From assembly GCA_016208765.1 (NCBI GenBank), contig JACQXK010000001.1, forward strand, positions 192,365-256,364: 64,000 nucleotides of DNA. Direction: 5' to 3'. The DNA comes from Candidatus Omnitrophota bacterium (GTDB lineage Bacteria > Omnitrophota > Gorgyraeia > Gygaellales > Profunditerraquicolaceae). A program made the position numbers and the translations under genes. Of the stretch, positions 1 to 64,000 are shown piece after piece (positions within the stretch are counted from its first letter, which is position 1; every line of letters begins with the position of its first letter). Under the pieces are notes generated by a model. It saw nothing but the letters and a program-made list of their open reading frames with translations, was not told where the DNA came from and ran no database searches.

Positions 1-2
1 TA

Positions 3-185
3 GATGTAATAGAAGGCGGCATGACTGATGGTGCAATTATTCATATGAATAGAGAAGGAGTCCCAACGGGTGTATTAAGTATCCCCACTCGCTATATTCA
101 TTCGCCAACCGGAGTTTTTAATATTGAAGATTTAAATTCTGCGGTGGAGTTGGCTGTAAAGGCGGTGGGAGATTTAGCAAAATAA
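3..185 (+). CDS. C-terminal fragment of an M42-family (FrvX/CelM-like) aminopeptidase. The gene starts upstream of the window.
   Basis: Open frame from the window edge to TAA at 183-185. It translates to ...[33 protein letters not shown], which matches the conserved C-terminus of M42 peptidases. Confidence 0.55.
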
Positions 186-202
186 GTTGGAAGGAGTTTG
201 AT

Positions 203-2473
203 GTGCCTAAGGATTTGATTTGCGGTATGGAAGTAGAAGAAGCTAAGGCTATAAAACTTGAGAAAAACGGCGAAACTTATTTCTTTTGTAGCAGAAGCTG
301 CCACGATAAATTTTTGAATAAAACAGAAGATAAGAAACTTAATAAAAAACATGAGTCTAGCAGTTTTTATATTTGTCCAATGCATCCAGAGATTGAGCAA
401 GATATGCCTGGTGATTGTCCGAAGTGCGGAATGTCTCTTGAGCCAAAGAGTGTTTCAGCCGGAGAACAAGATAGTGAGGAACTAAATATCCTGTCTCGTA
501 AATTCTGGATCGGGTTGATTTTGACAATTCCTATTTTTTTTCTGGCACTTGGCGAGATGATCCCGTTTTTTAGCCTGAGAGCTTTTTTGCCTTCCGGGTT
601 TTTGCGTTGGATGCAGTTTGTTTTAGCAACGCCGGTTGTTTTGTGGGCTGGAAATATTTTCTTTGTAAAAGCATGGAAATCAATCTTAAATAAAAGCCTT
701 AATATGTTTACCTTGATTGCTATGGGCGTGGGGACAGCTTATGGTTTTAGCGCGATAGCAATTCTTTTCCCGAATATTTTACCCGAATCATTAAAAATGC
801 ATGGTGAGATTAGCTTGTATTTTGAAGCTGCCGCAGTGATTACAGTTTTGGTGCTTTTGGGCCAGTTTCTTGAGGTAAGGGCTCGTAACAAAACAGGGCA
901 GGCGATTAAAGCATTGCTTGGGCTTGCAGCTAAACAAGCGCATCGTATTCGCGAAGGCAAAGAAGAAGAAGTCTTTATTGAGGATATTCAAAAAGGCGAT
1001 TTATTGCGTGTTCGTCCGGGTGAGAAAGTGCCTTTGGACGGTATTGTTATTGAAGGTAAAAGCACAATTGATGAATCAATGATTTCAGGCGAGCCGGTTC
1101 CTGTTGCCAAAAAAGAAGGCGACCGGGTTATCGGTGCGACTGTTAATCAAACAGGCACTTTTGTGATGAGGACGGAAAAGATTGGCTCTGAAACTTTGCT
1201 TTCTCAAATCGTTAAAATGGTAGCAGATGCCCAGCGCAGCCGCGCTCCTATTCAGAAACTTGCAGACCAGGTTTCAGGTTATTTTGTTCCCGGCGTGCTG
1301 GTGTGCGCGGTGCTTGCTTTTGTTGCCTGGAGTATATTTGGCCCGGCTCCGGTTTTAGCGTATGCTTTAGTTAGCGCCATCTCGGTTCTGATCATTGCCT
1401 GCCCTTGTGCTTTAGGGCTTGCAACACCAATGGCAATTATGGTGGGCGTTGGAAGAGGCGCGCAGTCAGGTATATTAATCAAAAACGCCGAGGCAATTGA
1501 AAAAGCCGAGATGATAACATATGTTCTTACAGATAAAACAGGGACATTAACAGCCGGTAAGCCGCAGGTAACTTCTGTTATTCCGACGGGTGTTTGGGAT
1601 GAGCATTCATTATTAAGTATAGCAGCTTCTATTGAACACAGCAGTGAACATCCGCTGGCGCGTTCAGTGGTTGATTATGCAAAAGAAAAAGGATATGAAC
1701 TAACGCCGGTTGATGGTTTTCAATCTGTAACAGGGGGCGGAGTTAAAGGCAAAATTAATGGTAGGGCAATTTTACTTGGAAAACAAAAATTCATTGAAGA
1801 TGATGGGATAAGCTTACCAGAAGAATTAAAAAAGAAGTCTGATGAGCTTCAGGAAAAGGCAGCAACAGTTATTTGGGTAGCTGTTGATAGGCAAATAGCA
1901 GGAGTCATTGGAATTTCAGATCCTATAAAGAAAACAACTCCTGATGCTATTCGCGCTTTGCATAAAATGGGCCTGAAGGTTGTCATGCTGACAGGTGATA
2001 ATGAAAAAACTGCAAGAGCAATTGCAAAAGAATTGGGAATTGTTGATCTTTATGCGGGGCTTGAGCCAAAAGATAAACAGGAGATTGTAAAAAAGTTAAA
2101 GAGCCAGGGCATAAGGGTGATGGTAGCTGGCGACGGTATTAATGATGCGCCGGCATTAGCTGAAGCAGAAGTTGGTGTTGCTATGGGCACAGGAACAGAC
2201 GTGGCAATTGAAAGCGCGGGAATTACTTTGGTTAAGGGAGACCTGAATGGAATTGTTAAGGCCTTGCATCTTAGCCGGGGTGTGATGAGTAATATTCGTC
2301 AAAATTTGTTTTTTGCTTTTATTTACAATGCTTTGGGTGTTCCCATTGCAGCCGGTGTGCTTTATCCGTTTTTTGGATTGCTTTTAAGCCCTATGATTGC
2401 AGGCGCTGCCATGAGTTTTAGCTCGGTTTCAGTAATCGGGAATTCTCTGAGGCTAAGAAATTTAAAGTTGTAG
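203..2473 (+). CDS. copA: Copper/heavy-metal translocating P-type ATPase (P1B type) with N-terminal CGM-type metal-binding repeats.
   Basis: 756 aa. It has N-terminal 'CGMEV' (TRASH/YHS-like) and 'CPKCGM' motifs, a membrane CPC motif ([12 protein letters not shown]), a DKTGTLT phosphorylation site and [10 protein letters not shown]. Confidence 0.9.
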
Positions 2474-2516
2474 AGAAGTAATGTTAATAAAATAACTTTT
2501 ATTTAGGCGGGCGTTT

Positions 2517-2720
2517 ATGGAATTTAAACTTAAAGCTGAATTTATTGAGCTTGATAATATGTTGAAAGTTTTAGAGCTTGTTGCAAGCGGCGCTGACGCG
2601 AAGCAGCAGATACAGGAGGGTTTAGTTAAGGTTAATGGGGTTGTTGAGTTACGTATCCGCCGAAAGCTTAAGCAGGGAGATTTAATTGAGTTTGGTGGAA
2701 ATATGATTACTATTACATAG
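2517..2720 (+). CDS. Small S4-domain RNA-binding protein (YbcJ/ribosome-associated family).
   Basis: 67 aa; the overall pattern is typical of S4-like small proteins. Confidence 0.6.
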   Translation: MEFKLKAEFIELDNMLKVLELVASGADAKQQIQEGLVKVNGVVELRIRRKLKQGDLIEFGGNMITIT

Positions 2721-2791
2721 AAAAAGGCAATAGATGGGTATGGGGAATTCTAAAAATATAAGCCATATTCTCAAGTTAAAGAGGTGTAAAT

Positions 2792-3505
2792 ATGCATGTA
2801 TTGATGTTTATGATTACCATAGTCATTCTGTTTATCGTAGCGAGAATTGGTGCTATTGCTTTTGAACTTACCGGACTTAAATTGCACATTTCCCGTTTTC
2901 AAGCACTATCTTGTTTTACGAATACTGGATTTAGTACTAAGGAATCCGAGCTTATTGTAAGTAGCCATCAAAGAAGGAAAATTGCATCGGTACTTATGAT
3001 TATAGGCTATGCAGGATTTGTTAGCCTGATCGCATCATTTGTAAATGCAATGAAACTTCCTGAGCATATAGAAAATACTTCTGTAACTTTTCTAAATTTC
3101 GTCTTTCCTGCTAATTTATTGCCTTCTATAAATCTGGCTTTAATTTTATTTTTTACTTATATTTCCTATAAAGTATTTTTTAGTTCAAAATTGGCGGATA
3201 GGTTAACTGAACTGTTGAAAAACCGCTTAATTAAACGGGGGATATTTGCTCCAATTCATCTTGAAGAATTTATGATTACCTCAAAAGGCCACTGTATTGC
3301 TAATGTTGAAGTTTGTGAAAATAGTTTTGTGTTAAATAAGGAAATAGGTGACCCATATTTTAGAGACTGTGGTATTTCAATATTAGCTATTGAGAGGGAG
3401 GGAGAGATATTGGCTAATTCTCCGGTAAACACCAAGTTGTGTTTGGGCGATAAAATTATTTGCTCAGGTAAAATAGAGAATATTAAAAAAAGTATTTTAA
3501 TTTAA
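2792..3505 (+). CDS. Membrane protein with a C-terminal TrkA-C/RCK_C-like domain.
   Basis: 237 aa with hydrophobic N-terminal segments and a C-terminal region resembling RCK_C (…ILAIEREGEILANSPVNTKLCLGDKIICSG). Confidence 0.5.
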   Translation: MHVLMFMITIVILFIVARIGAIAFELTGLKLHISRFQALSCFTNTGFSTKESELIVSSHQRRKIASVLMIIGYAGFVSLIASFVNAMKLPEHIENTSVTFLNFVFPANLLPSINLALILFFTYISYKVFFSSKLADRLTELLKNRLIKRGIFAPIHLEEFMITSKGHCIANVEVCENSFVLNKEIGDPYFRDCGISILAIEREGEILANSPVNTKLCLGDKIICSGKIENIKKSILI

Positions 3506-3594
3506 CTTGGATTAATGAGGAATAGGGACAGAGAGTTTAATTAGAAATAATATTGTGTCTTCGGAATTTGCCGTAATTTAAAAATTGCGTTATT

Positions 3595-3603
3595 GGGGGG
3601 GGG
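3595..3603 (+). repeat. G9 homopolymer immediately upstream (spacer/RBS position) of the secreted repeat-protein start codon.
   Basis: Nine consecutive G, read directly from the sequence, followed by ATATG. Confidence 0.9.
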
Positions 3604-3605
3604 AT

Positions 3606-4700
3606 ATGAAAAAGATATTTGTTGCATTACTTGTTATCGTAATTATTAATTTCCTTTGTTTTACTCAACTACCATCAGTAAGAGCTGAAGAAGCCAGAAC
3701 ATTTATAGGAACGATTGAATCTTTTAGGCCGGTTATGGGCAGGCCGCCAAAGTGGTATTTTGCCAGGTTTACGGCTGTTAATGATATTGGCGAAAAGAAA
3801 GAATTCTGGATATTGGGAGCTTCCGGTGCCTCTCCGACTTCTGTTACTGATTTTGATGGTAAGCCGATGGATAAACCAGGTTATAATCATAGGCCTCAAG
3901 TGGGTAAAAAAGTAGAAGTAAAGTATTCAACCGCTGGAAACGGACGCAATGAGGCTATTTCGATCCGCTATGTTCCTGCGGATTATGTGCCGCAGGTAAC
4001 AGCACCGGCTGCGCAACCAGGTTTAAATTCAACGTCCTCGGCAATCGCCGTTTCCGAAGCCGGAAATAATATCTTTGTAGGAAAAGTTGTAAAGGGCGGA
4101 GTCACTTTCAGCTTGAAATGTCCTTATAGGTTCGTAATTGTTATTGATAATGGCGAGAAGAAAGATGTTTGGATACCAAGGGATAATATGCGCATTACCG
4201 AGCTTAACGGTAATTCAGTATATGGCGCACCTCCGAGAGCAGGTAGAAAAATGGAGATCAAATATTTGACCGGGGACAACGGCCAATACGAAGCAGTCTC
4301 TATGCATTATGTTCCTGAGGATTATGTGCAGAAATCCACAACGCCAGTCTTACTAACACAAACCCCAGCCACGACTACGGAGCAGGAAGTAAAATTTCAG
4401 GGTAATGTTTTTGTGGGTAAACTGGAGAAGGCTACGCCGGTTTTTCACCATATTGACAAGTCACAGCCACGATGCAAGCTTTTGGTTGTAGCGGATAATG
4501 GGGAACAAAAACTTTTCTTTGTATCCGGACTTTGTCCGGTTATTGACGCAAGCGGAAAAGACATAAGCCAAACTTGGGGGAATATTGCATCTTTGCTTAA
4601 GAATGGTGAGCGCCTTGAGGTAAAATATTCGGTTATTAGAAATGGAAACTACATAACAAATGGACAGAACGGAGCGGATTCGATTCGTTGCCTGGATTAA
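3606..4700 (+). CDS. Secreted hypothetical protein containing three roughly 110-aa internal repeats.
   Basis: ATG at 3606 gives MKKIFVALLVIVIINFLCFTQLPSVRAEE, a signal peptide. The ORF track starts at TTG 3585, but the ATG sits just after a G9 tract. The three repeat units each end in '(E/V)(V/I)KY.T..NG.YEA.S..YVP.DYV'. Confidence 0.7.
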   Translation: MKKIFVALLVIVIINFLCFTQLPSVRAEEARTFIGTIESFRPVMGRPPKWYFARFTAVNDIGEKKEFWILGASGASPTSVTDFDGKPMDKPGYNHRPQVGKKVEVKYSTAGNGRNEAISIRYVPADYVPQVTAPAAQPGLNSTSSAIAVSEAGNNIFVGKVVKGGVTFSLKCPYRFVIVIDNGEKKDVWIPRDNMRITELNGNSVYGAPPRAGRKMEIKYLTGDNGQYEAVSMHYVPEDYVQKSTTPVLLTQTPATTTEQEVKFQGNVFVGKLEKATPVFHHIDKSQPRCKLLVVADNGEQKLFFVSGLCPVIDASGKDISQTWGNIASLLKNGERLEVKYSVIRNGNYITNGQNGADSIRCLD

Positions 4701-4804
4701 TATGAGCAAGCAAGAAGATAAGAAAAAAGTATTTCTTCCGCTTTGGGCTAACGGATGGTCTAAATACCGCGTGATGATTTTGGGGATTTTAATGAGGATG
4801 AATA

Positions 4805-5521
4805 ATGAGGGCTAAAATGGTTATGGAAAAAATTATTTTTGCCTGGAGCGGCGGTAAAGATAGCGCCATGGCGCTTTATGAATTGAAAAAGAACAGGGAT
4901 TATGAAATATCAGCATTGCTTACTACGATAACAGAAGATTACAGCAGGATAAGCATGCACGGCGTCCGGGAAATTCTTCTTGAGCAACAGGCAGATTCTT
5001 TAGGTCTGCCTTTGGAGAAAATCTATATTACAAAAAAATCATCTAATGAAGAGTATGAAACTAAGATGAGGGATACGTTGATCCGTTATCAAAGTAACGG
5101 TGTTTTCTCTGTAGCTTTCGGTGATATTTTTCTTGAAGACTTAAAGAAATATCGCGAGGGCAATTTGTTAAAAATAGGCATGAAAGGCATTTTTCCTGTC
5201 TGGAAAAGAAATTCTTTTGAGCTCGCTAATACATTTATTGATTTAGGTTTTAAAGCGGTTATTACTTGTATTGATTCAAAAGTTCTTGATAAGGCTTTTG
5301 CCGGCAGGAATTTTGATAAGCAATTTTTATCAGAACTTCCTCCCAATGTTGACCCCTGCGGAGAGAATGGGGAATTTCATTCATTTGTGTACGAGGGCCC
5401 AATATTTTCAAAGCGAATATTATATGAAAAGGGTGAGGTTGTTTTAAGAGATAACCGGTATTATTTCTGTGATTTGATGCCAGTTGAGAATAAATTGGCT
5501 GTTGGTGCAAACTTGCCCTGA
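4805..5521 (+). CDS. PP-loop ATP pyrophosphatase of the Dph6 / MJ0570-like (diphthine-ammonia-ligase-like) family.
   Basis: N-terminus …KIIFAWSGGKDSAMALYEL contains the SGGKDS PP-loop. Its size (about 235 aa) fits the MJ0570 family. The true start may be Met-5 or Met-7. Confidence 0.65.
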   Translation: MRAKMVMEKIIFAWSGGKDSAMALYELKKNRDYEISALLTTITEDYSRISMHGVREILLEQQADSLGLPLEKIYITKKSSNEEYETKMRDTLIRYQSNGVFSVAFGDIFLEDLKKYREGNLLKIGMKGIFPVWKRNSFELANTFIDLGFKAVITCIDSKVLDKAFAGRNFDKQFLSELPPNVDPCGENGEFHSFVYEGPIFSKRILYEKGEVVLRDNRYYFCDLMPVENKLAVGANLP

Positions 5522-5673
5522 GCCTGCCTAAGATGCGGGGGGACATAATACTTAATTAGAAATAAGTACTGTCTCCGGAATTCCTTGCGTCTATTGACCG
5601 TTGGTGCAAGTACAACGTGATGATTTTGGGGATATTGGAGCGGACAAATACTTTGGAATGAAGGGGTTAAGCT

Positions 5674-6672
5674 ATGAAAAATAAGATTACTGAAATACCG
5701 GTAAGGGGTGAAATTGCCATTTATCAGACTAAAGACAAGAAAGTCCAGCTGGAAGTTAAGCTGGAGCAGGAAATGGTTTGGCTTTCACAAGAGCAGATAG
5801 CGAATCTTTTCAAAACTGAACGAAGCGTTATTACTAAGCATCTCGGCAATATCTTCTGTTCCAATGAATTAGGAGAGAAAAGCAATGTGCATTTTTTGCA
5901 CATTCCCTTTTCGGATAAACCGGTAAAATTTTACAATCTTGATGTGATAATTTCAGTTGGGTACAGGGTTAATTCGTCTCGTGCTACACAGTTTCGTATC
6001 TGGGCTACAAATGTCCTGAAGCGGCATTTGATTGATGGTTATACCATTAATGAGAAACGCTTGAAACAGCAGACCCAAAAACTTGAAGCTTTACAGAAAG
6101 CAGTAAAGCTAATAAGCAGTATGAAGGATCGCAAGCAGCTTGAATATAAGGAAGCCATGGGGCTGCTTGAAGTAATCAGCGATTATAGCTACGCACTTGG
6201 GCTTTTAGATGATTATGATTATAAGCGGCTAAAGATAACCAAAACTTCAAAAGAAGAAAAGTTTATTTTAAGCTACGAATTGGCAATAGAAGCTGTAAAT
6301 AAGCTCAAAGACAGAATTGGTAGTTCAGATCTTTTTGGCACAGAGCGTGATAAATCATTTAAGAGTTCGGTATCTTCAATCTATCAAACGTTTGACAGGA
6401 AAGATTTATATCCAAGCATTGAAGAGAAGGCAGCTAATTTGCTTTATTTCATTGTTAAAAATCATTCTTTTGTTGATGGGAACAAACGAATCGCTGCTTC
6501 AATATTTTTGTGGTTCTTAGAGAATAATGGTATTCTGTATAAAGAAGACGGCTCAAAGCGCATCGCCGATAATGCATTAGTCGCTTTGACTCTGATGATT
6601 GCAGAAAGTAAGCCCAGTGAGCGAGATATTATCGTTACGCTGGTTGTGAATTTGATAAACAGGAATAATTAA
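5674..6672 (+). CDS. RhuM-family protein with a C-terminal Doc-type Fic domain.
   Basis: The N-terminal region matches the RhuM virulence-protein family (…VISVGYRVNSSRATQFRIWATNVLKRHLIDGY…). The C-terminus has HSFVDGNKRIAA, i.e. the Doc-type HxFx(D/N)(A/G)NKR motif rather than the AMPylating GNGR motif. Confidence 0.75.
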   Translation: MKNKITEIPVRGEIAIYQTKDKKVQLEVKLEQEMVWLSQEQIANLFKTERSVITKHLGNIFCSNELGEKSNVHFLHIPFSDKPVKFYNLDVIISVGYRVNSSRATQFRIWATNVLKRHLIDGYTINEKRLKQQTQKLEALQKAVKLISSMKDRKQLEYKEAMGLLEVISDYSYALGLLDDYDYKRLKITKTSKEEKFILSYELAIEAVNKLKDRIGSSDLFGTERDKSFKSSVSSIYQTFDRKDLYPSIEEKAANLLYFIVKNHSFVDGNKRIAASIFLWFLENNGILYKEDGSKRIADNALVALTLMIAESKPSERDIIVTLVVNLINRNN

Positions 6673-6821
6673 AAACAAGTTTTATTAAGGTTATGAGGGA
6701 TAGAATTTTTAATTAGACATAAGTATTGTTTCCCCGGAATTATCAATGCGTTACCATACAAAAATAATTATATTTGTTCCGTAACTTTAATAATTACAGG
6801 TAGTTTAGGAAAGCGTCATAT

Positions 6822-7964
6822 ATGCTGAAAACAGGTTTTTTATTGGGTGCTGGATTTTCTAAATATGGAGGAATGCCACTATCTTGTGATTTTGTTATAC
6901 AAGCCCAAAACATACTGGATAATAGGCTTGAAAGATCATATATACCTTCGCGTGAGCCTAAAAACTTGCAGAGTCTTGTTAGATTTAAAGATTTCGTTTC
7001 AGATGAGAAAGGAAGAGAGATTAACCATATTGAAGAAATCATTAAGTTGTCTGATCAATACCGGCTTACTAAAGATTGGGACAATATTGATAAAGAAGTT
7101 AGAGATGCAATTTATGAGATATTGATTGCAGCGCCTTTTATCATGTATTTAAAAGATAAAAATGAGTTATATAAAATGTTTGATATTTATTTAAGATTTT
7201 TGTTAATTGTTGCAGATTCCGAAGCTATGATTGCAACATTGAATTATGATCCTCTCCTGGAGCTTTTGTTACACACAGCAGCAATGTCAATAACACCGAA
7301 TAGCCAGCTATTTCATAAATTCGCTGAAATTGTTAGTTTTAATTATGGAATTGGAGATTTTTCATACCGACCTTTATGGGGTTCTTCTTCTAATATAGAT
7401 AGAGTAGATATATTATATTTTAAATTGCATGGAGCTACTAATTGGGAAGGTTGTGATCAACACGGATTAACAGAGGTTTGCGATCCACTAAAAACTAGGG
7501 CAATTGGGCGCTGTAGAGAGTGCAACATGCCAGCAAAACCATTTATTATTTATCCAGTTGAGGAAAAGAAATTAAATAGTCAGTTATCAGCATTGTGGGA
7601 TACCGCTTTTGGAGCATTAATGCAAGTGGAACAGATTGTTATAATTGGATGCCGATTCAATGAAACAGACAAAGATATATTTAAAAATGTTAACGAATTA
7701 ATTAGTAACAATAAAAGACTTGTAATTGTTGATCCGCAAGGCAGGCAAATTAAAGAAAGAATTGCCAAGCTAAATGAAAATGTTGTATACATCGATAATG
7801 GGAATGGCGAAGGAGCGGTATTTGAAGATATTTTCTGTGATGGTAAAACAGTAGCAAACGAAAATTTTCAAGAAATCACTAACTTAAGATTACGTAAAGA
7901 TGTGCAATATTTTCGAAACGAACAACCTTCTATGCCTTTTTTTGAAGAACCAGTCGCAACATGA
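6822..7964 (+). CDS. Standalone SIR2-like (SIR2_2/PF13289-type) domain protein; candidate NADase defence effector.
   Basis: N-terminal 'FLLGAGFS' glycine-rich motif typical of the SIR2_2 family, with a downstream 'YFKLHGATNW' histidine motif. 380 aa with no other recognisable domain. Confidence 0.65.
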   Translation: MLKTGFLLGAGFSKYGGMPLSCDFVIQAQNILDNRLERSYIPSREPKNLQSLVRFKDFVSDEKGREINHIEEIIKLSDQYRLTKDWDNIDKEVRDAIYEILIAAPFIMYLKDKNELYKMFDIYLRFLLIVADSEAMIATLNYDPLLELLLHTAAMSITPNSQLFHKFAEIVSFNYGIGDFSYRPLWGSSSNIDRVDILYFKLHGATNWEGCDQHGLTEVCDPLKTRAIGRCRECNMPAKPFIIYPVEEKKLNSQLSALWDTAFGALMQVEQIVIIGCRFNETDKDIFKNVNELISNNKRLVIVDPQGRQIKERIAKLNENVVYIDNGNGEGAVFEDIFCDGKTVANENFQEITNLRLRKDVQYFRNEQPSMPFFEEPVAT

Positions 7965-8203
7965 GCAGTTATCTTAATTGTATTGGTTAGATTGACCAGA
8001 CGGATATGTAGAGTTAGAGGTTTGTTAGTTATTAGATAATAATAAGTTATGAAAAATAAATATAGTATATACATGCGTACCTTTGGATGGCCGTTGGTTA
8101 CAGTGGCTAGGGATGGCACTGGATGTGTTAAAGAGGGTAAATGGCTTGGAGTGAAAGGGTTGCGGGAAAACAAGTCTGAAAACGAAAATCTTATTAATGT
8201 TGT

Positions 8204-8209
8204 ATAATG
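8204..8209 (+). promoter_or_regulatory. Extended -10 element (TGtTATAAT) upstream of the giant NTPase gene, followed by a (GTAAT)x3 micro-repeat.
   Basis: TG at 8201-8202 and TATAAT at 8204-8209; gtaatgtaatgtaatg lies immediately downstream. Assigned by pattern only. Confidence 0.35.
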
Positions 8210-8248
8210 TAATGTAATGTTGACCAGGGAAAATTAAACAAACAATAA

Positions 8249-11200
8249 TTGATAGCTATGCAAGAAGTAAATTGGAACAACTTTAAAGCAAAGTTTAACG
8301 GTAAAGAGCAAAAATCTTTCGAGTGGTTTTGCTATCTCTTGTTTTGTAAAGAATTCAAGAAGAACACCGGAATATCCAGGTATAAAAACCAAGCAGGGAT
8401 AGAAGCCGAGCCTATTGAACATAATGGTCAAATGATAGGGTTTCAGGTGAAATTCTATGAAACAAGGATTAGTGAGAATAAAGACGACATAAAAAAGTCT
8501 ATTGAAACGGCAAAGAGAAAGAATGGCAACCTTAACAAAATCATATTTTATATAAATCAGGAATTCTCAGAAAGTAGCAAAAAAGATAAGAAAGACCCCG
8601 CATACAAAATCGACATAGAAAATTATGCTAAGTTTCTTGGCGTGGAAATAGATTGGAGAAGCAGAAGCTTTTTTGACTCTTCATTTGTCTGTCAGGACAA
8701 TGCCGTAATAGCACAACACTTTTTTGACTTAGGCAAGAGCGCGATTGATTTCTTAAATGAGTTAACTCAGCATACCGAAGCTATCCTAGCGGCAATAAAT
8801 TCAAAAATAAACCTCAGAAATAATGAAATAAAAATAGATACGGCACAGAATATAAAAGTGCTACAAGATGTTCTGAATACTTCTCCCATGGCTATTTTAA
8901 GTGGAGAGGCAGGGGTAGGAAAAACCGCTCTCATCAAAGATTTTTATGACTCAAGCAAAGACAAGGCTCCTTTTTACATCTTTAAAGCTGCCGAATTCTG
9001 CATACCCAACATAAATCAACTTTTCGCCAATTACGGATCATTTACCCTGTCAGATTTCATGAGAGAACACCAAGATTTCCAAGAAAAATACATAGTAATC
9101 GATTCTGCTGAAAAGTTATCTGACATTGAATATAAGGAAGTTTTTCAGGAATTTTTATCCACCCTGCAAATTAACAAATGGAAAGTCATATTTACAACAA
9201 GACATAGCTACTTGGACGATTTAAGATTTCAGTTTATTGAGGTTTACCATGTCCGGTGTCAGCCAGTAAATATCGAAAATCTTACCTCGGCACAACTTGT
9301 CGAGATTTCAAAAAAATATGGTTTTGATCTGCCAAGGAATGACAGGTTGCTTGAGCTTTTGCGAACACCTTTCTATTTAAATGAATATCTACAAAATTAT
9401 GATAGTTTAGGAAACGCAATAAGTTTTTCTGATTTTAAAAATTTGTTGTGGAACAAGCAGATATCCAAAACTTCATATCAGAAGGATAACATACATATAA
9501 AACGGGAAAAATGCTTCCTGGAGATTGCTCATAAGAGGGCTGCTGAGGGCAGCTTTTTTGTAAAGGCTGATGGGTGTGATGATGAAGTTTTACGGGCTCT
9601 TGAGAACGATGAAATTATAAAATATAACTCCAATGCGGGCGGTTACTTTATTACACATGACATTTATGAAGAGTGGGCATTGGATAACATAATTGAAAGA
9701 ACGTTTTTGAATTCAAAAGATTACAGGGATTTCTTAAGGGGGATAGGAAGTTCTTTGCCAGTTCGTCGAGCTTTTCGGAATTGGCTCTCAGAAAAACTAT
9801 ATAATAATGGAAATGAAGTAAAAGCATTTATTGAATTTGCAATCAATGATGATACGATTGAGAGCTATTGGAAGGACGAAATCTACGTATCAATCTTGCT
9901 ATCCGATTACGCAGAGGTCTTTTTTGACATATTCAAAGACAAGCTTTTAGAAAATAACCAAACTCTCCTGGTGAAAATTATTTTTTTGCTGAGAATCGGT
10001 TGTAAAGAGATTGATGAAGACTTGCTTAATATATTTGGTATTCAAAAAACGGCGTGGAGCGCATTGAAAACTATCTTCACGAAACCAAAAGGCCGTGGAT
10101 GGAAATGCACCATCAATTTTATACATGAGCATAAAGGCGCATTGGGATTACAAAGAATGAATATAATCCTCCCCATGCTTGATGATTGGAATAACAAAAA
10201 TAAAGGGGGCGAAACTACAAAGCAAGCGAGCCAGATAGCGTTATATTATTATAACGAACTCACAAAACAACAATATTATCATATCTCTGACCGCAAAGAG
10301 GGGCAATTAATCAGAGTCATTTTGCAAGGCTCATCAGAAATTAAGGATGAGTTGAAAACTATCTTAGATGAAGTTATCTCTAACAAAGCGGTTGATTACA
10401 GGGATAGGTACTACGTTCTTATTAAGCCAATACTAACATCACTTACGGATTCCTTCGAGGTGGTTAAAGCTCTGCCGAATTATGTAATAAGATTAGCAGA
10501 TATTTTTTGGTTCCAAAATCCCAATGAATTAGATGAGGATTATAGATATTCAAGAAGAATGGACATGGAGGATTACTTTTGTATTTCATCAAGGCATAAC
10601 GACTTTTTACCAGCAAGTGCATTCCAAACACCTATATTCCAGCTTTTAAAGATATCTCCCCAAGAGACAACGGACTTTATTTTATCGTTTACCAACAAGA
10701 CGGTTGAATGCTATGCGAAATCTAAGCTTGATGGTGAAATAGAACAGGTAGACGTTTTTGTCGATAATAATAAAGCGATAAAGCAATATATAAGCAACAG
10801 GCTTTGGTGCATGTACCGTGGAACCCAAGTTTCTCCATACCTTCTTGAGTCTATACATATGGCTCTCGAAAAATGGCTTCTGGACGTCGCCAAATCAGCA
10901 TCAAAAGAGGTTATAGAAAGCCGGTGCCTGTATCTTATAAAAAACTCTAAATCTGCTTCAATAACCGCAGTTGTTTCAAGCGTGGTTTTAGCTCAACCGT
11001 CAAAGCTTTTCAATGTTGCAAAAATACTTTTCCAAACAAAACAATTCTTCCTTTACGACACGGCAAGGATGATGCTTGACCAATCACACAAAGGTCAATT
11101 ATTAGGGTTGAGAAATCTCTTTCCTCGTAACTACGATAATGAAATCTATGAAGATGAAAGAATAAAAGCTTGTGATGATAGCCACAGAAAATACGCATTA

Positions 11201-13009
11201 GAGCATTTAGCTCTTAATTATCAGTTATTCAGGACAGAAGAAGAAAGAGAGGATGAGGTTAAAGATAGACAAGAAATCATATGGGCCATATTCGATAAAT
11301 ATTATGCAGAGCTCCCAGACAAATCAACAGAAACGGAATCCGACAAGACATGGAAGCTATATTTGGCAAGAATGGATAGAAGAAAGATGAGTCCAGAAAT
11401 TGAGAAGACAGATGAAGGCACTTTCATTAAATTCAATCCCGAAATCGACGCCGATTTAAAAAAACATAGTGAAGATGCTCTGCAAGAAATTTCCGAGAAG
11501 ATGAAGTATACAGGTTTACGGCTATGGGCAGATAGCAGATTCAGAGGAGAAGAAGAGACCTACAAAAAATATCCTCAGTATGAAACCGAACCAAAACGTG
11601 TAATTACAGAAGCAAAGGAAATATTTGAAGGGCTAAAGACCACAAAAAGGGAAGAATTTTCCCTGTTTAACCGTTCAATACCCGCATATGCTTGCTCTGT
11701 TTTAATGCGTGATTTTTTTGGCAAACTTGATTCAGATGAAAAAGAATTCTGCAAAGAAGTAATTATTGGGTATGCAGCTATACCGTTAATGACAGAACAG
11801 TATATGTACCAGATATCCGATGGCACGGAAGCCGCAATTGCTCTTTTACCCAATCTTCTGGAGCATTTTCAAAAAGATAAGAAAGATATCAAAATGTTGT
11901 TGTTTAGATTGCTGCTCATCCCGTCCCGAGAAATATCAACATTTGTTGCAAGAGGCATTTTGCATAAGTTATGGAAAATCAGTTTTAATGATGCAAACTC
12001 TATGTTTCTAGGATATCTTTTGCTTTCACCCAAATATTATGCGCTTATCGATGAAATACGAGAAGAAAATTACAAAAGAAAAAATCACGGCGATTTAAGA
12101 ACACAGGTTTCTAAAGCATTTGAAGAAAAGTATAGAAAGGAACTTGAGAGGGTTAACAAGAACGGCATTTCTTATGATGAATTAGATGGCTTAGAAAAGA
12201 TAGATTTAGAAATTCTAAAATCGGCGTTTGAGTTATTGCCTTTGGAAACAACTGACAACGATCATAAGAAATTCTTGAGCGCAATCTTTCCCATTTTCGC
12301 AACGAAAATCTTACAGGATGATCGTGAGGACAGAATTGACTATACCCTAAGGCATAGATTCTTAGAAAAATTTGCATATTTTACCTTAAACCTCCCGAAA
12401 AAAGAAATAATGATATATTTGCGACCTTTTATCGATAATTTTCACAACTCAAGAGAAATGTCTGAATTCTTCCAAGAATTTATATTTGTAGAAGATAGGC
12501 TGTCCAAATATGACGAATTCTGGACAATATGGAATGCTTTTTATGAGAAGGTGGCAGATTTATGTAAGAGCAAGAGCAGTTATTATGCAAAAGAAGTCAT
12601 AAGTAGCTATCTCTTAGCAGGGATACCCTGGAATGAAAAAGCAAAAGAATGGCATACGCTAAAAGAACGAGAAAAGATATTCTATAAAAAGGTAGCTGAG
12701 GAAATGGGGCAGCACCCAGCGGTGTTGTATTCCATTTCCAAGGTTCTAAACGGCATCGGAAGCAATTTTATAGAAGACGGATTAACCTGGATAAGCTATA
12801 TCTTAGAAAACAACAAACAGCTAAGCTCGGAAGAATTAGAAACAAATACCATTTTTTACATAGAGACCTTTCTTCGACGATATATTCTAAATAATCGTCT
12901 ACATATTAGGAGGTCACTATTGATTAAGAAGCAACTTATCGTTGTTTTAAATTTCTTGATAGGAAGAGGTTCGATCGTAGGGTATTTATTACGAGATGAT
13001 ATTTTATAA
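8249..13009 (+). CDS. Giant STAND-like P-loop NTPase (1586 aa) with an N-terminal Mrr-like PD-(D/E)xK nuclease-fold domain and a long helical C-terminus; resembles the Avs (antiviral STAND) architecture.
   Basis: N-terminus FEWFCYLLFCKEF…GIEAEP…QMIGFQVKFYE follows the Mrr_cat pattern (FE.L…GID…I.QCK.Y). Walker A is [12 protein letters not shown] near aa 220 and Walker B is KYIVIDSAEKL near aa 280. More than 1200 aa of non-repetitive, helix-rich sequence follows. Confidence 0.6.
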   Translation: MIAMQEVNWNNFKAKFNGKEQKSFEWFCYLLFCKEFKKNTGISRYKNQAGIEAEPIEHNGQMIGFQVKFYETRISENKDDIKKSIETAKRKNGNLNKIIFYINQEFSESSKKDKKDPAYKIDIENYAKFLGVEIDWRSRSFFDSSFVCQDNAVIAQHFFDLGKSAIDFLNELTQHTEAILAAINSKINLRNNEIKIDTAQNIKVLQDVLNTSPMAILSGEAGVGKTALIKDFYDSSKDKAPFYIFKAAEFCIPNINQLFANYGSFTLSDFMREHQDFQEKYIVIDSAEKLSDIEYKEVFQEFLSTLQINKWKVIFTTRHSYLDDLRFQFIEVYHVRCQPVNIENLTSAQLVEISKKYGFDLPRNDRLLELLRTPFYLNEYLQNYDSLGNAISFSDFKNLLWNKQISKTSYQKDNIHIKREKCFLEIAHKRAAEGSFFVKADGCDDEVLRALENDEIIKYNSNAGGYFITHDIYEEWALDNIIERTFLNSKDYRDFLRGIGSSLPVRRAFRNWLSEKLYNNGNEVKAFIEFAINDDTIESYWKDEIYVSILLSDYAEVFFDIFKDKLLENNQTLLVKIIFLLRIGCKEIDEDLLNIFGIQKTAWSALKTIFTKPKGRGWKCTINFIHEHKGALGLQRMNIILPMLDDWNNKNKGGETTKQASQIALYYYNELTKQQYYHISDRKEGQLIRVILQGSSEIKDELKTILDEVISNKAVDYRDRYYVLIKPILTSLTDSFEVVKALPNYVIRLADIFWFQNPNELDEDYRYSRRMDMEDYFCISSRHNDFLPASAFQTPIFQLLKISPQETTDFILSFTNKTVECYAKSKLDGEIEQVDVFVDNNKAIKQYISNRLWCMYRGTQVSPYLLESIHMALEKWLLDVAKSASKEVIESRCLYLIKNSKSASITAVVSSVVLAQPSKLFNVAKILFQTKQFFLYDTARMMLDQSHKGQLLGLRNLFPRNYDNEIYEDERIKACDDSHRKYALEHLALNYQLFRTEEEREDEVKDRQEIIWAIFDKYYAELPDKSTETESDKTWKLYLARMDRRKMSPEIEKTDEGTFIKFNPEIDADLKKHSEDALQEISEKMKYTGLRLWADSRFRGEEETYKKYPQYETEPKRVITEAKEIFEGLKTTKREEFSLFNRSIPAYACSVLMRDFFGKLDSDEKEFCKEVIIGYAAIPLMTEQYMYQISDGTEAAIALLPNLLEHFQKDKKDIKMLLFRLLLIPSREISTFVARGILHKLWKISFNDANSMFLGYLLLSPKYYALIDEIREENYKRKNHGDLRTQVSKAFEEKYRKELERVNKNGISYDELDGLEKIDLEILKSAFELLPLETTDNDHKKFLSAIFPIFATKILQDDREDRIDYTLRHRFLEKFAYFTLNLPKKEIMIYLRPFIDNFHNSREMSEFFQEFIFVEDRLSKYDEFWTIWNAFYEKVADLCKSKSSYYAKEVISSYLLAGIPWNEKAKEWHTLKEREKIFYKKVAEEMGQHPAVLYSISKVLNGIGSNFIEDGLTWISYILENNKQLSSEELETNTIFYIETFLRRYILNNRLHIRRSLLIKKQLIVVLNFLIGRGSIVGYLLRDDIL

Positions 13010-13032
13010 GAAGGATAGCAAGAGGAGGATAT

Positions 13033-13695
13033 ATGCCGTATAAATTATCTACTGAACAAATTCGTGAATTAGTTAACCAGCCAGAAACCGGAATGGGTTA
13101 TCAGTATGTCGAAGCCTCTATGAGTAATTCTTCTATCTTGAAAGGAGTTGTGCTTAATTCAGAAGTTTTTATCCCTGAAGAAAAAATCGAAAAGATTATG
13201 GGTAAGCGATTTATAACCTACTCAGCAGTTCTTAATGAAGCAGAAAGTCCCGGATACATTAGAAAAATCAACGTCATTGGGCGAGATCGATTGCATCTCG
13301 GAGAAACAAAGTATTTTGCAAAATCTGCTGGAGTTCCTGCTTCGCAGGCCGTTATTTCTTTAACAGAAAAAAATCAAATTTTTAAAAGGTTCTCGCCTTA
13401 TAGAAATGATCATCGTATTAATGAAGATGGTAGTTTAAAATTAGGTGCATATGCCACTACAGAAGCCGATGCACGTAATGTTAGAACAGGAATAGATGCA
13501 ACAAATAGGTATGCATTACTGAGTGATGAGCCGGCAATATATGTTTTTACCATTCAACCGCCTGAAAAAACTTCTGTTCGCGTTGGAACAGTTGAACCTG
13601 CAAATGGCAAGCCTGGTGGCGGTGTTGAGGTTTTATTTGAAAACGGCTCTCCCAAAAACACTGTGACTGGACCCAACATAATTCCAGCAAATTAA
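13033..13695 (+). CDS. Hypothetical protein (220 aa) with an N-terminal 'PETGMGYQ' domain.
   Basis: Starts 24 bp after the giant NTPase stop, with GAGGAGG as RBS. Its N-terminal roughly 55 aa are paralogous to the next ORF. No recognised family. Confidence 0.6.
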   Translation: MPYKLSTEQIRELVNQPETGMGYQYVEASMSNSSILKGVVLNSEVFIPEEKIEKIMGKRFITYSAVLNEAESPGYIRKINVIGRDRLHLGETKYFAKSAGVPASQAVISLTEKNQIFKRFSPYRNDHRINEDGSLKLGAYATTEADARNVRTGIDATNRYALLSDEPAIYVFTIQPPEKTSVRVGTVEPANGKPGGGVEVLFENGSPKNTVTGPNIIPAN

Positions 13696-13914
13696 ATGAA
13701 ACTAAAATTAAATAAATACTGGACGGAGCACCTTCTTAAATACCCTGAAACAGGGATGGGGTATCAACGGGTTGATGTCATATTGAAATCTGGCCAGGTA
13801 ATCAAAAATATTGTTGTTTTGAACGCCGAAGACTTGGTGCTTTCTGACGAATATAAAGATTTAAGATTAGATGAAATTAAGGATTTACATGTTCTGATTA
13901 AAGGGAAAAGATAA
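13696..13914 (+). CDS. Hypothetical small protein (72 aa); a standalone paralog of the N-terminal 'PETGMGYQ' domain of the upstream gene.
   Basis: Starts 1 nt after the upstream stop. The alignment KYPETGMGYQRVDVILKSGQVIKNIVVLNAEDLV versus NQPETGMGYQYVEASMSNSSILKGVVLNSEVFI shows clear homology. Confidence 0.55.
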   Translation: MKLKLNKYWTEHLLKYPETGMGYQRVDVILKSGQVIKNIVVLNAEDLVLSDEYKDLRLDEIKDLHVLIKGKR

Positions 13915-14043
13915 AAATCGGCATAAGTTCTCAAGCGGAGGTGTTTATGAACGGTTTTAAAAAAGGATCTGGTTCTTTGTGATAAGGATGGCAAAGTTAT
14001 CAAAGTTTATCCATATGGCAGTGAAGAGCAGCTTAGATATGAA

Positions 14044-14361
14044 ATGGTTCTGGAAATTCTATTTGAGGCAGACAAGACAGCTCTAGAGAAACTCATAGAG
14101 AAAAGAGAGCATAAAGAACAGGTAATAGATAGTCAGATAGAAGAATGCGATAAGAAGGTTTTTCATAAATGTACCAAACGATCAGCCAAAAGATACAATA
14201 TGACCCAAACAGCAAGAATTTTAGGAGTTCATCGCGAGACATTATATTACTGGATCAAGAAAGGTTGGCTTAAGCCGAAGCGAGACTACAGGAATTATCC
14301 GGTTTTTACAGTTTTAGACATAGAAGAGCTGATAAAGTGGAAAGATACAATAAAATGTTGA
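14044..14361 (+). CDS. Small HTH DNA-binding protein (Xis/AlpA/MerR-like HTH_17) with a coiled N-terminal half.
   Basis: C-terminal MTQTARILGVHRETLYYWIKKGWLKPKR is a typical excisionase/MerR-type helix-turn-helix. No integrase gene is nearby. Confidence 0.6.
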   Translation: MVLEILFEADKTALEKLIEKREHKEQVIDSQIEECDKKVFHKCTKRSAKRYNMTQTARILGVHRETLYYWIKKGWLKPKRDYRNYPVFTVLDIEELIKWKDTIKC

Positions 14362-14500
14362 AATTATCTGGAAACCGCAGAAATAGATTTAACAGATTGA
14401 TTGACAAAGAGTTAACGGTATTTATGCATCTCGTACATTCATCGGTTTAGACAGTTTTATGCAAACCTCAAAACAAGGATATTAAAGTACACAACTAACT

Positions 14501-15724
14501 ATGAAACAAGAAGTTACATCAAAAAAAGTGTTCATTCGCACGCTGGGCTGTCAAATGAACGTCCGGGATTCGGAGGTAATTGGAGGGTTGCTTGCGAGAG
14601 CAGGGTATGAGATTACCGACGATGAACAGCAGGCGGATATTGTGATTTTTAATACCTGTTCTGTGCGTCAGATGGCTGAAGATAGGGTATGGAGCGCGGT
14701 GGGAAATGCTGTAAATAGAGAAAAGCATAGGGACAGTCCCCAAAAAGCGGGGACAGTCCCTATAATTGGTATTACAGGCTGTATGGCAAATAATTACCGG
14801 GAGGCAATTTTTGAGAAAGCGCCGGCTGTTGATTTTGTGGTCGGCACTGCGGATATTGGAAAGCTACCGGAAATCATAAAAGAAATCCAAAAACATAAAG
14901 GCAGCCTCAATGAAAAGAAGATTTATGAAACAGACGCAGAATTTCGCGAGGATGAAATTTATCACACTGGATTCAGGCTTGATAAAGAACATGCGTTTGT
15001 GGTAATCTCGGAGGGATGTGAGAATTTTTGTTCTTATTGTGTGGTGCCTTATGTGCGGGGAAAGTTGCGCTCGCGTGATCCTGAGGATATTTTAAAAGAA
15101 ATAAAAGCAGATGTTGATGCCGGGATTTCTAAGATTACTCTTTTGGGCCAGAATGTGAATGCGTATCATTGGGTAGATAAAAACAGGGACAGTCCCCAAA
15201 AACCGGGGACAGTCCCTGTTTTTACTTTTGATTTTGTAAAGCTCCTGACAATGGTTAATAGAATAAGCGGTTTAAAAGAGTTTACTTTTGTTACCTCACA
15301 CCCCAAGGATACATCAATAGAATTATTTAAGGCAATGGCTGAGTTGGATAAATTAAGAAAATACATGCATCTTCCGGTGCAGTCTGGTTCGGATAGGATC
15401 TTAAAAATGATGAATCGCAGGTATACCAGGGAAAATTATTTAAATTTAGCAAAGAGTTATCGTGAGATTGTCAGGGGTGGTGAGCTTACTACTGATATTA
15501 TTGTGGGTTTTCCCGGTGAGACAGAAAAAGATTTTCAGGATACCTTTGATTTGGTAAAAGAAGCGGAGTTTAATGCTGGTTTTATTTTTAAATATTCACC
15601 TCGGCCGCATACTGAGGCTTTAAAATTGCCTGATGATGTGTCAAGAGAGGAAAAAGAAAGGCGCCACGCCTTAATTTTAGAACTGCAGAAGAAAATATCA
15701 AAGAAGCTAAGAAAGAAAATATGA
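14501..15724 (+). CDS. miaB: tRNA-2-methylthio-N6-dimethylallyladenosine synthase (radical SAM methylthiotransferase). It carries two in-frame 11-aa palindromic-element insertions.
   Basis: VFIRTLGCQMN MTTase N-domain, CxxxCxxC radical-SAM cluster (CENFCSYCVVP) and a C-terminal TRAM region. Insertions 'RDSPQKAGTVP' and 'RDSPQKPGTVP' correspond to the DNA elements at 14729-14761 and 15185-15217. Confidence 0.9.
   Translation: MKQEVTSKKVFIRTLGCQMNVRDSEVIGGLLARAGYEITDDEQQADIVIFNTCSVRQMAEDRVWSAVGNAVNREKHRDSPQKAGTVPIIGITGCMANNYREAIFEKAPAVDFVVGTADIGKLPEIIKEIQKHKGSLNEKKIYETDAEFREDEIYHTGFRLDKEHAFVVISEGCENFCSYCVVPYVRGKLRSRDPEDILKEIKADVDAGISKITLLGQNVNAYHWVDKNRDSPQKPGTVPVFTFDFVKLLTMVNRISGLKEFTFVTSHPKDTSIELFKAMAELDKLRKYMHLPVQSGSDRILKMMNRRYTRENYLNLAKSYREIVRGGELTTDIIVGFPGETEKDFQDTFDLVKEAEFNAGFIFKYSPRPHTEALKLPDDVSREEKERRHALILELQKKISKKLRKKI
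14729..14761. repeat. 33-bp palindromic element AGGGACAGTCCCC-AAAAAGC-GGGGACAGTCCCT, inserted in-frame in miaB.
   Basis: Two copies of the near-palindrome GGGACAGTCCC separated by 7 nt. The same element recurs at 15185-15217 and, in reverse orientation, at 32625-32653 and 32828-32856. Confidence 0.85.
15185..15217. repeat. Second copy of the 33-bp palindromic element (AGGGACAGTCCCC-AAAAACC-GGGGACAGTCCCT), in-frame in miaB.
   Basis: Differs from the first copy by one spacer nucleotide. It is flanked by AAAAC/GTTTT, which extends the palindrome. Confidence 0.85.
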
Positions 15725-16617
15725 GTATTGCTGTTAAAAAGAAAATTATATTTTTAGTAGGGCCTACGGCAGCGGGTAAGTCAGAGATAGCAGTAAGGCT
15801 TGCCAGAAAAATTAACGCCGAAATTATTTCCTGTGATTCTATGCAGATTTATAAAGGAATGGATATTTTAACTGCAAAGCCTGCGCTTGCTTTACTTAGG
15901 AAGATCCCGCATCATTTAATCGGGATGATCGATCCTTCTAAAGAATATAATGTTTCAAGGTATCGCAGGGACGCGTTACGTATAATAAAAGAAATCTTTA
16001 AGAAAAATAAAACACCACTTTTTGTCGGAGGAACCGGGCTTTATATGAGTATTTTGCTTGATGGAATCTTTAAGGCTAAGGGAGAGAGCAAAAAAATAAG
16101 AAAGCAGCTTTTTGAAGAGGCTAAGAGAATCACAAGCCCTGAGTTGCACGATAGGTTAAAGAAAATTGACCCTCAGGCAGCAGAGAAAATTCATCCTAAT
16201 GATACAAGGCGGATTGTGCGCGCTTTGGAAGTTTTCTTGGTTACGGGTAAACCTATTTCAGTTTTACAGAAAGAACGCATTGGGCTTGCAGATGAATATG
16301 ATGTAGAGGTTTATTGCCTTAGTATGCCGCTTGATAAGCTTTATGAAAAGATTAACAAGCGAGTGGATAAAATGTTTAAGCTTGGGTTGGTTAATGAAGT
16401 AAAGAAACTATTAAAAAAGAAACTAAGTAAAACTGCCCAATTTGCCATTGGCATTAGAGAGTTAAAGGGTTATTTTGATGGTGATTGCAGCTTGGAGCAG
16501 GTAAAAGAAATGATCAAGTATAACAGCCGTCAGTACGCTCGTCGGCAATTGACTTGGTTCAGGAAGGATAAGCGGATAAAGTGGGTTGAGGCTGATGCCA
16601 TTACTCAGAAAGGTTAA
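15721..16617 (+). CDS. miaA: tRNA dimethylallyltransferase.
   Basis: P-loop LVGPTAAGKSEIAV and the overall MiaA pattern. It overlaps the miaB stop by 4 nt. Confidence 0.9.
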   Translation: MSIAVKKKIIFLVGPTAAGKSEIAVRLARKINAEIISCDSMQIYKGMDILTAKPALALLRKIPHHLIGMIDPSKEYNVSRYRRDALRIIKEIFKKNKTPLFVGGTGLYMSILLDGIFKAKGESKKIRKQLFEEAKRITSPELHDRLKKIDPQAAEKIHPNDTRRIVRALEVFLVTGKPISVLQKERIGLADEYDVEVYCLSMPLDKLYEKINKRVDKMFKLGLVNEVKKLLKKKLSKTAQFAIGIRELKGYFDGDCSLEQVKEMIKYNSRQYARRQLTWFRKDKRIKWVEADAITQKG

Positions 16618-16624
16618 ATAAACC

Positions 16625-17884
16625 ATGGAGAAAGCGCTATTAGTTACAATAAAATTTAAGCATGTAGAAACAAAGTGGCGTATGCAGGATGTTGCCGAGG
16701 AGATTGAGGAGCTGGCCCAGACTTGCGGCGCAGAAGTTTTGGACAATATTTCCTGTATTTGCGAGAAGCCAACGCCAAATTTTCTTATTGGTAAGGGCAA
16801 AGTTGATGAGATTGCATTGCTTGCTCAGGAGATGGATGCTGATGTTATAATTTTTAGCCATGATTTATCCGGGACACAGCAGAGAAATCTTGAAGGAGTT
16901 ATTAATAAGAAAACCATTGACCGCACGCAGTTGATCCTGGATATTTTCGCGCGTCACGCCAAAAGCCCCGAGGGTAAAATGCAGGTTGCGCTTGCCCAGC
17001 TGCAATATCTTATGCCGCGGCTTATCGGTAAAGGTATAATTTTGTCCCGTCTTGGCGGTGGTATCGGAACGCGCGGCCCGGGTGAACAGAAGCTGGAAGT
17101 TGACCGCCGGAGGATTAGGAAAACAATTGATAATTTAAAAAGTGAACTTAAACAAGTAAGAATCCATCGTAAAACACAGCGCAAGAAAAGAGAAGAAAGG
17201 CAGGTGCCGGTAGTGGCTTTGGTTGGTTATACGAATGCCGGTAAATCCACGCTTTTAAACGCGCTGACTAACGCAGAGCAGGTTGTTTCCGACGGGCTTT
17301 TTACTACGCTTGATACAGTTTCGCGGACATTGCAATTAAGTAGCGGAGAGAATATTATAGTTTCTGATACTGTCGGTTTTTTAAATGAACTGCCGCATCA
17401 TTTGATTGAATCGTTCCAGGCAACATTAGAGGAAGTTGCGCAGGCAGATTTATTGATCCATGTTTTAGATGTAAATCACCCGCGTATTTACGAGCGCAGT
17501 AAGGCAGTTTTTGAGGTGTTAAAACAATTGCATGTGGATCAAAAGCCGATGATTACAGCTCTAAATAAGATTGATCTTTTAGATGATAAGACCTGGCTTG
17601 CAAAGTTAAAGGAAGATTTTGTAAATCCGATTGCAATCTCTGCCAAGTTAAAAGAAAATCTGGGAATTTTATTAGCTGAGATTCAGCAAAATTTTACCGG
17701 TAAAATGGCCTCGGTGGAAATTAAGATTCCGCATAAGCGTATGGATTTGGTGGATTTATTTTACCGTGAAGGCAAGGTAAAAGAAATAAAATATGAACAG
17801 GATGGAATAAAAATTAAGCTAAACCTACCTAAAATCCTCTATGATAAACTCTTGAGCAGTAGAGAGATAGAGGATGTCTGTTAG
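16625..17884 (+). CDS. hflX: Ribosome-rescue GTPase HflX.
   Basis: HflX N-domain (…LQYLMPRL…[11 protein letters not shown]…), G1 motif [14 protein letters not shown] and NKID. Confidence 0.9.
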
Positions 17885-17970
17885 AATATCAAATTTATTC
17901 TATCAGAATAACTTGACAAGCCAGTTAAGTTATGTTATATTTCTATTGAGCCACTTAAAAGGAGACAGAC

Positions 17971-18234
17971 GTGCCTTTATTTGATATTTATATAAGCCCG
18001 GATGAGCCGGTTTATGTAATTAGCGTGGTAAGTAAATTGGTTGAGTTGCCGATTTGGACTTTGCGCCAATTAGATAAAGCTGGAATTGTTTGTCCCAAAA
18101 GAATTGGCAAGAAAAGCAGATTGTATTCATTAAAGGATATGAAGAGATTGGAATATATTCATTATTTGATGCTGGATAAACATGTTAATATTCACGGCAT
18201 TAGAATTATTTTAGAAAAAGAAACGCAGGAATAA
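17971..18234 (+). CDS. hspR: MerR-family heat-shock regulator, HspR-like.
   Basis: 87 aa MerR-type HTH, located immediately upstream of clpB as in hspR-clpB arrangements. Confidence 0.6.
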   Translation: MPLFDIYISPDEPVYVISVVSKLVELPIWTLRQLDKAGIVCPKRIGKKSRLYSLKDMKRLEYIHYLMLDKHVNIHGIRIILEKETQE

Positions 18235-18251
18235 ATTTTTTTAATCTTTTG

Positions 18252-18278
18252 TTAGCACTCGTAAGTAAAGAGTGCTAA
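18252..18278. promoter_or_regulatory. CIRCE operator (HrcA binding site) upstream of clpB.
   Basis: TTAGCACTC-N9-GAGTGCTAA, a perfect match to the CIRCE consensus, 19 bp before the clpB start. Confidence 0.85.
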
Positions 18279-18296
18279 AGAATTGGAGGCAGCCTA

Positions 18297-20879
18297 ATGA
18301 AATTAGATAAGTTTACGATTAAGTCGCAGGAAGCAACTCAGGATGCGGTTAATATTGCTGATAGTTTTAAAAATCAGCAGGTTGAGCCTGAGCATCTGGC
18401 TTTGGCCATGCTTCGTCAGAAAGACGGGATAATCCCAGAGCTTGTTGAGTCATTGGGGATTTCTGCTTATTCATTAATTAGAAAATTAGAAGAAGAATTA
18501 AAAACTAAGCCAGAGGTTCACGGGCATGCATCTGAAGCATATATTTCTGCAAGGCTTAACCAGGTATTAAAAGAAGCTTTTAATGAGGCGCAAAAATTAA
18601 AAGATGAATATGTTTCTGTGGAGCATATTTTCCTGGCAATGGCTGAGGAAAAAGATAGTTTTTTGGCCAAGGAATTAAAGGCGCAGGGAATTAGCAAAGA
18701 TAAAATTCTATCGGCATTAGGAAATTTGCGTGGCAATCAAAGGGTTACCGACCAGAATCCGGAAGATAAATTTAAGCCGCTTGAGAAATTCGGGCGCGAT
18801 TTGACTGAATTGGCAAGCCGTGGAAAGCTTGACCCTGTAATCGGGCGCGACGATGAAATTAGAAGGCTTATTCAGGTAACTTTGCGCCGCACAAAAAATA
18901 ATCCGGTTTTAATCGGAGAGGCTGGCGTGGGTAAGACTGCAATTGTAGAGGGGCTTGCTCAGCGTATTGCCCAGCACGACGTGCCTGAGGGGCTGAAAAA
19001 TAAACGTATTATTACTTTGGATTTAGGCAGCCTTGTTGCCGGGACAAAATTTCGCGGTGAATTTGAAGACAGGCTCAAGGCGGTAATGAAGGAGATTGAG
19101 GCAAGTAATGGAGAAATAATTTTATTTATTGATGAGCTGCATACTTTGGTTGGAGCAGGCGCGGCAGAAGGTGCGATTGACGCATCAAATATGTTAAAGC
19201 CGGCTTTAAGCCGCGGGCAGCTGCGTTGTATCGGAGCAACAACACTTAATGAATATCGTAAATACATTGAAAAAGACGCTGCGCTTGAACGCAGGTTTCA
19301 GCCGATCTATGTTGATCAGCCAAGCGTTGAGGACACGATTGCAATTTTGCGCGGCCTGAAAGAGCGTTATGAGATTCACCATGGTGTGCGTATTAAGGAT
19401 AGTGCCATTATCGCTGCAGCACAGCTATCTCAACGTTATATCACCGAGCGGTTTTTGCCGGATAAGGCAATTGATTTAATTGACGAGGCTGCCAGCCGTT
19501 TACGTATGGAGATTGACAGCAAGCCTCAGAAGCTGGACGAGATTGACCGCAAAATCTTGCAACTTGAAATTGAACGCGAGGCGCTTAAAAAAGAAAAAGA
19601 TGTTTCTTCAAAACAGCGGCTTGATATTCTGGAAAAAGAACTGGAGAAATTGCAGAAAGAAAGCCAGAAATTTTCCAAGGAGTGGAAAGAAGAAAAAGAT
19701 CTAATTACTAATGTGCGTAAAGTTAAAGAAGAAATAGATACGGCAAGAAGCGAGGAAAAAAAGGCGCAGATGAACGCGGATTTGGCAAAAGTAGCTGAGA
19801 TTCGTTATGGTAAATTGCGCGAGCTGGAAGAGAAGCTTGGGCAATCAAGTAAAAAACTTGCTGAATTACAGAAAAAAGGGCCTCTACTGAAAGAAGAGGT
19901 AGATGAGGATGATGTGGCTCAGGTTGTTTCCAAGTGGACAGGTGTTCCTTTAACAAAATTGCTTGAAGGCGAAACTGAGAAATTATTAAAAATTGAGGAT
20001 CGTCTGAAGGAGCGCGTGGTTGGGCAGGATGAGGCTGTTGATTTAGTGGCTGCTGCGATCAGGCGTTCACGAAGCGGGCTTTCTGATCCGCATCGGCCAA
20101 CGGGCGTGTTTATTTTTGTCGGGCCGACTGGCGTGGGGAAGACTGAATTAGCCAAGGCCTTGGCAGGATTTTTGTTTGATGATGAACAATCTTTGGTGCG
20201 CATTGATATGTCCGAGTATATGGAAAAGCATGCCGTGTCTCGTCTGGTGGGAGCGCCTCCGGGTTATGTTGGTTATGAAGAGGGCGGGCAGTTAACTGAG
20301 GCAATCCGTAGAAGGCCGTATTCAGTTATTTTGTTTGATGAGATTGAAAAGGCGCACCCGGATGTGTTTAATTTGCTGCTGCAGATTTTTGACGACGGCA
20401 GGCTCACTGATGGCCAGGGCCGTACGGTTAATTTTAGAAATACCATAATTATTATGACCTCTAATTTAGGCACTCAGCGTTTTGGGCCGGATGATACTCA
20501 GGCACAAATGAAACGGGTGATTGATGAAGAATTTAAGGCTCATTTTCGCCCGGAATTCCTTAATCGGGTGGATGAGGTAATTATTTTCAGGCATTTGTCG
20601 CAAAAAGATATGTCTAAGATTGTAAACATCCAGCTTGATTTGATTAAGACTCGCCTTAAAGAAAATAACCAGATAGAATTAGTAGATACTGATAAGGCGC
20701 TTGAGTATCTTGCTAAGGAAGGTTTTGACCCGATTTTTGGCGCTCGGCCTTTAAAACGCCTGATCCAGAAAAAAGTAGTGGATCCTTTGGCATTAAAGAT
20801 ATTGGATGGTGATATTAAACCCAATGCTAAGGTGCGCATTGACGCTAAAGAAGAAAAAATTGTATTTACAGGACAGTAA
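18297..20879 (+). CDS. clpB: ATP-dependent chaperone/disaggregase ClpB.
   Basis: 860 aa with two AAA+ modules ([15 protein letters not shown]; [15 protein letters not shown]) and a coiled-coil middle domain. Confidence 0.95.
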
Positions 20880-20898
20880 TTTGTGCTAAAATTACTGT

Positions 20899-20925
20899 TT
20901 AGCATTCTTACGGTGAGAGTGCTAA
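20899..20925. promoter_or_regulatory. CIRCE-like operator upstream of hrcA, with one mismatch.
   Basis: TTAGCATTC-N9-GAGTGCTAA. It overlaps a second inverted repeat, TGCTAAA-N8-TTTAGCA. Confidence 0.7.
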
Positions 20926-20940
20926 ATATGGGAATAAACT

Positions 20941-21678
20941 ATGGTGAAAAGCGTAGATTATCAATCAAGAAAAAAGAGAGTTTTAGGAAGGACTATAAAC
21001 CAATATATCCGTGAAGCAGCTCCTGTTTCTTCAGAGATTATTGCCCGGGAGTTTGGTTTGAGTTCAGCCACAATACGAAATGTCTTTTCTGAATTAGAGG
21101 AAGACGGCTACCTTACTCATCCCTATACTTCTGGCGGAAGGATCCCCACAAAAAATGGCTATCGTTATTTCGTGGATTTCTTGTTTTCCGAGATTGACCT
21201 CTTAGATGAAGAAAAAGAAAAAATAGTCCATGAATATAAGAATGAAATTAATAAACTTGAAGATGTTTTGGATAAAACTTCTGATGTTATCTCAACTATC
21301 ACGCATTATGCGGGGATTGCTTCTTTTTTAGAGTGGCATGACCGGGTTTTTTATAAAGGGATCAGCCAGATTTTAAATCAACCGGAGTTTCAGGATTTAG
21401 AAAAGATTCGCTTGTTGATCAAGATGATGGAAGAGAAGCGAAGAATCTTAGAGTTGGTCAACCGTGATTTTGACGGTAAGATAAAGGTATATATCGGGGA
21501 AGAATTAGGATTCCCTGAGATTGAAAATTGCGCTTTAGTGGTTTCCAGTTATACGGTTAAAGATAAGCCTTCGGGGAGAGTGGCAGTACTTGGCCCGATG
21601 CGCATGCAGTATCATCATACGATTTCGGCGCTTGAATATATTTCAGAAATTTTAACTGAAACAATAGAGAAGATATGA
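20941..21678 (+). CDS. hrcA: Heat-inducible transcription repressor HrcA (short form).
   Basis: N-terminal winged-helix region …GLSSATIRNVFSELEEDGYLTHPYTSGGRIPTKNGYRYFVD matches HrcA. It is followed by grpE-dnaK-dnaJ. Confidence 0.8.
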   Translation: MVKSVDYQSRKKRVLGRTINQYIREAAPVSSEIIAREFGLSSATIRNVFSELEEDGYLTHPYTSGGRIPTKNGYRYFVDFLFSEIDLLDEEKEKIVHEYKNEINKLEDVLDKTSDVISTITHYAGIASFLEWHDRVFYKGISQILNQPEFQDLEKIRLLIKMMEEKRRILELVNRDFDGKIKVYIGEELGFPEIENCALVVSSYTVKDKPSGRVAVLGPMRMQYHHTISALEYISEILTETIEKI

Positions 21679-22211
21679 TGAATAATAAAAAAGAAGGCGA
21701 AGAGAAAAAAGAAGAAAAGCCAGATGAGAAAACAGTAACTTTGGCTCAGGAAGAATATCTGCAGCTAAAACAGGAAGCTGATAAAGCCAAGGAATATTGG
21801 GATAAAATACTTAGGTTGCAGGCTGATTTTGACAATATCCGCAAACGTTCTGAACGCGAAAAACAGGAATTTATTAAATTTGCCAACGAGGGCTTAATTG
21901 CTCAGTTGTTAAATATTCTGGATGATTTGGAGCGGGCAGTAGAGTTAGCTGAATCAAAACATCAGGATCTGCCGGTTTTCTTAAAAGGAATTGAAATGAT
22001 CTTGGCGCATCTTTATCAAATGCTTAAAGAGCATGGAGTTAAACCGATTGATGCCCAGGGAAAGATTTTTGATCCGCATTTTCACGAAGCATTAATGCAG
22101 GTAGAGGATAAAAATATGCCGGAGCATACAGTGGTTGAGGAGATGCAAAAAGGGTATTTGTTGAATGACAGGGTGTTAAGGACATCAAAAGTTAAAGTGT
22201 CAAAGAGATAA
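21675..22211 (+). CDS. grpE: Nucleotide exchange factor GrpE.
   Basis: 178 aa with a coiled N-terminus and C-terminal GrpE signature (…DFDNIRKRSERE…). Sits in the hrcA-grpE-dnaK-dnaJ operon position. Confidence 0.9.
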   Translation: MMNNKKEGEEKKEEKPDEKTVTLAQEEYLQLKQEADKAKEYWDKILRLQADFDNIRKRSEREKQEFIKFANEGLIAQLLNILDDLERAVELAESKHQDLPVFLKGIEMILAHLYQMLKEHGVKPIDAQGKIFDPHFHEALMQVEDKNMPEHTVVEEMQKGYLLNDRVLRTSKVKVSKR

Positions 22212-22263
22212 AATTATTGGGTTTTTGATAAATTAAATATTTTAAATTTCAAGGAGGTAGGAT

Positions 22264-24198
22264 ATGGCAAAGGTAATCGGAATTGATTTAGGAACTTCAA
22301 ATTCAGCAGCAGCAGTAATGGAAGGCGGCAGGCCGGTAATTATTCCGTCGGCAGAAGGAGCAGGAGTTTCTTCCGGCAAGGCGTTTCCTTCTTATGTTGC
22401 ATTTACTAAAGATGGACAAAGATTAGTGGGTGAGCCGGCAAGGCGTCAGGCGGCAATTAATGCCGAAGGCACTATTCAGGCGGCTAAGCGCAAGATGGGG
22501 CAGGATTATCATTTTAAAGTTTACGGGAAAGAATACACCCCGCAGCAGATTTCAGCGTTTATTTTACAGAAAATTAAGCAGGATGCCGAGGCTTATCTGG
22601 GAGACAAAGTTGAAGAAGTTGTAATTACTTGCCCTGCGTATTTTGATGATAATCAGAGAACTGCTACAAAGGATGCCGGTGAGATAGCCGGTTTAAAAGT
22701 CCTGAGAATTATCAATGAGCCGACAGCAGCTTGTTTGGCTTACGGGCTTGAAAAAGCAGGAAAAGAATTAAAAATATTGGTTTTTGATTTTGGCGGCGGC
22801 ACCCTTGATGTTACGATTATGGAAATGTGGCAGGAGGGTGGTTTTAAGGTCATGTCCACAAGCGGCGACACACAGCTCGGCGGAACTGATATGGATAATG
22901 TTTTAATAGATTACATTTCAAATCAGTTTAAGCGCGATACCGGCATTGACTTAAAGAATGATAAAATGGCGATGCAGCGTTTGCGCGAGGGAGCAGAGAA
23001 GGCAAAGGTGGAGTTGTCCAGCACTCTTACTACGGATATTAATCTGCCTTTTATTACTGCTGATGCCAGTGGGCCGAAACATTTGACCATGACCATTAAC
23101 CGCGCAAAACTTGAGGAATTAGTCGGCCCGATTATTGACCGTTGCCGCGGCCCGTTAGAGCAGGCTATGCGTGATGCAAAGACGGCATTTGAGAAAGAAG
23201 GTATTAATTTTGCTGATAAAGGTGTGGATAAAATAATTATGGTAGGTGGACCTACTCGTATGCCGATTGTGCAGAAATTTGTAGAAGATTATTTTGGCAA
23301 GAAAATTGAACGCGGCATTGACCCGATGGAGTGCGTTGCTTTGGGCGCAGCCGTACAGGCGGCGATTATTAAGGGTGATGTGAAAGATGTTTTGCTTCTG
23401 GATGTTACTCCTTTGTCTTTAGGGATTGAAACATTAGGAGGCGTAAACACCCGTTTAATTGAAAGAAACACTACAATACCGACGAGAAAATCGCAGGTAT
23501 TTTCAACTGCTGCAGACAGCCAAACCGCGGTAACGATCCGGGTTTTGCAGGGCGAGCGGGCAATGGCAGAAGATACTGTTGAGCTGGGAAGATTTGATTT
23601 AGTGGGGATTCCTCCTGCTCCTCGTGGCGTGCCTCAGATTGAAGTTGCTTTTGATATTGATGCCAATGGCATTGTGCATGTTTCAGCAAAAGACCTTGGC
23701 ACAGGCAAAGAGCAGTCTGTGAGGATCACTGCCCCAAAGAAACTTTCTAAAGAAGAAATTGATAAGATGGTAAAAGATGCAGATAAGTTTGCTGCCGAAG
23801 ACACCAAGAGAAAAGAATTAGTTGAGGCGATAAATCAGGCGGATAATTTAGTGTATGCTACTGAGAAGTCGCTCAAGGATTATGGCGATAAAGTTTCTCA
23901 AGAAGATCGTGCAGCAATAGAGTCTTCTGCCAATGAACTAAAGGCAGCAATTAAAGACAAAAACTTGGATCGTGTTAAAAAAGGCATGGAAGACCTGACT
24001 AAGGCTTCGCATAAGCTCGCCGAGGAAGTTTATAAACAGGCTGCCCAAAAGCAGAAGGCTCAGGGAGCAGCAGGTGGCGCGGGGCAACAAGGGCCAAGCG
24101 GACAAGAGTCAACAGAAGAGCCAAAGCAGGAAAATAAAAAGAGCGACGAAGAAGTGATTGATGCGGAATTTAAAGAAGAAGATGAGGGTAAGAAATAA
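22264..24198 (+). CDS. dnaK: Hsp70 chaperone DnaK.
   Basis: [18 protein letters not shown] and other Hsp70 signatures; 644 aa. Confidence 0.97.
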
Positions 24199-24201
24199 TT
24201 A

Positions 24202-25365
24202 ATGGCTTCTACCAAACGCGATTATTACGAAATTTTAGGAGTTAAGAAAAGTGCCAGCCTTGATGAAATCCGCAAGGCTTATCGTGAGATGGCTTTGCGC
24301 TTTCATCCTGACCGTGTTCCTCATGAGCAAAAAAAGGAAGCTGAGGAAAAGTTTAAAGAAGTTTCTGAGGCTTATGCTATTCTTTCTGATTCTCAGAAAA
24401 GAGCGCTCTATGATCAATACGGCCACTCCGGCATAGACCAGAAATATGCCTATGAAGATATCTTTAAGGGCGCTGATTTTTCAAGTGTCTTTGAAGGCAT
24501 GGGAGATTATGGCGTCGGCGGCGGTCTTTTTGAAGAAATATTTTCTGACCTTGGATTTGATATTTTTGGCTCCCGTGGAAGGCGCGGCCAAGCATCTGGA
24601 AAACGCGGGCATGATTTAGAAATTGCGCTTACAATTACATTGGAAGAAGCGGTTTCAGGTGTTGAAAAAACCATAAACGTGCCGCGTTATGAAACTTGCT
24701 CTACTTGCTCCGGAAGCGGGGCAAAGCCAGGAACAAAGAAGACTGTTTGCAGCCAGTGCAAGGGTTCCGGACAGGTGGTAATGTCTAATGGTTTTTTTAG
24801 GGTTGCCCAGACCTGCCCGCGTTGCCGAGGAGAAGGTGAAAGTATTCAGACCCCATGCCCGGATTGCCATGGAGAAGGAAGGACCAAGGTATCCAGGCAT
24901 ATAAAAGTAAAGGTGCCTCCGGGAGTTGATACTGGTTCTCATCTAAGGATCCGCGGCGAAGGCGAAGCTGGCAGGGGTGGAAAAGGGGATTTGTATGTGA
25001 TCATTGAGGTTGAGCCACATAATGTTTTTCAGAGGCATAATAACGATTTATATACGCAAGTGAATGTCAGTTTGACCAGGGCAATTTTGGGAGCAGAGGT
25101 AAGTGTCCCTACGATAGACGGGCATGTGAGTATGAAGATTCCTGCCGGAACACAAAGCGGAAAGATCTTTCGCCTCCATGACAAAGGCGTTCCTGATGTG
25201 CATAATCCTGCGCAAAAAGGAGATGAGTTGGTTAAGGTTGATGTGGAAATACCCAAGAGCCTTAATGCAGAACAGCGCCGTTTAATTGAAGAATTCGCCA
25301 GGATTTCAGGAGAAAGTTCCGGTAAAACAAGCTTCGGGGATAAAATAAAAAAAGCGTTTAAATAA
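24202..25365 (+). CDS. dnaJ: Hsp40 co-chaperone DnaJ.
   Basis: J-domain with HPD, a G/F-rich region and four CxxCxGxG zinc-finger repeats. Confidence 0.95.
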
Positions 25366-25379
25366 TTGAGGAGATTAAA

Positions 25380-25640
25380 ATGCCAACATATGAATACGAA
25401 TGTACACATTGCGGGCACAGTTTTGAACGGTTTCAGAAGATTACCGACCAGGCGCTGGACAAGTGCCCTAAGTGCGAAAAGAAAGTCCGCAGGCTCATCG
25501 GCAGCGGTGCAGGGATAATTTTTAAGGGTTCCGGGTTTTATGCTACTGATTATCGCAAGCCTTCTGCGTCAAGTTCAGAAAAACCATCATCTCCTTGTCA
25601 AAAAGGCGATGGATGTAAAACTTGTCCTCATAGCAAATAA
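25380..25640 (+). CDS. FmdB-family zinc-ribbon protein.
   Basis: MPTYEYECTHCGHSFE…CPKCEKKV is the FmdB pattern (CxxC…CxxC). Confidence 0.75.
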   Translation: MPTYEYECTHCGHSFERFQKITDQALDKCPKCEKKVRRLIGSGAGIIFKGSGFYATDYRKPSASSSEKPSSPCQKGDGCKTCPHSK

Positions 25641-25648
25641 TTTTCTAA

Positions 25649-25993
25649 ATGGCTAAAATTATTAAATTCTGGATGCCGGTGTTGATGTGTATGGGGCTTA
25701 TTTTTTATATGTCATCTATCCCCGGCACAAATATCCCCTCAGTTATTCCATTCCAAAATATCATTTACCATTCCGGTGTTTTTTTTATTCTGGCACTTGT
25801 TTTTAAAAGGGCCCTTAAAAATACTTCCAGGTTAACTTATGGTAAAATAATTGTTTCTACGCTAATTTTTGGTATAATTTATGCTTTCACTGATGAGTTG
25901 CATCAAGCCTATGTGCCTAACAGGACAGTTTCAGGGTTTGATGTGTTTATTGACGCATTAGGAGTAACTTTGGGGAGTTTAATTTACCGATGA
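25649..25993 (+). CDS. VanZ-like family membrane protein.
   Basis: Small membrane protein with a TDELHQAYVPNR motif typical of the VanZ family. Confidence 0.55.
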   Translation: MAKIIKFWMPVLMCMGLIFYMSSIPGTNIPSVIPFQNIIYHSGVFFILALVFKRALKNTSRLTYGKIIVSTLIFGIIYAFTDELHQAYVPNRTVSGFDVFIDALGVTLGSLIYR

Positions 25994-27282
25994 GCAAGAT
26001 AAAACCTTTTCAGGCTGTAATTTATAATCAGGAGAAAATTAAAGACATGTCGCAGGTGGTCTGCCCGCCGTATGATGTTATTTCTCCGGTTGAACAAGAA
26101 CGTTATCATAAAATAAGCCCGTATAATTTTTTGCACATTCTTCTGGGTAAAGACATTGCAGGAGAGGATAAATATAAAAGGTCAGGAGATTATTTTGTCA
26201 GCTGGTTAAGGGAAAATATCCTGATACATGATCAAAAGCCTGCGATTTATTTTTATAGCCAGCAGTATAAGGTTAAAGGAGAAACAAAGACACGTTTTGG
26301 TTTTATTTCTCTTTTGCACTTAGAAGAAAGCAAGTCTTCCTTGTTCGTGCATGAGCATACACGTCTTGAGGCAAAAGAAGACAGGTTCAGGCTGATGAAT
26401 CAGGTTAATGCAAATCTAAGCCCGATCTTTATTGTTTTTGAAGACAAGAAGCGGATTATCCAACGAACGTTAAGCCAGCATATTCAGGGAAAAACTCCGT
26501 TTATAGAAGTAACCGATGATGAGAAAACCGTTCACAGGGTTTGGCGGCTTGACCAGCCTGAAACCATCAAAGGCATTCAAGACAGCCTTGAGCAGGAGGA
26601 TATTTTTATTGCCGACGGGCATCATCGTTATGAAGTTGCCTGTGCTTACCGCGACCAGATGCGAAAAATGCTGGGAGAAAAAACCAATGGCGAAGAAAGC
26701 TTTAATTACGTTTTAACATATTTTACCAATACCGACCAGCGCGGGCTTTCAATCTTTCCGATCCATAGGCTCCTGAAATTGTCTTTGAATATTGATATGA
26801 ACGAATTCAAATTGAAACTTAAGGAGTTTTTTGATGTTGAAGAGATCAAGGATAAAGACCGTTTTTTCTTTTTAATGCACAAGGCTGGATGCAACGAACA
26901 TCTGATCGGAATGTATAAGGATAAGAAATACTTTCTCTTGCGCTTAAAGAATGTGAAGATCTTAGATAAAATGATCAGTGACAAACCTAAGGAATACAGG
27001 GCCCTTGACGTGGCGATCTTGAATTATCTTATCCTTAAAAATATGCTTAATTGCGACTTGGATAATAAGGATCTGATCGTTTTTAGCCCTCATGCAGATG
27101 ATTTTATTGAACAGGTTGATAAGAATCCTGCTTATATGGCATTTTTCTTAAACCCGGTTAAGGTTGAACAAATTATTGCAGTTGCCAGAAAAGGTGAAAG
27201 GATGCCTCCTAAGTCCACGTATTTTTATCCAAAGGTTTTGTCGGGATTAGTGATAAACAAATTTGACAAGGAGAGTGCTTGA
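25990..27282 (+). CDS. DUF1015 family protein.
   Basis: N-terminal …PFQAVIYNQEKI…VVCPPYDVIS is the DUF1015 signature. Confidence 0.65.
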   Translation: MSKIKPFQAVIYNQEKIKDMSQVVCPPYDVISPVEQERYHKISPYNFLHILLGKDIAGEDKYKRSGDYFVSWLRENILIHDQKPAIYFYSQQYKVKGETKTRFGFISLLHLEESKSSLFVHEHTRLEAKEDRFRLMNQVNANLSPIFIVFEDKKRIIQRTLSQHIQGKTPFIEVTDDEKTVHRVWRLDQPETIKGIQDSLEQEDIFIADGHHRYEVACAYRDQMRKMLGEKTNGEESFNYVLTYFTNTDQRGLSIFPIHRLLKLSLNIDMNEFKLKLKEFFDVEEIKDKDRFFFLMHKAGCNEHLIGMYKDKKYFLLRLKNVKILDKMISDKPKEYRALDVAILNYLILKNMLNCDLDNKDLIVFSPHADDFIEQVDKNPAYMAFFLNPVKVEQIIAVARKGERMPPKSTYFYPKVLSGLVINKFDKESA

Positions 27283-28121
27283 TGGCGCTTTTTGGTAAAC
27301 CTAAATACACGATTGTCAGGATAAAGAAAAAGGACATTCCCGACGGCCTTTGGACAAAATGCGAAGAATGCGGGGAAACTTTATATAACAAAACCCTGGA
27401 AGAAAATTTAAAGGTTTGCCCCAAGTGCAATTATCATTTTGTTTTAAACGCCTACGAAAGAATTAATACCTTATTAGATAAAGACACATTTGAAGAGCAT
27501 GATAAAGACATGGTTTCCGTTGACCCAATTGATTTTAAAGGGCCAAAGACCTATAAAGATAAATTGGCTAGTGACCAGCAATTGACCGGTTTAAAAGATG
27601 CCGTTATCTCCGGCTGTGGAAAAATTGAAAATAAAAAGGCAATGATAGCTGTTACTGATTCGCGTTTTATTATGGGTTCAATGGGGTCGGTCGTCGGTGA
27701 GAAAATCACCCGGACGATTGAAGAGGCAACAAAAAATAAATTACCTGTAATTATTGTTTCAGGGTCCGGCGGAGGGGCAAGGATGTATGAGGGGATGTAC
27801 AGCCTGATGCAGATGACAAAAACCTGTGCTGCGCTGGCGTACCATAAAGATGCAAAACTGCCTTTTATTTCGGTATTAACAAATCCGACCATGGCGGGGG
27901 TTATGGCTTCATTTGCCGGAATAGGAGATGTTATTATTGCCGAGCCTAAGGCTTTGATTGGTTTTACAGGCCCCAGGGTCATTGAACAGACCATCAGGCA
28001 GAAATTGCCTGCTGGTTTCCAGCGTTCTGAATTTCTCCTGGAACATGGCTTGATTGATATGATTGTTCATCGTAAGAACCTAAAGCAGACATTAGCTCAG
28101 TTAATCGGATATTTAAGTTAG
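27279..28121 (+). CDS. accD: Acetyl-CoA carboxylase carboxyltransferase beta subunit.
   Basis: N-terminal Zn-ribbon (CEECGETLY…CPKCNYH) followed by a carboxyltransferase domain. Confidence 0.9.
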   Translation: MMALFGKPKYTIVRIKKKDIPDGLWTKCEECGETLYNKTLEENLKVCPKCNYHFVLNAYERINTLLDKDTFEEHDKDMVSVDPIDFKGPKTYKDKLASDQQLTGLKDAVISGCGKIENKKAMIAVTDSRFIMGSMGSVVGEKITRTIEEATKNKLPVIIVSGSGGGARMYEGMYSLMQMTKTCAALAYHKDAKLPFISVLTNPTMAGVMASFAGIGDVIIAEPKALIGFTGPRVIEQTIRQKLPAGFQRSEFLLEHGLIDMIVHRKNLKQTLAQLIGYLS

Positions 28122-28205
28122 AGTTGACAGGGAGTAAAATTATATTATAATACCTATATTTCGTTAATTTCGTTAAATCCGAATAAAATATTGGAGGAGC
28201 CAAAA

Positions 28206-29309
28206 GTGGCGCAGGTAAGTTTAAGGGGTGTTTCAAAGATTTACGCAGGTGGAGTAAGGGCAGTAGACAGGATAGGCCTCGGCGTAGAAAATAAAGAATT
28301 CATGGTTTTGGTCGGGCCTTCTGGTTGCGGAAAGTCAACGACATTAAGGATGGTTGCCGGATTAGAGGATATTAGCGAAGGCGATATTTTCATCGGTAAT
28401 AAAAGGGTTAATGACGTCCCGGCAAAAGACCGCGATATAGCCATGGTTTTTCAGAATTACGCGCTTTATCCTCATATGACTGTTTTTGAAAACATGTCTT
28501 TTGGTTTAAGGCTTAGGCATATCCCTAAACATGAAATTACTCAGCGCGTAAATGATGCGGCGGAAATCCTGGGTATCAAGCGTTTGCTTGGGCGCCGCCC
28601 AAAGGAACTTTCCGGAGGTGAGCGTCAACGTGTGGCCGTGGGCAGGGCTATAGTGCGTAAACCCATGGTTTTCTTGTTTGATGAACCTCTAAGCAATCTT
28701 GACGCAAAAATGCGCGTTCAGATGCGCACAGAAATTCATAAATTACATATCAGGCTCCAGACAACCATTATTTATGTCACCCATGACCAGGTGGAAGCTA
28801 TGACCATGGGAGACAGGATCGCTGTTATGAAAGACGGCCTCCTGCAGCAGGTTGCTGACCCGATCACGGTTTATGACCGTCCTAAAAATAAATTTGTCGC
28901 CGGTTTCATAGGCTCTCCTCCGATGAATTTTATGAACGGTAAGATCATAAAAAAAGAGGGAAAGCTTTATTTTAATGAGGGAAGGCTTAACGTAAGGATC
29001 GTAGAGGAGATGTATCCCAAGATGATGCCTTATGCCGGTAAAGATATAATTTTTGGCATCCGTTCAGAGGATGTTTATGATAAATTGTTTGTTTCTGATG
29101 CGCCGCAGGAAAATATTGTCCGGGTTACCTGTGAGGTGTTTGAACCCATGGGTTCTGAGGTCTATCTGTACCTGAATACCGGAAAACATACTTTTATCGC
29201 TCGCGTTGGCGCACACGATAAGCCGAATCTTAATCAGGACATGGACCTTGTTTTTGATATGAGCAAAGTCCACTTTTTTGATAAAGACACAGAGGAAACA
29301 ATAGTTTAG
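28206..29309 (+). CDS. ABC transporter ATP-binding protein of the MalK/UgpC sugar-import type, with a C-terminal TOBE domain.
   Basis: Walker A GPSGCGKST, LSGGERQRVA signature and FLFDEPLSNLD. GTG at 28206 is preferred as the start over the TTG at 28191 in the ORF track, because GGAGGAG lies 6 nt upstream. Confidence 0.85.
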   Translation: MAQVSLRGVSKIYAGGVRAVDRIGLGVENKEFMVLVGPSGCGKSTTLRMVAGLEDISEGDIFIGNKRVNDVPAKDRDIAMVFQNYALYPHMTVFENMSFGLRLRHIPKHEITQRVNDAAEILGIKRLLGRRPKELSGGERQRVAVGRAIVRKPMVFLFDEPLSNLDAKMRVQMRTEIHKLHIRLQTTIIYVTHDQVEAMTMGDRIAVMKDGLLQQVADPITVYDRPKNKFVAGFIGSPPMNFMNGKIIKKEGKLYFNEGRLNVRIVEEMYPKMMPYAGKDIIFGIRSEDVYDKLFVSDAPQENIVRVTCEVFEPMGSEVYLYLNTGKHTFIARVGAHDKPNLNQDMDLVFDMSKVHFFDKDTEETIV

Positions 29310-29310
29310 T

Positions 29311-30588
29311 TTGCCTATTTTCCTGAAAAATACCTTCCGGTTAATTTTTCTTCTCGTTATATTCTTAGCCTTGCCAGTTTTTTTTCTTCAAAAGAAACTC
29401 CTTTCTTCAGGCCCATTCTTCTTGTTTTACCTGATTAATCTTACGTTTATTATCATTTCGGCAAACAGGGTTTCTAAAAGAAAATTTGCAGTTCAATACG
29501 AAAGCCAGAAGATTGAAGAAGGCCTGAATGTTTTGTCCGCGGATAATCTTAAAGAAGATAAACACAATATCAACCTGCAGCAAAAAACAATCCGCTATAA
29601 CAGTCTCAAAGAAATAATTGAAGAATTAAATCAAAGGCTTGATGTTGATTTTGTCGCCGGTAAGCTCTCGGGAATTGTATTTTCTTTGCTTGCCGCAAAT
29701 AAAGGGGCCTGTCTGTTGTATTTAGTGGATAACCAGACGCAAAGGCTCTCTTTGTTTAAAACAAAAAAAGAAAATTCCGGCATGGTGGTTAAGGCAAAAG
29801 AAGGCGATATGTTTGATTTGTGGGTACTCAGGCATACGAGCCCATTATTGGTTGAGGATGCAAAAAAAGATTTTCGTTTTGATTTAGATAAGTTTAAAAA
29901 GGATGATTCAAGGCAGGTTGAATCTTTAATCAGCTCTCCTTTGGTAAGCGGGCAGAAACTGATTGGGATCTTGCGCCTTGATTCTCCTGTTAAAAATGCA
30001 TTTAGCCAGGATGATCTGCGTTTCTTGGCTACGGTTTGTGAAATAGGAGCAGTGGCCCTGGAAAACAGCCAGTTGTTCCAGAAAACGAGGGATTTGGCGA
30101 TCCACGACGGGTTGACCTCGCTTTATACCAAGGGATATTTTCTGGAGCGGTTAAAAGAGGAATGCCGCAGGGCGTTGCGTCACGGCTCAGAGTTGAGCCT
30201 GTTAATGCTTGATATTGATTTCTTTAAAAATTATAACGATAAGTTTGGGCATAGCGCAGGAGATATTGTTTTAAAGAATTTAACGCGCTTATTGAATGAA
30301 TCCTCTAAGGGTGAAGATGCGGTTTTAGGCCGTTTTGGAGGAGAGGAATTTTGTGTGATCTTAAAAGGAAAAGACAAAAAAGATGCGCTTATTTTTGCGG
30401 ATGGATTGCGCCAGAAGATTGAAGGCGAGTCCGTAACCTTGCGCAGGGAAAGAACAAGCATTACTGTATCAATAGGCGTTGCAAGTTTTCCTCCGGATAC
30501 AACCGATGAAAATGACCTGGTGCGTAAGGCAGATGCGGCAATGTATGAGGCAAAGAAAAAAGGAAGAAATCAGGTATGCTGTATTTAA
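29311..30588 (+). CDS. Membrane-anchored GAF-GGDEF diguanylate cyclase.
   Basis: N-terminal TM helices, a GAF-like middle region and a GGDEF domain with RFGGEEF. Confidence 0.8.
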   Translation: MPIFLKNTFRLIFLLVIFLALPVFFLQKKLLSSGPFFLFYLINLTFIIISANRVSKRKFAVQYESQKIEEGLNVLSADNLKEDKHNINLQQKTIRYNSLKEIIEELNQRLDVDFVAGKLSGIVFSLLAANKGACLLYLVDNQTQRLSLFKTKKENSGMVVKAKEGDMFDLWVLRHTSPLLVEDAKKDFRFDLDKFKKDDSRQVESLISSPLVSGQKLIGILRLDSPVKNAFSQDDLRFLATVCEIGAVALENSQLFQKTRDLAIHDGLTSLYTKGYFLERLKEECRRALRHGSELSLLMLDIDFFKNYNDKFGHSAGDIVLKNLTRLLNESSKGEDAVLGRFGGEEFCVILKGKDKKDALIFADGLRQKIEGESVTLRRERTSITVSIGVASFPPDTTDENDLVRKADAAMYEAKKKGRNQVCCI

Positions 30589-31559
30589 CCGCACTGTTTT
30601 TACTGACTTTAATTCTGCAGGTTTATGTTTTAAGATTGCTGCGCATTAATTTTAATAAGGCAGATACAAAATTGAAACAATTAACAAGAAAGCACGCCAA
30701 TTTATTTAAGAAAAATGCTGCGCTTAAATCCGAGAACGCAGTTTTAGGAAAAAGTACTGAAGAAATTATCCAGATATATGAAGTTACCAAAAATATCTGC
30801 AAGAGCCTTGATGAAGAACAGGTCTTTAATAGTTTCCGTGAAGATGTAAGCCGGTTCATTAAATTGGATGATTGCAAATTCCTGAGTGCTGGAGAAGATA
30901 CTTCTCGGTATGATAAAGAAAATGTTTTGCCGATAAATATTGACGATAGTTTGGTTGGGTATCTTGCTGCTATTAATTTGCGCGCTGACGAACGCGAAGA
31001 ATTTTTTATTCTTGGAGGACAGTTCAAGCTTGGAATTGAAAGGGCGATTCTTTACAAAAAAGTCCAGGAGCTTGCGATTACCGACGGACTTACACAACTT
31101 TTGAGCCGCAGGTATTTCTTGGAAAAGTTTGCTGAAGAAATAGAGCGTTCACAGAAATTTGGGCTAAGTTTTGCTTTTTTGATGATTGATTTGGATAATT
31201 TTAAAAGCTTTAATGACCGTTACGGGCATTTAGTGGGAGATGCATTGTTAAGAGAAGTGGCGAATGGTATTAAAGAAAATATAAGGCAGATAGATTTTAT
31301 CTGTCGTTATGGCGGTGAAGAAATTGCGCTGGTGTTGGCTGAAACGAACCAGGAACATGCCCGGCTGGCAGCTGAGCGTATACGCAGGTCAATTGAATCA
31401 AAAAATATTAACATTTATGATGAAGTGCTTAAGATTACAATCAGTATAGGTATGTCTAATTTCCCGGATGGAAAGGCAGACGCAAAGTCGCTTATTGAAA
31501 AAGCAGATAAGGCTTTGTATAAGGCAAAGCAATCCGGCCGCAACAAAGTTTGTTTCTAA
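30576..31559 (+). CDS. GGDEF-domain protein (variant GGEEI active-site motif) with an N-terminal TM/coiled-coil and a GAF-like region.
   Basis: RYGGEEIAL in the GGDEF domain. It overlaps the upstream GGDEF gene by 13 nt. Confidence 0.75.
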   Translation: MLYLTALFLLTLILQVYVLRLLRINFNKADTKLKQLTRKHANLFKKNAALKSENAVLGKSTEEIIQIYEVTKNICKSLDEEQVFNSFREDVSRFIKLDDCKFLSAGEDTSRYDKENVLPINIDDSLVGYLAAINLRADEREEFFILGGQFKLGIERAILYKKVQELAITDGLTQLLSRRYFLEKFAEEIERSQKFGLSFAFLMIDLDNFKSFNDRYGHLVGDALLREVANGIKENIRQIDFICRYGGEEIALVLAETNQEHARLAAERIRRSIESKNINIYDEVLKITISIGMSNFPDGKADAKSLIEKADKALYKAKQSGRNKVCF

Positions 31560-31639
31560 AGAAACCCCTTTCTTTTTACCCCTGCTTTACCCTTGTTTCA
31601 CTCTCCCTGTATATTATACTTATCTTACCTATTATATTT

Positions 31640-31722
31640 AGGGACGGTTCTGATTTGCGCTTAAAAGTGTCCCTTACTATTTAAAGCAGGGACAGTTTTA
31701 ACCGTGTTTCAGAACCGTCCCT
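31640..31722. repeat. 83-bp nested palindrome in the GGGAC family: AGGGACGGTTCTGA…AAAAGTGTCCCT-N13-AGGGACAGTTTT…TCAGAACCGTCCCT.
   Basis: Outer 14-bp perfect inverted repeat and inner roughly 12-bp inverted repeat. It lies 25 bp upstream of the giant gene start. Confidence 0.8.
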
Positions 31723-31746
31723 AACTTACACACTTTTCACTACCTT

Positions 31747-34700
31747 ATGACTAAAAGACTCTCTAAACTAATTGCCTTACTTTTAAGCTTTCTACTGCTA
31801 ATAGAGCAAGCAGGCTTTGCAGCTGGTGGTGCCATAGACCTATCAAGCCAATTCTCTAAGCTTGCCTCAGGCATATCTACTACTCTATCATCTGCTACTA
31901 CAGCTACCTTTCGTCCCATACACCTAAGATACCTGGAGTATCTACCTAAAGATAACAGCTTTAAGCTGCTCTTAGATAAAGGTAGCGTAGATACGTCATT
32001 GCGAGGCGCTTCACAGAGTAGGATAACGAAGCAATCTCAAAACCAGATTGCTTCGTCGCTCGTTTCGCTCGCTCCTCGCAATGACGATTTACACACCTTA
32101 CACCCCATATCGCAAGCTGAACTACAAGACCTCCAATCCACCACCCAAGACCTAATGAACTACTTCTACATAGGCCTCACACTACCTAATGATTCCTTCT
32201 GGGTTAACCTAAGACCTGCCCCGTTGATGACCGAAGGTCAATCTACGGGGACTGACTCACCCAACAACATCATAGACTCCTACCTATCTAAAACAGATAT
32301 AGGCAGAATTCTTCTTGAAGCTGATGTACAGCTAAAGAAAGACACCTCAAGCTACACTAACCCAGCTACTCCTATAGGAAAGCAATACTGGAATAAGCTC
32401 TACAAGAAAGCCTCTGATCTCTTTGGAACAGACCAGATTACTATCCCTACCCTAACAAGACCATGGATAGTTCCAGGAGAGATAATCATAAGAGAAAGTC
32501 TGTCACCTGTTGCCAGTGTTGGACAGGAGACAGGTGACAGGAGACAGGCGACACATCCCTCTGCCTACATCTACAAAGCTACCCTTAAAGTAATGCTTGA
32601 AGAAGACTACTTGAAGGGACTGTCCCCGAAGGGGACTGTCCCTGGTTCAACAGACTACTCCTTCACTGATCCGCGCCTTAAAGAACTCAACTCCTACTCT
32701 ACAGAACTAATCAAAGAACTAATCATCCCCAAACTGACTAAAGAGGTAAACTCCTCTAAAAGATACTCTAAGCTAAGACAGGTATACTACTCTCTAATAC
32801 TTGCTCAATGGTTTAAGTCAAGGCAGAAGGGACTGTCCCCGAAGGGAACTGTCCCTGATTTGATTGACTCTAAAAATCTCTCTAACCTAACCTCTAAAAC
32901 TACTTGGGATAAAGCTACCTACTTCAACCAATACCAACAATCCTTCACTAAAGGAGAATACAATACCAAGGAAACAGTCTATACACCTTCTGGACAGGTG
33001 ATCAGGAGTTATATGAGTGGAGGGATTACCTTGATGCAAGGGAGTTTTCCTATTCAGCAAGGGGCTACTTTTGAAAGCCAAGCCGGAAGCCCGATTAAAG
33101 TAGTCCCTGCCAACAGCCCTATTCCAGAAACTCTAAAAAATATCGCAGTAGAAATTAGTTGTTCGGTTTTAAATTCAGACAATTCTACAGTACAGTTAAT
33201 TCCAGAAGTATCATCTGAGAAAATGTATACGCCAGCCAGTTCTTCAGTAGTAAATCACGAAACTAGCGTAGGGCAACTTGTGCTTTTAGAAAAAAGAGAA
33301 TTCCGCTGGCTTCCGGAAGATATTACTAAAGTTGAACAACTGATTCCTGAATTGAAGAAATTTAGCCGAGGCGCAGAGGGTGTTGTGAAGCAGGAGGTAG
33401 CAATCTCACTTTTAGCGGGGCTGATTAGAAAGGAAAACTCAAAATCAATCGCAGCTTTTGAGGATTTAGCTGGACAGATAAAAGAATTTATTGCTCCGAA
33501 ACAAAGGCTTAGCTTAAAGTATGTATCGCTGAAGATTATAAATGCCGCAGCGCAAAATGGAAATCCGGTGGCATTAAAGCTAATCAAGGAATCAACAAGT
33601 GATTTAATAAAAACAATTATTGCGATTGAGCAAAAAGGAGATGTTTATGAAGGGCTTCAAGATATGGTGTTGGATGAGATGCTGGCGTTGTTGATTAGAG
33701 GCGAAAATAACGCATTATTAGAAATAGCAACAGCTTTATCCCAAGGATTAAGGGAAAATCTTCCATCAAGCCAGGATATAAATGAGATCAAGGGAATTCG
33801 TCAGCTCTTTAAACAAGCTCTCAATATGTCAGGTCTTAAGGTAATATTTAAGCTCCGTGAGATCGCAGCAATCCGCGCAACCAATAGTCTCATTCAGGCA
33901 TTGGAGCTTGATACGGAAGACATAATTTACGGTTACTGCGAAGAGCTAAATAAGAAGATGGTGCAGGAAGCAATTGAAAAAGGAGAGCTTCCTCCCGGCT
34001 ATTCTACTAAAAAATATACAGATTCGGCGGATCAGCATCAAAAGGATATCGTAGTAATATTTAATGATAATCAGTCTTTAGGCAGATCAGCCGACAAATT
34101 ACAATTACCTTATTACATTTTTAAATACGGGCTGCCAGAACCATTACCGCAGGAAATTGTAGCTAGAATGCGGCAAGAGATGAATATAGGAAAGCGCAAA
34201 GTGATTGTCGCCGGGTCAGTTGATCGGCAAGAAATAGGCGTTTTAATGGCTGCTTATAATAGTTTATACCGCAATCTCCCTGTAGAACAGCGTCCGTTAT
34301 TAGTTTTGGCTCCTCGGGATATAATCGATTTAGATGATGTGGATTTAAGTCAGCCAGATGCGCCTCTTGTGCTTAAGCAGGGAGAATTGTTAAAATCTTA
34401 TGCCTTAGCCGATGTTTGTATTGTAGGTAGCGATCGTAATATTTTAGAGCCATCAAGCCAGAGAAAATTGGTGTTGTATTTCTCGGGTTATTGGCGCAGC
34501 AATCAGCAAGCGAAAGATATGCTAGTTTCTTCGGGCGGAGCAATAGAGTTTAATCAAGATAATCTCTCTCTAGCGGTAAATAATCCGCAGATAACGCAAG
34601 AATTGGGAGAGAAAGGTTTTAAGATAGTGCAAGAATTCAAAAATAAGATTATTCCACAAACAACGGATATCGCGGCAATCTTCGGATTGTCTTTGTTGAT

Positions 34701-37700
34701 TAAGAAAGTAGCACAGCAACGCGCCGCCTCATCGGTAGTGGAGAAAAAAACAGAAACGTCATCTGGCTTTCTCCAAGGGTCTTCGTCTTCGGCTGTCGCA
34801 ATAAGTGATTTCTACGCAGAACAGTTAAAAACAAAATTTTATATCTCACCGCACCAGCAGGAAGCAATAGATATTTTGGAAAAATACAAAGCGTATTTTA
34901 GCAGTGGCATGAATATTCAGCAGAAGGATGGAGATTGCTTTAGCGGTGGAGTTGTCAATTACGCTCAAGCTTTGATAGGAATTATAGCGGGTTTTATTGT
35001 TGTCAGCCAAGATAAAAAAAGCTTAGTTTTTCTTCAAGCACAAGGCCTTGTTAATCTTCGTGGCATGGTTAACGCTTTAGAGTTTTTGGAAAAAAACAAA
35101 ACTTCCTATGAAAAAAGGGGAATGATTAGGGATGAGGTTGGGGCAATAGGCATAGGCTTTTCATATCAAGAGGCAAAAGCTGGGATAATATCCGGGGTTG
35201 TGATTGTCTCGCTTAAAGGGGATGAATTATTGGTCAAGCAGGGTAAAAACAGGTCAGATGTCCCTTCTTATGTTGTTGTTGATATTTGGGGCCGGCCGAT
35301 GGTTGTTACTATCGGGTTTGCCGATAAATTAATGTCTGCTGCTGTGGCAGGGCGTAGGGCTAAAATTGAAAAAAATCCATCAGAGCGAGAAAGGCTTGCC
35401 TTGGAACAGTCTCAATATCTAAGCGCAGTAATTGATGGTGTTTCTATTGCTCACGTTGGAGATTATTTTGAGGCGAATGGAAATCTTTTCATAGTTAATA
35501 AGGTATATATAGAAACTGATGAAAATGGCAGGTTAGTATCTTTTAATTATTTTGGTGAACAAGCCCCTCTTCAGCAAGGACAATTGAGTTTTGCGTCTCG
35601 GCGGTTGCAATTAAATCATTATTATCAGCCATTATCTCAAAAAGAGGTAGAGGATTTTCTTAAAGCCAGGGAGAATGAAAAACAACAAGCGGATAGAAGG
35701 AATTTACAGGTTAATGTGGAGTCATTAGAAAAGAAAGTTAATAATGGGCTTAACTGGGGAACAGAAGGCAACGTAGCCAAACTCTTGTCTGAATGTGAAA
35801 AAGCAGGGTTTGAAGATTTGCTTGGGCGTATGAGAAATGTCTGCGCAGGGTTTGTTGATATTCGGCGCATCTATGATACATACGGTAAAGATATTAATAA
35901 AATATCTGTTTTATTAGAGCAACTTGCTTTTAGTCGGGCCGAGAAATTAGTTGAAGTTTTATCTCTACGTTCTCAACTGGAAGAAATTATAAAACAAATT
36001 GAGCAAGATAATGGGAATAAAGCAGCTTTAGAATTCTGGGACAAGGAAGCGAAACATTTGCTTGGAAAAGTTAATAAGTTGTTGGGCCGTTTAGAGCAGG
36101 ATGCTTCTTGGCGTAGAAGGCAAGTTGCGCGCAGGCAAGTTCCGATGAAGCGTTTGGGTTCTCTGTATCCCGGAGAAAGAAGGCAGGAAGCAAAAGAGCT
36201 TTTTTGCGATTCGGAAAATCCCGTAACTATTATTATTGGTAGTGGAACGATATTGGAAATAGGTAAAGATAGTTTCGGTTTTTTTGTGGTTCGTGCTAAT
36301 GAGGTAGACAGAGAATTTGGGAGAAGGGTATATATCAGTGAGCAAGGCATAAAGATAGGCAGTGACAGGCAAACGGGTTATTTGCGTATAGGGGATGTAG
36401 TTTCTACTGCTCATAAGGATTCCTTGGTTTCTAGGGAACATCTGGAGATTAGTGTTATTGACCAGCAGACTATTAAATTAGCTGATAAAGGTTCTCTTAA
36501 TGGCACAAGTTATAGAGTTTTTGAGGGGGAGCTGGTTAATCCTGTTTATGAACGTTCGGAGGTTGAAGAATTAGCCTTGGCTGTGGCGGCAAGGTTAGGC
36601 GGCGGGGGATTGTACTTTGATTCAGACAAAAGGAAAATAGGGGAAAACAGGGTTTTTGAAGCCCGCGACAGTCTTGAGGTGATTTTTGGACAGCGGGAAG
36701 GAAATAAAGAAGAAGCATCAGAAAATCTTTTTAAATTCTTCCGCAGATATGGGATTATTTTTATCTATGAAAATAATTTTGCTTTATTAGGCAAAGTTGA
36801 GAGCGTTATTCCTGTTTCCTACCGGTTTTTCAAAAGGGTATTATTGATAAAGCCGTGGTATCAAAAGGGAATGGAAAATATATTGGGATTTTATTCAGGG
36901 CGAATCCAATCACTAACCGAAGGATACGCAATCTTAGGCCAGCGCGGAGAACAGGAAACATCAGAAGAAAATCGTCTTACTGGAGTTCACGAGGCTAATC
37001 ATGGGTTTGATTCAAGCGAAATAATTGAACTTAACAGAATTGGCAAAAGAGTTGCGGTTGATGCCACAATGTTTGAATATACAGCTTATTTGGCGATGTT
37101 GTTGGTAGAGGATGAAAAGGCTGCTTATCATGCCTATATGGAAATGTATGAAGTTTATCAGCAGTATAATTTTAAAGGCAACTATCCAAATCCGAATATT
37201 GCCGCACAATGCAGAATTATCGGCGAGTACCAAGAACAAGGTCATCACGGAGACTCTTTAACTAATGAAACTATTAGGAAGATGGCACAACAATTAAGAA
37301 ATAACTATTATAATGAATTTTTTGGTTTTGTTCCTTCTTATCCTGATGTTTGGCAGGCATTTTCAAAAGCTCAAAACGCCTCCTCGGCTGTGACAGGCGA
37401 CTCCTCGACTAAGCTCGGAGTAAATAGTCGACTGGAGACTGGTGACACTAAAGGCGGTATTGACTTCCGTAGCCTCCCCATCGTCACCCAAGCTGTCTCT
37501 AACTTAGGCTTAACTACTATGAATCAGGAGCTAAGGAATAGATTAATGAATTTTAATCTAAGCTCTGAGCTAAATGAAATAGAGAAACTCACTAATGCAG
37601 GTATTACCCCCTCAACCCAAAGAATTAAAGAATACATTCAAGCAAGCTCCATCTCTATTAATTCCCCAGAAGATACCCAGAAACTACTCTCCTGTATTGC

Positions 37701-37791
37701 AGATATCCTCAGAAAACAGGAAGAAGAATGCTGCCCTACAGATCCTACCTTAAAAGATATTCTTGTAGTATTGGAATCAGGGATAAGTTAA
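31747..37791 (+). CDS. Giant secreted multidomain protein (2014 aa) with a GT30/Kdo-transferase-like region and a C-terminal-proximal FHA domain. It also carries two in-frame palindromic-element insertions.
   Basis: Signal peptide MTKRLSKLIALLLSFLLLIEQAGFA. Region …RKVIVAGSVDRQEIGVLMAAYN…LLVLAPRD…ADVCIVGSDRNILEPSSQ…SSGGAIEF resembles the KdtA C-terminal fold. FHA-like region …YLRIGD…SREHLEI…DKGSLNGT. The insertion peptides are GLSPKGTVP, twice. Confidence 0.6.
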   Translation: MTKRLSKLIALLLSFLLLIEQAGFAAGGAIDLSSQFSKLASGISTTLSSATTATFRPIHLRYLEYLPKDNSFKLLLDKGSVDTSLRGASQSRITKQSQNQIASSLVSLAPRNDDLHTLHPISQAELQDLQSTTQDLMNYFYIGLTLPNDSFWVNLRPAPLMTEGQSTGTDSPNNIIDSYLSKTDIGRILLEADVQLKKDTSSYTNPATPIGKQYWNKLYKKASDLFGTDQITIPTLTRPWIVPGEIIIRESLSPVASVGQETGDRRQATHPSAYIYKATLKVMLEEDYLKGLSPKGTVPGSTDYSFTDPRLKELNSYSTELIKELIIPKLTKEVNSSKRYSKLRQVYYSLILAQWFKSRQKGLSPKGTVPDLIDSKNLSNLTSKTTWDKATYFNQYQQSFTKGEYNTKETVYTPSGQVIRSYMSGGITLMQGSFPIQQGATFESQAGSPIKVVPANSPIPETLKNIAVEISCSVLNSDNSTVQLIPEVSSEKMYTPASSSVVNHETSVGQLVLLEKREFRWLPEDITKVEQLIPELKKFSRGAEGVVKQEVAISLLAGLIRKENSKSIAAFEDLAGQIKEFIAPKQRLSLKYVSLKIINAAAQNGNPVALKLIKESTSDLIKTIIAIEQKGDVYEGLQDMVLDEMLALLIRGENNALLEIATALSQGLRENLPSSQDINEIKGIRQLFKQALNMSGLKVIFKLREIAAIRATNSLIQALELDTEDIIYGYCEELNKKMVQEAIEKGELPPGYSTKKYTDSADQHQKDIVVIFNDNQSLGRSADKLQLPYYIFKYGLPEPLPQEIVARMRQEMNIGKRKVIVAGSVDRQEIGVLMAAYNSLYRNLPVEQRPLLVLAPRDIIDLDDVDLSQPDAPLVLKQGELLKSYALADVCIVGSDRNILEPSSQRKLVLYFSGYWRSNQQAKDMLVSSGGAIEFNQDNLSLAVNNPQITQELGEKGFKIVQEFKNKIIPQTTDIAAIFGLSLLIKKVAQQRAASSVVEKKTETSSGFLQGSSSSAVAISDFYAEQLKTKFYISPHQQEAIDILEKYKAYFSSGMNIQQKDGDCFSGGVVNYAQALIGIIAGFIVVSQDKKSLVFLQAQGLVNLRGMVNALEFLEKNKTSYEKRGMIRDEVGAIGIGFSYQEAKAGIISGVVIVSLKGDELLVKQGKNRSDVPSYVVVDIWGRPMVVTIGFADKLMSAAVAGRRAKIEKNPSERERLALEQSQYLSAVIDGVSIAHVGDYFEANGNLFIVNKVYIETDENGRLVSFNYFGEQAPLQQGQLSFASRRLQLNHYYQPLSQKEVEDFLKARENEKQQADRRNLQVNVESLEKKVNNGLNWGTEGNVAKLLSECEKAGFEDLLGRMRNVCAGFVDIRRIYDTYGKDINKISVLLEQLAFSRAEKLVEVLSLRSQLEEIIKQIEQDNGNKAALEFWDKEAKHLLGKVNKLLGRLEQDASWRRRQVARRQVPMKRLGSLYPGERRQEAKELFCDSENPVTIIIGSGTILEIGKDSFGFFVVRANEVDREFGRRVYISEQGIKIGSDRQTGYLRIGDVVSTAHKDSLVSREHLEISVIDQQTIKLADKGSLNGTSYRVFEGELVNPVYERSEVEELALAVAARLGGGGLYFDSDKRKIGENRVFEARDSLEVIFGQREGNKEEASENLFKFFRRYGIIFIYENNFALLGKVESVIPVSYRFFKRVLLIKPWYQKGMENILGFYSGRIQSLTEGYAILGQRGEQETSEENRLTGVHEANHGFDSSEIIELNRIGKRVAVDATMFEYTAYLAMLLVEDEKAAYHAYMEMYEVYQQYNFKGNYPNPNIAAQCRIIGEYQEQGHHGDSLTNETIRKMAQQLRNNYYNEFFGFVPSYPDVWQAFSKAQNASSAVTGDSSTKLGVNSRLETGDTKGGIDFRSLPIVTQAVSNLGLTTMNQELRNRLMNFNLSSELNEIEKLTNAGITPSTQRIKEYIQASSISINSPEDTQKLLSCIADILRKQEEECCPTDPTLKDILVVLESGIS
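32625..32653. repeat. Palindromic element in reverse orientation (AGGGACTGTCCCC-GAA-GGGGACTGTCCCT), in-frame in the giant gene.
   Basis: Reverse complement of the miaB element core. It encodes GLSPKGTVP. Confidence 0.85.
32828..32856. repeat. Second reverse-orientation palindromic element (AGGGACTGTCCCC-GAAG-GGAACTGTCCCT), in-frame in the giant gene.
   Basis: Same core with one substitution. It encodes GLSPKGTVP. Confidence 0.85.
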
Positions 37792-37886
37792 CCCAAAGTT
37801 CCATTTAATTAACCAATTAAAGTACTGTAAATTAACGCAACTATAATTCTTGCATTGGAAGTATTTTTAATATAAAATACTTCAAA

Positions 37887-38807
37887 ATGAAGAACAAATA
37901 TATTATTAGTATAGATTTAGGCGGGACGAATTTAAGGATCGCCTTAGTAGATAAAGACTTGCAAATTAAAGATAGATTTGTTTTGTGCACTCCGGTTTTT
38001 ACCACAAAACAGAGCCTGATTTCTGCAGTTGTTTCTTCAATTAATAAAATCATTTCTACAAATCATTTAACTAAATCTGATGTTTTAGGAATCGGCCTTG
38101 GTTTGCCCGGGCCCATTGACTATAAGAACGGGATAGTGCATTTTTTTCCGAATATTCCCGGTTGGAAGAATGTTTTGCTTAAGGATAACTTAGAGACAAA
38201 GCTTGGCATTAAGGTATTTGTTGATAATGATGCTAAGGTTATGACTTTAGCTGAGTCAAGAATCGGTGCTGCAAGAGGAGCGAAACATGTTGTCTGCGTT
38301 ACACTTGGGACTGGCGTAGGTGGTGGTTTAATTTTAGATGGCAAACTCTTTCGTGCAAGTACAAATGCCACTGGCGAGCTTGGCCATATCCCAATAAATG
38401 AAACAGGCCCAAAATGCAACTGTGGAGGCATAGCTTGTCTTGAGGCGTACATTGGTAATAAGCGGATTCTTCAGCAGGCTGAGAAGATCTTTAAAAAGAA
38501 AATAACCCTTGAGCAATTAAGCGCATTAGCAAGGAAAGGTAATCTTAATGCCATTAAAATCTGGAAAGATGTTGGCAGGATCTTAGGAGTTGCTCTTTCT
38601 GGTGTGGTTAACTTGCTTAGCCCTGATTGCATTGTAATTGGTGGTGGCGTGGCTAATGCCGGTAAAGTATTATTTGATCAGGTTAGGGAAACAATTTTAG
38701 AACGCGCAATGAGCGTGCAGGCAAAGCATGTAAAAATTTATAAAGCTGCTTTAGGAAAAGATGCCGGCTTAATTGGCGCTGCGATTTTAGTAAGAGAAGG
38801 GGTTTGA
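37887..38807 (+). CDS. ROK-family sugar kinase (glucokinase-like).
   Basis: [15 protein letters not shown]-terminal ATPase motif and a CNCGGIAC zinc motif characteristic of ROK kinases. Confidence 0.85.
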
Positions 38808-39454
38808 GGATGAAAATCTTTATTGATACTGCTAATGTGAATGAAATTAAAGAAGCATTAAATTTGGGTGTTATTGATGGGGTGACTACTAATCCCAGTT
38901 TAATTTCAAAAGAGAAGCGCCCTGCGCAGGAATTATTAAAAGAAATTTGCGCCTTGGTTTCAGGGCCGGTAAGCGGTGAGGTAATCAGTTTAGATACAGA
39001 TGGCATGGTTAAAGAAGCGCGCGAGTTAACAAAGCTTGCAAAAAATATTGTTATCAAGATCCCTTTGACTAAAGATGGTTTAAAGGCAGTAAAAATTTTG
39101 GCCAAAGAAAATATTAAGACTAATGTAACATTATGTTTCTCTGCAACACAGGCATTGCTTGCGGCAAAGGCAGGAGCAGATTATATTTCGCCATTTATTG
39201 GTCGTCTTGATGATATTGCGCAAGTGGGGATGGACCTGATCAGGAATATTAAAACTATTTACAGTAATTATGGTTTTAAAACTCAGATTATTGTTGCTTC
39301 AGTGCGTAATCCTGTGCATGTGCTGGATGCGGCTTTGGCGGGAGCTGATATTGCGACTATCCCTTTTAATGTCATTGAGCAGTTAATTAAGCATCCTTTA
39401 ACAGACATTGGAATACAAAGATTTCTGGAAGATTACAAAAAGATACCTAAATAA
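38804..39454 (+). CDS. Fructose-6-phosphate aldolase / short transaldolase (TalC/Fsa family).
   Basis: [32 protein letters not shown]; 216 aa, in the short-transaldolase class. Confidence 0.85.
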
Positions 39455-41917
39455 ATGATAGAAAACTTGGAAAATAAAGGTCCGGAAAAACCAAAGTCAA
39501 ACTACAAAAGAAATTTTCTTTTGGTTGTTTTTTGCGGCCTCATTATTTTTGCGCAGGTTTACATTGGAGCTAAGTTTTTTTCATATGCCCAGGAAGAAAA
39601 TCGCGCCAATGCAAAAAAAGAGAACGTGGCAAAGGAGCTGGATAATGTAGAAACAAAAGATCCCGTTCAGGAAGTTAAGGTGGATTCTTCTTTAGATGGT
39701 AAGGCCGCTGCATCAGGAACACAAAAAACCGGAGGTTCATCTGATATTTCAGTAGAGGTTGAAGATACGGCAAGTGGTGATTCTGGTTGGGATAATGGAG
39801 GAATTGCTGAGGCAGCTGTCTGGAATGAACCTGTTATTGTCAAAGATGGCCAGGAGCCTCTGGTGGTCAACGGAGATGTGGTTGAATACGCAGGCGCTAA
39901 AAATGAAGTTAATGCTTTAGGAAACGTAGAGATTGACTACAAGGGTTCAAAATTGAGCTGCCAGAGCTTGAAAGTGGATACATTAACAAAAGAAGGCCTT
40001 GCTGAAGGCAATGTTAAGATTGCAGATAAAGAATCTGTGATTGAAGGAAGCAAAGTCAGTTATAATTTTGCCACACAATCAGGAGTCATTAATGATGCTG
40101 TTTTTCATTCAGATCCGTATTTCGGAAAGGCGCTAAAAATTGAGAAAGTCGGGACAGGTCAATTCATTGCTTTAAATTCCAAGATTACTACTTGTAACTT
40201 TGACCATCCGCATTATCGCATGGGAGCGCAAGAAGTTAATGTTTATCCAAAAAACAAAATTCAGATTAAGGGCGCCGAGTTTTATGTTAGCAAATTCCCG
40301 TTGCTGTATATTCCCCAATACAACCAGAGTTTAAAAGACCCGATGATGCATGTTCAGGTAATGCCGGGAAGCAATAAAGATTGGGGGCCGTATATGCTAA
40401 GCGCTTGGAGGTATAATCTTACAGATAATGTTAACGGAAATTTATTTTTGGATTATCGTAGCAAGCTTGGTTTAGCAGAGGGCGTGGATCTTAATTATAA
40501 GAACGAAAATTTTGGCAAAGGTGATTATAAGTTTTATTTCACCGATGAAAGCCCGAGCAGTGTCCCTGACGGTAAACAAAAAAGCTATGAGCGTTACCTC
40601 TCGCGCTGGCGTCATCAGTGGGCGATTGATGAGCATACCAATTTTACCTCTGAGTTTTATAAGATAAAAGACGAAGAGCGAAAGATCCTTGACCCTAACA
40701 AAAACATCCTTAAAGATTTCTTTTTTCGTGAATATGAAAAAGATTCTCAGCCGTTGACCTACGCATTATTCCACCACAGCTTTCCATCTGCCAGTTTGGA
40801 TTTGTTGATGCAGAAGAATATTAATCACTGGTTTAACCAATTGGATAAACTCCCGGAGCTATCTTATACATTGCCGAGTTATCAGATTGCAGATTCAATG
40901 TTCTATTTTGAGAATAATTCAACTTTGTCAAGTTTAAGTAAAGGGCCTGATGTTTCTCCGACATCTCCCGAGAAGGTAAGTTTTACCCGTTTAGATACAG
41001 CTAATAAGTTTTCTCTTCCGGTTAAAATTGCGATTTTTGATTTTACCCCGTTTGTAGGCAGCAGGGAAACGATCTATGATAGAGGGCTTGATGGCACGTC
41101 GCTTCCTGCGAGGACAATTTTTACCGCAGGCAGCGGTTTAAGTACAAAATTTTACCGTAACTTTGATATTACAACCAGGTTCTTGGGAATGGAGATTAAT
41201 GATTTAAGGCATGTTATTTCACCGATTATAGACTATACCTATAATCATACTCCGACTATCCCCGAGTCTGATTTACGCCAGATTGATTCTGTGGATGCGC
41301 TTACCTCCAGTAATACTGCAAGCTTCGGCCTGGCAAATAAATTGCAGACCAAGCGAAACGGGATGAGTGTTGATTTAGTTGATTTCAGGGTTACGAGTGC
41401 ATATAATTTCAGCCCGCAAGTGAGCAGTACTTATAAAGGCGGTGGAGGGCTTTCAGATCTATTCTTTAAATTGAAAGTTTTGCCTTATTCTTGGCTTAGG
41501 CTTGAATCTGATGCTACTTTTAATAACAGAAAAAATAGTTTTACTGATGTAAACTACGATTTAAATTTTGACCTTGGCAAAGAACGCTCATTTGCTTTAG
41601 GGCAGCGGTACCAGCTCAGCGGCGGTAACCAGATTACCGAATCATTCAATTGGAGGCTGACGCCTAAATGGAAATTTAGCACATACCATCGTTTTAACAT
41701 AAATGGCGGCTCTGATTCAACAAACGGGTTGCAGGAACAGCAGTATACTTTTACCAGGGATTTGCATTGTTGGTTAATGGACGTTACTTTTCGTACTACT
41801 AAAAATGAAGGCTCAACGGTTTATTTTATGTTTAGGCTGAAGGCGTTCCCTGAGACAGCATTTGGTTTCAACCAGAGCTATCAGAGCCCGGAATCAGGTT
41901 CCCAGTCTAACCCATAA
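39455..41917 (+). CDS. lptD: LPS-assembly outer-membrane protein LptD (OstA family).
   Basis: N-terminal OstA-like beta-jellyroll (…VVNGDVVEYAGAKNEVNALGNVEIDYKGSKLSCQSL…) followed by a large beta-barrel region; 820 aa. Confidence 0.75.
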   Translation: MIENLENKGPEKPKSNYKRNFLLVVFCGLIIFAQVYIGAKFFSYAQEENRANAKKENVAKELDNVETKDPVQEVKVDSSLDGKAAASGTQKTGGSSDISVEVEDTASGDSGWDNGGIAEAAVWNEPVIVKDGQEPLVVNGDVVEYAGAKNEVNALGNVEIDYKGSKLSCQSLKVDTLTKEGLAEGNVKIADKESVIEGSKVSYNFATQSGVINDAVFHSDPYFGKALKIEKVGTGQFIALNSKITTCNFDHPHYRMGAQEVNVYPKNKIQIKGAEFYVSKFPLLYIPQYNQSLKDPMMHVQVMPGSNKDWGPYMLSAWRYNLTDNVNGNLFLDYRSKLGLAEGVDLNYKNENFGKGDYKFYFTDESPSSVPDGKQKSYERYLSRWRHQWAIDEHTNFTSEFYKIKDEERKILDPNKNILKDFFFREYEKDSQPLTYALFHHSFPSASLDLLMQKNINHWFNQLDKLPELSYTLPSYQIADSMFYFENNSTLSSLSKGPDVSPTSPEKVSFTRLDTANKFSLPVKIAIFDFTPFVGSRETIYDRGLDGTSLPARTIFTAGSGLSTKFYRNFDITTRFLGMEINDLRHVISPIIDYTYNHTPTIPESDLRQIDSVDALTSSNTASFGLANKLQTKRNGMSVDLVDFRVTSAYNFSPQVSSTYKGGGGLSDLFFKLKVLPYSWLRLESDATFNNRKNSFTDVNYDLNFDLGKERSFALGQRYQLSGGNQITESFNWRLTPKWKFSTYHRFNINGGSDSTNGLQEQQYTFTRDLHCWLMDVTFRTTKNEGSTVYFMFRLKAFPETAFGFNQSYQSPESGSQSNP

Positions 41918-41952
41918 ATACTGCCAACCATTCACAAAATTAAGGTAGAGAG

Positions 41953-43254
41953 ATGAATATTTCAATTATTGGTTCTGGTTATGTAGGTTTGGTCAGCGGG
42001 ACCTGTTTTGCCGAACTTGGCAATAAGGTTATTTGTGCCGATAATGATGCAAAAAAGATCGCCCAGCTTAAAAAAGGCAATCTTCCGATATATGAACCCG
42101 GGTTAGAGGAATTAATCAAAGGAAATTTAAAAAAAGGCAGGTTAAGATTTTCTACAAACATTAAAGAGGCGGTAGTTAACTCTGAAGTTATTTTTATTGC
42201 CGTAGGCACGCCGCCGCTTGATAACGGAGAAGCAGATTTGACCGGCATAGAAAATGTCGCGCGAAATATCGCAAAGATCTTGCCCGGCTATCGCTTGATT
42301 GTTGAGAAATCAACTGTTCCTGTGGAAACAGGCGAAAGAGTAAAAGACACCATTGAAACTTATGTAAAGCGTAAGGTTAAATTTGATGTGGCTTCTAACC
42401 CTGAGTTTTTAAGAGAAGGCACTGCTATAAATGATTTTATGCATCCTGACCGTATTGTAATCGGCGTTGAATCAAAGAAAGCGCGGGATACCTTGGTGAG
42501 TTTGTATCAGCCGCTTAACGTGCCAATAGTTGTGACTAATATCAAATCAGCGGAGTTGATCAAGCATGCTTCAAACGCGTTTCTTGCCACAAAGATCTCC
42601 TTTATTAACGCTGTGTCTCGCGTCTGCGATAAGGTCGGGGCAAATGTTGAGGAGGTCGCCAAGGGCATGGGTTTGGATAAAAGGATCGGCAGGGCATTCC
42701 TGGATGCCGGTATCGGCTATGGCGGATCGTGTTTTCCTAAAGACCTGGATGCATTTGTAACGATTTCAGAAAATGTAGGTTATGATTTTGAGTTGTTAAA
42801 AGTTGCCCGTAATGTTAATGAAGAACAAAAGAGATTTTACATTAAAAAGATCAAAGATGCCTTGTGGGTGCTTAAAGATAAGAATATCGGTATTTTGGGC
42901 CTTTCTTTCAAGCCGAATACCGACGATATTCGCAGCGCCCCCTCTTTAGATATAGTTAAATTTTTGCTGCAGGAGGGCGTTAAGATCCGTGCTTATGACC
43001 CGCAGGCTATGCCCAAGTTTAAAAATGAAATAAACCAAGTTACCTTTTGCAAGAATTCTTATGAAGCGGCAAAACAAGCGGATTGCCTTTTGATTATTAC
43101 AGAATGGAATGAGTTTAAAGAGATTGATTTTAAGCGCTTAAAGAAACAGATGCGTTGCGCCCTGATTATTGACGGCAGGAATATTTACGCACCCGAAGTA
43201 ATGTGTAAATTAGGTTTTAAATATATTAGTATCGGAAGACCAAGCTGCAAGTAG
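41953..43254 (+). CDS. ugd: UDP-glucose 6-dehydrogenase.
   Basis: N-terminal Rossmann IIGSGYVGLVSG, a catalytic GGSCFPKD motif and a C-terminal UDP-binding domain. Confidence 0.85.
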   Translation: MNISIIGSGYVGLVSGTCFAELGNKVICADNDAKKIAQLKKGNLPIYEPGLEELIKGNLKKGRLRFSTNIKEAVVNSEVIFIAVGTPPLDNGEADLTGIENVARNIAKILPGYRLIVEKSTVPVETGERVKDTIETYVKRKVKFDVASNPEFLREGTAINDFMHPDRIVIGVESKKARDTLVSLYQPLNVPIVVTNIKSAELIKHASNAFLATKISFINAVSRVCDKVGANVEEVAKGMGLDKRIGRAFLDAGIGYGGSCFPKDLDAFVTISENVGYDFELLKVARNVNEEQKRFYIKKIKDALWVLKDKNIGILGLSFKPNTDDIRSAPSLDIVKFLLQEGVKIRAYDPQAMPKFKNEINQVTFCKNSYEAAKQADCLLIITEWNEFKEIDFKRLKKQMRCALIIDGRNIYAPEVMCKLGFKYISIGRPSCK

Positions 43255-43261
43255 AGCAAAT

Positions 43262-44572
43262 ATGAGCCAATTTGTGAGTAATTATAAAAAAAGAATACAA
43301 AAAAAAGAAATTAAGATTGGCGTTGTGGGGTTAGGTTATGTGGGTTTGCCTTTGGCGCTGGAATTTGCCAAGAAAAAAGTGAATGTGCTTGGCATAGAGA
43401 TTGATAAAGACAGGTTAAGCCAGATTGAAAACGGAGTTTCCTACATTACTGATGTTACTACCAAGGAATTAAAGCATATTTTAAAGGCCGGTTATTTTGA
43501 GGCAAGCGGAGATTTTGAACAGCTTAAGGCTGCTGATGCGGTGATTATTTGCGTTCCGACTCCGTTAAAAAGAAAATACCATCCGAATATTTCGTATATT
43601 AAGGAGGCAGTAAAAGAAATCTCCAAGAATATAAAAAAAGGCGCATTGGTGATCCTGGAAAGCACTACTTATCCCGGAACAACTGATGAAGTGATCCTGC
43701 CTTTATTAGAAAACGCCGGCTTAATACATAATAAGGATTTCTTTCTTTGTTTTTCCCCCGAGAGAATTGACCCGGGGAATGTTAGCTTTCCCGTAAATAA
43801 AATACCAAAAATTGTAGGTGGAATCAGCAAGGAAGCAACCGAATTAGCTGCTTTAACTTATGGGATCATTATTGATAAGATTGTTAAGGTTTCCTCGGCG
43901 CGCAGCGCTGAGGCGGCAAAGTTATTGGAGAATACCTTTCGCTTGATCAATATCGGGATGATTGACGAGCTGGCAATGATGGCAAATAAGATGAATATTG
44001 ACATCTGGGAAGTGATTGATGCCGCAAAGACCAAACCGTTTGGTTTTATGCCGTTTTATCCGGGCCCGGGAGTTGGCGGGCACTGCATTCCAAAAGACCC
44101 GTTGTATCTTTATTGGAAGGCGAAGCATTTTGGCTTCAGGTCTAAATTTATCAAACTTGCCTCTGATGTTATCAGCCGGATGCCTGAGTATGTTGTAGAG
44201 CGGGTTGAGGAAGTCCTGGAAAAGCAGGGATGTGAAATTAAGAATGCAAAGATTTTGGTAGTTGGTGTTACTTATAAAAAAGATATAAAAGATTTGAGGA
44301 AATCTCCACCGTTAGATATTATTTCAACTTTGCAGAAGAAAAAGAGCGGCGTATCTTATTATGATCCCTTAGTTACTTATTTAAAAATTGGCCACATTGA
44401 TTTAGGCAGCATTTCCCTAAGCGCGGAAAAACTGGCTGATTTTGATTGTGTGATTATTGCCACTGACCATACCAGCACAGATTATAAATTTATCCTTAAG
44501 CATGCAAAATTGATTTTTGATACGCGTAATATATATAAAGGAATAGAGGACAGAAAGGTCATCAGACTATGA
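43262..44572 (+). CDS. Nucleotide-sugar dehydrogenase of the UDP-N-acetyl-D-mannosamine/glucosamine dehydrogenase type (WecC/TviB-like).
   Basis: VGLGYVGLPLA Rossmann and a GGHCIPKD catalytic motif; 436 aa. Confidence 0.75.
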   Translation: MSQFVSNYKKRIQKKEIKIGVVGLGYVGLPLALEFAKKKVNVLGIEIDKDRLSQIENGVSYITDVTTKELKHILKAGYFEASGDFEQLKAADAVIICVPTPLKRKYHPNISYIKEAVKEISKNIKKGALVILESTTYPGTTDEVILPLLENAGLIHNKDFFLCFSPERIDPGNVSFPVNKIPKIVGGISKEATELAALTYGIIIDKIVKVSSARSAEAAKLLENTFRLINIGMIDELAMMANKMNIDIWEVIDAAKTKPFGFMPFYPGPGVGGHCIPKDPLYLYWKAKHFGFRSKFIKLASDVISRMPEYVVERVEEVLEKQGCEIKNAKILVVGVTYKKDIKDLRKSPPLDIISTLQKKKSGVSYYDPLVTYLKIGHIDLGSISLSAEKLADFDCVIIATDHTSTDYKFILKHAKLIFDTRNIYKGIEDRKVIRL

Positions 44573-45501
44573 GCAGGTTTTTAGTTACCGGTGGTGCAGG
44601 ATTTATCGGTTCGCATATTGTTGAGGAACTGGTTGCAAAGAGGCATTTTGTGCGTATTTTGGATAATTTCTCAAGCGGGAAAACTGAGAATCTTAAAAAT
44701 GTTTTTGATAAAATTGAATTATTCAGGGGAGATATCCGCTCAAGTTCCGATTGCAACAAAGCTTGCGCAGGAATAGATTTTGTTTTGCATCAAGCTGCCC
44801 TAAGAAGTGTCCCTAAGTCAATGAAGAACCCTGCTGAATATAACGATGTTAACATCGCAGGGACCCTTAATATGCTGCAGGCGGCATTAAGCGCTAAGGT
44901 GAAGCGTTTTGTTTTTGCTTCGTCAAGTTCTGTTTATGGGGATGTGGACAAATTTCCTGAAAAAGAGGATTTTCTCCCGCAGTTAATTTCTCCTTATGCG
45001 CTTAGTAAACTGGCTGGTGAATATTATTGCCGGATATTCAGCCAGAATTATGGTTTAGAAACTGCGTGTTTGCGTTATTTTAATGTGTTCGGGCAGCGCC
45101 AGGCTTTGGATGATGAATATGCAGTGGTAATTCCGAAATTTATTTCCTGTATGCTTAATAATGAAAACCCCCCGATATACGGGACCGGAAAACAGTCGCG
45201 TGATTTTACTTACGTTAAGAATGTTGTTAATGCCAATTTGCTTGCTGCAAAAAAGCCAGGGCTTAAGGGCGAGGTTTTTAACGTGGCTTCAGGAAAAGAT
45301 TATAGCGTGTTGGAATTGGTTAAATTCTTAAATCAGATCTTAAAGAAAGATATTAAGCCTGCATTTCTTAAGCCTCGTCAGGGAGATGTTTTTAGGACAA
45401 GCGCAAGCCTTTTGAAAATAAAGAAAGTCCTCGGATTTTGCCCAAAAGTGAATTTTGTTGAAGGTTTAAAGCTGACTGTAGAGTATTTTAAAAATAAATG
45501 A
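44569..45501 (+). CDS. NAD-dependent nucleotide-sugar epimerase (UDP-GlcNAcA/GlcA 4-epimerase-like; TviC/WbpP family).
   Basis: [10 protein letters not shown] Rossmann and a YxxxK motif (YALSKLAGE). Confidence 0.75.
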
Positions 45502-46427
45502 AGAAGACATTAGTTATCACCGGAGGTGCAGGTTTTATCGGTTCGCATTTATGCGAAAGGTTCCTATCTGAGGGCCTTCGTGTTATTTGCATGGATAATT
45601 TTATTACCAGCGACAAAGAGAATATCAGGCATTTATTCAGGAATAATAACTTTAAATTTGTGGAACATAATGTAACTAAGTATATTAATGTTGCCGGCAA
45701 GGTTGATTATGTTTTGCATTTTGCTTCCTTGGCCTCGCCTGAAGATTATCTGAAATATCCCATCCAGACTTTAAAGGTTGGCTCACTCGGGACGCATAAT
45801 GCGCTCGGCCTTGCCAAGGAGAAGAAGGCCGTGTTCATGATAGCCTCAACATCCGAAGTTTACGGCGATCCGTTAATTCATCCTCAGCCGGAAAGTTATT
45901 GGGGCAATGTTAACCCCATCGGCGTGCGCGGTTGTTATGATGAGTCAAAGCGTTTTGCCGAAGCAATTACCATGGCATATCACCGTATACATAAAATTGA
46001 TACGCGAATCGTGCGCATATTCAATACTTATGGCCCGCGCATGAGAATGCATGACGGCAGGGTTGTGCCGAATTTTATTTATCAGGTATTGCACAACAAA
46101 CCATTAACTGTCTTTGGAAAAGGAACTCAGACCAGGAGTTTTTGTTATATTGACGATTTGGTGGAAGGCATTCATAGATTTTTATTCAGCAATATTAACG
46201 AGCCTTTAAATTTAGGCAATCCGGGTGAATTTAGCGTGATGCAATTGGCAAAATTAGTATTAAAACTTACCGGGTCAAAGAACAAAATTATCTTTAAGAA
46301 CCTGCCTCAAGATGATCCAAAGCAGCGCCAGCCTGATATTTCAAAAGCAAAGAAATTGCTTAAGTGGGAACCAAAAATACCTCTGGAAACCGGCCTGCAA
46401 AAGACCGTAAATTGGTTCAAGTCATAA
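45498..46427 (+). CDS. UDP-glucuronate decarboxylase (UDP-xylose synthase, UXS family).
   Basis: [15 protein letters not shown] and the overall pattern of bacterial UXS/ArnA-decarboxylase-like SDRs; 309 aa. Confidence 0.75.
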
Positions 46428-46443
46428 AAAGAAAGCGCTTTCC

Positions 46444-46472
46444 TTGACAATGACTATTCCATATGTTATACT
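46444..46472 (+). promoter_or_regulatory. Near-consensus sigma-70 promoter: TTGACA, a 17-bp spacer, then TATACT.
   Basis: Read directly from the sequence: ccTTGACAatgactattccatatgtTATACTttt, about 50 bp upstream of cvpA. Confidence 0.5.
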
Positions 46473-46521
46473 TTTAATAATTTTCAGCCTATCTCTGATA
46501 TTTTTATCTTAAGAATAATAA

Positions 46522-47100
46522 ATGCCAAATTTTATAAGACAGATTAACTGGGTAGATCTTTTTGTTATAACTCTTTTATTAAGAGTCTGTTACGTTGCAG
46601 CAGGTACCGGCATTCTAATTGAATCTTTTAAGATTGCAGGAACCATCTTTGCAACCTATTTTTCACTTCATTATTACTCAGATTTGGCCGGTTTCTTAAA
46701 AGACAGATTCGGGTCAGAATACATACCTCTAACTTTACTGGAATTTATATCTTTTTTTATTTTGGCATTTGGTGTTTATTTATTGTTTGTATTCCTGCGT
46801 AAGATTTTCTGCCGTTTTGTTAAGATGGAAGCAGTGGAAAATTTGAATAAATGGGGCGGTTTAATTATAGGGGTTATTCGCGGTTTGCTGCTAATAAGTT
46901 TGTTTACTTTTGGATTCGTGCTTTCTAATATTAGTTATTTTCAGGAGAGCCTGCAGCATTCATACACTGGCAGGCGTATTTTTTATCTGGCTCCATCTGT
47001 TTATCGCTGGTCATGGGAGAATATCGCTTCAAAATTTTCCAGTGACGATAAAATGAATGAAGCTGTTTTAAAAGCTGAGGATAAAATTAAAGAAAAATGA
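46522..47100 (+). CDS. cvpA: CvpA-family membrane protein (colicin V production protein homolog).
   Basis: Four hydrophobic segments and the start MPNFIRQINWVDLFVITLLLRVCYV, which is typical of CvpA. Confidence 0.6.
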   Translation: MPNFIRQINWVDLFVITLLLRVCYVAAGTGILIESFKIAGTIFATYFSLHYYSDLAGFLKDRFGSEYIPLTLLEFISFFILAFGVYLLFVFLRKIFCRFVKMEAVENLNKWGGLIIGVIRGLLLISLFTFGFVLSNISYFQESLQHSYTGRRIFYLAPSVYRWSWENIASKFSSDDKMNEAVLKAEDKIKEK

Positions 47101-47969
47101 AACTCGGGCATCTTTATAATCAAGTTGTGAAGTTTGGAAGAGACCGTGACCCAAGAAAAGATAAGGGTAATATTACTTCTTATGCCGATACTGCCGTTCT
47201 TTACGGCAATCTTGAAACAGAAGTAAAGAAGGTTATGATCGGTATTGATATTGAAGTTGCGGAATTATTATTGGCAGACAGGATCCGCCAGAGGCAGGGG
47301 CTGGATCTGGTTATTGCGCATCATCCGGAGGGCCGTGCGTTTGCCAGGCTCCATGATGTAATGCGGCTGCAGATTGATTTATTAAAAGATGCAGGTATAT
47401 CAGCAGCAGTTGCAAAAAAGCTTCTTGGGGAAAGAATGATTGAAGTAGAAAGAAGGATCCTGCCGCAGAATCATACGCGCCCTGTTGATGCTGCGCGCCT
47501 TTTGGATATGCCATTTATGTGCATGCATACTCCGGCGGATAATCACGTGTACAGGTTTATAGAAAAGCTAATGGATGATAAAAAACCGCGCAAGGTTAAG
47601 GATGTGGTTGATATTTTATCCGAGGTCCCTGAATATAAAGAAGCCTCCAAGATCAATGCCGGGCCGTCTATTATTATTGGCAATCCCAACAGGCCGGTTG
47701 GCAAAATTCTTATTGAAATGACCGGCGGGACCGAAGGATCAAAAGATGTTTTTGAAAAGTTGTATAAAACCGGCGTGCGCACTCTTATTTCAATGCATTT
47801 AAGTGAAGAACATTTTAAGAAAGTCAAAGACGCAAACCTCAATGCTGTAATTGCAGGGCATATCTCTTCTGACACCTTAGGGCTTAACCTGCTTCTGGAC
47901 AGGCTGGAGAATGAAGAACCGTTTCAGATAATCAACTCTTCCGGTTTTTACCGTATAAAAAGAAATTAA
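47097..47969 (+). CDS. Nif3-family dinuclear metal-centre protein (YqfO/YbgI-like).
   Basis: …LDLVIAHHPEG… motif. It sits upstream of dnaG-rpoD, as yqfO does in Firmicutes. Confidence 0.5.
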   Translation: MKLGHLYNQVVKFGRDRDPRKDKGNITSYADTAVLYGNLETEVKKVMIGIDIEVAELLLADRIRQRQGLDLVIAHHPEGRAFARLHDVMRLQIDLLKDAGISAAVAKKLLGERMIEVERRILPQNHTRPVDAARLLDMPFMCMHTPADNHVYRFIEKLMDDKKPRKVKDVVDILSEVPEYKEASKINAGPSIIIGNPNRPVGKILIEMTGGTEGSKDVFEKLYKTGVRTLISMHLSEEHFKKVKDANLNAVIAGHISSDTLGLNLLLDRLENEEPFQIINSSGFYRIKRN

Positions 47970-47987
47970 TTATTTTGAGGTTAAATT

Positions 47988-49757
47988 ATGGCAGGGCTTA
48001 TCCCGGATAATTGTTTAGAGGATATTTTAAGCCGGGTCAATATTGTAGAAGTAATTTCGGCTTATGTCCCGTTAAAACGCGCAGGGCGCAATTTTAAGGC
48101 CTGTTGCCCGTTTCATGAGGAGAAGACGCCTTCTTTTGTTGTCTCTGCTGACCGCCAGATTTATCATTGTTTCGGATGCGGCGAATCGGGAAATGCGTTT
48201 AAATTCCTGATGCGCTACGAACGTATGGAATTCCTGGAGGCAGTGGAGTTGTTGGCAAAAAAAGCAGGCGTAATCCTTCCGGAGTCCAAAAAGCAGGACC
48301 CTGCAGCGGTTAATTTTATAACCCAGCTTTATAAATTAAACGAATTATCCGGTTTGTTTTATGAAAACAACCTGAGTTTACCATCGGCGAGGCTGGCAAA
48401 AGATTATTTGTTAAAACGAGGCCTTAACGAAGAGACGATCAAGCTTTTTAAACTTGGGTTTGTTCCCGATAAATGGGACATGCTTTTAAGCCACCTGAGG
48501 TCAAAGAATATAAGTTTGTCTCTAATGGAAAAAGCCGGGCTTGTTGTGCCAAAAGATAATGGCGGGTATTATGACAGGTATCGTAACCGGATAATTTTTC
48601 CTATCCTTGATCCAAGAGAACGAGTGATTGGTTTCGGCGCGAGAGTTTTGGATAATTCTTTGCCCAAATATATCAATTCTCCGGAAACCCCGGTTTATGT
48701 TAAAGGTAGGAATCTATATGGATTGAATCTGTCCAAAGACAGTATTAGAGAATTGGATTTTGTTGTTATTGTTGAGGGTTATCTGGATGTTATCGTTCCT
48801 TTCCAAGCAGGTTTAAAGAATATTGTTGCTTCTTCCGGCACAGCTTTTACTCCTGAGCAGGCGCGCCTTATAAAAAGATACACTTCTAATGTCGTGGTGG
48901 TCTATGACGGAGATGCGGCGGGCCAAATTGCAAGCCTGCGAAGTTTAGAGATCTTTATTGAAGAAGAAATGAATGTAAAAATTGTTTCTCTTTCGGAGGG
49001 ACTTGACCCTGATTCATTTGTGCGTAAAAACGGCGTTGATGCGCTTAGAGAAGAAATTTCTAATGCAAAAAGTCTTTTTGATTATAAGTTGAGCATTTTA
49101 AAATCACGGTTTAATTATAGGAATATTGATGATAAAACTAAAATTGCGCAGGCAATGCTGGAGATTCTTGCTAAGATCAAGAACGCTGTGTTAAGGTCGG
49201 AATATTTGAAGAAGCTTGCCCAGGATTTGGACATAAAGGAAGACGCTCTTTTTCAGGAATTGAAGAAATTTGATACGGGAAAACCGTCTGCTAATCCTGT
49301 AGCACCAAATCAGAGAAAGCAGTTAAACATAAGCCCGACTGAAAAACTGCTGATTAAATTAATGCTGGAAGAAAACGATTTAATTACCAGGATCAAGGAC
49401 AGCCTGCATCCGCGAGATTTTCTTGATGAAAGATCAACTAAAATAGTTTCACATATTTTTAAACTTTTTGATGAAGGGCGTTCAGTTGAGCCAAATTTAC
49501 TGATGTCTCATTTAGGGTCTGATGATTTTTCGCAGCTTCTTTGTGAGTCAATTTTTATGCCGGATCAACTTAGTAGCGAGGAAAAAGAAAAAGTAGCTGA
49601 TGATTGTGTCAAGCGCCTTAAGCACGAGAAATCTCGTCAACACAGGCAGAGCCTTGAGCAGGAAATAAAAATAGCTCAAAATTCAGGAGATGAGGATAAA
49701 TTGCAGAGTTTACTTCAGGAGTTTCACGGGTTAATTAAAAAAGGGGTAAGAATATGA
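47988..49757 (+). CDS. dnaG: DNA primase.
   Basis: CHC2 zinc finger ([12 protein letters not shown]…CFGCG) and a TOPRIM domain (IVEGYLDVI…DGDAAG). Confidence 0.95.
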
Positions 49758-51328
49758 AAAAGAAAGAATCCGTAGCTAAGGATATGGAGAAGATCATTGC
49801 TTTGGGTAAGCAAAAGGGTTATTTGACATATGATGATGTAAATGAGCTTTTACCCGAAGACGTGTCTTCTTCCGAGGAAATAGACCGTTTGTTTGAATTA
49901 TTAGGCAACGAAGATATTGAGATCGTTGAAGGCTCAGATGATAAGTCCCAGGAGAAAACAGAAGCCATTTTAAAGGAGGAGTCCTTAAAGGAAGAATCTT
50001 TAAGGGAAGAGGCTTTAAGAGAAGAGGCGATTACCGAGCAGCTTAAGCTTGAAGAGCGGGCATTGCCTTTGGATGATCCTGTTAAAATGTACCTTAAGCA
50101 GATGGGTTCCATATCTCTTTTGTCCAGGGAAAATGAAATTGAGCTTGCTAAAAAGATAGAAGACGCAGAGGAGAAATTCAAGCGCGCGGCCATGGTTACC
50201 AGATTTGTGCGTAATGAAATCGCGGCAGTGGCGAATGAGATTATAGAGGGCAGGCTTAATCCGGAAGAAGTTGTTAAAGAAGATATCAAGGTGCAAAAAA
50301 ATAATGTTTCCGGAAAGATCCGCAGGATTGCCCGCCGCCTCAGGTATTCGCGCAGCAGCTCCGAGACCCTGAATTTATTGCTGCAGTTTAATTTTGTCAC
50401 TTCTGTTATTGAAACAGCGGTACGCAAGCTCATTGGTTTAATCAAGGAGATTGATTATATTGAGCGCAGCAGCCGCGGCAATAACCAGAGAAAAAAGGCA
50501 ATTTTAAGGCAGCTCGGCGACCCATATGCCAAGTTAAAAGAGCAGATGAAATTAATCCGCTCAACGCATCTGAAGTTTAACCGCACAAAGAAAAAACTTG
50601 TGGAGGCAAATTTAAGGCTTGTGGTCAGTATTGCCAAAAAATATACAAACCGCGGTTTGTCTTTTCTTGATTTGATTCAAGAAGGCAATATCGGATTGAT
50701 GCGTGCAGTAGAGAAGTTTGAATATAAAAGAGGCTATAAATTTTCTACTTATGCCACATGGTGGATCAGGCAGGCAATTACGCGTTCCATAGCTGACCAG
50801 GCGCGCACAATCAGAATTCCTGTGCATATGACAGAGACGATAAATAAGATCATCAGATTTTCGCGTGTTTTTGTGCAGGAGAATGGCAGGGAGCCTACGC
50901 CTGAGGAGATTGGACAGAAAATGCGCCTTCCGCAGGAAAAAGTTAAGTCTATTTTAAAGATAGCACAAGAACCTATATCGCTACAGATGCCCATAGGCGA
51001 CGAGGGGGATACTCATTTTGGAGATTTTATCCAGGATAAAAAAGCTGTTTCTCCTGCGAATGAGACGGTGCGTTCAATGCTTAAGGAAGAAATGTTTACT
51101 GCGCTTGGGACATTAACTGAACGTGAGAAAAAGATATTAGTCCTTCGTTTTGGAGTAAATGACGGATGCGCGCGCACCCTGGAAGAAGTCGGGAATATTT
51201 TTAAGGTTACCCGCGAACGAGTGCGCCAGATTGAGGCAAAGGCATTGAAGAAATTACGCCACCCTACGCGTTCACGACGCCTGAGAACATTTTTAGACAT
51301 GACTATTGCGCATCAGAGAGAGTGCTAA
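49754..51328 (+). CDS. rpoD: Primary RNA polymerase sigma factor (sigma-70/RpoD) with an acidic pentapeptide-repeat linker.
   Basis: Regions 1.2-4.2 are conserved ([19 protein letters not shown]…; …[24 protein letters not shown]). Repeats [20 protein letters not shown] lie in the region 1.1 linker. Confidence 0.95.
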
Positions 51329-51346
51329 TCTACTTAGGAGGGTTTA

Positions 51347-51760
51347 ATGAAAAAGGTTTTATTTGTTTTGCTGACGGTGCTTTGTTTAACTGGTAATATC
51401 CTTGCAGAAGAAACTAAAGATGTATCGCCTGCGCCAGTTGCTAAACCCGGGTGCACAAGCATTGACACCGACGATGTGTCTATCCAGAAGACCCCTCTTA
51501 ATAAATTGGTTCGCGGTTCAGTTAACTCAGCAACATTCTTTTTGGAGATTCCTGCTTCAATTTGGGATGTTTCAGCCAAATCTAATTTCTTCAAAGGGTA
51601 TACCGTGGGTTTTTTTGACGGGTTACTCACCTCTGTAATGCGCTTAGGAACAGGTATTTTTGACGTGGTCACTTTTATTATACCACCGTATAACAAACCC
51701 CTGCTTGAACCCGAATATGCCTTTGATAGCGCAATAAAAAAGATGAGCAGGGGTTGGTAG
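51347..51760 (+). CDS. Small secreted protein, paralog of the convergent neighbour.
   Basis: Signal peptide MKKVLFVLLTVLCLTGNILA. C-terminal motif G.G.FD…PPYNKPLLEPEYAFD is shared with the ORF at 51766..52248 (-). Confidence 0.6.
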   Translation: MKKVLFVLLTVLCLTGNILAEETKDVSPAPVAKPGCTSIDTDDVSIQKTPLNKLVRGSVNSATFFLEIPASIWDVSAKSNFFKGYTVGFFDGLLTSVMRLGTGIFDVVTFIIPPYNKPLLEPEYAFDSAIKKMSRGW

Positions 51761-51765
51761 TAATC

Positions 51766-52248
51766 CTACCATTTTAAAAGCGGTATTTTATATCCTTCCT
51801 TGTTTGGGTCGTCTACTTTATATTTTGGTTTCATTAACGGTTTATCATAAGGAGGCAATCCGCTTGTTGCCACATCAACGCTGCCTGCTATTCCACGTGC
51901 GATTCCTGTGACTATCCCTTCTCCAAAGCCCACAATTGAGCCGACAACAACATTGCTTTTCTTTGAATTTTCTTGAATTTTATCCGGGACATCAACCCAG
52001 GATGTTAACACGTTAATTAGGCCTTCGCCCATTTTATAACCGGCAGTATTTTTATCAAGTTTATTTGTGTTGACGTTTTCCAGAAAAGCGCTTGGGATGG
52101 GCCTTAGGCTCACTCCGGCTACAGAAGGTGCAACTATTTCAGGTTGGGCGTAAATATTTGCGCAGGCAAAGAAGATCAAAGCTAAACTTGCCATTAAGAG
52201 CACTAATTTCTTCATCTTCCACCTCCTTGGCAGCCCCTCTATCCACAC
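51766..52248 (-). CDS. Small secreted protein, paralog of 51347..51760.
   Basis: Signal peptide MKKLVLLMASLALIFFACANIYA. C-terminal motif …GLPPYDKPLMKPKYKVD. Confidence 0.6.
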   Translation of the reverse strand: MWIEGLPRRWKMKKLVLLMASLALIFFACANIYAQPEIVAPSVAGVSLRPIPSAFLENVNTNKLDKNTAGYKMGEGLINVLTSWVDVPDKIQENSKKSNVVVGSIVGFGEGIVTGIARGIAGSVDVATSGLPPYDKPLMKPKYKVDDPNKEGYKIPLLKW

Positions 52249-52427
52249 ACTGGTCGGTGTAGGGACAGGTAACTTTGCGCCCCAGCATTGCTGCTGGTTT
52301 GCCTTTTTTCAATAGGTCCAAAGTAAATATAACATATTTGATTTGCTTATTCAAGGCAGAGGCTGGAAAAGTATTGTAATTAATGTAGGGGTATATATAA
52401 TAAGAATAGCCAGAAAAGGGGGGTTAT

Positions 52428-52820
52428 ATGGTTAGAATGATTATATTTATTGCCTGTGTGTTGACATTTTGTGGTTGTTCTCTTGATAAGAATAGGCCTG
52501 TAAGGTTCTCTGTCGGGATGAGTAAAAGAGCAGTAGTTGATATGGTTGGTAAGGACAAGATTAGGACAGGTTATACATGGGGAGCCGACGATGTGAGCCA
52601 GGGGTACGGAGATAGATATAAATCAGAAGTTTTTGATAACCATGATGCAGAATTAGAAGTTTTGTATTTTTGTGCCAATCCCGATAAAACTGCAAGTGAA
52701 ATGAGTGAAAGCGAAATGATCCCGCTTATCTTTAAGGATGGGTTTCTTGCCGGCTGGGGCAGGGATTATTACGAAAAATCAATTCCTGATGATAAAATGT
52801 TAAATAAATTCTTGAAATAA
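52428..52820 (+). CDS. Putative lipoprotein.
   Basis: N-terminal hydrophobic segment ending …LTFCGCSL, a lipobox-like motif; 130 aa. Confidence 0.45.
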   Translation: MVRMIIFIACVLTFCGCSLDKNRPVRFSVGMSKRAVVDMVGKDKIRTGYTWGADDVSQGYGDRYKSEVFDNHDAELEVLYFCANPDKTASEMSESEMIPLIFKDGFLAGWGRDYYEKSIPDDKMLNKFLK

Positions 52821-53084
52821 TTTGCTCTAAATTGCCTCAAAATTGCCTCAAATTTCACTTGTCGCGCGAGCCTTCCTGTGTTAAACTATTAAATCTGAAT
52901 TATTTGCTAAGCCCCTATGCAGCACTAATTTTAATTTTTTGTGTTTTAAAGGCATAAATTAGGGCCCATAGCTCAGCCCCGACGTGCTCATTTCATTCGC
53001 GGTCGGGGTTCCGACCGAGCGAAAGCGAGCGTCGGGATTGGTTAAAAGGTTTTCGCTATGGGTAGCGCAGATTTAAGAAGATTA

Positions 53085-53158
53085 GGGCCCATAGCTCAGT
53101 TGGTCAGAGCAGGTGACTCATAATCACTTGGTCCGGGGTTCAAGTCCCTGTGGGCCCA
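53085..53158 (+). tRNA. tRNA with anticodon CAT. It is an elongator Met or a lysidine-modified Ile2 tRNA; it is not an initiator type.
   Basis: Cloverleaf folded by hand: acceptor GGGCCCA/TGGGCCC, D-arm GCTC-AGTTGGTCA-GAGC, anticodon arm GGTGA-CTCATAA-TCACT, T-arm CGGGG-TTCAAGT-CCCTG, discriminator A. Confidence 0.85.
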
Positions 53159-53174
53159 GAGATGAAATTGACGA

Positions 53175-53248
53175 GGGCATTTAGCTCAGTTGGTTAGAGC
53201 GCTACATTCACATTGTAGAGGTCAGAGGTTCAAGTCCTCTAATGCCCA
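53175..53248 (+). tRNA. tRNA-Val (anticodon CAC).
   Basis: Acceptor GGGCATT/AATGCCC, anticodon arm CTACA-TTCACAT-TGTAG, T-arm AGAGG-TTCAAGT-CCTCT, discriminator A. Confidence 0.85.
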
Positions 53249-53347
53249 TTTGAAAAAAATAATGCAGCTTGGCCCCGACGCTAACAAAAAAGCTAGTTCG
53301 GGAAAGTTCTTTAATACACTATATTATCAAAGAAAAGGAGAGCTAAT

Positions 53348-54064
53348 TTGCCAGTAGATCTTAAAACTCAGCTTGGGAGTTTGATTAAGCTTCAAACCAT
53401 TGATAGCGAAATCCATGTCTTAAATACTGAAAAGTCGGCTAAGCCGCAGGAAATCAAGGCGTTACAGGATATTTTTGAAAGCAAGAAACAACATTTAAAC
53501 GAGCTTGAAAAGCAACTTTTGGATTTACAAAAACAACGAAAAGATAAGGAGCTTGAGCTGGCTTCAAAAGATGAAAACGTAAAAAAACTGCAAGGGCAAC
53601 TATTTTCGTTAAAGACCAACAAAGAATATTCTACGATGTTACAGCAAATCCAGGATGCAAAAGCTGATTCTTCTTTGATTGAAGACAAGGTATTACAATT
53701 ATTTGAACAAGCAGATAAGATTAGGCTTGAAGTGGATCGGGAAAAACTGCATTTAAAGGAAGAAGAAAAAAGTTTTAATGCAGAAAAAGCAAAAGTTGAT
53801 AATCGTGTTAAAGAGATTGATGATAGGCTCGCCCAGTTAGAGGCTCAGAGAAAGCAGGCTATTCCGGATATTGATCAGAAGATACTGTCTCAATATGATC
53901 GTATTCTTAAGAATCGCGACGGCTTGGCTATTGCCTTGGTTAAAAATGACTCCTGCGGCGGGTGCAACATGCTTGTTCCGGCCCAGGTAATTAATTTAAT
54001 AAAAATGTATGAGCGCATTATTACTTGTGAAACTTGTAACCGCATGCTTTATGTGGAAGAATGA
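53348..54064 (+). CDS. COG1579/DUF164-type coiled-coil protein with a C-terminal C4 zinc ribbon.
   Basis: Long coiled-coil followed by CGGCNMLVP…CETCNRMLY. Confidence 0.65.
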   Translation: MPVDLKTQLGSLIKLQTIDSEIHVLNTEKSAKPQEIKALQDIFESKKQHLNELEKQLLDLQKQRKDKELELASKDENVKKLQGQLFSLKTNKEYSTMLQQIQDAKADSSLIEDKVLQLFEQADKIRLEVDREKLHLKEEEKSFNAEKAKVDNRVKEIDDRLAQLEAQRKQAIPDIDQKILSQYDRILKNRDGLAIALVKNDSCGGCNMLVPAQVINLIKMYERIITCETCNRMLYVEE

Positions 54065-54471
54065 GCGAATTAGAAATCTATATTGATGGAGCCTCCAAGG
54101 GCAATCCCGGCCCGAGCGGAGTGGGTGTTGTTATTTGTCATAACGGTGAAATTGTCAAAAAGATCTCAAATTATATCGGGGAGGCCACAAACAATGTGGC
54201 TGAATACACCGCTCTTATTCACGCTTTGCAGGAAAGTTTGATCCTCAGAGCGAAAAAATTAAAAATATTTACAGATAGCGAATTGCTCTATCGCCAGCTT
54301 AAGAAAGTTTACCGGGTAAAAAATGAAAACATCCTGATTTTGTATAAGCAGGCGGAGCATCTTTTAACCGGGTTTGAAATATTTTCTATAAATCATATTC
54401 CTCGGGAAAACAATAAAGAAGCAGATAAATTAGCAACATTAGCAGTAAAAAACGCTTTTAAGAAATCGTAA
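54061..54471 (+). CDS. rnhA: Ribonuclease HI.
   Basis: IYIDGASKGNPGPSGVGVV N-terminus with the conserved DEDD residues; 136 aa. Confidence 0.85.
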   Translation: MSELEIYIDGASKGNPGPSGVGVVICHNGEIVKKISNYIGEATNNVAEYTALIHALQESLILRAKKLKIFTDSELLYRQLKKVYRVKNENILILYKQAEHLLTGFEIFSINHIPRENNKEADKLATLAVKNAFKKS

Positions 54472-54481
54472 CTTTGATAAT

Positions 54482-54846
54482 TTGGGGTAGGTGGAATGTG
54501 GCTGCCCCTGCGTCAATTGGCGTAGGGGAGGAAAGTCCGGGCTCCGGAGGACAACGTAATGGCTAACAGCCATCCCTCGGTGATAAACCGGGGAGGATTA
54601 GAGCTACAGAGACGAGCCCCCGCGCCTTGGTGCGGGGGAGTGAAACGAGCAATCTCTACGTGGAGCAAGGTTCAATAGGGGATGAGCTTCGTAAAGAAAT
54701 TTATGAGGCAGGTGCTGGTCCGGCGCGTTATTAATCCCGGGTAGACTGCTTGAGTCCCGGCAGAAATGCCGAGGAACAGAGAAATGGTCACTAATGGTGC
54801 GGATATTCGTACTGAAACAGAACCCGGCTTATTCTTCTTGCCCCAA
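54482..54846 (+). ncRNA. rnpB: RNase P RNA (bacterial type-A-like).
   Basis: Contains the universally conserved GGAAAGTCCGGGCTCC (P4 5' strand) and ACAGAACCCGGCTTA (P4 3' strand). The 5' TTGGGGTAGG and 3' CTTGCCCCAA can form P1. Confidence 0.85.
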
Positions 54847-54957
54847 TATTAGTTTAGGGCTAATAGTATATTGTTTGTTGCAAAATCTTGCGATAGGCGA
54901 TATGCGATAAGCATAATGATTTAAAATAAAAAATCAATTCTAAAGGGAGGTAATACA

Positions 54958-55713
54958 ATGTCAGGTCATTCTAAATGGAAGACAAATAAAGGCAAAAAAA
55001 TGGTTGCCGACGCCAAAAAAGGAGCAACTTATACCAGGATCATTAAGGAACTTACTGTAATTGCCCGTGAAGGCGGCGGTAACCCGGATACTAATCCGCG
55101 ATTACGCGCTGTAATGCAAAAAGCAAAAGAAGCAAATATGCCTAACGATAATGTGAAGATGGCAATCAAGCGCGGTACAGGCGAGCTTCCCGGCGTGGTT
55201 TATGAAACAGTGACTTATGAAGCCTATGGCCCGGGCGGTGTTGCAATTATGATTGAAGCGTTAACGGATAATAAGAATAGGGCTACTGCGGAATTGCGCA
55301 ACATCCTTTCAAAAAAAGGCGGTAATATGGCGGGTGCCGGTTCTGTGAGTTGGATGTTTACCAAAAAAGGGTATTTTTTGATTGAGAAGAGCCAGATCCA
55401 GGAAGATGCTTTAATGGATATCGTGCTTAATGCTGGTGCAGAAGATATCAAAACCGAAGGCGATAACTACGAAATTACCACTCCAGTGCAGGATTTTGAG
55501 AAAGTAAAACAGGCGCTTGAAGCCAAAGGTGTTAAATGGCAGGATGCAGAATTAACTATGGTTCCTTCATCTACAGTTAAGGTAGCTGGAAATGAAGCAA
55601 AGCAAGTGTTGTCATTAGTTGAATCATTGGAAGAACACGATGATGTGCAGCAGGTTTATGCAAATTTTGATATTCCTGACGAGATCTTGGAACAGGCTGC
55701 AAATGAAGAATGA
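54958..55713 (+). CDS. yebC: YebC/PmpR-family transcriptional regulator.
   Basis: MSGHSKWKTNKGKK… is the hallmark YebC N-terminus; 251 aa. Confidence 0.9.
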   Translation: MSGHSKWKTNKGKKMVADAKKGATYTRIIKELTVIAREGGGNPDTNPRLRAVMQKAKEANMPNDNVKMAIKRGTGELPGVVYETVTYEAYGPGGVAIMIEALTDNKNRATAELRNILSKKGGNMAGAGSVSWMFTKKGYFLIEKSQIQEDALMDIVLNAGAEDIKTEGDNYEITTPVQDFEKVKQALEAKGVKWQDAELTMVPSSTVKVAGNEAKQVLSLVESLEEHDDVQQVYANFDIPDEILEQAANEE

Positions 55714-56192
55714 TAATTTTAGGAGTTGACCCTGCTTTATCTGTTACCGGGTACGGGGTGGTAGATGTAAGAAAGAATAGTATCTCTCTGATTGAAGCAG
55801 GTGTAATAACAACTCAAGCCAATGATCTTTTACCGCAGCGTTTAGGAAAGATTCATCAGGCAATTAACAAATTGATCATTGATACAAAACCGCAAGTTCT
55901 AGTCTTGGAAAAAGTTTATTCGCATTATCGGCATCCGGTAACTGCGTTTCTTTTAGGACAGGCTCGCGGAGTTATTTGTCTTTCTTGTGCAACTGCAAAG
56001 ATTCCGCTTGTTGAATATGCGGCAACCAGAGTAAAAAAAGCAATTGTGGGCAAAGGGCTTGCTGCAAAATCTCAGGTTCAGCGGATGGTGGCAGATACAC
56101 TGGGTTTAAAGGTTTTGCCAAAATATACCGACGTTACTGATGCCTTGGCTTTGGCGATTGCGCATAGTTATATTGCAAGGCCGCAAATATGA
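55710..56192 (+). CDS. ruvC: Holliday-junction resolvase RuvC.
   Basis: MIILGVDPALSVTGYGV… with the RuvC catalytic Asp pattern; 160 aa. Confidence 0.9.
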   Translation: MIILGVDPALSVTGYGVVDVRKNSISLIEAGVITTQANDLLPQRLGKIHQAINKLIIDTKPQVLVLEKVYSHYRHPVTAFLLGQARGVICLSCATAKIPLVEYAATRVKKAIVGKGLAAKSQVQRMVADTLGLKVLPKYTDVTDALALAIAHSYIARPQI

Positions 56193-56818
56193 TATCAAGA
56201 ATATCCGGAAAAATTGTTGAAAAAGGAAATAATTACCTGATTATTGAAATCGGTAATTTGTGTTATGAGGTTTTAATCCCGACTGCAGTTATGCAGCGTT
56301 TGGATGAAAATTCGTTAAATAACGGAAATATAAATTTAGTCACGTTTCATTATCATCAGGTTGAGCCTTCTAAGTCAATACCTGTTCTAATTGGGTTCTT
56401 GAATGATATTGAGCGTGATTTTTTTGAGACTTTTATCACGGTTTCAGGGATTGGCCCGCGGGCAGCATTAAGGGCGATCAATAAGCCCATATCATTAATT
56501 GCAAAAGCTATTGATGAAGCGGATTTAAAATTCTTAAAATCTCTTCCGGGGATAGGGGAGCAGCGTGCAAAAGAAATTGTCGCTAAGCTTCAGAATAAAG
56601 TAGGAAAATTCGGTTTACTGCAGGATACTGCGTCGGAAAAGAAAACAGATGATAAGAACTCCGGTATTATTGCCGAGGCATTGGCAGTGTTGATGCAGCT
56701 TGAATACAGGAAGCCGGAGGCAACAATGATGCTAAAAAAAGCAATGGAGATGTCTCCTGAAATTGAAACAACAGAAGAATTGTTGAACCTTGTTTATAAG
56801 CAAAAAAAGGCAGGATAA
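56189..56818 (+). CDS. ruvA: Holliday-junction branch-migration protein RuvA.
   Basis: MISRISGKI… N-terminus and HhH motifs (…LPGIGEQRAKEIV…). Confidence 0.9.
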   Translation: MISRISGKIVEKGNNYLIIEIGNLCYEVLIPTAVMQRLDENSLNNGNINLVTFHYHQVEPSKSIPVLIGFLNDIERDFFETFITVSGIGPRAALRAINKPISLIAKAIDEADLKFLKSLPGIGEQRAKEIVAKLQNKVGKFGLLQDTASEKKTDDKNSGIIAEALAVLMQLEYRKPEATMMLKKAMEMSPEIETTEELLNLVYKQKKAG

Positions 56819-56821
56819 ATT

Positions 56822-57463
56822 ATGGCTGAAGATAATGTTAAATCCGCACTTGAGGCATTGATATTTGCCAGCGATAAACCTTTAACTATTGAACAGGCAA
56901 AAAAAGTTTTAGGTGATATTGATTCAACTCAAATCAGAAAAGTCCTGGAAGAATTAAAAACAGATTATGAAGTTCATGGCAGAGGGATACGTATTACAGA
57001 AGTCGCAGGCGGTTTTCAGATGATCACCTCTCCTGTGTTTGCGTCTTTTTTAAAGAAATTATTTAAAGAGCGCCATACCGACAGATTATCAAAGCCTGCA
57101 CTTGAAACATTGGCAATTATTGCCTATAAACAGCCGTTAACGCGGCTTGAGATAGAGTCTTTGCGTAATGTTAATGTTGACGGAGTAATGAAAAGCCTTG
57201 CTGATAAAAATATGGTTCGCGTTGTAGGAAGAAAAAAAATCCCAGGAAGGCCTTTTGTTTATGGGACCACGCGGCAGTTCCTGGAATATTTCGGCTTAAA
57301 ATCATTGAATGAATTGCCTAAAATGGAAGATTTCTCAAGCCTTGTTTCCCAGACGACAAAAGAATCGGAAGTAGAGGAGATCGCCGAGGAGCACAAAGGA
57401 CAGGGCATAGATCAAACTATGGAGGAGAAGCATGAACCTAAAGAACCTGCGTCAGCAAATTGA
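56822..57463 (+). CDS. scpB: Segregation and condensation protein B.
   Basis: Tandem winged-helix pattern (…ALEALIFASDKPLTIEQ… ; …LETLAIIAYKQPLTRLEIE…). Confidence 0.85.
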   Translation: MAEDNVKSALEALIFASDKPLTIEQAKKVLGDIDSTQIRKVLEELKTDYEVHGRGIRITEVAGGFQMITSPVFASFLKKLFKERHTDRLSKPALETLAIIAYKQPLTRLEIESLRNVNVDGVMKSLADKNMVRVVGRKKIPGRPFVYGTTRQFLEYFGLKSLNELPKMEDFSSLVSQTTKESEVEEIAEEHKGQGIDQTMEEKHEPKEPASAN

Positions 57464-58493
57464 CGGTATAGATAAGAAACTTACAGAACTTTTAAACTTG
57501 CGCGCAAAGATTACTTTATCAGTTGCAAAAGAAAAAGAGAAAAGCGGCAGGAGTATTTATTCCCCTGACAGGGAAAGAGAAGTATTAAGGAAAATAGTTT
57601 CCGAAAATAAAGGCCCTTTGACCGGCAATGCCTTAGAGGCGATTTACCGCGAGATTATGTCTTCAAGCCTTGTCTTGGAAAAAGGTTTAAAGATTGCTTA
57701 TATGGGGCCAAAGGCTTCTTTTTCGCATCTGGCTGCTTTAAAAAGATTTGGCACACAGCTTGAATACGTTGCTTGTGAAAGCATACCCGGAGTATTTTTG
57801 GAAGTAGAGCGGGGCAATGCAGACTATGGTGTGGTCCCGATTGAAAATTCTATTGAAGGTGCAATCAGCTACACCTTGGATGTGTTCATGGATTCTGATT
57901 TAAAGATATGCGCGCAGATACTTTTGGATGTTTCACACAATTTATTGGCAAATTGCGCAAAGGCTAAAATAAAACGGATTTATTCAAATCCACAGGTTTT
58001 CGGGCAGTGCCGGATTTGGCTGCAGAAAAATTTGCCCGGCTTAGAGTTAATTGAGGTTTCAAGCACTACGCGCGCAGCTCAAATTGCAGCAAAAGAAAAA
58101 AACAGCGCTTGTATCGCTTCTTTGCTGGCTGCAAAGGTGTATAAGTTAAGGGTGCTTGCTTCCGATATTGAAGATTCACCGCATAATATCACGCGGTTCT
58201 TGGTAATAGGAAAAACTATTGTTGCACCAACTGGAAATGATAAAACTTCTGTAGTTTTCTCAATTAAAGACAAGGTTGGGGCTTTATATGATATGCTGGT
58301 GTCATTTAAGAAATATAAGATCAACCTGACGAAGATTGAATCGCGGCCTTCCAAGAAAAAGGCCTGGGATTATTATTTCTTCGTGGACTTGATCGGGCAT
58401 CAGGGTGATCCGCGCATAAAAAAGGCGCTTCTTGAGCTGGAAAATAAATGTAAATTCTTAAAAATACTTGGTTCATATCCCGTCGGAGAATAA
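57432..58493 (+). CDS. pheA: Bifunctional chorismate mutase / prephenate dehydratase.
   Basis: N-terminal CM (LRQQIDGIDKKLTELLNLRAKI), a PDT domain and a C-terminal ACT domain. Confidence 0.85.
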   Translation: MNLKNLRQQIDGIDKKLTELLNLRAKITLSVAKEKEKSGRSIYSPDREREVLRKIVSENKGPLTGNALEAIYREIMSSSLVLEKGLKIAYMGPKASFSHLAALKRFGTQLEYVACESIPGVFLEVERGNADYGVVPIENSIEGAISYTLDVFMDSDLKICAQILLDVSHNLLANCAKAKIKRIYSNPQVFGQCRIWLQKNLPGLELIEVSSTTRAAQIAAKEKNSACIASLLAAKVYKLRVLASDIEDSPHNITRFLVIGKTIVAPTGNDKTSVVFSIKDKVGALYDMLVSFKKYKINLTKIESRPSKKKAWDYYFFVDLIGHQGDPRIKKALLELENKCKFLKILGSYPVGE

Positions 58494-59576
58494 ATGAGCA
58501 CTCTTGTCAGAAAACATATCCTGAAAATTGATCCTTATGAGGCAGGCAAACCCATTGAGGAGGTAAAACGCCAGCTAGGGCTAAAAGAAGTTATTAAATT
58601 AGCTTCCAATGAAAACTCCCTCGGGGTTTCTCCTAAGGCAATCGCTGCAATGAAAAAAGCGCTGCCTCAGGTAAACCGTTATCCTGATTCAAGCGGATTT
58701 TATTTAAAAAGGAAATTGGCAAAGTCACTGGGGGTGGCACCTGCAAACATTGTGTTAGGCAATGGTTCTGACGAGTTGATTGATATAATTATTAAGACCT
58801 TTGTGGAAGAAGATGAACATATTTTAACCGCGGACCACACCTTTCTTGAGTATAAGATTATCGGCAGCGTAAAGGGCCGCACTGTAACTACTGTGCCGCT
58901 AAAATATTTTAAATATGATTTAGTTTCATTAAAAAAGAAAATTGAGCGTAATACCAAGTTGATTTTTATTGCAAACCCCAATAATCCAACCGGAACCTAC
59001 GTAACTAAATATGAACTTGAAGATTTTCTTAAGGATCTGCCCCAGGGAGTGATCCTGGTTCTTGATGAAGCTTATGATGCTTTTATTGATGTTGATGATT
59101 TTCCGAATAGCTTAAGCCTGATCAGGAATAAAAATGTGATTATCTTAAAAACTTTCTCCAAGGCTTATGGTTTGGCCGGGATCAGGCTTGGTTATGCTGT
59201 AACTAAGCCTGAACTTGCTGCTTATATGGAAATTTCCCGACAGCCATTTAATGTGAATTTACTTGCACAGGCAGCAGGCATGGCAGCAATTGAAGACAAG
59301 GCCTTCTTGCAGAAAACCCGCAGGATGGTACTTGAAGGGAAAAAATATCTTTATGATAATTTAAAAAGACTCGGCCTTGCTTATGTGCCGAGTGCGGCTA
59401 ATTTTATTCTTATTGACGTCGGAAAAGATGGAGTTGAATTATTCCGGGAGATGCTGAAGTTCGGCGTGATCATACGCAATATGCGCCAGTATGGTTTAAA
59501 AAATTATATTAGAGTAACTATCGGGACAAAAAGAGAGAATGAGAGATTTATTAAGGTGTTGAAAAAAGCCTTATAG
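58494..59576 (+). CDS. hisC: Histidinol-phosphate / aromatic aminotransferase (class II).
   Basis: LASNENSLGVSP…, plus the PLP-lysine region KTFSKAYGLAGIRLGY. Confidence 0.85.
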   Translation: MSTLVRKHILKIDPYEAGKPIEEVKRQLGLKEVIKLASNENSLGVSPKAIAAMKKALPQVNRYPDSSGFYLKRKLAKSLGVAPANIVLGNGSDELIDIIIKTFVEEDEHILTADHTFLEYKIIGSVKGRTVTTVPLKYFKYDLVSLKKKIERNTKLIFIANPNNPTGTYVTKYELEDFLKDLPQGVILVLDEAYDAFIDVDDFPNSLSLIRNKNVIILKTFSKAYGLAGIRLGYAVTKPELAAYMEISRQPFNVNLLAQAAGMAAIEDKAFLQKTRRMVLEGKKYLYDNLKRLGLAYVPSAANFILIDVGKDGVELFREMLKFGVIIRNMRQYGLKNYIRVTIGTKRENERFIKVLKKAL

Positions 59577-59588
59577 GGGAGGAGAGTT

Positions 59589-60605
59589 ATGATTATAGTG
59601 CTTCGTCCAGATGCAAGCCAGGCGCAGGTAGAGCATATTATTGAAAAAGTAACTAAGCTCGGGCTTACTCCTCATGTGTCAAAAGGGACTGAGCGTACAA
59701 TTATAGGGGTAATTGGCCCCGAGGATATCCTTCGGGTCACTCCTTTAGAAGTTTTCCCCGGCGTTGAAAAGGTAATGCCGGTTTTGGCCCCGTACAAGTT
59801 GGTTTCCCGGGAATTCCGAAAAGAAAATTCAATTATTGATTTGGGTAAAGGTGTTAGTATCGGCGGCAAAAGGATTGTGGTTATGGCCGGGCCTTGTGCA
59901 ATTGAAAATTTTGAGACTGTCAGAGAGATTGCTTTTGAAATTAAGAAAGCTGGTGCAACGGTTTTGCGGGGTGGGGCATTTAAACCAAGAACCTCGCCTT
60001 ATAGTTTTCAGGGGCTTGGCGAGGAGGGCTTAAAGATTCTAAAAAAGGTCGGTGACGAATTGGGCCTTGTCACAGTTACCGAGGTAATGGACCCGCGCGA
60101 TGTCGGGCTTGTGGCAAGTTTCGTGGATGTCTTGCAGATAGGTGCACGCAACATGCAAAATTTTAATTTACTTAAAGAAGTTGGCTTGACCAAAAAGCCG
60201 GTACTTTTAAAACGCGGGCTCTCATCAACAATCAAAGAGATGCTTATGTCGGCAGAATATATTGTGGCAGGCGGAAATTTTAATGTTGTTTTATGCGAAC
60301 GCGGTATCCGGACGTTTGAAGATTCAACCAGAAATACCCTGGATATAAGTGCTGTCCCGGTTTCAAAACAGCTTTCGCATCTTCCGATTATTATTGACCC
60401 CTCGCATGCCGCCGGAAAGTGGGGCCTGATTTCTCCGCTTTCAAAAGCAGCAGTTGCCTGCGGAGCTGACGGATTGATCATTGAAGTGCATAGCCATCCA
60501 GAAGATGCAAAGTCAGACGGCGCACAATCATTGCTACCGTCAAATTTCCAGAATTTAATGCAGGAATTAAAAATATTAGCCAATGTAGTAGGGAGAGAAT
60601 TGTGA
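59589..60605 (+). CDS. aroF: 3-deoxy-7-phosphoheptulonate (DAHP) synthase, type I-beta, with an N-terminal ferredoxin-like regulatory domain.
   Basis: …IVVMAGPCAIEN…KPRTSPYSFQG…IIDPSHA… KDO8P/DAHPS-I-beta motifs, preceded by a roughly 70-aa FL domain as in Thermotoga-type enzymes. Confidence 0.85.
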   Translation: MIIVLRPDASQAQVEHIIEKVTKLGLTPHVSKGTERTIIGVIGPEDILRVTPLEVFPGVEKVMPVLAPYKLVSREFRKENSIIDLGKGVSIGGKRIVVMAGPCAIENFETVREIAFEIKKAGATVLRGGAFKPRTSPYSFQGLGEEGLKILKKVGDELGLVTVTEVMDPRDVGLVASFVDVLQIGARNMQNFNLLKEVGLTKKPVLLKRGLSSTIKEMLMSAEYIVAGGNFNVVLCERGIRTFEDSTRNTLDISAVPVSKQLSHLPIIIDPSHAAGKWGLISPLSKAAVACGADGLIIEVHSHPEDAKSDGAQSLLPSNFQNLMQELKILANVVGREL

Positions 60606-61429
60606 GTTTGTTTAGAAAAGTTGCAATTATTGGCACAGGATTAATCGGCGGCTCCATCGGGCTTGCTTTAAAGAAACACAGGCTTGCAGCAGAAGTTGTC
60701 GGGGTGAGCCGGCATAAAGAAAGCATTTCTTTAGCCAGGAAAACCGGAGCCATTGATAATGGGGGGACTTCTTTAGAAATTATCCGCGGAGCTGATTTGG
60801 TGATTTTTGCAACTCCTGTAAATGTGATTATTGATCTCGCTCCCAAGGTGGCAAAGATCATTGAAAGAAACTGCATTGTTACTGATGTTGCCAGCACAAA
60901 AGAAGAGATTGTCAGGTTATTAGAAAAGATTTTCCCCGATTTTGTCGGGGGGCATCCATTGGCAGGCTCGGAAAAAAGAAGCATTTCTTATGCTTCGGCA
61001 GGCATTTTTCAGGGCTCGGTTTGTTTGCTTACTCCGGCCAAGAAAACTAAGCAGGATTCTTTAAGGAAAATAAGGACGCTTTGGGAAAATATTGGTGCAA
61101 AGGTGATTTTGCTATCTGCGCCTGAGCATGACAAGGTTTTAGCCATGGTGAGCCACTTGCCGCATATAGCAGCGTTTTCTTTGATTAATTCCGTTCCAAA
61201 AGGGTATTTAAAGTTTGCTGCCGGAGGCCTTAAAGATACCACTCGCATTGCCGCTTCCGACGCAGAGATCTGGGCGCAGATTTTTATGAGTAACCGCAAG
61301 AATGTATTGAAAAGTATTGAAGCATTAGAAAGAAACATATCGGTAATAAAATCGGCAATAAAACAAAATAAAAAACAACTTAGTGTTATTCTTAACGCGG
61401 CAAAGAATAAAAGAGAGAGCGTAGTTTAG
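60602..61429 (+). CDS. tyrA: Prephenate (arogenate) dehydrogenase.
   Basis: VAIIGTGLIGGSIGLAL Rossmann and a HPLAGSE catalytic motif. Confidence 0.85.
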   Translation: MSLFRKVAIIGTGLIGGSIGLALKKHRLAAEVVGVSRHKESISLARKTGAIDNGGTSLEIIRGADLVIFATPVNVIIDLAPKVAKIIERNCIVTDVASTKEEIVRLLEKIFPDFVGGHPLAGSEKRSISYASAGIFQGSVCLLTPAKKTKQDSLRKIRTLWENIGAKVILLSAPEHDKVLAMVSHLPHIAAFSLINSVPKGYLKFAAGGLKDTTRIAASDAEIWAQIFMSNRKNVLKSIEALERNISVIKSAIKQNKKQLSVILNAAKNKRESVV

Positions 61430-61431
61430 TA

Positions 61432-62085
61432 ATGATCATAGCAATTGATGGACCTGCTGGCGCCGGTAAAAGCACGATCGCCAAAATAATAGCCCAGAAA
61501 CTGGGCTTTCTTTATATTGATACAGGCGCTATGTATCGTGCCCTTACGCTTAAAGTTTTGGATGAGGGCATTGATATAGAAAATACATCTGCAATTATCA
61601 GCCTTGCCCATAAAACTGTCATCAACCTTATTAATAACCCGGATGGTTCGCTAAAGGTAGCGCTTGATTCAAAAGAAGTGAGCTTTAAAATCAGGGAACC
61701 GCGCATTACCAAGTATGTTTCAGATGTAGCAAAGATCAAGGAAGTGAGGCAAATAATGCTAAAGCTCCAGCGTGATTTTGGAAAGCGGGGTAATAGCATT
61801 TTAGATGGAAGAGATATAGGCACGGTAGTTTTTCCCGATGCTGATAAGAAATTTTACCTTGATGCGCATCTTGGGGAAAGGGCAAACCGCAGGCATAAGG
61901 AATTGCATGGATTAGGGCAGAAAGTAACTTTGTGTTCTGTGGAAGCTGATTTGCACAATCGTGATACAATTGATTCAACCCGTGAAGTAGCTCCGCTAAA
62001 AAAAGCAGATGATGCTATTTATATTGATACGACTAATTTAACCATTGAACAAGTTGTACAAAAGGTTTTAAGTTATCTTAAATAA
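61432..62085 (+). CDS. cmk: Cytidylate kinase.
   Basis: IAIDGPAGAGKST…DTGAMYR…. Confidence 0.9.
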   Translation: MIIAIDGPAGAGKSTIAKIIAQKLGFLYIDTGAMYRALTLKVLDEGIDIENTSAIISLAHKTVINLINNPDGSLKVALDSKEVSFKIREPRITKYVSDVAKIKEVRQIMLKLQRDFGKRGNSILDGRDIGTVVFPDADKKFYLDAHLGERANRRHKELHGLGQKVTLCSVEADLHNRDTIDSTREVAPLKKADDAIYIDTTNLTIEQVVQKVLSYLK

Positions 62086-62091
62086 ATTCTC

Positions 62092-63888
62092 ATGGATAAA
62101 TCATTGATCAGGAATTTTTCAATTATTGCGCACATTGACCATGGCAAATCCACGCTTGCAGACCGTATTTTGGAGGTGACTGGAGCTGTGGAGCGTTCGC
62201 ACAAGGGAGATCAGCTTTTGGATGATATGGATCTTGAAAAAGAACGCGGCATAACCATAAAAGCTTCAATGGTGCGGCTTAAATTCCACTCTAATAAACA
62301 GAATAAAGATTTTATTTTTAACTTGATTGATACCCCCGGGCACGTGGATTTTACTTACGAGGTTTCCAAATCGTTGGCAGCCTGCGAGGGAGCGCTGTTG
62401 GTGGTTGATGCAGGCCAGGGCATTGAGGCACAGACTGTTGCCAATTATTATCTTGCTTTGGAGAATAATCTGGAAATCATCCCGGTGATCAACAAGATTG
62501 ATTTAAGTTCTGCTGATGTGCCGCGCGTGGAAAGGCAGATTGAGGGTGTTTTGGGTTTTAGGCATGAAGATATTATTCGTGCCTCAGCAAAAGAGGGAAC
62601 AGGTGTAACTGAAATTTTGGAGAGAATTGTAGAAATTATCCCATCTCCATTGGGAGATCCGGGCAACCCTTTAAAAGCGCTTGTTTTTGACTGCCGTTTT
62701 GATATTTATAAAGGCGTGGTTGTTTTTGTTAAAATTGTTGACGGCAGTATTGATAAAAATACACAGTTGAGAATGATGCACTCCGGTGAACTTTACAAGA
62801 TTGAGGAATTGGGTGTGTTTACCATGAAATACGAAGTGGCGGATTCTTTGACCTGCGGAGAGGTTGGTTATTTTACGGCTAATATCAGGGATGCGCGGGA
62901 AATAGTCATCGGTGATACGATCACAAGTGTTAAAAACCCGTGCGCCGAGGCTTTGCCGGGTTACCGAACGCTTAAGCCATTGGTTTTCTGCGGTATTTAT
63001 CCGATTAATCCGGCAGATTTTCCGGAATTGCGCGAGTCAATGGATAAATTAAAACTTTCCGACGCATCTTTTGTTTTTGAGCCGGAAAATTCGCAGTCTT
63101 TCGGTTCTGGTTTTCGCTGCGGGTTTCTCGGGTTATTGCATATGGAGATCGTGCAGGAGCGTTTAAAAAGAGAATACGGGCTTAATTTAATCCTCACCGT
63201 TCCTAACGTTGTCTACAGGGTTTTAAAACGAGACGGCGCAATGATAGAAGTGGACATGCCTTCAGACCTGCCCGGATCTCAGGATATTCAGGAAGCTCAG
63301 GAGCCTTTTGCAAGCCTTTTGATGATTGTGCCTACTGATTCTATTGAGGCGGTGTGCGACTTTACAAAATCGCGCCGCGGTATTTTTCAATCTAACGAAT
63401 ATCTTGGTGAAGACAGGGTAAAAATACTTTTTCATGTCCCCCTTTCAGAAATTATTGTTGATTTTTATGACCGTATAAAATCCATAACAAGAGGTTACGG
63501 TTCACTGGATTATGAATTCAAGGAATATCTTCCGACAAAACTTGTTAGGCTTGATGTCCTATTAAATAGCCAGATTTGCGATGCATTCTCGTCGTTAATC
63601 TTTAAGGATAAGGCATCTGCGCGCGCGCATACGTTAGTGAACAAGCTTAAAGAGTTGATTCCCCGTCAGTTATTTGAGGTGGCAATACAGGCGTCAGTAG
63701 GCACTCAGATACTCGCCTCGGAAAAAGTTAAGGCAGTGGGAAAGCATGTAACTGCCAAATGTTACGGAGGAGATATTACCCGCAAACGTAAACTTTGGGA
63801 TTCCCAGAAAGAAGGCAAAAAACGTTTAAAGCAGTTCGGAAAAGTGGAAATTCCGCAGGAAGCATTTTTGGAGGTATTAAAAATATGA
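62092..63888 (+). CDS. lepA: Elongation factor 4 (LepA).
   Basis: IRNFSIIAHIDHGKSTLADR… GTPase and a LepA-specific C-terminal domain; 598 aa. Confidence 0.95.
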   Translation: MDKSLIRNFSIIAHIDHGKSTLADRILEVTGAVERSHKGDQLLDDMDLEKERGITIKASMVRLKFHSNKQNKDFIFNLIDTPGHVDFTYEVSKSLAACEGALLVVDAGQGIEAQTVANYYLALENNLEIIPVINKIDLSSADVPRVERQIEGVLGFRHEDIIRASAKEGTGVTEILERIVEIIPSPLGDPGNPLKALVFDCRFDIYKGVVVFVKIVDGSIDKNTQLRMMHSGELYKIEELGVFTMKYEVADSLTCGEVGYFTANIRDAREIVIGDTITSVKNPCAEALPGYRTLKPLVFCGIYPINPADFPELRESMDKLKLSDASFVFEPENSQSFGSGFRCGFLGLLHMEIVQERLKREYGLNLILTVPNVVYRVLKRDGAMIEVDMPSDLPGSQDIQEAQEPFASLLMIVPTDSIEAVCDFTKSRRGIFQSNEYLGEDRVKILFHVPLSEIIVDFYDRIKSITRGYGSLDYEFKEYLPTKLVRLDVLLNSQICDAFSSLIFKDKASARAHTLVNKLKELIPRQLFEVAIQASVGTQILASEKVKAVGKHVTAKCYGGDITRKRKLWDSQKEGKKRLKQFGKVEIPQEAFLEVLKI

Positions 63889-64000
63889 AATCAGGCAAGA
63901 AAAATATTATCAGAGAGTGGGTTGAATCAATTGTCATCGCCTTTTTATTGGCAATGGTCATCAGGGCTTTTGTGGTGCAGGCGTTTAAGATACCCACAGG
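63885..64000 (+). CDS. lepB: Signal peptidase I; N-terminal fragment that continues beyond the window.
   Basis: MKSGKKNIIREWVESIVIAFLLAMVIRAFVVQAFKIPT is the typical LepB start. The gene follows lepA. Confidence 0.75.
   Translation, partial: MKSGKKNIIREWVESIVIAFLLAMVIRAFVVQAFKIPT

What the first reader, a model, noticed from the sequence alone, without database searches (positions are those of the whole stretch)
3506..6821. Repeated roughly 100-nt leader element preceding four consecutive unrelated cargo genes
The intergenic regions upstream of the starts at 3606, 4805, 5674 and 6822 share a conserved module. Box A, GAGGGA…TTTAATTAGAAATAAGTACTGTCTCCGGAATT…TGCGT, is almost identical at 3540, 5556 and 6711 and degenerate at 4727. 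Box B, CGTGATGATTTTGGGGAT(A/T)TT, is clear at 4769 and 5617 and degenerate at 3586. Each downstream gene is functionally unrelated: a secreted repeat protein, a PP-loop ATPase, a Fic protein and a SIR2 protein. This looks like a cassette-type array sharing a common promoter or operator, or a structured 5' leader such as a regulator binding site or RNA element, rather than ordinary operon spacing.
Basis: seen in the sequence. Interest (0 to 1): 0.55.

Follow-up and report, generated by a model that had tools for sequence, protein, structure and literature searches.

The report
Palindromic module-end repeat in defence island
The repeated "leader" is really two things, a ~60-base palindromic element sitting just after several unrelated genes and a leftover piece of a neighbouring gene's end, and both mark the joints where gene modules have been swapped in an anti-phage defence island of an uncultured groundwater bacterium.

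Summary
The repeats are real, but they are not one 100-nt leader in four copies. Box A is a ~60-nt unit: a 16-bp imperfect inverted repeat around a conserved A-rich centre, followed by GGAATT. It occurs three times in the window (3512-3577, 5527-5591, 6684-6750), each 18-24 nt after the stop codon of the upstream gene, and nowhere else in the 64 kb. Ten more copies, one of them weak, lie in four related contigs, at least three of them Omnitrophota. In three of those contigs they lie between accessory genes. The claimed fourth copy at 4727 does not exist.

Box B is not regulatory. It is the last ~8 codons, the stop codon and ~25 nt downstream of a PP-loop (diphthine-ammonia-ligase-like) gene. 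That end is intact in relative L058 and survives as relics at 4751-4806 and 5593-5640.

The unit B-Fic-A (1126 bp) is shared with two relatives, and both flanks differ. Box A therefore stays with the upstream gene while the downstream gene changes.

The cargo is a defence island (PDC-S23 RhuM/Fic, SIR2, Avs4) upstream of miaB. The window encodes no recombinase.

Best reading: box A is a gene-end palindrome that also acts as a recombination joint, like phage PeSLs or REPs. It is not attC, not canonical REP, and not a 5' leader.

The parts
3512..3577 (+). Box A copy c1, 20 nt after the stop codon of the TrkA_C-domain gene. The 5' arm is 3524-3539, the centre ATTAGAAA is 3540-3547, the 3' arm is 3548-3562 and the GGAATT tail is 3563-3568. 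The hairpin is decayed (-5.5 kcal/mol, z -1.1).
   Evidence: 57.6 bits
5527..5591 (+). Box A copy c3, 18 nt after the PP-loop stop codon. The 5' arm GGGGACATAATACTTA is 5539-5554, the centre is 5555-5562, the 3' arm is 5563-5576 and GGAATTCC is 5577-5584. This is the best hairpin in the window (-14 kcal/mol, z -4.3). It is 91% identical to L046 13326-13372, which follows an unrelated gene.
   Evidence: 64.9 bits
6684..6750 (+). Box A copy c4, 24 nt after the Fic stop codon. The 5' arm is 6696-6711, the centre ATTAGACA is 6712-6719, the 3' arm is 6720-6735 and GGAATT is 6736-6741. Homology with L046 and L050 ends at 6741. The hairpin is weak (-7.4 kcal/mol), but the sequence is 88-90% conserved between these genomes, against 73-78% at Fic third codon positions.
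   Evidence: 71.6 bits
4751..4806 (+). Box B copy c2, a decayed relic of a PP-loop gene 3' end plus its downstream flank. In one frame the whole spacer 4701-4790 reads ..GLTDGLNTA**. The exact 18-nt core is 4770-4787. It lies directly upstream of the intact PP-loop gene.
   Evidence: (80% to L059 14146-14200; 91% to L058 894-925)
5593..5640 (+). Box B copy c3, a relic of a PP-loop gene end. It reads ..TVGASTT then TGA TGA at 5618-5623, followed by the flank TTTTGGGGATATT. The exact 18-nt core is 5616-5633. Positions 5593-5609 (ATTGACCGTTGGTGCAA) repeat 5494-5510 inside the intact gene.
   Evidence: family D15; 90% to L058 885-926
5494..5510 (+). The left copy of the 17-nt direct repeat (ATTGGCTGTTGGTGCAA) that, together with 5593-5609, brackets the 82-nt segment carrying box A c3. 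After this point the PP-loop gene has three novel codons (NLP*) in place of the family's usual ST(A/T)* end.
5616..6741 (+). The shared module B-leader-Fic-A (1126 bp). It is 88-90% identical to L050 7207-8333 and L046 9944-11068, and both flanks are unrelated in the three genomes.
5645..5673 (+). The last part of the Fic leader (TTTGGAATGAAGGGGTTAAGCT), which resembles the 3' part of motif X (window 8150, L058 91-128).
3606..4700 (+). Cargo gene 1: a secreted protein with three ~121-aa repeats and no Pfam or PADLOC hit. A run of 9 G (3595-3603) lies in its ribosome-binding region.
4817..5521 (+). Cargo or anchor gene 2: a PP-loop ATPase (Diphthami_syn_2, annotated as 'diphthine--ammonia ligase', 234 aa as annotated). 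It is 83-89% identical at the nucleotide level to L058 and L059.
5674..6672 (+). Cargo gene 3: a RhuM+Fic protein, which matches the PADLOC defence candidate PDC-S23.
6822..7964 (+). Cargo gene 4: a SIR2-like/AbiH-like protein (weak Pfam and PADLOC SIR2 hits). No box A follows it.
8049..8207 (+). Motif X, a recurrent junction element that starts like the 5' end of miaB (..RTFGWPLV..). It lies between the SIR2 and Avs4 genes and is 88% identical to L058 45-135.
8258..13009 (+). Avs4 (antiviral STAND NTPase), a full-length PADLOC match at 2087 bits. It belongs to the same island, which ends at miaB (14501).

Best explanation
Box A is a lineage-specific, low-copy palindromic element that sits at the 3' end of accessory gene modules in a variable defence island lying 4-10 kb upstream of miaB, next to a PP-loop gene. 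It has two roles.

(i) It is a constrained gene-end signal. The most likely form is a hairpin or protein-binding site that closes each transcription unit.

(ii) Because the same ~60 nt recur after unrelated genes, it is a portable stretch of homology at which modules are exchanged, deleted and duplicated. This works the way PeSL promoter/stem-loop cassettes do in T4-type phages, and the way REP-type repeats do in bacterial chromosomes.

Box B is a scar of the same process. It is the 3' end of the PP-loop gene, duplicated and left behind each time DNA was recombined in at that gene's end.

Shown: the anatomy, the copies, the 3' linkage, the module boundaries, the identity of box B and the constraint on box A. 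Inferred: that exchange goes through recombination at the repeats. The molecular role of the element (terminator, insulator or protein site) is also inferred.
For: Anatomy: there are 13 copies in 5 contigs, counting one weak copy (L059, 25 bits). One of them (L046 12303) is a perfect 16-bp inverted repeat, AGGGACATAATACTTA-ATTCAGAAA-TAAGTATTATGTCCCT. Across the 12 seed copies, 83.6% of stem cells pair, against 36-63% when the partners are slid.

3' linkage: 8 of 12 copies start 16-25 nt after a stop codon. Twelve of the 13 have the orientation of the flanking genes.

Restriction to the island: the covariance model with filters off finds 3 copies in 3.3 kb of the window and none in the other ~60 kb. 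Only 1 exact-pattern match turned up in the whole JACROS01 genome, although 5 of the 12 known copies fit that pattern.

Module boundaries:
- Window 5616-6741 equals L050 7207-8333 and L046 9944-11068, with unrelated flanks on both sides.
- L046 has an extra 1187-bp segment (A, DUF6788, NTP_transf_8), bracketed by two box B copies, that L050 lacks.
- L046 13376-13504 is a truncated Fic 3' end plus box A, abutting the GGAATTATA end of another box A.
- After Fic, the 5' half of box A is identical in the three genomes. The 3' half and tail differ between the window (AT tail) and L046/L050 (CC tail).

Box B is the PP-loop gene end. That end is intact in L058. It also appears as a 200-nt in-frame fragment in L059, four genes downstream of the intact PP-loop gene.

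Constraint: the 69 nt after Fic are 88-91% identical between genomes, against 73-78% at Fic third codon positions (p = 0.0015-0.03).

Context: the island carries the defence genes PDC-S23, SIR2 and Avs4. The position upstream of miaB-miaA-hflX is syntenic in L050 and L059. Some modules carry their own promoter after box A.

Published analogue: PeSLs (PMC2839356, PMC4122927).
Against: - There is no T-run after the stem, so it is not a classical intrinsic terminator.
- Several copies, including window c1 and c4, fold weakly (-5.5 and -7.4 kcal/mol, z about -1). Yet their sequence, especially the centre TTAATTAGAAATAAG, is conserved. That points to sequence recognition by a protein rather than to a hairpin as such.
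- Covariation is not above the shuffles.
- With only 15-30 nt of identity, RecA-type recombination would be inefficient.
- The exact 18-nt box B cores, with diverged sequence on both sides, look more like a site-specific core.
- One copy (L042/L043) lies between tRNA-Lys and serS, outside any island, and apparently antisense to both.
- No expression data are available.
Confidence: 0.45

Rival explanations
1. Box A is the recombination site of a dedicated cassette system that is integron-like or lox-like (16-bp arms around an 8-9-nt centre). An unlinked recombinase acts on it. The end of the PP-loop gene (box B) serves as the primary insertion site.
For: - Single-gene modules all point the same way, each followed by the element.
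- Content varies between close relatives.
- The centre is the most conserved part, as expected for an overlap region that must match between partner sites.
- Exact 18-nt box B cores bracket PP-loop + A in the window, and a 26-nt box B duplication brackets the extra module in L046.
- The truncated Fic fragment is joined exactly at a box A end.
- The element is under purifying selection.
- It is low-copy and confined to the island.
Against: - No recombinase or transposase is encoded by any ORF of 100 aa or more in 64 kb, nor in the genes called in L046, L050 and L059.
- Visible junctions fall at different points: the 5' flank for Fic2's box A, the centre for Fic's, and the 3' end for others. A fixed crossover is not seen.
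- The order of A and B is inconsistent: A then B in the window, B then A in L046 8726/8767 and L059.
- The attC hallmarks are absent.
Confidence: 0.17
2. Box A is a selfish REP/MITE-like palindromic element. A trans-acting transposase, for example a Y1/HUH RAYT, copies it into spots just downstream of genes. Its clustering in the island only reflects where insertions are tolerated.
For: - Copies range from a perfect palindrome through decayed copies, with an indel in the loop of the L042 copy. That pattern fits birth and decay.
- Contigs end inside copies (L046 at 13515).
- Relative to L058, window c3 looks like an 82-nt insertion into the PP-loop gene end, bracketed by a 17-nt direct repeat.
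- Nearly identical variants follow unrelated genes in different genomes (c3 versus L046 13326, 91%).
- One copy sits in a housekeeping spacer between tRNA-Lys and serS.
- Other Omnitrophota have a RAYT flanked by GTAG repeats (L052). In L063/L064 a different palindromic repeat flanks Fic.
- G·T mismatches outnumber A·C mismatches 28 to 13 on the + strand.
Against: - There is no GTAG or other fixed tetranucleotide 5' of the stem.
- Copy number is very low and confined to the island.
- No consistent target-site duplication is seen.
- Orthologous copies evolve more slowly than synonymous sites, which is not expected of inert relics.
- The window has no Y1_Tnp gene.
- The G·T excess may simply reflect the strong strand bias in composition.
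Confidence: 0.2
3. The element is a shared 5' regulatory module, such as a promoter, an operator or a leader RNA, that controls each downstream gene.
For: - The element lies upstream of four co-oriented genes.
- Some copies create weak sigma-70-like matches: TAGACA-18-AATTAT at 6714-6743 and TTCAGA-17-TATAAT in L046 12326-12354.
- Sequence conservation exceeds structural conservation, which would suit a protein operator.
Against: - The distance to the downstream start codon varies from 12 to 109 nt, while the distance to the upstream stop codon is tight.
- The element stays with the upstream Fic gene when the downstream gene changes.
- Box B is a coding-sequence relic.
- There is no Rfam match, no significant covariation and no significant fold.
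- Promoter-like matches in the region are no more frequent than in shuffles.
- The genes after box A in L046/L050 have their own promoter and operator downstream of the element.
Confidence: 0.08

Closest known systems
PeSL (promoter-early stem-loop) cassettes of T4-type phages (PMC2839356, PMC4122927)
   Same: Both are short conserved motifs containing a stem-loop, repeated between unrelated non-essential genes in a hyperplastic region. In both, insertions, deletions and replacements between close relatives have their breakpoints at the repeats.
   Different: PeSLs combine a strong sigma-70 promoter with an effective terminator and occur in phage genomes. Box A has no conserved promoter and no T-run, lies in a bacterial chromosome, and no mini-circles have been shown.
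REP/BIME/REPIN elements and their RAYT transposases (PMC3116915, PMC3337134)
   Same: Both are imperfect extragenic palindromes of about 40 nt lying just downstream of genes, mostly in one orientation, with copies ranging from perfect to decayed.
   Different: Box A has no 5' GTAG. It has a handful of copies confined to one island rather than dozens to hundreds dispersed around the genome. No flanked RAYT gene has been seen. Its centre is more conserved than its stem.
Integron attC sites and CALIN arrays (PMC4889954)
   Same: Both are hairpin-forming sites 3' of each gene in a co-oriented array of unrelated accessory genes. Array content varies between relatives. As in CALINs, there is no adjacent integrase.
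   Different: Box A lacks the conserved AAC/GTT triplet at the base of the stem. Its terminal region is conserved rather than variable. Some modules have their own promoters. Junction points are not fixed.
Minimal mobile elements and NIME/dRS3 repeat arrays of Neisseria (from my own knowledge, not checked here)
   Same: In both, a site between conserved flanking genes holds different gene cassettes in different strains, with short repeats and gene-end remnants at the junctions.
   Different: The repeat sequences and the phylum differ. Exchange in Neisseria relies on natural transformation and flank homology, and nothing is known about that here.

Membership tests
Integron attC / CALIN | Conserved AAC triplet in the 5' R box pairing with GTT in the 3' R box at the base of the hairpin (PMC4889954). 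| tested here: not met
   The stem bases read GGGGACA...TGTCCCC in all 12 seed copies. No AAC/GTT pair is present on either strand.
Integron attC / CALIN | [quoted passage not shown] | tested here: not met
   The centre TTAATTAGAAATAAG is the most conserved part, and the arms vary.
Integron attC / CALIN | An integron integrase next to the array. This is required for a complete integron but not for a CALIN. | tested here: not met
   No Phage_integrase or any other recombinase was found among the window ORFs of 100 aa or more, nor in the genes called in L046, L050 and L059.
Integron attC / CALIN | The site lies 3' of each cassette ORF, and all cassettes are co-oriented. | tested here: met
   Eight of the 12 seed copies lie 16-25 nt after a stop codon, and 12 of all 13 copies are co-oriented with the genes.
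REP / REPIN | A short imperfect extragenic palindrome. | tested here: met
   The element has a 16-bp stem, 83.6% of stem cells pair, and one copy is a perfect palindrome.
REP / REPIN | A conserved GTAG-type tetranucleotide 5' of the stem. | tested here: not met
   The 5' flank reads ..ATG(R)-GGGG/AGGG, with no GTAG. A bona fide GTAG repeat flanking a Y1_Tnp gene was seen in another Omnitrophota locus, L052.
REP / REPIN | High copy number, dispersed over the genome. | tested here: not met
   The window has 3 copies within 3.3 kb and none in the other ~60 kb. The whole JACROS01 genome gave one exact-pattern hit. The complete source genome could not be scanned.
REP / REPIN | A single-copy RAYT gene flanked by inverted repeats of the same family. 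| not testable with these tools
PeSL-type mobile regulatory cassette | A composite of a strong promoter and a terminator stem-loop. | tested here: inconclusive
   A stem-loop is present. There is no T-run and no conserved -35/-10 pair. Only individual copies give 9-10 of 12 promoter matches.
PeSL-type mobile regulatory cassette | Indel and replacement breakpoints between close relatives coincide with the repeats. | tested here: met
   Shown by the blastn boundaries at 5616 and 6741, the extra module in L046 and the truncated Fic fragment joined to a box A.
PeSL-type mobile regulatory cassette | Excised mini-circles joined at the repeat. | not testable with these tools
   This needs read-level or PCR data.
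cis-regulatory leader RNA / riboswitch | A conserved secondary structure supported by covariation, and a match to a known family. | tested here: not met
   Rfam gives nothing at either the gathering or the E<=10 threshold. The covariation score is 0.206 against 0.223 in shuffles.
cis-regulatory leader RNA / riboswitch | The element travels with the downstream gene and keeps a fixed distance from it. | tested here: not met
   It stays with the upstream Fic gene while the downstream gene differs, and the distance to the next start codon is 12-109 nt.
MITE | Terminal inverted repeats plus a target-site duplication. | tested here: inconclusive
   The inverted arms are present. GGAAT-like motifs on both sides of some copies, and a 17-nt repeat around c3, are suggestive but not consistent.

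The most novel reading that the evidence does not exclude
Box A and the box B core would be the two sites of a previously undescribed cassette system that does not use attC. An unlinked recombinase would insert, excise and reshuffle single defence-gene modules at the end of the PP-loop gene upstream of miaB in a clade of Omnitrophota. This would amount to an integron-like assembly line for defence islands.
Probability: 0.12. Interest if true: 0.85.

Novelty: new variant of a known kind. Interest (0 to 1): 0.4.

Why it matters
How defence islands are assembled and reshuffled is still poorly understood. This locus is a natural case where the module joints can be read directly. The same RhuM/Fic module, bounded by a gene-end relic on one side and a conserved palindrome on the other, sits in different neighbourhoods in three related genomes. 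If the palindrome is merely a gene-end hairpin that doubles as recombination homology, the PeSL principle extends from phage genomes to bacterial defence islands in an uncultured phylum. If it is a true recombination site, it would be a new cassette system. Either way the finding corrects a tempting misreading: a repeated spacer upstream of several genes need not be a regulatory leader.

Tried and rejected
- Rfam, at both the gathering and the E<=10 thresholds, gives nothing at the element.
- The attC reading is rejected: there is no AAC/GTT triplet and the centre is conserved (PMC4889954).
- The leader-RNA reading is rejected: spacer folding z-scores run from -1.75 to +0.97, and covariation is not above the shuffles.
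- The promoter reading is rejected: promoter-like sites are no more frequent than in shuffles, and none is conserved across copies.
- The fourth box A at 4727 and the box B at 3586 get no support from the HMM or the covariance model.
- Most collection-scan hits were chance. Of the 37 genome-contig hits, 36 were chance or a conserved coding stretch in gut Bacilli. Among the metagenome hits, L038-L041 and L044 (a marine repeat) and L045 (an unrelated GGAAATAAGGGGACACAA repeat) were set aside. The viral-contig scan found nothing.
- Fic relatives at 87-92% identity (L047-L049, L051-L057, L060-L064) have no box A, so the element belongs to a lineage, not to the Fic gene.
- An A-like sequence I thought I saw downstream of the PP-loop gene in L058 is not supported by the covariance model.
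- The anticodon arm of the adjacent tRNA-Lys in L042 (GGACAC..CTTAAT) resembles the arm of box A. I treat this as coincidence, because CTTAA is in the stem of box A, not in a 7-nt loop.
- The left half of spacer c2 might be a junction between motif X and the PP-loop end. It aligns only weakly (score 19-20), so this is left open.
- A dif/Xer-like reading of the centre was rejected by eye: only 5 of 11 positions match the XerD arm consensus as I recall it.

Full report
**Where the window comes from.** The TrkA_C-domain protein at 2792-3505 is identical to HY761_01090 of a Candidatus Omnitrophica MAG, on a contig of 258,789 bp. Nearly all genes are on the + strand, and GC skew is positive over nearly the whole window. 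The finding lies in a stretch of accessory genes. On its left are core genes: CopA 203-2473, an S4 protein and the TrkA_C protein. On its right are miaB (14501), miaA, hflX, clpB and hrcA-grpE-dnaK-dnaJ. PADLOC assigns the RhuM/Fic protein to PDC-S23, gives 6822-7964 weak SIR2 hits, and matches 8258-13009 to Avs4 over its full length at 2087 bits. This is a defence island. No ORF of 100 aa or more in the 64 kb hits a recombinase or transposase family.

**Checking the observation.** Box A is real at three places. The 14-mer TTAATTAGAMATAA with at most one mismatch occurs only at 3537, 5552 and 6709, against 0.24 expected. A covariance model built from 12 copies and run without filters over the whole window returns only 3512-3577, 5527-5591 and 6684-6750 (57-72 bits). 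The next hit scores 16 bits.

Box B is an exact 18-mer at 4770 and 5616. Neither the profile HMM nor the covariance model finds the proposed degenerate box A at 4727 or the degenerate box B at 3586. So there is no single 100-nt module present four times. There are two different elements, and they coincide in only one spacer (5522-5673).

**Anatomy of box A.** Collection scans and look-ups of contigs that encode relatives of the island's proteins gave nine more clear copies. They are L046 8767, 11014, 12303, 13321 and 13451; L050 (JACROS010000066.1) 5148, 8279 and 9572; and L042 237. A weak copy lies at L059 14230.

The unit has four parts: a short 5' flank (..TTAAGGnTATGr), a 16-bp imperfect inverted repeat, an 8-9-nt centre (ATTnAGAAA) and a tail GGAATT(CCT/ATA). 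L046 12303 is a perfect palindrome, AGGGACATAATACTTA-ATTCAGAAA-TAAGTATTATGTCCCT.

Across the copies, 83.6% of stem cells pair, against 36-63% when the partners are slid. Covariation does not exceed the shuffles, and only three pairs change on both sides. G·T mismatches outnumber A·C mismatches 28 to 13 on the + strand, but the genome's strand bias could explain that. Hairpin energies run from -22 to -5.5 kcal/mol. Window copies c1 and c4 are weak and c3 is good. The centre and inner stem are the most conserved columns. Rfam has no match.

**Box A belongs to the upstream gene.** Eight of the 12 seed copies begin 16-25 nt after a stop codon, whereas the distance to the next start codon ranges from 12 to 109 nt. 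Window 5616-6741 aligns with L050 7207-8333 (88.5%) and L046 9944-11068 (89.8%). That alignment runs from the start of box B, through the Fic gene, exactly to the GGAATT of box A. The sequence on both sides is unrelated in the three genomes.

After box A the window has the SIR2 gene. L046 and L050 have a second Fic-family gene with its own TTGACA-17-TATACT promoter and a palindromic operator-like repeat.

The 69 nt after the Fic stop codon are 88-91% identical among the three genomes, against 73-78% at Fic third codon positions (Fisher p = 0.0015-0.03). The element is therefore constrained and not an inert relic.

**What box B is.** The PP-loop gene has close relatives in L058 and L059. In L058 the intact gene ends ...GTTGGTGTAAGTACCGCG TGA TGATTTTAGGGAT. 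This is box B, 90% identical to window 5593-5634.

L059 has an intact PP-loop gene, then four genes, and then a 200-nt in-frame fragment of the PP-loop 3' end that runs straight into box B. A weak box A follows it.

Window 5593-5623 translates as ..TVGASTT**. In one frame the spacer 4701-4790 reads ..GLTDGLNTA**; the family's C-terminus is ..VG(A/V)S(T/I)A*. Box B is therefore the last codons, the stop codon and ~25 nt of flank of a PP-loop gene, left behind as relics.

The window's own PP-loop gene departs from the family after ..GGTGCAA and ends in three novel codons. Relative to L058, 82 nt carrying box A c3 sit there, between two copies of a 17-nt repeat at 5494 and 5593. The rest of the Fic leader (5645-5673) resembles the 3' part of another recurrent junction element, motif X.

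**Evidence for module exchange.**
- L046 and L050 are collinear at 93-97% identity, except for 1187 bp in L046 (box A, a promoter, DUF6788 and NTP_transf_8). That segment is bracketed by two box B copies, where L050 has only one.
- L046 13376-13504 is a truncated Fic 3' end plus box A, joined directly to the GGAATTATA end of the preceding box A.
- After Fic2, L046 carries the gene for a 265-aa protein and L050 carries genes for 327-aa and 157-aa proteins. The box A copies at that joint are different variants.
- The island lies upstream of miaB in the window, in L050 and in L059, with a PP-loop gene or its relic 4-10 kb upstream and different genes in between.
- Visible joints fall at the 5' flank, the centre or the 3' end of box A, and in or beside box B. 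They do not fall at one fixed nucleotide.

**Distribution.**
- Fic relatives at 87-92% identity in other Omnitrophota contigs have no box A or box B nearby. The one exception is a box B-like stretch in L051. The elements therefore belong to a lineage, not to the Fic gene.
- One such genome has a different palindromic repeat on both sides of Fic (L063/L064).
- Another has a Y1_Tnp gene flanked by inverted GTAG repeats (L052).
- The scan of one genome per species found a single exact-pattern match in JACROS01, although 5 of the 12 known copies fit that pattern. This argues for a low copy number.
- L042/L043, from Hainich groundwater, has one copy with a 13-nt loop insertion that lengthens the stem. 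It lies between tRNA-Lys and serS and is apparently antisense to both.

**Interpretation.** The 5'-leader or promoter reading fails on linkage, on spacing, on the identity of box B and on the RNA tests. The attC reading fails on the AAC/GTT triplet and on the conserved centre, judged against the definition in PMC4889954. Canonical REP fails on GTAG and on copy number.

What fits best is a gene-end palindrome under selection that also supplies the short homology at which modules are swapped. Box B and motif X are scars of the same traffic. This is the logic described for the PeSL cassettes of T4-type phages (PMC2839356, PMC4122927). I give it 0.45.

Two rivals remain open. One is a dedicated site-specific system (0.17), favoured by the conserved centre, by the exact 18-nt box B cores and by the island restriction. 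The other is a REP/MITE-like selfish element (0.20), favoured by the gradient from perfect to decayed copies and by the insertion-like configuration at c3.

**What is shown and what is inferred.**
- Shown: the copies and their anatomy; their position after stop codons; the shared B-Fic-A unit with unrelated flanks; the extra module in L046; the gene-end origin of box B; the constraint on the Fic-linked box A; the defence content of the island; and the absence of a recombinase in the window.
- Inferred: that recombination at the repeats produced these arrangements, whether that recombination was homologous or site-specific, and what box A does at the RNA or DNA level.

Noticed in passing
window 8049-8207; also L058 48, L047 11924, L049 11059, L051 12257, L057 6214, L063 2026: Motif X is a recurrent 90-160-nt junction element. 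It begins like a small ORF (M..KKV(Y/H)LKTFGWP(L/M)V) and resembles the 5' end of miaB with a 1-nt indel. It sits at module joints next to Fic, TIR, PP-loop and Avs4 genes in many Omnitrophota contigs. Its 3' part recurs in the Fic leader at window 5645-5673.
   Followed up: partly
window 3595-3603: A run of nine G lies 2 nt upstream of the ATG of the secreted repeat-protein gene, inside its ribosome-binding region. It could be a slipped-strand (phase-variable) tract.
   Followed up: no
window 8258-13009, 6822-7964, 5674-6672, 14044-14361: The island carries a full-length Avs4 (2087 bits), a weak SIR2-like gene, a PDC-S23 RhuM/Fic gene and a small HTH protein that hits mad1. Together they form a defence island directly upstream of miaB.
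   Followed up: partly
one search hit list; loci L046-L064: The RhuM/Fic protein has hundreds of relatives at 75-95% amino-acid identity in Omnitrophota contigs, and the genomic neighbourhoods differ widely. The PP-loop protein is similarly conserved (71-88%) across several phyla. This is unusually high conservation for island genes.
   Followed up: partly
L052 1921-1937, 2040-2726, 2743-2762, 3101-3120: A Y1_Tnp (RAYT-like, 228 aa) gene is flanked by inverted GTAGACAGT(G/T)TA(C/T)(A/G)TAA repeats, with a further direct copy 358 nt downstream. Its arm matches the arm of box A at 13 of 19 positions, which may be chance.
   Followed up: partly
L063 about 1895-1945 and about 3475-3520; both ends of L064: A different palindromic repeat, GGATCCCCGCTTTCGCGGGGATGACAG, flanks the Fic gene on both sides in another Omnitrophota genome. 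Contig L064 begins and ends inside it.
   Followed up: no
L046 13376-13450: The last ~60 coding nt of the Fic gene, plus its spacer, sit as a truncated fragment between two box A copies.
   Followed up: yes
L052 15752-15818: A perfect palindrome, GGGGGACAGCGAGCATTATT..AATAATGTTTGCTGTCCCCC, shares only the outer GGGGACAG/CTGTCCCC with box A (23 bits). It may be a distant relative or an ordinary terminator.
   Followed up: no
window 52226-52313 (-) and 51766-52248 (-): A c-di-GMP-I riboswitch (58 bits) lies upstream of one of the very few minus-strand ORFs (160 aa, no Pfam hit). Two GGDEF genes lie at 29311-31559.
   Followed up: no
window 31747-37791 and 39455-41917: ORFs of 2014 aa and 820 aa have no Pfam hit at E<=1e-5. 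GC skew turns negative only in 32001-33000, inside the larger ORF.
   Followed up: no
window 53085-53248, 54485-54847, 54061-54471: Two tRNA genes and a class A RNase P RNA (178 bits) lie here. An RNase H/RVT_3 gene sits immediately upstream of the RNase P RNA.
   Followed up: no
L042 365-439 / L043 1251-1325: The lone box A copy outside an island sits 60 nt downstream of a tRNA-Lys(CTT) gene and 30 nt upstream of serS. Because this copy is nearly palindromic, the reverse strand also scores 30 bits against the model, so its orientation is not certain.
   Followed up: partly

Follow-up and report, generated by a model that had tools for sequence, protein, structure and literature searches.

The window, i.e. 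the whole 64-kb stretch of Omnitrophota DNA analysed in this study, is core chromosome and carries miaB, miaA, hflX, clpB, hrcA-grpE-dnaK-dnaJ, dnaG, rpoD, ruvC and the RNase P RNA. Close to its beginning, a gene on the forward strand (3606..4700, +) encodes a 364-aa protein with three OB-fold-like repeats that is predicted to be secreted. The product is identical to HY761_01095 of a Candidatus Omnitrophica MAG, which is listed as a hypothetical protein by NCBI. A Sec-type signal peptide of 27 residues (3606..3686, +) was assigned from sequence features, the structure model and the conserved N-terminus. It reads MKKIFVALLVIVIINFLCFTQLPSVRA followed by EE, in which an n-region (MKK / KK) and a hydrophobic core lead to VRA, with predicted cleavage between VRA and EE. 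The predicted structure of the N-terminus is a helix (residues 2-18) with a low-confidence linker after it. Inside the gene, three DNA repeats are found at spacings of 363 and 348 nt, and in the AlphaFold model (mean pLDDT 71, with 80-90 in the domain cores) the protein forms three beta-barrel domains. The predicted Sec signal, the three DNA repeats and the three modelled barrels thus bear out the secreted and internally triplicated nature that a preliminary description of this DNA had attributed to the product. No family in Pfam, NCBIfam or PADLOC matched the 364-aa protein, which is the sole member of its protein cluster at 90% identity. Its homologues with 2-5 repeats are mostly from Omnitrophota, and the single-repeat relatives are SHOCT proteins of Smithella. 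The predicted exported protein is possibly a periplasmic binding protein, judging from its likeness to other exported OB folds. A defence island adjoins the gene at 3606. A secreted product and a defence-island neighbourhood make up a setting in which variable expression is common.

The longest open reading frame of this gene opens at a TTG (3585..3587, +), which the preliminary description had regarded as the start of an alternative frame. This codon is indeed present, but it lies 21 nt 5' of ATG 3606 in the same frame, so that it would only extend the protein by MRYWGGD. No purine-rich Shine-Dalgarno (SD) sequence was found in the 15 nt upstream of TTG 3585, and in all 16 aligned full-length homologues (16/16) the N-terminus is M[KR]K, in register with ATG 3606. 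TTG 3585 was ruled out as the start codon by the shared frame, the lack of an SD and the M[KR]K starts of the homologues, and ATG 3606 is used as the start codon below.

Immediately upstream of the gene lies a run of nine G (G9; 3595..3603, +), which is followed by AT (3604-3605) and then by the ATG at 3606 in the local sequence AAAAATTGCGTTATTGGGGGGGGGATATGAAAAAG. The tract therefore spans positions -11 to -3 relative to the ATG and ends 2 nt from it; its length and place, as given in the preliminary description, were confirmed by reading the sequence directly. It was identified as the SD region of the gene from this reading, from the alignment of orthologues and from a model of anti-SD pairing. 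Among the G/C runs of at least 7 in the 64 kb, G9 stands alone, the next longest being four G6 (at 5537, 52418, 60761 and 60947) and one C6, and a second long G/C tract of at least 7, which would have been a sign of a "phasome", is absent elsewhere in the window. At least one G9 or C9 appeared in 22 of 100 dinucleotide-preserving shuffles (mean 0.40), and about 0.17 G runs of at least 9 would be expected to first order from the run counts of the window itself. The real G runs are 2-3 times rarer than the first-order model predicts for the 64 kb, with 12 G5 runs observed against about 33 expected, 4 G6 runs against about 8 and no G7 run against about 2. Because of this depletion, G9 is a mild outlier (p of roughly 0.05-0.2 per window). 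It does not reach significance on composition alone, and chance could produce a few runs of this type per genome. The tract is longer than the mutability threshold of SSR contingency loci (about 7-8 G/C or more), and in this respect the claim that its length falls in the range known for slipped-strand mispairing was correct. By its nature, a run of nine G invites replication slippage and must give rise to length variants at some frequency.

Four consecutive genes, with starts at 3606, 4805, 5674 and 6822, are each preceded by a repeated intergenic element, and the 100-nt leader that contains the tract is a decayed copy of this element. A copy of its motif A (GGGACAnAnAnnTTAATTAGAAATAA) is located at 3525..3550 (+); three copies were found in the window as against 0 expected in shuffles, and only the one at 5540 folds into a well-formed hairpin. 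A degenerate copy of motif B, or "Box B", occupies 3577..3605 (+) with the G run at its 3' end, as recognised by the repeat search and by the alignment of the four intergenic regions with the leader of the orthologous gene in Omnitrophica UBA6210, which also contains motif B. The Box B consensus is ACCGCGTGATGATTTTGGGGAT, and intact copies are present at 4766-4787 and 5612-5633. The 3' end of Box B is TTTTGGGGAT and the same stretch in the 3577-3605 copy is GGGGGGGGGAT; the change of motif B from GATTTTGGGGAT to TGGGGGGGGGAT in this copy directly abuts the ATG. The G run has most likely grown from the GGGG of Box B, as suggested by these aligned copies, and this GGGG probably came next to the start codon and was lengthened. 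No homologues were found for a 37-aa mini-ORF that contains Box B. An integron attC or cassette nature of the repeated element was considered and rejected, as no integrase was detected in the window with Pfam and no consistent R''/R' core sites could be seen by eye.

The SD type of ribosome-binding site (RBS) is in use in this genome, and GGAGG, AAGGAG, GAGG or GGGG boxes are located 4-9 nt before many starts; in the anti-SD pairing model, many genes of the window have little or no SD. Under a simple model that assumes a conserved anti-SD core, the SD of the G9 gene ranked 6th of 46 genes in strength, with a hybrid of -7.7 kcal/mol. In this pairing GGGGGG binds CCUCC(U) through G-C and G.U pairs, and in the most favourable register the aligned spacing is 4, within the usual distance of about 4-10 nt from the start. 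The upstream regions of nine orthologous loci were compared (L005, L006/L020, L017, L018, L021, L022, L023, L024), and each of them (9/9) has an SD-like box 7-9 nt before the ATG, namely GGGAGG, GGAGGA, CTGGAGGA, AGAGGA, AAAGGA, CGGGAGGA, AAGGGGA or AAAGAAAGAG. In the multiple alignment, G9 shares its columns with the SD of the orthologues and part of the spacer, and the boxes that align to it in L005, L006, L018, L021 and L023 include TGGGAGG, CTGGAGGA, CAGAGGA and CGGGAGGA. These results agree with the ribosome-binding position assigned to the tract in the preliminary description. A homopolymer at or near the RBS was present in none of the orthologous loci (0/9). Shorter poly-G SD sequences were found upstream of a DUF3192 gene in the window, as G6 at 4 nt from ATG 52428, and in locus L018, as G7 at 6 nt from an ATG; G9 is the long tail of an SD class already present in the phylum. 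Like a canonical SD, the tract is G-rich, is complementary to the CCUCC core, lies about 4-11 nt from the start and occupies the same columns as the GGGAGG and GGAGGA of orthologues. Unlike a canonical SD, it is a pure homopolymer in which G.U wobble replaces the A-U pairs of GGAGG, it offers several registers and it reaches to 2 nt from the ATG.

Taken as a whole, we consider it reasonably probable that G9 is a lineage-specific poly-G SD in the mRNA of a secreted three-OB-fold protein, that is, an ordinary RBS rather than a dedicated switch. Through G-C and G.U pairs, five to six G of the run would bind the CCUCC(UU) core at the 3' end of the 16S rRNA, and the 5' registers of the run would supply a normal distance between SD and AUG. 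The gain or loss of one G would then alter translation only about 2-fold, as several registers are available. The length of the tract is more than an SD requires, and this excess, together with its being a mild statistical outlier, was counted against the reading as a plain SD.

The effect of tract length was estimated with a crude model in the style of the RBS calculator, which combined ungapped pairing to ACCUCCUUA with the Salis spacing penalty and the unfolding of positions -35 to +35, and which used E. coli parameters with beta = 0.45. The modelled dGtot was -0.07 kcal/mol for G7, -2.66 kcal/mol for G8, -4.18 kcal/mol for G9, -5.68 kcal/mol for G10, -5.69 kcal/mol for G11 and -2.40 kcal/mol for G12. 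These values correspond to a modelled change in translation of about 2-fold per G near G9, or between G7 and G11, and a change of about 6- to 15-fold was reached only after the loss of 2-4 G. With one G more or less than G9, the model gave no OFF state. A one-G change is thus predicted to be graded and not on/off, because the tract itself is the SD and has several registers. In view of the many genes of the window that have little or no SD in the pairing model, a weak SD would not necessarily silence the gene. The preliminary description had expected a change in length to act as a switch through RBS spacing, and the roughly 2-fold modelled effect does not support that expectation.

The same G9 was read in three of three assemblies, comprising the MAG and the Logan assemblies of two sequencing runs, all of which are consensus sequences. 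The Logan contig of SRR12113406 (5263 nt) and that of SRR12113402 (3575 nt) are both 100% identical to the window, with no gaps. SRR12113402 represents an independent read set, because 3 SNPs over 5291 nt separate another of its contigs from the window. The two runs are probably related samples, and at the consensus level minority length variants are invisible. The agreement argues against large shifts in the modal tract length. The locus was located by exact-protein look-up, which returned two Logan runs only. A gapped DNA pattern scan for other tract lengths found nothing in genome contigs, and in metagenome contigs it gave three unrelated chance matches only. The length heterogeneity that the preliminary description proposed to look for was not seen at the consensus level in the MAG or in the Logan assemblies of SRR12113406 and SRR12113402, and these data gave no sign of length variants being maintained or used.

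A phase-variation switch at G9 is plausible from the tract length alone. Beyond the length the proposal found no support, as the tract is not conserved in orthologues, there is no second tract in the window, the length is the same in two samples and the predicted effect is graded. One alternative to the plain SD is a true contingency locus that works as a graded "dimmer", in which subpopulations with G7-G11 would make differing amounts of the OB-fold protein through SD strength or spacing, leader folding or pairing with a C/U-rich sRNA as in the RepG/tlpB system of Helicobacter pylori; we regard it as unlikely, although it deserves more weight than the other alternatives. Its length lies within the known mutable range, it is located in the 5' UTR at the RBS itself, and the modelled steps of about 2-fold per G, adding up to about 6- to 15-fold over 2-4 G, would suit such gradual control. 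In the predicted fold of the leader, the 3' arm of motif A (UGUGUCUUC), which is U/C-rich, is paired with the G run, and unfolding of the leader is modelled to cost more as the tract lengthens, but this fold is no better than that of shuffled sequence (z = -1.0). The secreted nature of the protein and the adjoining defence island were also counted against the reading as a plain SD, and they would fit a variable gene. On the other hand, the consensus length is equal in two runs, the tract is confined to this genome among the loci compared, and the window shows no sign of a phasome. A more specific version, in which an SD that is itself a hypermutable homopolymer would provide a heritable and reversible translational "dimmer", with slippage over about G7-G11 setting the amount of the secreted OB-fold protein in steps of about 2-fold and possibly with reinforcement by the U/C-rich arm of motif A or by a C/U-rich sRNA, appears to us more doubtful still.

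Among known leader G-repeats, that of the tlpB-hp0102 leader of H. pylori is the nearest in function; there, expression is adjusted gradually, and not in an on/off manner, by 6-16 G in the 5' UTR (PMC8295292). The length of this G-repeat varies between and within strains, and it acts through the C/U-rich loop of the sRNA RepG (PMC8295292). The Omnitrophota tract resembles it as a homopolymeric G run in the 5' UTR for which a graded effect is also modelled. It differs in that the searches revealed no variation in length and no sRNA partner, and in that the run is the RBS itself. No Rfam sRNA was identified as a partner of the G run, no Rfam match was obtained in 2400-5000 even at permissive E-values, and the longest C run of the window is C6, which is coding; no candidate C/U-rich sRNA thus emerged from these searches. 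In M. tuberculosis espR, the insertion of one G in a 5' UTR homopolymer alters the folding of the leader and raises translation efficiency (PMC11898584), so that homopolymers in 5' UTRs, where the Omnitrophota tract is also placed, can work through translation. That runs this long are phase-variable in other bacteria, 5' UTRs included (PMC8295292, PMC11898584), was another observation counted against the reading as a plain SD. In the literature we found no homopolymer that is itself the SD and acts as a switch, and nothing that connects Omnitrophota with phase variation, which also speaks against a "dimmer". If the tract did vary, SSR contingency loci, which are known from host-adapted pathogens, would gain a case in an uncultured phylum of environmental bacteria that are free-living or epibiotic. 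If a "dimmer" were true, Omnitrophota would have their first reported case of SSR-based expression variation, with an SSR that is the RBS and is tuned stepwise. A caution follows as well, as a long poly-G by the start codon of an SD-using genome is, alone, no evidence of phase variation.

A transcriptional role, in which the tract would lie in or just after a promoter and its length would set the promoter geometry or the transcription start, seems improbable to us. Homopolymer phase variation in promoters or 5' UTRs is known for Neisseria opc and porA, Bordetella fim, Moraxella uspA1 and Treponema tpr, where tracts of polymorphic length are placed between the -35 and -10 hexamers, close to them, or at a distance upstream in the UTR. 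G9 shares with these tracts that it is an intergenic poly-G/C of at least 8 upstream of a gene for an exported protein, but it is adjacent to the start codon, and promoter hexamers on either side of it were not found. A permissive scan did give a weak sigma-70-like candidate, TTGCCG (-35, 3568)-N17-TATTGG (-10, 3591), or alternatively TTGCCG-N15-TGcGTTATT; the related leader at locus L021 has TTGCCT-N17-TATGGT, and an RpoD-type sigma factor is encoded in the window. However, the final T that is conserved in -10 hexamers is missing from the candidate -10, and a standard scan of 3506-3605 found no promoter and no terminator. The tract is 3' of both hexamers, so its length would leave the -35/-10 spacing unaffected, and no sigma-70-like pair flanks it, as a switch in the promoter spacer would have demanded. 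A tract that ends 2 nt from the ATG would moreover imply a leaderless mRNA, whereas the orthologues all have an SD-bearing leader.

We think it very improbable that the tract is coding, with TTG 3585 as the start, G9 read as Trp-Gly-Gly and a one-G change causing a frameshift of the pilC/lgt type. Poly-G switches are known in signal-peptide regions, and the gonococcal pilC signal-peptide tract and the lgt genes carry intragenic poly-G that produces on/off frameshifts (PMC13017665). The Omnitrophota tract is similar in being poly-G at the extreme 5' end of a gene for a signal-peptide protein, and TTG 3585 opens the longest reading frame, but the tract lies upstream of the conserved ATG and outside the reading frame translated from it, and the evidence on the start codon given above stands against the TTG. 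Since the tract is non-coding, a frameshift-type switch is not expected. A frameshift in a TTG-initiated frame would also give no OFF state, because ATG 3606 with its own SD would stay usable.

Finally, homopolymers are error-prone and poly-G artefacts of two-colour chemistry are common at the ends of Illumina reads, but a miscounted or artefactual tract is hardly credible here and was ruled out by the agreement of three assemblies, which derive from two runs and were produced with different programs. In these the tract is interior to each contig with a perfect match of at least 600 nt on either side, and both of its flanks are homologous to the leader of a related genome.

Four genes in a row that are unrelated to each other, starting at 3606, 4805, 5674 and 6822, are each preceded by copies of an intergenic repeat element roughly 100 nt long; the first of these genes encodes the secreted OB-fold repeat protein and has the G9 tract at its ribosome-binding position. 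Within the element, motif A, which resembles a hairpin (GGGACA...TTAATTAGAAATAA...TGTCTCC; 3525-3550, 5540-5565 and 6697-6722), is followed by motif B (ACCGCGTGATGATTTTGGGGAT; 4766-4787 and 5612-5633), and the orthologous gene of a second Omnitrophota genome, UBA6210, likewise carries motif B in its leader (positions 2919-2933 of that locus). The decay of the element differs from copy to copy, and good folding was found in the 5540 copy only (z = -3.2). The element may be a MITE/REP-like repeat, a shared regulatory region or a cassette boundary.

Three copies of motif B, within 4702-4815 (+) and 5567-5661 of the window and within about 2880-2970 of the UBA6210 locus, read as the peptide (W)(S/C)KY(R/N)VMILGIL. 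Between the copies, the codons for Gly (GGG/GGT), Ile (ATT/ATA) and Leu (TTA/CTG/TTG) differ synonymously, which suggests that motif B is part of a translated mini-ORF. One such putative mini-ORF of 37 aa, MSKQEDKKKVFLPLWANGWSKYRVMILGILMRMNNEG, begins 2 nt past the stop codon that ends the repeat-protein gene and overlaps the beginning of the gene that follows; a search of the protein database gave no homologues of it. Short poly-G runs also serve other genes as Shine-Dalgarno sequences: a G6 run at 52418-52423 stands 4 nt ahead of the ATG at 52428 of a DUF3192 protein, and a G7 run at 831-837 of a related Omnitrophota contig (L018) stands 6 nt ahead of the ATG at 844.

A second, distinct conserved leader motif, (G)AACCGAACGTAAGTG, was located 25-35 nt upstream of orthologous repeat-protein genes on four other Omnitrophota contigs (L005, 1668-1681; L017, 43-56; L018, 2962-2975; L021, 1102-1115 and 3962-3975). 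On L021 it is also found ahead of a seemingly unrelated 207-aa ORF, and there it lies inside a longer leader that is itself repeated and has a GGCAACC/GGTTGCC hairpin. This motif may be a shared regulatory site. The gene immediately upstream on L005 encodes a repressor of the DtxR type that has a FeoA domain.

Gene neighbourhoods were compared over 203-3505 of the window, 563-1204 of L005 and 548-1279 of the UBA6210 locus. In the window, the OB-fold repeat protein is preceded by a heavy-metal P-type ATPase with YHS and HMBD domains, a small protein with an S4 domain and a TrkA_C membrane protein, and on L005 it comes after the DtxR/FeoA regulator. The window and UBA6210 both encode a Diphthami_syn_2-family PP-loop ATPase close by. 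These neighbours hint that the protein may have a role in handling cations or metals in the periplasm.

Immediately downstream, 5674-13009 is occupied by a defence island. It encodes a RhuM/Fic protein that matches PDC-S23, a PADLOC candidate, at E = 3e-132; a SIR2/AbiH-like protein at 6822-7964; and, at 8249-13009, an Avs4 STAND NTPase of full length (2087 bits).

Elsewhere in the window, the region 29311-31559 codes for two GGDEF diguanylate cyclases, and two large ORFs, 31747-37791 (2014 aa) and 39455-41917 (820 aa), had no Pfam match at E <= 0.001. A c-di-GMP-I riboswitch (52226-52313, minus strand, 58 bits) is located upstream of 51766-52248, the sole sizeable minus-strand ORF; tRNA-Met and tRNA-Val (53085-53248) and a bacterial class A RNase P RNA (54485-54847, 178 bits) are on the plus strand. 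The plus strand carries essentially all genes of at least 150 aa across the whole window, and the window's strong strand asymmetry (G = 14921 vs C = 10669), together with this gene orientation, fits a long segment of leading strand.

Follow-up and report, generated by a model that had tools for sequence, protein, structure and literature searches.

Introduction

Doc, the classic toxin of plasmid addiction, belongs to a two-gene system, Phd/Doc, in which the antitoxin gene is adjacent to the toxin gene, usually upstream, and co-transcribed with it. P1 Doc phosphorylates Thr382 of the translation factor EF-Tu with ATP (Castro-Roa 2013 and Cruz 2014, as cited in PMC6529018). COG3943-Doc fusions that have no upstream antitoxin were described by Fico & Mahillon (2006; PMC1626090), and frequent RhuM-DOC fusions within restriction-modification and defence neighbourhoods were noted later, with a toxin role proposed (Anantharaman et al. 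2013; PMC3710099). The only studied relative of this kind is BifA (SeseC_01334) of Streptococcus equi subsp. zooepidemicus, which is encoded on a horizontally acquired island, combines an N-terminal RhuM with a C-terminal Fic domain and requires its catalytic His (H247) for activity; it has been described as a virulence factor that is released, enters endothelial cells and increases the phosphorylation of moesin, with direct phosphorylation not shown (PMC6529018). PADLOC lists the family as a single-gene defence candidate, PDC-S23. Our literature searches found no paper naming PDC-S23 and no published anti-phage test of a RhuM-Doc protein.

Here, we describe a RhuM-Doc gene in a 64,000-nt stretch of an Omnitrophota contig (the window, i.e., the whole stretch of DNA analysed) and compare it with these systems.

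Results

The RhuM-Doc gene and its domains

The gene and the parts of its product map to the following positions of the window.

5674..6672, + strand: RhuM-Doc fusion gene, 332 aa, ATG start at 5674, TAA stop included
5713..5967, + strand: RhuM N-terminal core (residues 14-98), predicted helix-turn-helix and beta-hairpin 'wing', putative DNA-binding domain
5977..6219, + strand: long helices joining the RhuM core to the Doc domain (residues 102-182), from AF2 models and alignments A1 and A4
6262..6663, + strand: Doc-type Fic domain (residues ~197-330)
6463..6489, + strand: catalytic motif H264-S-F-V-D-G-N-K-R272, read from the sequence

A Shine-Dalgarno-like GAAGGGG at 5660-5666 lies 8 nt before the ATG, and the product is 100% identical to an nr entry named 'MAG: virulence protein RhuM/Fic/DOC family protein [Candidatus Omnitrophica bacterium]'. 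Pfam Virulence_RhuM (PF13310) matches residues 82-172 (E 1.7e-22, 80.4 bits against a gathering cut-off of 33.7) and Pfam Fic (PF02661) residues 200-282 (E 5.7e-12, 46.8 bits against 24). The protein also matches NCBIfam TIGR01550 DOC_P1 (41.7 bits, cut-off 38.65) and the PHROGs 'Doc-like toxin' (3.4e-17); the PADLOC PDC-S05 (RhuM) models span residues ~10-213, and the PDC-S23 HMM PDLC04965 (3e-132) aligns positions 5-326 of its 327 with residues 12-331 of the 332. The ORF is therefore real and its family matches are far beyond chance, with both the RhuM and the Fic scores above curated cut-offs. A preliminary description of this DNA, drawn from the letters alone, had taken the protein for a RhuM N-terminal module fused to a Fic/Doc domain and had proposed alignment against Doc and Fic HMMs as a check; the alignment bears that architecture out.

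The same description had assigned the motif to the Doc variant of the Fic fold rather than to the GNGR form, and here too it was right. Residues 264-275 read HSFVDGNKRIAA. The motif of AMPylating Fic proteins, HxFx(D/E)GNGRxxR, is absent; in its place, Lys replaces the second Gly of GNGR and the second Arg is missing, position 275 being Ala. This is the pattern of the Doc subfamily, HxFx(D/N)(A/G)NKR with no Arg three residues after the motif Arg, and it sits in the all-helical Fic fold that surrounds the motif loop. Across 81 full-length family members with identity down to 35% (alignment A1), the motif is nearly invariant (H264 in 78, F266 in 76, D268 in 81, G269 in 81, N270 in 78, K271 in 81 and R272 in 80), and position 275 is Ala, Ser, Thr or Gly, and Arg in none of the 81. 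Searched against PDB sequences, the family profile matches Doc proteins at 1.8e-9 (9vzc) and 3.3e-3 (3k33), and AMPylating Fic enzymes, including SoFic and FICD, more weakly, at 0.012-0.76. Because K271 is invariant, position 275 is never Arg and the profile favours Doc structures, a predicted catalytic domain of the Doc type, rather than of the AMPylase type, is well supported.

Fic-fold proteins catalyse several different modifications, and activity is not readable from sequence with certainty; the domain might thus transfer AMP or another nucleotide-derived group, or be a catalytically dead binding module. We consider this unlikely, given that the Doc catalytic positions H, D, N, K and R are at least 95% conserved, with the Lys invariant and the Arg of AMPylation never present, and that the closest matches in both fold and sequence are Doc proteins. 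By extrapolation from P1 Doc, the domain would be a kinase and EF-Tu its target.

For the N-terminal half, no solved structure represents the RhuM module. In the AF2 model, the core (residues ~14-98) is compact, with pLDDT of 87-98 across residues 41-110, and is followed by a very long helix (102-152) and a second helix (158-182), with conservation of 90% or more at Y171, L178 and D182 (alignments A1 and A4); an extended, confidently placed linker (183-200) then runs into the Doc domain. With a pTM of 0.60, the model leaves it uncertain how the RhuM and Doc halves are placed relative to each other. One relative has an HTH_36 match at the equivalent N-terminal helices, and stand-alone homologues of the N-terminal module occur in Streptococcus phage satellites, annotated as 'putative DNA-binding protein', and in Wolbachia phage WO. 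From these sequence and model features, a DNA-binding role may reasonably, if weakly, be suggested for the RhuM module, and the helical module 102-182 could act as a regulator in cis.

Distribution of the family

The RhuM/Fic/DOC family is large, comprising at least 894 clusters at 50% identity (E <=1e-30) from many phyla, and its hosts include free-living and environmental lineages of Omnitrophota, Patescibacteria, Cyanobacteria and Zetaproteobacteria. The same PGAP product name appears in 116 plasmid records. In phage records, mostly the N-terminal RhuM module alone is found, and a phage origin of the RhuM-Doc gene was discarded, with the full fusion in only 1 of 80 such records. Since the family is already named and its lack of an antitoxin was pointed out in 2006, the gene described here is not new: it is an ordinary member of a very common orphan-toxin fusion family that is already known.

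For comparison of genomic context, 80 RhuM-Doc loci were fetched from species-representative genomes across many phyla, including Omnitrophota, Bacteroidota, Verrucomicrobiota, Planctomycetota, Pseudomonadota, Bacillota, Actinomycetota, Cyanobacteria and Patescibacteria; the gene was callable in 78 of them. Immediate neighbours of at least 100 aa (n = 110) are heterogeneous and include only 3-4 type I restriction-modification subunits and 2 integrases (raw counts), so that embedding in a type I restriction-modification system, considered as a general setting for the gene, holds for a minority only. Even between relatives at 72-95% amino acid identity, similarity in the flanking DNA ends a few bases outside the start and stop codons, and a PGAP-annotated copy on a Legionella plasmid begins 1 nt after a Tn3 transposase gene. 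The RhuM-Doc gene stands alone: it moves horizontally as a single-gene unit and has neither a conserved neighbour nor an antitoxin gene.

Decayed miaB 5' copies and other repeats

An 18-mer, CGTGATGATTTTGGGGAT, is present without mismatch at both 4770 and 5616, and an nhmmer profile finds three copies of an element of ~110 nt in the window, all on the + strand.

4723-4830, + strand: miaB-5'-like copy 1, upstream of the PP-loop ATPase gene 4805-5521
5564-5678, + strand: miaB-5'-like copy 2, the 'leader', upstream of the RhuM-Doc gene (nhmmer E 2e-21)
8064-8170, + strand: miaB-5'-like copy 3, upstream of Avs4, within the intact small ORF 8049-8207

The true miaB gene lies at 14501-15724, and the N-terminus of MiaB reads MKQEVTSKKVFIRTLGCQMNVRDSEV. 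The translated copies, with the pattern ...(K)KVFIRTFG(W/C/stop)P(L/M)V..RDDF..., align with this N-terminus by tblastn and by DNA alignment; as judged from these alignments, the 'leader' at 5564-5678 duplicates, in degenerate form, the opening ~35-40 codons of miaB. The preliminary description had seen here a repeated leader element. The repetition stands, if modestly, with three copies; the element itself is a decayed miaB 5' copy and not a leader dedicated to RhuM-Doc. A relic frame of 27 codons runs through the leader from TTG 5601 to TAA 5684, overlapping the RhuM-Doc start codon. This frame is open in window copy 2 and in the related locus L094. Stop codons interrupt it in L085, L091 and the window copy at 4723-4830, a frameshift disrupts it in L002, and most RhuM-Doc loci lack it.

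Copies of the miaB 5' end also precede unrelated genes, namely Avs4, a DUF2971 gene and the PP-loop ATPase gene, and 1-3 co-oriented copies are present in related Omnitrophota loci (L085, L091, L092, L094, L101, L102, L001/L086, L083 and L006). Many of the copies, in the window and in these related loci, carry in-frame stop codons; the sole fully open copy in the window is that in the intact small ORF 8049-8207, just upstream of Avs4, with a predicted product of 52 aa (MKNKYSIYMRTFGWPLVTVARDG...). In front of the Diphthami_syn_2/PP-loop ATPase gene at 4805-5521 (E 1.5e-39), the relic frame closes on a TAATG in which its stop overlaps the start of the gene; this gene may belong to the cargo and not to the core.

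A real miaB lies downstream of RhuM-Doc in L006, L091, L092, L094 and L101, at distances from ~0.1 kb (L094) to ~6 kb (L006). In or beside the miaB-proximal regions of relatives, the cargo includes TIR genes (three cases), SoFic-type Fic genes (three), nucleotidyltransferase pairs (PADLOC PDC-M05; two) and a DUF2971 gene (one). The region upstream of miaB thus appears to be a cargo hotspot, populated by single-gene units each headed by a decayed miaB 5' copy, and no recombinase was identified for such accretion of miaB-proximal cassettes. This arrangement would explain why nothing Phd-like can lie upstream of RhuM-Doc, and it lends support to the island context. We judge the miaB 5' copies to be more interesting than the RhuM-Doc gene itself and to constitute a separate phenomenon; if cassette stacking is real, it would represent a mechanism of cassette accretion in Omnitrophota that has not been described previously.

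A second element, a direct repeat of ~45 nt, flanks the RhuM-Doc gene.

5540..5583, + strand: left copy, with a hairpin of z -2.5, aligned to 6697-6742 with a score of 44
6697..6742, + strand: right copy, from local and multiple alignment

In a multiple alignment with the 3' flank of L002, the same ~45-nt element follows the RhuM-Doc gene of that locus, which is 95% identical to the one in the window.

The window also contains a palindrome, GGGACAGTCCC(C/T), two copies of which, 7-8 nt apart, form a short element that lies in frame inside coding sequences (15 palindrome matches observed against 0.13 expected). The element occurs twice within miaB (14719-14761 and 15175-15217), where it reads RDSPQK(A/P)GTVP twice in MiaB, and twice within the ORF 31747-37791 (32613-32656 and 32826-32869); a similar sequence flanks the RhuM-Doc gene in L097. 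It recalls palindromic elements of the kind that invade genes, the Rickettsia RPEs among them.

Search for an antitoxin or a built-in inhibitor

The arrangement of a two-gene Phd/Doc system, with an adjacent, co-transcribed antitoxin gene, was not found. No + strand ORF of at least 30 aa is present in the upstream spacer (5522-5673, 152 nt) or in the downstream spacer (6673-6821, 149 nt). All-against-all BLAST of the 347 small ORFs located within ~400 nt of the gene in the 78 loci yielded no recurrent family, the sole three-member cluster apparently consisting of fragments of the RhuM-Doc gene itself. An hhalign comparison of the family alignment with the P1 Phd sequence gave a probability of 0.4%. 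The preliminary description had stated that no Phd-like gene precedes RhuM-Doc, and both the empty upstream spacer and the 78 loci agree. With no adjacent ORF, no recurrent small ORF and no Phd-like segment by hhalign, the RhuM-Doc gene is therefore a stand-alone unit.

The conventional alternative is a type II toxin, the antitoxin of which was missed because it is encoded in the leader frame (5601-5684), in the ORF 6317-6520 or as an RNA. The first candidate draws on the frame being open here and in L094 and overlapping the RhuM-Doc start; its stops and frameshift in other copies, its descent from a decayed miaB 5' copy and its presence before unrelated genes led us to reject it. The second, which overlaps the RhuM-Doc gene in an alternative frame, gains some weight from close relatives, in 10 of 13 of which the +1 frame is open for 58-93 codons; it was rejected because the frame is closed in L088 and L089 and, among 66 diverse members, has a median open length of 48 codons and reaches at least 60 codons in only 24. 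As to an RNA antitoxin or structured leader, the search at the locus found no tandem repeats and no Rfam match at E <=1, and the leader fold has a z of -1.2, only the 5540-5583 hairpin attaining z -2.5 in this region. A sigma-70-type scan of 5522-5673 was also empty, and the leader was dismissed as a promoter as well. Taken with the lack of a recurrent small ORF, we consider a missed antitoxin very improbable.

An inhibitor built into the protein, as suggested in the preliminary description, would be the helix (S/T)xxxE(G/N), a feature of AMPylating Fic enzymes and not of Doc. The check for this helix was negative: the motif is absent from the RhuM-Doc protein, and the regular expression matches only 22 of 81 relatives, mostly as a 'TVQxEG' of variable position inside the RhuM module, i.e., it is not conserved across the family.

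Defence genes around RhuM-Doc

Downstream of the RhuM-Doc gene are two genes with matches, one of them weak, to defence families.

6822..7964, + strand: weak SIR2-like/AbiH-like cargo gene, 380 aa (SIR2_2 22.2 bits and AbiH 21.8 bits, both below cut-off)
8249..13009, + strand: Avs4, a STAND ATPase (PADLOC 2087 bits over the full length), annotated start TTG

The product of 6822-7964, with a PADLOC SIR2 match of 5.7e-7, is possibly a divergent SIR2-type defence effector, and the N-terminus of Avs4 shows a weak match to an Mrr-like nuclease. Over 6-13 kb, the G+C content is 33-37%, against 39-44% in the flanks. The defence-island setting that the preliminary description had sensed is thus corroborated by Avs4 and the weaker SIR2-like/AbiH-like gene close by. 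An obligatory partner among the neighbours was sought and rejected: none of the other RhuM-Doc loci fetched contains the SIR2-like, Avs4, PP-loop or 220-aa gene, and the SIR2-like gene, which has no homologue in them, is not a partner of RhuM-Doc.

Between Avs4 and miaB lie two ORFs with no family matches, of 220 aa (13033-13695) and 73 aa (13696-13917), and a gene for a 105-aa MerR/excisionase-like HTH protein (14044-14361), which is conserved upstream of miaB in L101. Homologues of the latter occur in L084, on which no miaB was detected, and in L093, where a fragment of 25 aa lies upstream of miaB.

In L002, the 95% identical RhuM-Doc gene is flanked by a DUF6788/NTP_transf_8 pair and by a SoFic-type gene with Fic_N plus Fic domains (L002 coordinates 8920-9910 and 11154-12293); two different Fic-fold genes therefore lie side by side there.

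The 'virulence protein' label of the family originates with Salmonella RhuM. Together with BifA, which shares the RhuM and Fic architecture and whose effects on endothelial cells depend on its catalytic His (PMC6529018), the label raises the prospect of a host-interaction effector that acts on proteins of a eukaryotic or other host cell and not on the translation of its producer. Against this, the family is spread over free-living and environmental lineages of many phyla, neither a signal peptide nor a secretion-system context is seen at the locus in the window, the gene resides among defence genes and, for BifA itself, its authors did not show direct phosphorylation. A virulence role is accordingly quite unlikely.

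A selfish role has more to recommend it: as a module for addiction or stabilisation, or else as a DNA-binding regulator carrying a Doc domain, the gene would help the cassette or island to persist and would have no part in phage defence. The history of Doc as an addiction toxin, the 116 plasmid records, the Tn3-borne copy and the movement of the gene as a single-gene unit would all fit, as would an N-terminus that resembles a DNA-binding domain. However, addiction requires an unstable antidote, none is encoded here, and a single polypeptide hardly gives post-segregational killing; co-location with Avs4, TIR and SoFic cargo suits defence better. We regard the selfish reading as rather unlikely.

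Discussion

The reading that we favour, with a chance somewhat better than even, is that RhuM-Doc is a cis-regulated effector kinase of the Doc type, carried as single-gene cargo in a defence hotspot and causing an arrest of the abortive-infection type. By analogy with P1 Doc, the C-terminal domain would be a protein kinase that uses ATP in an inverted orientation; once active, it would phosphorylate a translation factor (EF-Tu at Thr382 in the Doc paradigm), whereupon protein synthesis would stop. Because there is no trans-acting Phd, the RhuM and helical modules are the likely regulator or sensor in cis, keeping the kinase silent until a trigger arrives, most plausibly phage infection, which would lead to an abortive-infection-type growth arrest. 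In this chain, we infer the kinase, EF-Tu and phage-trigger steps and extrapolate the cis-inhibition. The preliminary description had offered an auto-inhibited or orphan toxin, or an abortive-infection-type effector, as possibilities, and these are plausible. The model is consistent with all the data and is the most likely of the readings considered; the evidence for a defence role is circumstantial and comprises the adjacency of Avs4 and the SIR2-like gene as well as the TIR, SoFic and nucleotidyltransferase cargo of relatives.

A bolder version of the model, which we put forward only tentatively and consider doubtful as a whole, is that the RhuM winged-helix/coiled-coil part senses a phage cue, DNA or protein, and thereby frees a Doc kinase that phosphorylates EF-Tu, with accretion of miaB-headed cassettes proceeding as a separate process. 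If true, it would provide the first Doc-type kinase shown in phage defence and explain an orphan-toxin puzzle that is 20 years old. Likewise, proof of the cis-regulated kinase would establish Doc-type phosphorylation of the translation machinery as a new effector chemistry for single-gene anti-phage systems. The gene by itself is of little consequence; the wider interest lies in the family, with its thousands of Doc-type toxin domains that lack antitoxins and are listed only as a defence candidate.

Compared with the described systems, RhuM-Doc is closest to its own family, PDC-S23, with which it shares the two-module architecture over the full length and from which it differs in nothing structural; what sets the gene in the window apart is its location, a miaB-proximal cargo site in Omnitrophota as opposed to the inside of a type I restriction-modification operon. 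BifA, compared by description only, is alike in architecture, but its host is an animal pathogen and not an environmental member of the Omnitrophota. Relative to P1 Doc, RhuM-Doc has ~196 additional N-terminal residues, made up of the RhuM module and the long helices, and, unlike P1 Phd/Doc, it has no phd gene and is chromosomal single-gene cargo rather than part of a two-gene operon. SoFic, the Fic protein of Shewanella oneidensis and a single-gene anti-phage system in PADLOC, is likewise a stand-alone Fic-fold effector in defence islands, and in three related loci the same miaB-proximal site is home to SoFic-type genes. SoFic is, however, an AMPylating enzyme that carries the GNGR motif and an inhibitory helix and begins with a Fic_N/DUF4172 domain, and the RhuM-Doc family profile matches SoFic structures only at E ~0.47.

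Follow-up and report, generated by a model that had tools for sequence, protein, structure and literature searches.

The region from 5.6 to 14.4 kb of the window (the whole 64,000-nt stretch of DNA analysed) is best read as a defence island of separable modules, in which the tandem genes for a 220-aa and a 72-aa protein (P220 and P72) form a mobile toxin/neutraliser cassette; we hold this reading with moderate confidence. The features of the region are:

5674..6672, + strand: RhuM + Fic/Doc gene, a neighbouring separate island module (PADLOC PDC-S23 candidate single-gene system)
6822..7964, + strand: SIR2-like orphan gene (380 aa)
8183..8248, + strand: conserved region upstream of Avs4, with blastn homology to the Avs4 relatives L089/L090
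8249..13009, + strand: Avs4 gene (1586 aa; Mrr-like nuclease, STAND NTPase and C-terminal sensor)
13020..13032, + strand: left edge of the pair cassette, with Shine-Dalgarno AGGAGG
13033-13695, + strand: P220 gene (220 aa)
13033..13287, + strand: N-terminal small beta-barrel domain of P220 (residues 1-85), with an invariant P-E-T-G-M-G-Y-Q loop
13345..13695, + strand: predicted C-terminal ART-fold NAD-utilising toxin domain of P220 (residues ~105-220), TNT/Tne2/Tre23-like
13696..13914, + strand: P72 gene (72 aa), a free-standing paralog of the P220 N-domain
14044..14361, + strand: MerR/excisionase-type HTH gene (105 aa)
14501-15724: miaB, which flanks the five-gene block

All five + strand open reading frames between 6822 and 14361 were verified at their positions, confirming the first-pass annotation of five consecutive same-strand genes between the RhuM/Fic gene and miaB. 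The G+C content of this block is 0.33-0.37, compared with 0.38-0.44 in the flanks, and no tRNA gene was found at either border of the island. Gaps around the pair had been given as 24 and 1 nt; the sequence gives 23 nt from the Avs4 stop codon to the P220 start, with the Shine-Dalgarno AGGAGG inside, and 0 nt between P220 and P72, where TAA is directly followed by ATG. The RhuM+Fic protein upstream of the block matched Pfam RhuM (1.7e-22) and Fic (5.7e-12), and the PADLOC PDC-S23 model over its full length (439 bits). A homolog of this protein (317 bits) is placed differently in the island of L001.

Full-length profile matches identify the 1586-aa protein as an orthologue of Avs4 (AVAST type 4), an anti-phage protein known to act as a single-gene system. 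It scored 2127.5 bits against the NCBIfam equivalog NF041815 (cut-off 1500 bits; profile positions 1-1579 of 1579), 2087 bits against PADLOC Avs4 (positions 1-1570 of 1570) and 1508 bits against EcAvs4 (PDB 8DGF_A; residues 6-1586 against 3-1587). Walker A (GEAGVGKT) and Walker B (YIVIDSAE) motifs can be read in the translation, Pfam matches are weak (Mrr_cat_2 at E 0.008, and nSTAND3/AAA_16), and the family-model alignments span the N-terminus. The earlier descriptions of a defence locus and of a nuclease-STAND (Avs) protein hold. The profile matches identify the protein with the known Avs4 rather than a new Avs-like protein. As summarised in a preprint, Avs4 recognises the phage portal protein, oligomerises via its STAND ATPase and cuts DNA (bioRxiv 10.64898/2026.08.25.746987). 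By homology, the protein described here would likewise recognise the portal, oligomerise through its STAND ATPase and cut DNA with the Mrr-like domain.

Homology of the window with L089/L090 in blastn starts at 8183, not inside the SIR2 gene, and the best promoter match of the scan is a sigma-70-like TTGACC-18-AATAAT at 8220-8249 (10/12 positions; a consensus match only). The true start of Avs4 is perhaps the ATG at 8258. Close Avs4 relatives (80-82% identity) occur without a SIR2 gene; Avs4 is intact in L088 without the pair, and in L089/L090 with only a frameshifted remnant of it. Avs4 is the sole gene that L088-L090 have in common with the window, as is found for a single-gene system.

The 380-aa protein had been described as a SIR2_2 domain protein. 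It keeps the SIR2 motifs, but the SIR2 call is weaker than stated: Pfam SIR2_2 (22.2 bits, cut-off 24.5) and AbiH (21.8 bits, cut-off 30.9) both remained below threshold, while PADLOC SIR2 models matched residues 6-336, nearly the full length, at E 5.7e-7, which backs a distant membership. GAGFS at 9-13, NYD at 141-143 and KLHG at 201-204 are kept in the sole relative (P0108), as are C211, H214, C231 and C234. Just two database proteins matched it, its sole relative among 5.8 billion proteins being a fragment, and a sequence-profile search of the PDB returned chance matches only. The gene is absent upstream of Avs4 in all four other Avs4 loci (L088-L090 and L103); it has no conserved neighbourhood because it has essentially no relatives. 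We consider this orphan probably a stand-alone NAD-dependent effector.

The distribution of the PETGMGYQ pair marks it as a two-gene cassette that is autonomous and moves horizontally. It occurs in at least 245 species-level genomes of many phyla, and 1,460 representative proteins belong to the P220 family at E<=1e-3. The best 150 of these 1,460 have one uniform architecture; this search was aimed at other barrel architectures, and sequence weighting made the profile full-length, such that the result speaks for uniformity of architecture only. In 80 of 85 loci the ~220-aa gene is abutted by its ~70-aa paralog with overlaps or gaps of a few nucleotides. Flanks of the pair are heterogeneous among loci, and no recurrent third gene family was found near it. 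Outside Omnitrophota, an obvious defence gene lies within two genes in only about one fifth of loci, taken as a raw proportion, and any enrichment in defence islands is therefore modest.

These distributions bear directly on the proposal that SIR2, Avs4, the two PETGMGYQ proteins and the HTH protein form one integrated system, with the small proteins acting as sensors, adaptors or regulators of Avs4. In its favour, the genes follow each other closely on one strand, and the window shares its Avs4+pair block, including the identical 23-nt junction, with L103, while L090 retains a remnant. However, Avs4 is intact without an intact pair in L088-L090, the pair is found in 85 loci without Avs4 and, at 92% identity, behind an AbiGi-like gene instead, and the orphan SIR2 gene is absent from every other Avs4 locus. 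In addition, EcAvs4 has been characterised as a system of one gene, and its complex has been solved (bioRxiv 10.64898/2026.08.25.746987). The conserved neighbourhood that a multi-gene system implies was not recovered: homologs of Avs4, SIR2 or HTH are present in 0/85 examined pair loci, and among the other Avs4 loci SIR2 is present in 0/4 and the pair in 1/4. Comparative genomics thus largely refutes the integrated five-gene system, which we regard as highly improbable. The block in the window and L103 and its remnant in L090 nevertheless indicate that this Avs4 lineage has had the pair as its neighbour for a long time, and the two may engage in some functional cross-talk.

The HTH protein scored 31.5 bits with MerR_1, above the cut-off, and just below the cut-off with HTH_17, in agreement with its annotation as a small excisionase-type HTH protein; PADLOC mad1 matched at 7e-9. 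Homologs lie directly 3' of the pair in L087 (77% identity) and L086 (53%), the blastn block 13020-14356 covers pair and HTH together, and no HTH homolog was found in the other 85 pair loci. By these comparisons, the HTH gene travels with the pair, only in this Omnitrophota sub-clade, and not with Avs4. We also considered whether the HTH gene belongs to miaB or to Avs4, and rejected this because in L086 it adjoins the pair although the surroundings are unrelated.

In Omnitrophota, the pair lies 12-36 nt behind Avs4 (window and L103), PDC-S39 (L001), an AbiGi-like gene (L098-L102) or an unknown gene (L086). Homology of the window with L086, L098 and L001, three unrelated upstream contexts, starts at 13020-13023. 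As this homology begins at the Shine-Dalgarno, the cassette carries no promoter; no terminator-like site was found between Avs4 and the pair. We suggest that insertion placed the pair 23 nt downstream of Avs4, where it is probably expressed through transcriptional read-through. The same observations could mean that the pair, lacking a promoter, is a portable effector that joins the 3' ends of defence operons and is coupled to the upstream sensor, perhaps as a reserve arm that depletes NAD, and both the position 12-36 nt behind a same-strand gene in 6/6 Omnitrophota contexts with a visible upstream gene and the homology starting without a promoter are in line with it. The upstream partners, however, are unrelated to each other and have their own effectors, and there is no sign of a common interaction surface. 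Pairs from other phyla often have a housekeeping gene upstream, or one that is encoded on the other strand or lies >100 nt away. We consider coupling to an upstream sensor unlikely.

The claim that the 220-aa and 72-aa proteins have a common N-terminal domain is well supported. The P220 N-domain and P72 have 42% identity over 45 aa in BLASTP (E 3e-9), the N-domain alignment spans the entire 72-aa P72, and the predicted topologies are identical (AF2 model of P72 with pLDDT 90.1). Searches of Pfam, NCBIfam, PHROGs and PADLOC gave nothing above noise for either protein besides a weak TNT match of P220, and a literature search for such proteins gave no match, in accordance with the statement that the small paralogs lack a described counterpart.

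Beyond the barrel, the predicted structure of the P220 C-domain has an ART-like split beta-sheet fold. Structurally it comes closest to effectors of the T6SS and Rhs types (Tne2-Tni2, Tse6 and Rhs1-CT-RhsI1), a likeness to solved toxins at fold level only, with 10-15% sequence identity. P220 reached 15.2 bits with Pfam TNT (PF14021), under the cut-off of 27; sub-threshold TNT matches occur in 26 of 55 family members (best E 2.9e-4), and a sequence-profile search of the PDB with the family returned chance matches only. R119 (strand 117-121), T142/T143 (strand 139-143) and E199 (strand 198-202) are invariant in 83/83 sequences, and fall on predicted beta1, beta2 and beta5, a placement taken from the model and not from a structure-based alignment to NAD-bound toxins. 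The domain may be either a NAD(P)+ glycohydrolase (Tne2/TNT-like) or an ADP-ribosyltransferase (Tre23-like), and the invariant residues fit either. The predicted ART-fold toxin domain, which the first-pass annotation had missed, would make P220 an effector rather than the accessory adaptor that was suggested. A non-toxic role of P220 in NAD-dependent modification, such as that of a Tpt1/KptA-like RNA 2'-phosphotransferase or a regulatory ADP-ribosyltransferase, with P72 as a small RNA- or ligand-binding subunit, is very unlikely in our estimation.

Fold and gene order together suggest that P220 is toxic and that P72 neutralises it, and the pair is most likely a toxin/neutraliser module of abortive-infection-like character. 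Two abutting co-oriented genes, a toxin fold in one of them and a patchy, mobile distribution correspond to a type II-like toxin-antitoxin system. The large gene is catalytically intact without a recognisable partner in 5/85 bacterial loci and one viral contig, that is, the toxin-fold gene does sometimes stand alone. Such partnerless intact genes are unexpected if P220 is lethal without P72.

Alternatively, the pair might be a polymorphic toxin-immunity pair that serves competition between bacteria, with P220 as a secreted NADase effector and P72 as its immunity protein. The best structural matches are T6SS/Rhs effectors that have immunity genes directly downstream. Against this, P220 is just 220 aa long with a cytoplasmic-looking barrel and has no PAAR, Rhs, LXG, WXG or signal-peptide-like region; Pfam gave no match to a PAAR, Rhs, LXG or CpnT-like delivery domain, the N-terminus being the 85-aa barrel. 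The neighbour genes are not secretion genes, and to our knowledge no T6SS/Rhs effector family has an immunity protein paralogous to the N-domain of its toxin. Moreover, the orphan copies found on phage contigs point to conflict with phages more than to bacterial rivalry, and we consider a secreted effector with its immunity protein quite unlikely.

These orphans are P72-type genes on viral contigs L093-L097, where they lie among PHROG-matching genes and score 56-79 bits with the small-partner HMM and 38-49 bits with the N-domain HMM. In tblastn searches with P220 and P72, isolate phage genomes gave no match, and plasmids gave one divergent Rhizobium relative, without the PETGMGYQ loop and without a partner. 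Phages are known to carry orphan antitoxin-like genes against the ART toxin DarTG1 (PMC11257639).

According to our toxin/neutraliser model, P220 would consist of a small beta-barrel followed by a toxin domain of ART fold that consumes NAD, and P72 would keep it inactive by taking up the surface that is normally used by the barrel or by capping barrel-mediated self-association. Upon infection, P72 may be lost or titrated, which would free the P220 toxin and abort the infection, and phages with P72-type orphans would bring the inhibitor back. A tentative extension of this model would make the pair a new type of abortive-infection system that acts against phages and is widespread, in which an ART effector is held by a duplicate of its own N-terminal barrel (domain mimicry) that phages have captured as an orphan anti-defence gene.

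Our results dissolve the claim of a five-gene system and turn the locus into a textbook case of unrelated defence modules packed in an operon-like manner. They further suggest that defence islands of Omnitrophota shuffle promoter-less cassettes behind differing defence genes. The novel part is the pair cassette, a large family with no annotation in the searched libraries, which combines a predicted TNT/Tne2-like toxin fold with a putative regulator paralogous to the N-domain of the toxin. Should the pair turn out to act in defence or as a toxin-antitoxin system, NADases of ART fold (TNT type) would be added to SIR2, TIR and other NAD-depleting immune effectors, inhibition by domain mimicry would gain a simple example, and the viral orphans would offer a ready candidate anti-defence protein.

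Compared with known systems, the Avs4 of the window aligns end to end with EcAvs4 and shares its architecture of Mrr-like nuclease, STAND NTPase and sensor; in close relatives of the window protein, Avs4 also stands alone. It differs not in architecture but in its setting, an Omnitrophota MAG with a putative toxin cassette 23 nt downstream. The SIR2-like protein resembles stand-alone SIR2 defence proteins (AbiH; DSR1/DSR2; ThsA of Thoeris) in its GAGxS motif, catalytic-type Asn/His and Cys/His cluster. In contrast to DSR2 and ThsA, it has neither a DSR2-like sensor domain nor a ThsA-type SLOG domain, and no ThsB, HerA or pAgo partner accompanies its gene as in known SIR2 systems; relative to the SIR2_2 and AbiH families, it stays under both Pfam cut-offs and is essentially unique in databases.

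For P220, the nearest comparisons are Tne2-Tni2 and Tse6-Tsi6, T6SS NAD(P)+ glycohydrolase effectors with immunity proteins, and M. tuberculosis TNT. Unlike these, P220 lacks a secretion or delivery domain, carries a novel barrel as its N-terminal domain, has Glu where TNT, Tne2 and Tse6 have Gln at the beta5 residue, and at 10-15% identity misses the Pfam TNT cut-off. P72 differs from Tni/Tsi/IFT-type immunity proteins in being a paralog of the P220 barrel instead. Rhs1-CT, whose structure was solved with its immunity protein RhsI1 (PDB 6XTD), we take to be Tre23, an ADP-ribosyltransferase toxin modifying 23S rRNA. A large Rhs polymorphic toxin carries it at its tip, whereas P220 is a free 220-aa protein. 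CmdTAC, ParST and MbcTA are, besides DarTG, further toxin-antitoxin defence systems with ART toxins. By analogy, the pair resembles these systems in having two adjacent genes with the toxin first and a putatively NAD-dependent ART-fold toxin. The likeness may extend to an anti-phage, abortive-infection logic, in which the viral P72-type orphans would parallel the orphan antitoxin-like genes directed against DarTG1 (PMC11257639).

The five same-strand open reading frames that the first-pass annotation had combined into one integrated defence system are indeed present between a RhuM/Fic gene and miaB.

Genes of the block and its borders (window positions)
5674-6672, RhuM+Fic gene bordering the block on one side (PADLOC candidate single-gene family PDC-S23, 439 bits)
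6822-7964, same strand as the other four, SIR2-like gene, 380 aa
8249-13009, same strand, Avs4 gene, 1586 aa
13033-13695, same strand, P220 gene, 220 aa
13696-13914, same strand, P72 gene, 72 aa
14044-14361, same strand, HTH gene, 105 aa
14501-15724, miaB, bordering the block on the other side

The G+C content of the block is 0.33-0.37 versus 0.38-0.44 in the flanks. Its nearest database proteins come from Candidatus Omnitrophica/Omnitrophota MAGs, and the SIR2-like protein and P72 are 100% identical to proteins from a single one of these. The Avs4 stop codon and the P220 start are separated by 23 nt containing an AGGAGG Shine-Dalgarno sequence, and the P72 ATG directly abuts the P220 stop codon; the tight coupling described earlier thus holds, with these spacings replacing the annotated gaps of 24 and 1 nt.

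The giant protein covers the whole PADLOC Avs4 model (2087 bits), matches the NCBIfam equivalog NF041815 "AVAST type 4 anti-phage nuclease Avs4" (2127.5 bits, cut-off 1500) and aligns end to end with EcAvs4 (PDB 8DGF; residues 6-1586 on 3-1587, 1508 bits). These matches identify it as Avs4, so that its reading as an Avs-type nuclease-STAND protein was right and its reading as a new Avs-like component was not. Avs4 is among the best-characterised Avs families; it senses the phage portal protein, and its effector is an Mrr nuclease switched on by tetramerisation (bioRxiv 10.64898/2026.08.25.746987). Because the protein belongs to this characterised family, the Avs4 part of the locus is already known, and the value of the locus rests on the cassette formed by P220 and P72.

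Relatives of Avs4 show how separable the block is. A metagenome scan gave three close relatives (loci L088-L090, 80-82% identity), and a fourth, L103, was found by looking up homologs of the pair (PADLOC Avs4 2117 bits). When all flank ORFs were compared with the window by BLASTP, L088-L090 had only Avs4 in common with it. In blastn, similarity with L089 and L090 starts at window 8183, 66 nt upstream of Avs4, and leaves the SIR2-like gene outside; these conserved 66 nt include the site (8220-8249) that the scan matched best to a promoter. Downstream, similarity with L088 stops 6 nt past the Avs4 stop codon, and that with L090 extends another 135 nt or so, where the 5' end of the P220 gene survives in decayed form and reads "MPYMLSHDQIHEL", then a frameshift, "QPETGMGY" and a stop. 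This truncated remnant (L090 8954-9088, also in L089), directly behind an intact Avs4 and followed by an unrelated 564-aa gene, is a fossil of cassette loss. L103 has Avs4 and an intact pair with the 23-nt junction of the window (82% DNA identity over window 8244-13910), between flanks unrelated to the window on both sides and with a DpnII R-M system following. Since L103 retains an intact pair at the identical junction and L090 a remnant, the adjacency of Avs4 and the pair is, on this evidence, old within this Avs4 lineage, and the pair has evidently been lost or pseudogenised in relatives while Avs4 remained intact. Among the Avs4 loci compared, the SIR2-like gene occurs in the window only. 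An integrated system of five genes with a conserved neighbourhood is contradicted by these comparative data and is the least plausible of four rivals to the toxin/neutraliser reading proposed below; we rejected it and regard the locus as a defence-island mosaic.

The SIR2-like protein had been annotated as a SIR2_2 domain only. SIR2 motifs and a nearly full-length match to PADLOC SIR2 models (E 5.7e-7) agree with its SIR2 nature, but Pfam SIR2_2 (22.2 bits) and AbiH (21.8 bits) both stay under cut-off, and no solved structure was detectable by sequence. A search of 5.8 billion proteins found, besides the protein itself, only one 248-aa fragment (identity 39% in that search and 42% when aligned), which keeps GAGFS (9-13), N-Y-D (141-143), K-L-H-G (201-204) and a C211/H214/C231/C234 cluster resembling the sirtuin zinc module. 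The gene (window 6822-7964), with catalytic-type residues and Cys/His cluster kept, looks like a defence gene that is very rare or evolves very fast. Its neighbourhood is not conserved, and nothing links it to Avs4; it is a divergent orphan of a known protein kind, probably functional.

The PETGMGYQ pair is distributed quite independently. A first search gave 106 relatives of P220, almost all of them 215-255 aa long and without annotation, and a scan with one genome per species placed relatives in 245 genomes of Omnitrophota, Verrucomicrobiota, Acidobacteriota, Gemmatimonadota, Proteobacteria, Bacteroidota, Planctomycetota and other phyla. In exhaustive HMMER searching, 1460 representatives passed E<=1e-3 and 251 passed E<=1e-30, with one single architecture in the best 150 of the 1460. 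A 65-88-aa paralog, overlapping or a few nt away, follows the large gene in 80 of 85 loci; the two small proteins of the window share an N-domain, as the first reading had claimed. The suggested tie to STAND or SIR2 genes finds no support: homologs of the window's Avs4, SIR2 or HTH protein occur in none of the 85 pair loci (phmmer, all ORFs >=40 aa), nor did these loci yield any recurrent further gene family beside the pair. The largest neighbour cluster comprises 9 loci at variable positions, including the gene at the site of the N6_N4 DNA methyltransferase of L001. The two flanking genes on each side are in most cases housekeeping genes; some R-M, DRT, PDC-S39, PDC-S42 and ZorD-like genes also occur, and such defence genes would lie near the pair in roughly one fifth of loci, as estimated from the pair loci alone. 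Judged by its neighbourhoods, the pair forms a cassette of two genes that is autonomous. Isolate phage genomes lack the family, and plasmids very nearly do. The conjugative Rhizobium leguminosarum plasmid CP050566.1 encodes a divergent branch of the toxin family (L104 3572-4288): this hypothetical protein of 238 aa has the C-domain motifs GRYALP and AGGGVEV but lacks both the PETGMGYQ loop and a small partner.

In Omnitrophota, the pair lies 12-36 nt behind the upstream gene in each context where that gene is visible.

Genes upstream of the pair in Omnitrophota
Window and L103, Avs4
L001/L002, PDC-S39 (394 bits)
L098-L102, AbiGi-like gene (P220 92% identical)
L086, unknown 296-aa gene in an AbiE / type I R-M / RES / nSTAND5 island

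DNA similarity between these contexts begins at window 13020-13023, just at the Shine-Dalgarno sequence; therefore, the cassette moves without a promoter. The scan found no terminator-like site between Avs4 and the pair, and the cassette is probably expressed through read-through from whatever gene is upstream. A portable effector add-on, coupled to varying upstream sensors, is the most plausible of the four rivals to the toxin/neutraliser reading.

The HTH protein, annotated as an Xis-like member of the system, is indeed a small HTH (type MerR_1/HTH_17). Its homolog in L087 has 77% identity and belongs to a pair-HTH-miaB-miaA-hflX order syntenic with the window; that in L086 has 53% identity, and there the pair and HTH occupy an unrelated island. 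The other 85 loci hold no homolog. From this distribution, it goes with the pair in this sub-clade and stands outside the core cassette, so its membership is not upheld; it may be a regulator or a mobility relic. In the L086 island, the HTH gene region occurs a second time near AbiEii (5989-6428) as a more divergent copy (66% DNA identity), and the HTH may be a recurrent island-associated element. RhuM+Fic (window 5674-6672) has a close homolog at L001 3127-4104, at another position relative to the pair; the two islands seem to draw on a common pool of shuffled cassettes. At L098 3978-5747, a 589-aa protein combines a proteasome-subunit-like domain with DUF6941, in a small island also carrying a nucleotidyltransferase/HEPN pair and the AbiGi-like gene. 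The window's miaB (14501-15724) contains two in-frame copies of a 43-nt element (14719-14761 and 15175-15217, 88% identical), each holding the palindrome GGGACAGTCCC twice and encoding 'RDSPQK[AP]GTVP'. The 64-kb window has these two copies and no others, against zero expected by chance; both lie in loops variable in the MiaB of L087, which is 9 residues shorter in the second region. The repeat may represent a small palindromic element that miaB tolerates in-frame.

An AlphaFold2 model of P220 (55-sequence alignment; pLDDT 90.8, pTM 0.86) predicts a small beta-rich N-domain (~1-85), a low-confidence linker and a C-domain (~105-220). Its structural matches include many ADP-ribosyltransferases and Tpt1/KptA enzymes; a non-toxic Tpt1-like enzyme ranks third among the rivals, as that structural match is far weaker. 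By sequence, the family has no match in the PDB, and Pfam TNT matches weakly in 26 of 55 members (best E 2.9e-4), any other family only once. R119, D126, R128, T142, D146, Y160, G195 and E199 are invariant in all 83 large proteins, and R119, T142/T143 and E199 lie on predicted strands equivalent to the ART-core strands beta1, beta2 and beta5, which carry the ART-family catalytic triads (PMC13285283). TNT, Tne2 and Tse6 have Gln at beta5 and bind NAD+ by Arg and aromatic residues (PMC6398120), whereas P220 has Glu, which in the model would fit an NADase or a true transferase alike. A polymorphic toxin-immunity pair ranks second among the rivals; however, a delivery domain is absent and the neighbours are not secretion genes.

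Seven IMG/VR contigs carry relatives: L091 has the pair, L092 the large gene alone, and L093-L097 (five contigs, four distinct) only a 46-68-aa PETGMGYQ protein.

Viral orphan PETGMGYQ genes
L093, 7019-7213
L094, 5866-6060
L095, 10001-10141
L096, 9953-10156
L097, 9974-10180

These orphans are assigned to the P72 type because they score higher against the small-partner HMM (56-79 bits) than against the N-domain HMM (38-49 bits). Their neighbours match phage families (UvsX-like recombinase, polynucleotide kinase, an endonuclease and function-unknown PHROGs). Two lie near RNA-repair-type genes, namely polynucleotide kinase and phrog_850 'RNA-binding protein', which may point to RNA as the target or to nothing more than an anti-defence gene cluster.

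From fold, invariant residues, paralogy, tight coupling, mobility and phage orphans, we infer that P220 would be an NAD-consuming toxin held inactive by P72, which would mimic the interaction surface of the N-domain barrel or cap barrel-mediated self-association. Infection would remove or titrate P72 and free the toxin, and phage orphans would re-establish inhibition. As the chief caveat, five bacterial loci (L053, L060, L066, L076, L079) and viral L092 have a large gene whose catalytic residues are all intact but which no recognisable small partner follows; this suggests that P220 may be auto-inhibited and P72 a modulator, not an obligatory antitoxin.

As the first reading had claimed, the small paralogs lack a described counterpart: neither the PETGMGYQ motif nor a phage-defence TNT-type domain was mentioned in the literature searched, and the family probably remained undescribed because of its absence from isolate phages and near absence from plasmids. 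NAD-targeting toxin/neutraliser modules are themselves known, and among them the pair forms a new family whose regulatory arrangement is also new. The P72-type orphans of phages have a parallel in DarTG1, an ART-toxin system against which phages carry orphan antitoxin-like genes (PMC11257639).

Follow-up and report, generated by a model that had tools for sequence, protein, structure and literature searches.

A full-length Avs4 protein encoded in a variable defence islet of a Candidatus Omnitrophota genome

Introduction

What kind of protein stands behind a GenBank entry of 1583 residues labelled simply “ATP-binding protein” (MBI4706514.1) in a genome of Candidatus Omnitrophota? The question was raised by a sequence-only reading of a 64,000-nucleotide stretch of contig JACQXK010000001.1 (hereafter the window), which had proposed an antiviral STAND protein laid out as effector, NTPase and sensor, with an Mrr-type nuclease at its N-terminus, a STAND NTPase at its centre and a long helical sensor behind. 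This layout is borne out by the analysis described here, and the protein is in fact Avs4 itself. That first reading was thus right in substance, but it overstated the divergence of the protein: the “low apparent sequence identity” that it reported is in reality 46.8% to the solved Escherichia coli protein (EcAvs4) over 1559 aligned residues, and curated profiles pick the protein up without further help.

The Avs proteins form a varied group, in which Avs1-3 sense the phage terminase, Avs7 senses the capsid, and Avs5 has a SIR2 domain. Avs3, with its Cap4-type effector and terminase trigger, differs from Avs4 on both counts. Published work describes Avs4 as a sensor of phage portal proteins that assembles into tetramers and has an Mrr nuclease for its effector (10.64898/2026.08.25.746987; PMC11897194; PMC12803255). 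EcAvs4 has been solved by cryo-EM, in a PDB entry entitled “Avs4 bound to phage PhiV-1 portal” (8DGF), and it is the nearest characterised homologue (47% identical) of the protein discussed here, which belongs to an uncultured Omnitrophota metagenome-assembled genome (MAG) rather than to an enterobacterium.

The reading frame

The + strand from 8249 to 13009 is a single uninterrupted ORF whose mechanical start is a TTG at 8249; an open frame of 1586 codons at about 36% GC cannot be a product of chance. The ATG at 8258 is the start used both by GenBank, whose protein is identical in sequence, and by the gene call on a Logan contig, and all residue numbers given below are counted from it. The features of the locus and of its surroundings are collected in Table 1.

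Every motif quoted in the first reading was found in the translation: FEWFCYLLF (residues 21-29), GIEAEP (47-52) and QMIGFQVKFYE (58-68) in the N-terminal part, and the Walker A and Walker B motifs in the NTPase. The helical C-terminus had been put at “about 1.2 kb”, but the region that follows the NTPase and winged-helix domains measures about 1100 residues, or about 3.3 kb of DNA.

Upstream of the gene, three-frame translation of the intergenic stretch 7965-8257 yields a short ORF only. A promoter-like match, TTGACC-18-AATAAT, lies at 8220-8249, and scans for promoters and terminators returned no more matches than shuffled sequence did; the TTGACC-18-AATAAT match is no evidence of function.

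Table 1. Features of the Avs4 locus and its neighbourhood (window positions, unless a homologous contig is named by its L number).
Feature	Position	Strand	Details
Diphthamide-synthase-like gene	4805-5521		Upstream of Avs4
RhuM + Fic/DOC fusion	5674-6672	+	PADLOC candidate defence family PDC-S23, full length, 438.9 bits; NCBIfam death-on-curing toxin subfamily, 41.7 bits
380-aa protein	6822-7964	+	Directly upstream of Avs4; weak matches: Pfam SIR2_2, 22.2 bits (below cut-off); AbiH, 21.8; PADLOC SIR2, 27 bits
Upstream intergenic stretch	7965-8257	+	No convincing gene; promoter-like consensus matches only
Avs4 coding sequence	8258-13009	+	1583 aa + stop; ATG at 8258; exact protein is GenBank MBI4706514.1
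GenBank locus tags around Avs4			HY761_011xx (exact-sequence look-up)
Mrr-like PD-(D/E)xK nuclease effector domain	8258-8752	+	Residues 1-165
Predicted nuclease catalytic core	8402-8452	+	E49 (8402-8404), Q63 (8444-8446), K65 (8450-8452); aligned with EcAvs4 E49/Q63/K65
STAND NTPase module (nucleotide-binding, helical and winged-helix domains)	8825-9697	+	About residues 190-480
Walker A, GEAGVGKT	8903-8926	+	Residues 216-223; G216, G219, G221 and K222 in 121/121, T223 in 120/121
Walker B, IVIDSAE	9092-9112	+	Residues 279-285; D282 and E285 in 121/121
Alpha-helical sensor domain	9698-13006	+	Residues 481-1583; homologous to the EcAvs4 portal-binding sensor
Two abutting unannotated genes	13033-13695; 13696-13914	+	220 aa; 72 aa
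Small MerR/HTH_17 gene	14044-14361	+	105 aa; PADLOC mad1, 33.8 bits; downstream edge of the islet
HTH_17 leader genes in homologous contigs	L006 214-387; L007 5800-5970; L008 3587-3757; L005 8025-8213		

Membership of the Avs4 family

The protein is a clear, intact and full-length member of the Avs4 (AVAST type 4) family, with all the defining features that are open to computation. Against the NCBIfam equivalog NF041815 (AVAST type 4 anti-phage nuclease Avs4), for which the curated cut-off is 1500 bits, it scores 2127.5 bits with residues 5-1583 aligned to profile positions 1-1579, and against the PADLOC profile PDLC02169 (Avs4) it scores 2087 bits with residues 1-1583 aligned to positions 1-1570; it shows no difference of note from the family that these profiles describe. 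The comparison with Avs profiles that had been proposed as a check therefore came out as full-length Avs4, with the PADLOC profiles for Avs1, Avs2, Avs3 and Avs5 unmatched at E<=1, where Avs4 was accompanied by TRIP13 only, at noise level. Proteins of this kind are already known, and the usual defence-finding pipelines would assign the label by themselves. Since the NF041815 cut-off is passed, the GenBank annotation is out of date; its generic wording probably arose because Pfam gives sub-threshold matches only.

These Pfam matches, for the whole protein, are to AAA_16, AAA_22, nSTAND3 and Mrr_cat_2, and taken by themselves they would be misleading. The NACHT and NB-ARC profiles that had also been put forward for comparison failed to connect, as neither Pfam NACHT (PF05729) nor NB-ARC was matched at E<=1, while nSTAND3 (PF20720), for which matches are precomputed in some Avs4 homologues, reached 15.7 bits, below its cut-off of 27.2. 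For NACHT, NB-ARC, nSTAND3 and Mrr_cat_2 alike, the score gives no membership of the Pfam family, yet the protein has these folds in common with them and its working is STAND-like.

In the PDB, a sequence search of all chains returned a single significant match, chain A of 8DGF (“ATP-binding protein Avs4”, 1508 bits), in which residues 3-1583 are aligned to EcAvs4 3-1587. Once the EcAvs4 sequence had been rebuilt from the PDB-search alignments and realigned, the identity was found to differ little between the modules, at 50.9% for the nuclease, 48.0% for the NTPase, and 47.5% and 44.3% for the two halves of the sensor. The nuclease domain of EcAvs4 has a 17-residue insertion that is absent from the Omnitrophota protein and from the other two homologues in the alignment.

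How widespread is this family? At least 1797 homologues were found at E<=1e-10 in a collection of 5.8 billion proteins. The best 120 of these are 51-93% identical to the query, and nearly all of them have 1552-1614 residues and align with 98-100% of its length; three are shorter (1294-1467 residues, 82-93%). The homologues span many phyla, including Atribacteria, Dehalococcoides, Desulforamulus, Sedimentisphaerales and Binatia, and several of them carry the name Avs4 at NCBI (Dehalococcoides mccartyi, Desulforamulus aeronauticus, Sedimentisphaerales, Binatia). On a contig from a Blastocatellia MAG (L004, 5998-10762), a 54%-identical homologue is broken into a run of at least four ORFs, one after another, with 746, 119, 273 and 438 residues, and is either a pseudogene or the result of assembly frameshift errors.

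The practical value of the assignment is modest. It corrects the label of MBI4706514.1 to Avs4, documents a portal-sensing immune receptor family, intact, in a phylum known here from metagenome assemblies alone, and marks a variable defence hotspot beside miaB that may be worth mining; no new mechanistic question on Avs proteins is opened.

Architecture of the protein

The N-terminal domain is an Mrr-like nuclease. Its model (AF2, residues 1-170, from a 49-sequence alignment) has a pLDDT of 89.5 and adopts the PD-(D/E)xK restriction-endonuclease fold that the first reading had expected; Foldseek matches it to 8dgf_B (E 7.7e-17, TM 0.85). The Pfam profile Mrr_cat_2 (PF13156) is matched at residues 54-136 with 16.5 bits (E 0.008), short of its cut-off of 22, and kinship to this family at the level of the fold is nevertheless supported by the predicted structure. 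The Mrr-type and PD-(D/E)xK nuclease domains of restriction enzymes (LlaBIII of Type ISP, AspBHI, MspJI, the FokI cleavage domain and AF1548) are 5-14% identical to it in sequence; the domain of Avs4, by contrast, belongs to no restriction-modification enzyme but is joined as effector to a STAND sensor.

In an alignment of 121 family sequences, from which all conservation counts are taken, E49 and Q63 are present in every sequence, K65 in 119 and E22 in 118. Residues E49, Q63 and K65 are the predicted catalytic residues, as judged from the PD-(D/E)xK pattern. The first reading had drawn attention to two departures from the Mrr motifs, Asp-to-Glu in GID and QCK-to-QVK; both differences are present, but they are not peculiar to this protein, as GIE...QxK is the family consensus and EcAvs4 itself has GIE...QSK. 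The “substitutions” are not special because they are the norm of the Avs4 family. Only the valine at position 64, within QxK, is rare (alanine in 101 of the 121 sequences, serine in 18, valine in one), and this position is not catalytic.

Behind the nuclease, at the centre of the protein, lies a STAND NTPase whose Walker A and Walker B motifs are both intact. Since the family profile HMM, when run against the PDB, reached 8DGF only, and no other Avs or NLR chain, the STAND relationship was tested by comparison of folds. The model of residues 170-500 (AF2, pLDDT 90.2) gave fold matches among which ORC/Cdc6, DnaA and Clp AAA+ ATPases are interspersed, and both N-terminal modules, as modelled by AF2, can be superposed on 8DGF.

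The rest of the protein is the alpha-helical sensor, which aligns without large gaps to about residues 488-1587 of EcAvs4, at 44-47% identity. Within the family its degree of conservation is close to that of the enzymatic modules, the mean fraction of sequences holding the majority residue being 0.62-0.74 per 100 residues across the 121 sequences. Its least conserved stretch is formed by residues 1201-1300, where identity to EcAvs4 drops to 28%, so that it is not predictable how wide a set of portals would be recognised.

Genomic context

By exact-sequence look-up the window belongs to a contig of 258,789 bp. Around the Avs4 gene the GC content is reduced, at 0.34-0.37 compared with about 0.40, and the islet that holds the gene ends at a small HTH_17 gene, after which come miaB and then miaA. 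The 380-residue protein encoded directly upstream could be a diverged defence protein of the SIR2 type that acts alone, as far as its sequence indicates. No integrase or tRNA was found near the islet, and a search for att-like direct or inverted repeats over about 4600-15000 returned short matches at chance level only.

In contigs with Avs4 proteins 78-87% identical to this one, the neighbours are others, among them an SNF2 helicase accompanied by a methyltransferase and ResIII, a KAP NTPase, DUF5677 and small HTH_17 genes, and the flanking genes differ among L003, L005, L006 and L007/L008. Because the neighbours vary among homologous loci, Avs4 can be regarded as a single-gene system; it forms a cassette of its own within a defence hotspot whose content varies. 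In the window, the site next to miaB-miaA (about 5674-14361) holds the RhuM/Fic fusion, the SIR2-like gene, Avs4 and the 220- and 72-residue pair, and the corresponding site in L009 (4728-10315) and L010 holds genes for DUF4917, TIR_2, a 220(+70)-residue pair, GIY-YIG and an AAA_15/AAA_21 ATPase. In related genomes, too, the miaB-miaA site looks like a variable defence hotspot.

Small HTH_17/MerR-type genes, of the excisionase family, are found about 30 nt upstream of Avs4 or of other defence-like genes in the homologous contigs. Such a gene precedes Avs4 in L006-L008, and it is absent from 7965-8257 in the window. These genes may be regulators of the cassettes.

The two genes directly downstream of Avs4 encode proteins with a common N-terminal domain of about 45 residues containing PETGMGYQ (42% identity, E 3e-9). 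Neither is matched in PADLOC, NCBIfam or PHROGs, and residues 171-204 of the 220-residue protein faintly resemble Pfam TNT (tuberculosis necrotizing toxin, an NADase; 15.2 bits, E 0.03). The pair, which follows Avs4 in its closest relatives only (L001 and L005), could be a toxin or defence cassette of a kind not yet described.

Proposed mechanism and alternatives

As a homologue of EcAvs4, the protein very probably acts as a pattern-recognition receptor made of a single polypeptide. The helical C-terminus of about 1100 residues would bind the portal protein of a tailed phage during infection, and this binding would free the ATP-bound STAND NTPase module to form a tetramer. The tetramer would in turn pair the N-terminal Mrr-like PD-(D/E)xK domains into active nuclease dimers, which would degrade DNA and so abort the infection. 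Judging from the characterised homologue, this sequence of portal trigger, tetramerisation, DNA cleavage and abortive outcome is the most likely one.

Could the sensor nevertheless have drifted, so as to recognise a non-portal phage protein or a portal of a structurally different class, with the NTPase and nuclease output kept? Its identity to EcAvs4 is merely 44-47%, falling to 28% over 1201-1300, the host phylum is far from the Enterobacteria, and in other Avs families recognition can extend to more than one phage protein, as a report on KpAvs2 indicates (PMC11564622). Such a drift is nonetheless quite unlikely in view of a conservation that equals that of the enzymatic modules across the 121 members, of an alignment with EcAvs4 that runs without large insertions or deletions, and of the score against NF041815, whose “equivalog” type is meant to mark a conserved function. 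There is a small but appreciable chance that in the Omnitrophota lineage the sensor has been retuned, with residues 1201-1300 as the most plausible site of change, to the portals of Omnitrophota phages or to another conserved virion protein; if this were true, Avs4 would be a probe with which to identify Omnitrophota phages that are still uncharacterised.

The other alternatives concern the protein's partners and its very nature. The gene is tightly packed with the 220- and 72-residue genes on the same strand, the pair beginning 24 nt past the Avs4 stop, and the order Avs4-220-72/74 recurs in L001, where Avs4 is 100% identical, and in L005 (85%); all of this is what a multi-gene system would look like. 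However, the pair is missing beside homologues that are 82-87% identical (L003, L006, L007/L008), in L009 and L010 it is found without Avs4, adjacent to miaB and in the company of other defence-like genes, and the neighbours of Avs4 vary among the six homologue loci examined. The pair was accordingly rejected as an accessory of Avs4: each occurs without the other, so that they are independent cassettes in one hotspot, and a shared system is very improbable. Finally, a generic GenBank label and Pfam matches to AAA, nSTAND3 and Mrr_cat_2 that stay below threshold are what would be expected of a decayed or non-defence P-loop ATPase merely resembling Avs. This last reading is scarcely credible for an intact ORF of 1583 codons in which every catalytic and NTP-binding residue is kept and which both Avs4 profiles match over its full length, above the curated cut-off; it is refuted by these profiles, by the match to 8DGF and by the conservation of residues. 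The portal-sensing receptor modelled on EcAvs4 remains the preferred account.

Other features of the window

Far downstream of the islet, the window encodes two orphan giant proteins on the + strand, at 31747-37791 (2014 residues) and 39455-41917 (820 residues), neither with a Pfam match at E<=1e-3. Almost all the genes of the window lie on this strand, and among the very few minus-strand features is a c-di-GMP-I riboswitch (52226-52313, 58.4 bits), which overlaps the annotated 5′ end of a 160-residue minus-strand ORF (51766-52248) that has no Pfam match. The genes for tRNA-Met(CAT), tRNA-Val(CAC) and a class A RNase P RNA lie on the + strand at 53085-53248 and 54485-54847, and the presence of these ordinary housekeeping RNAs confirms the chromosomal setting.
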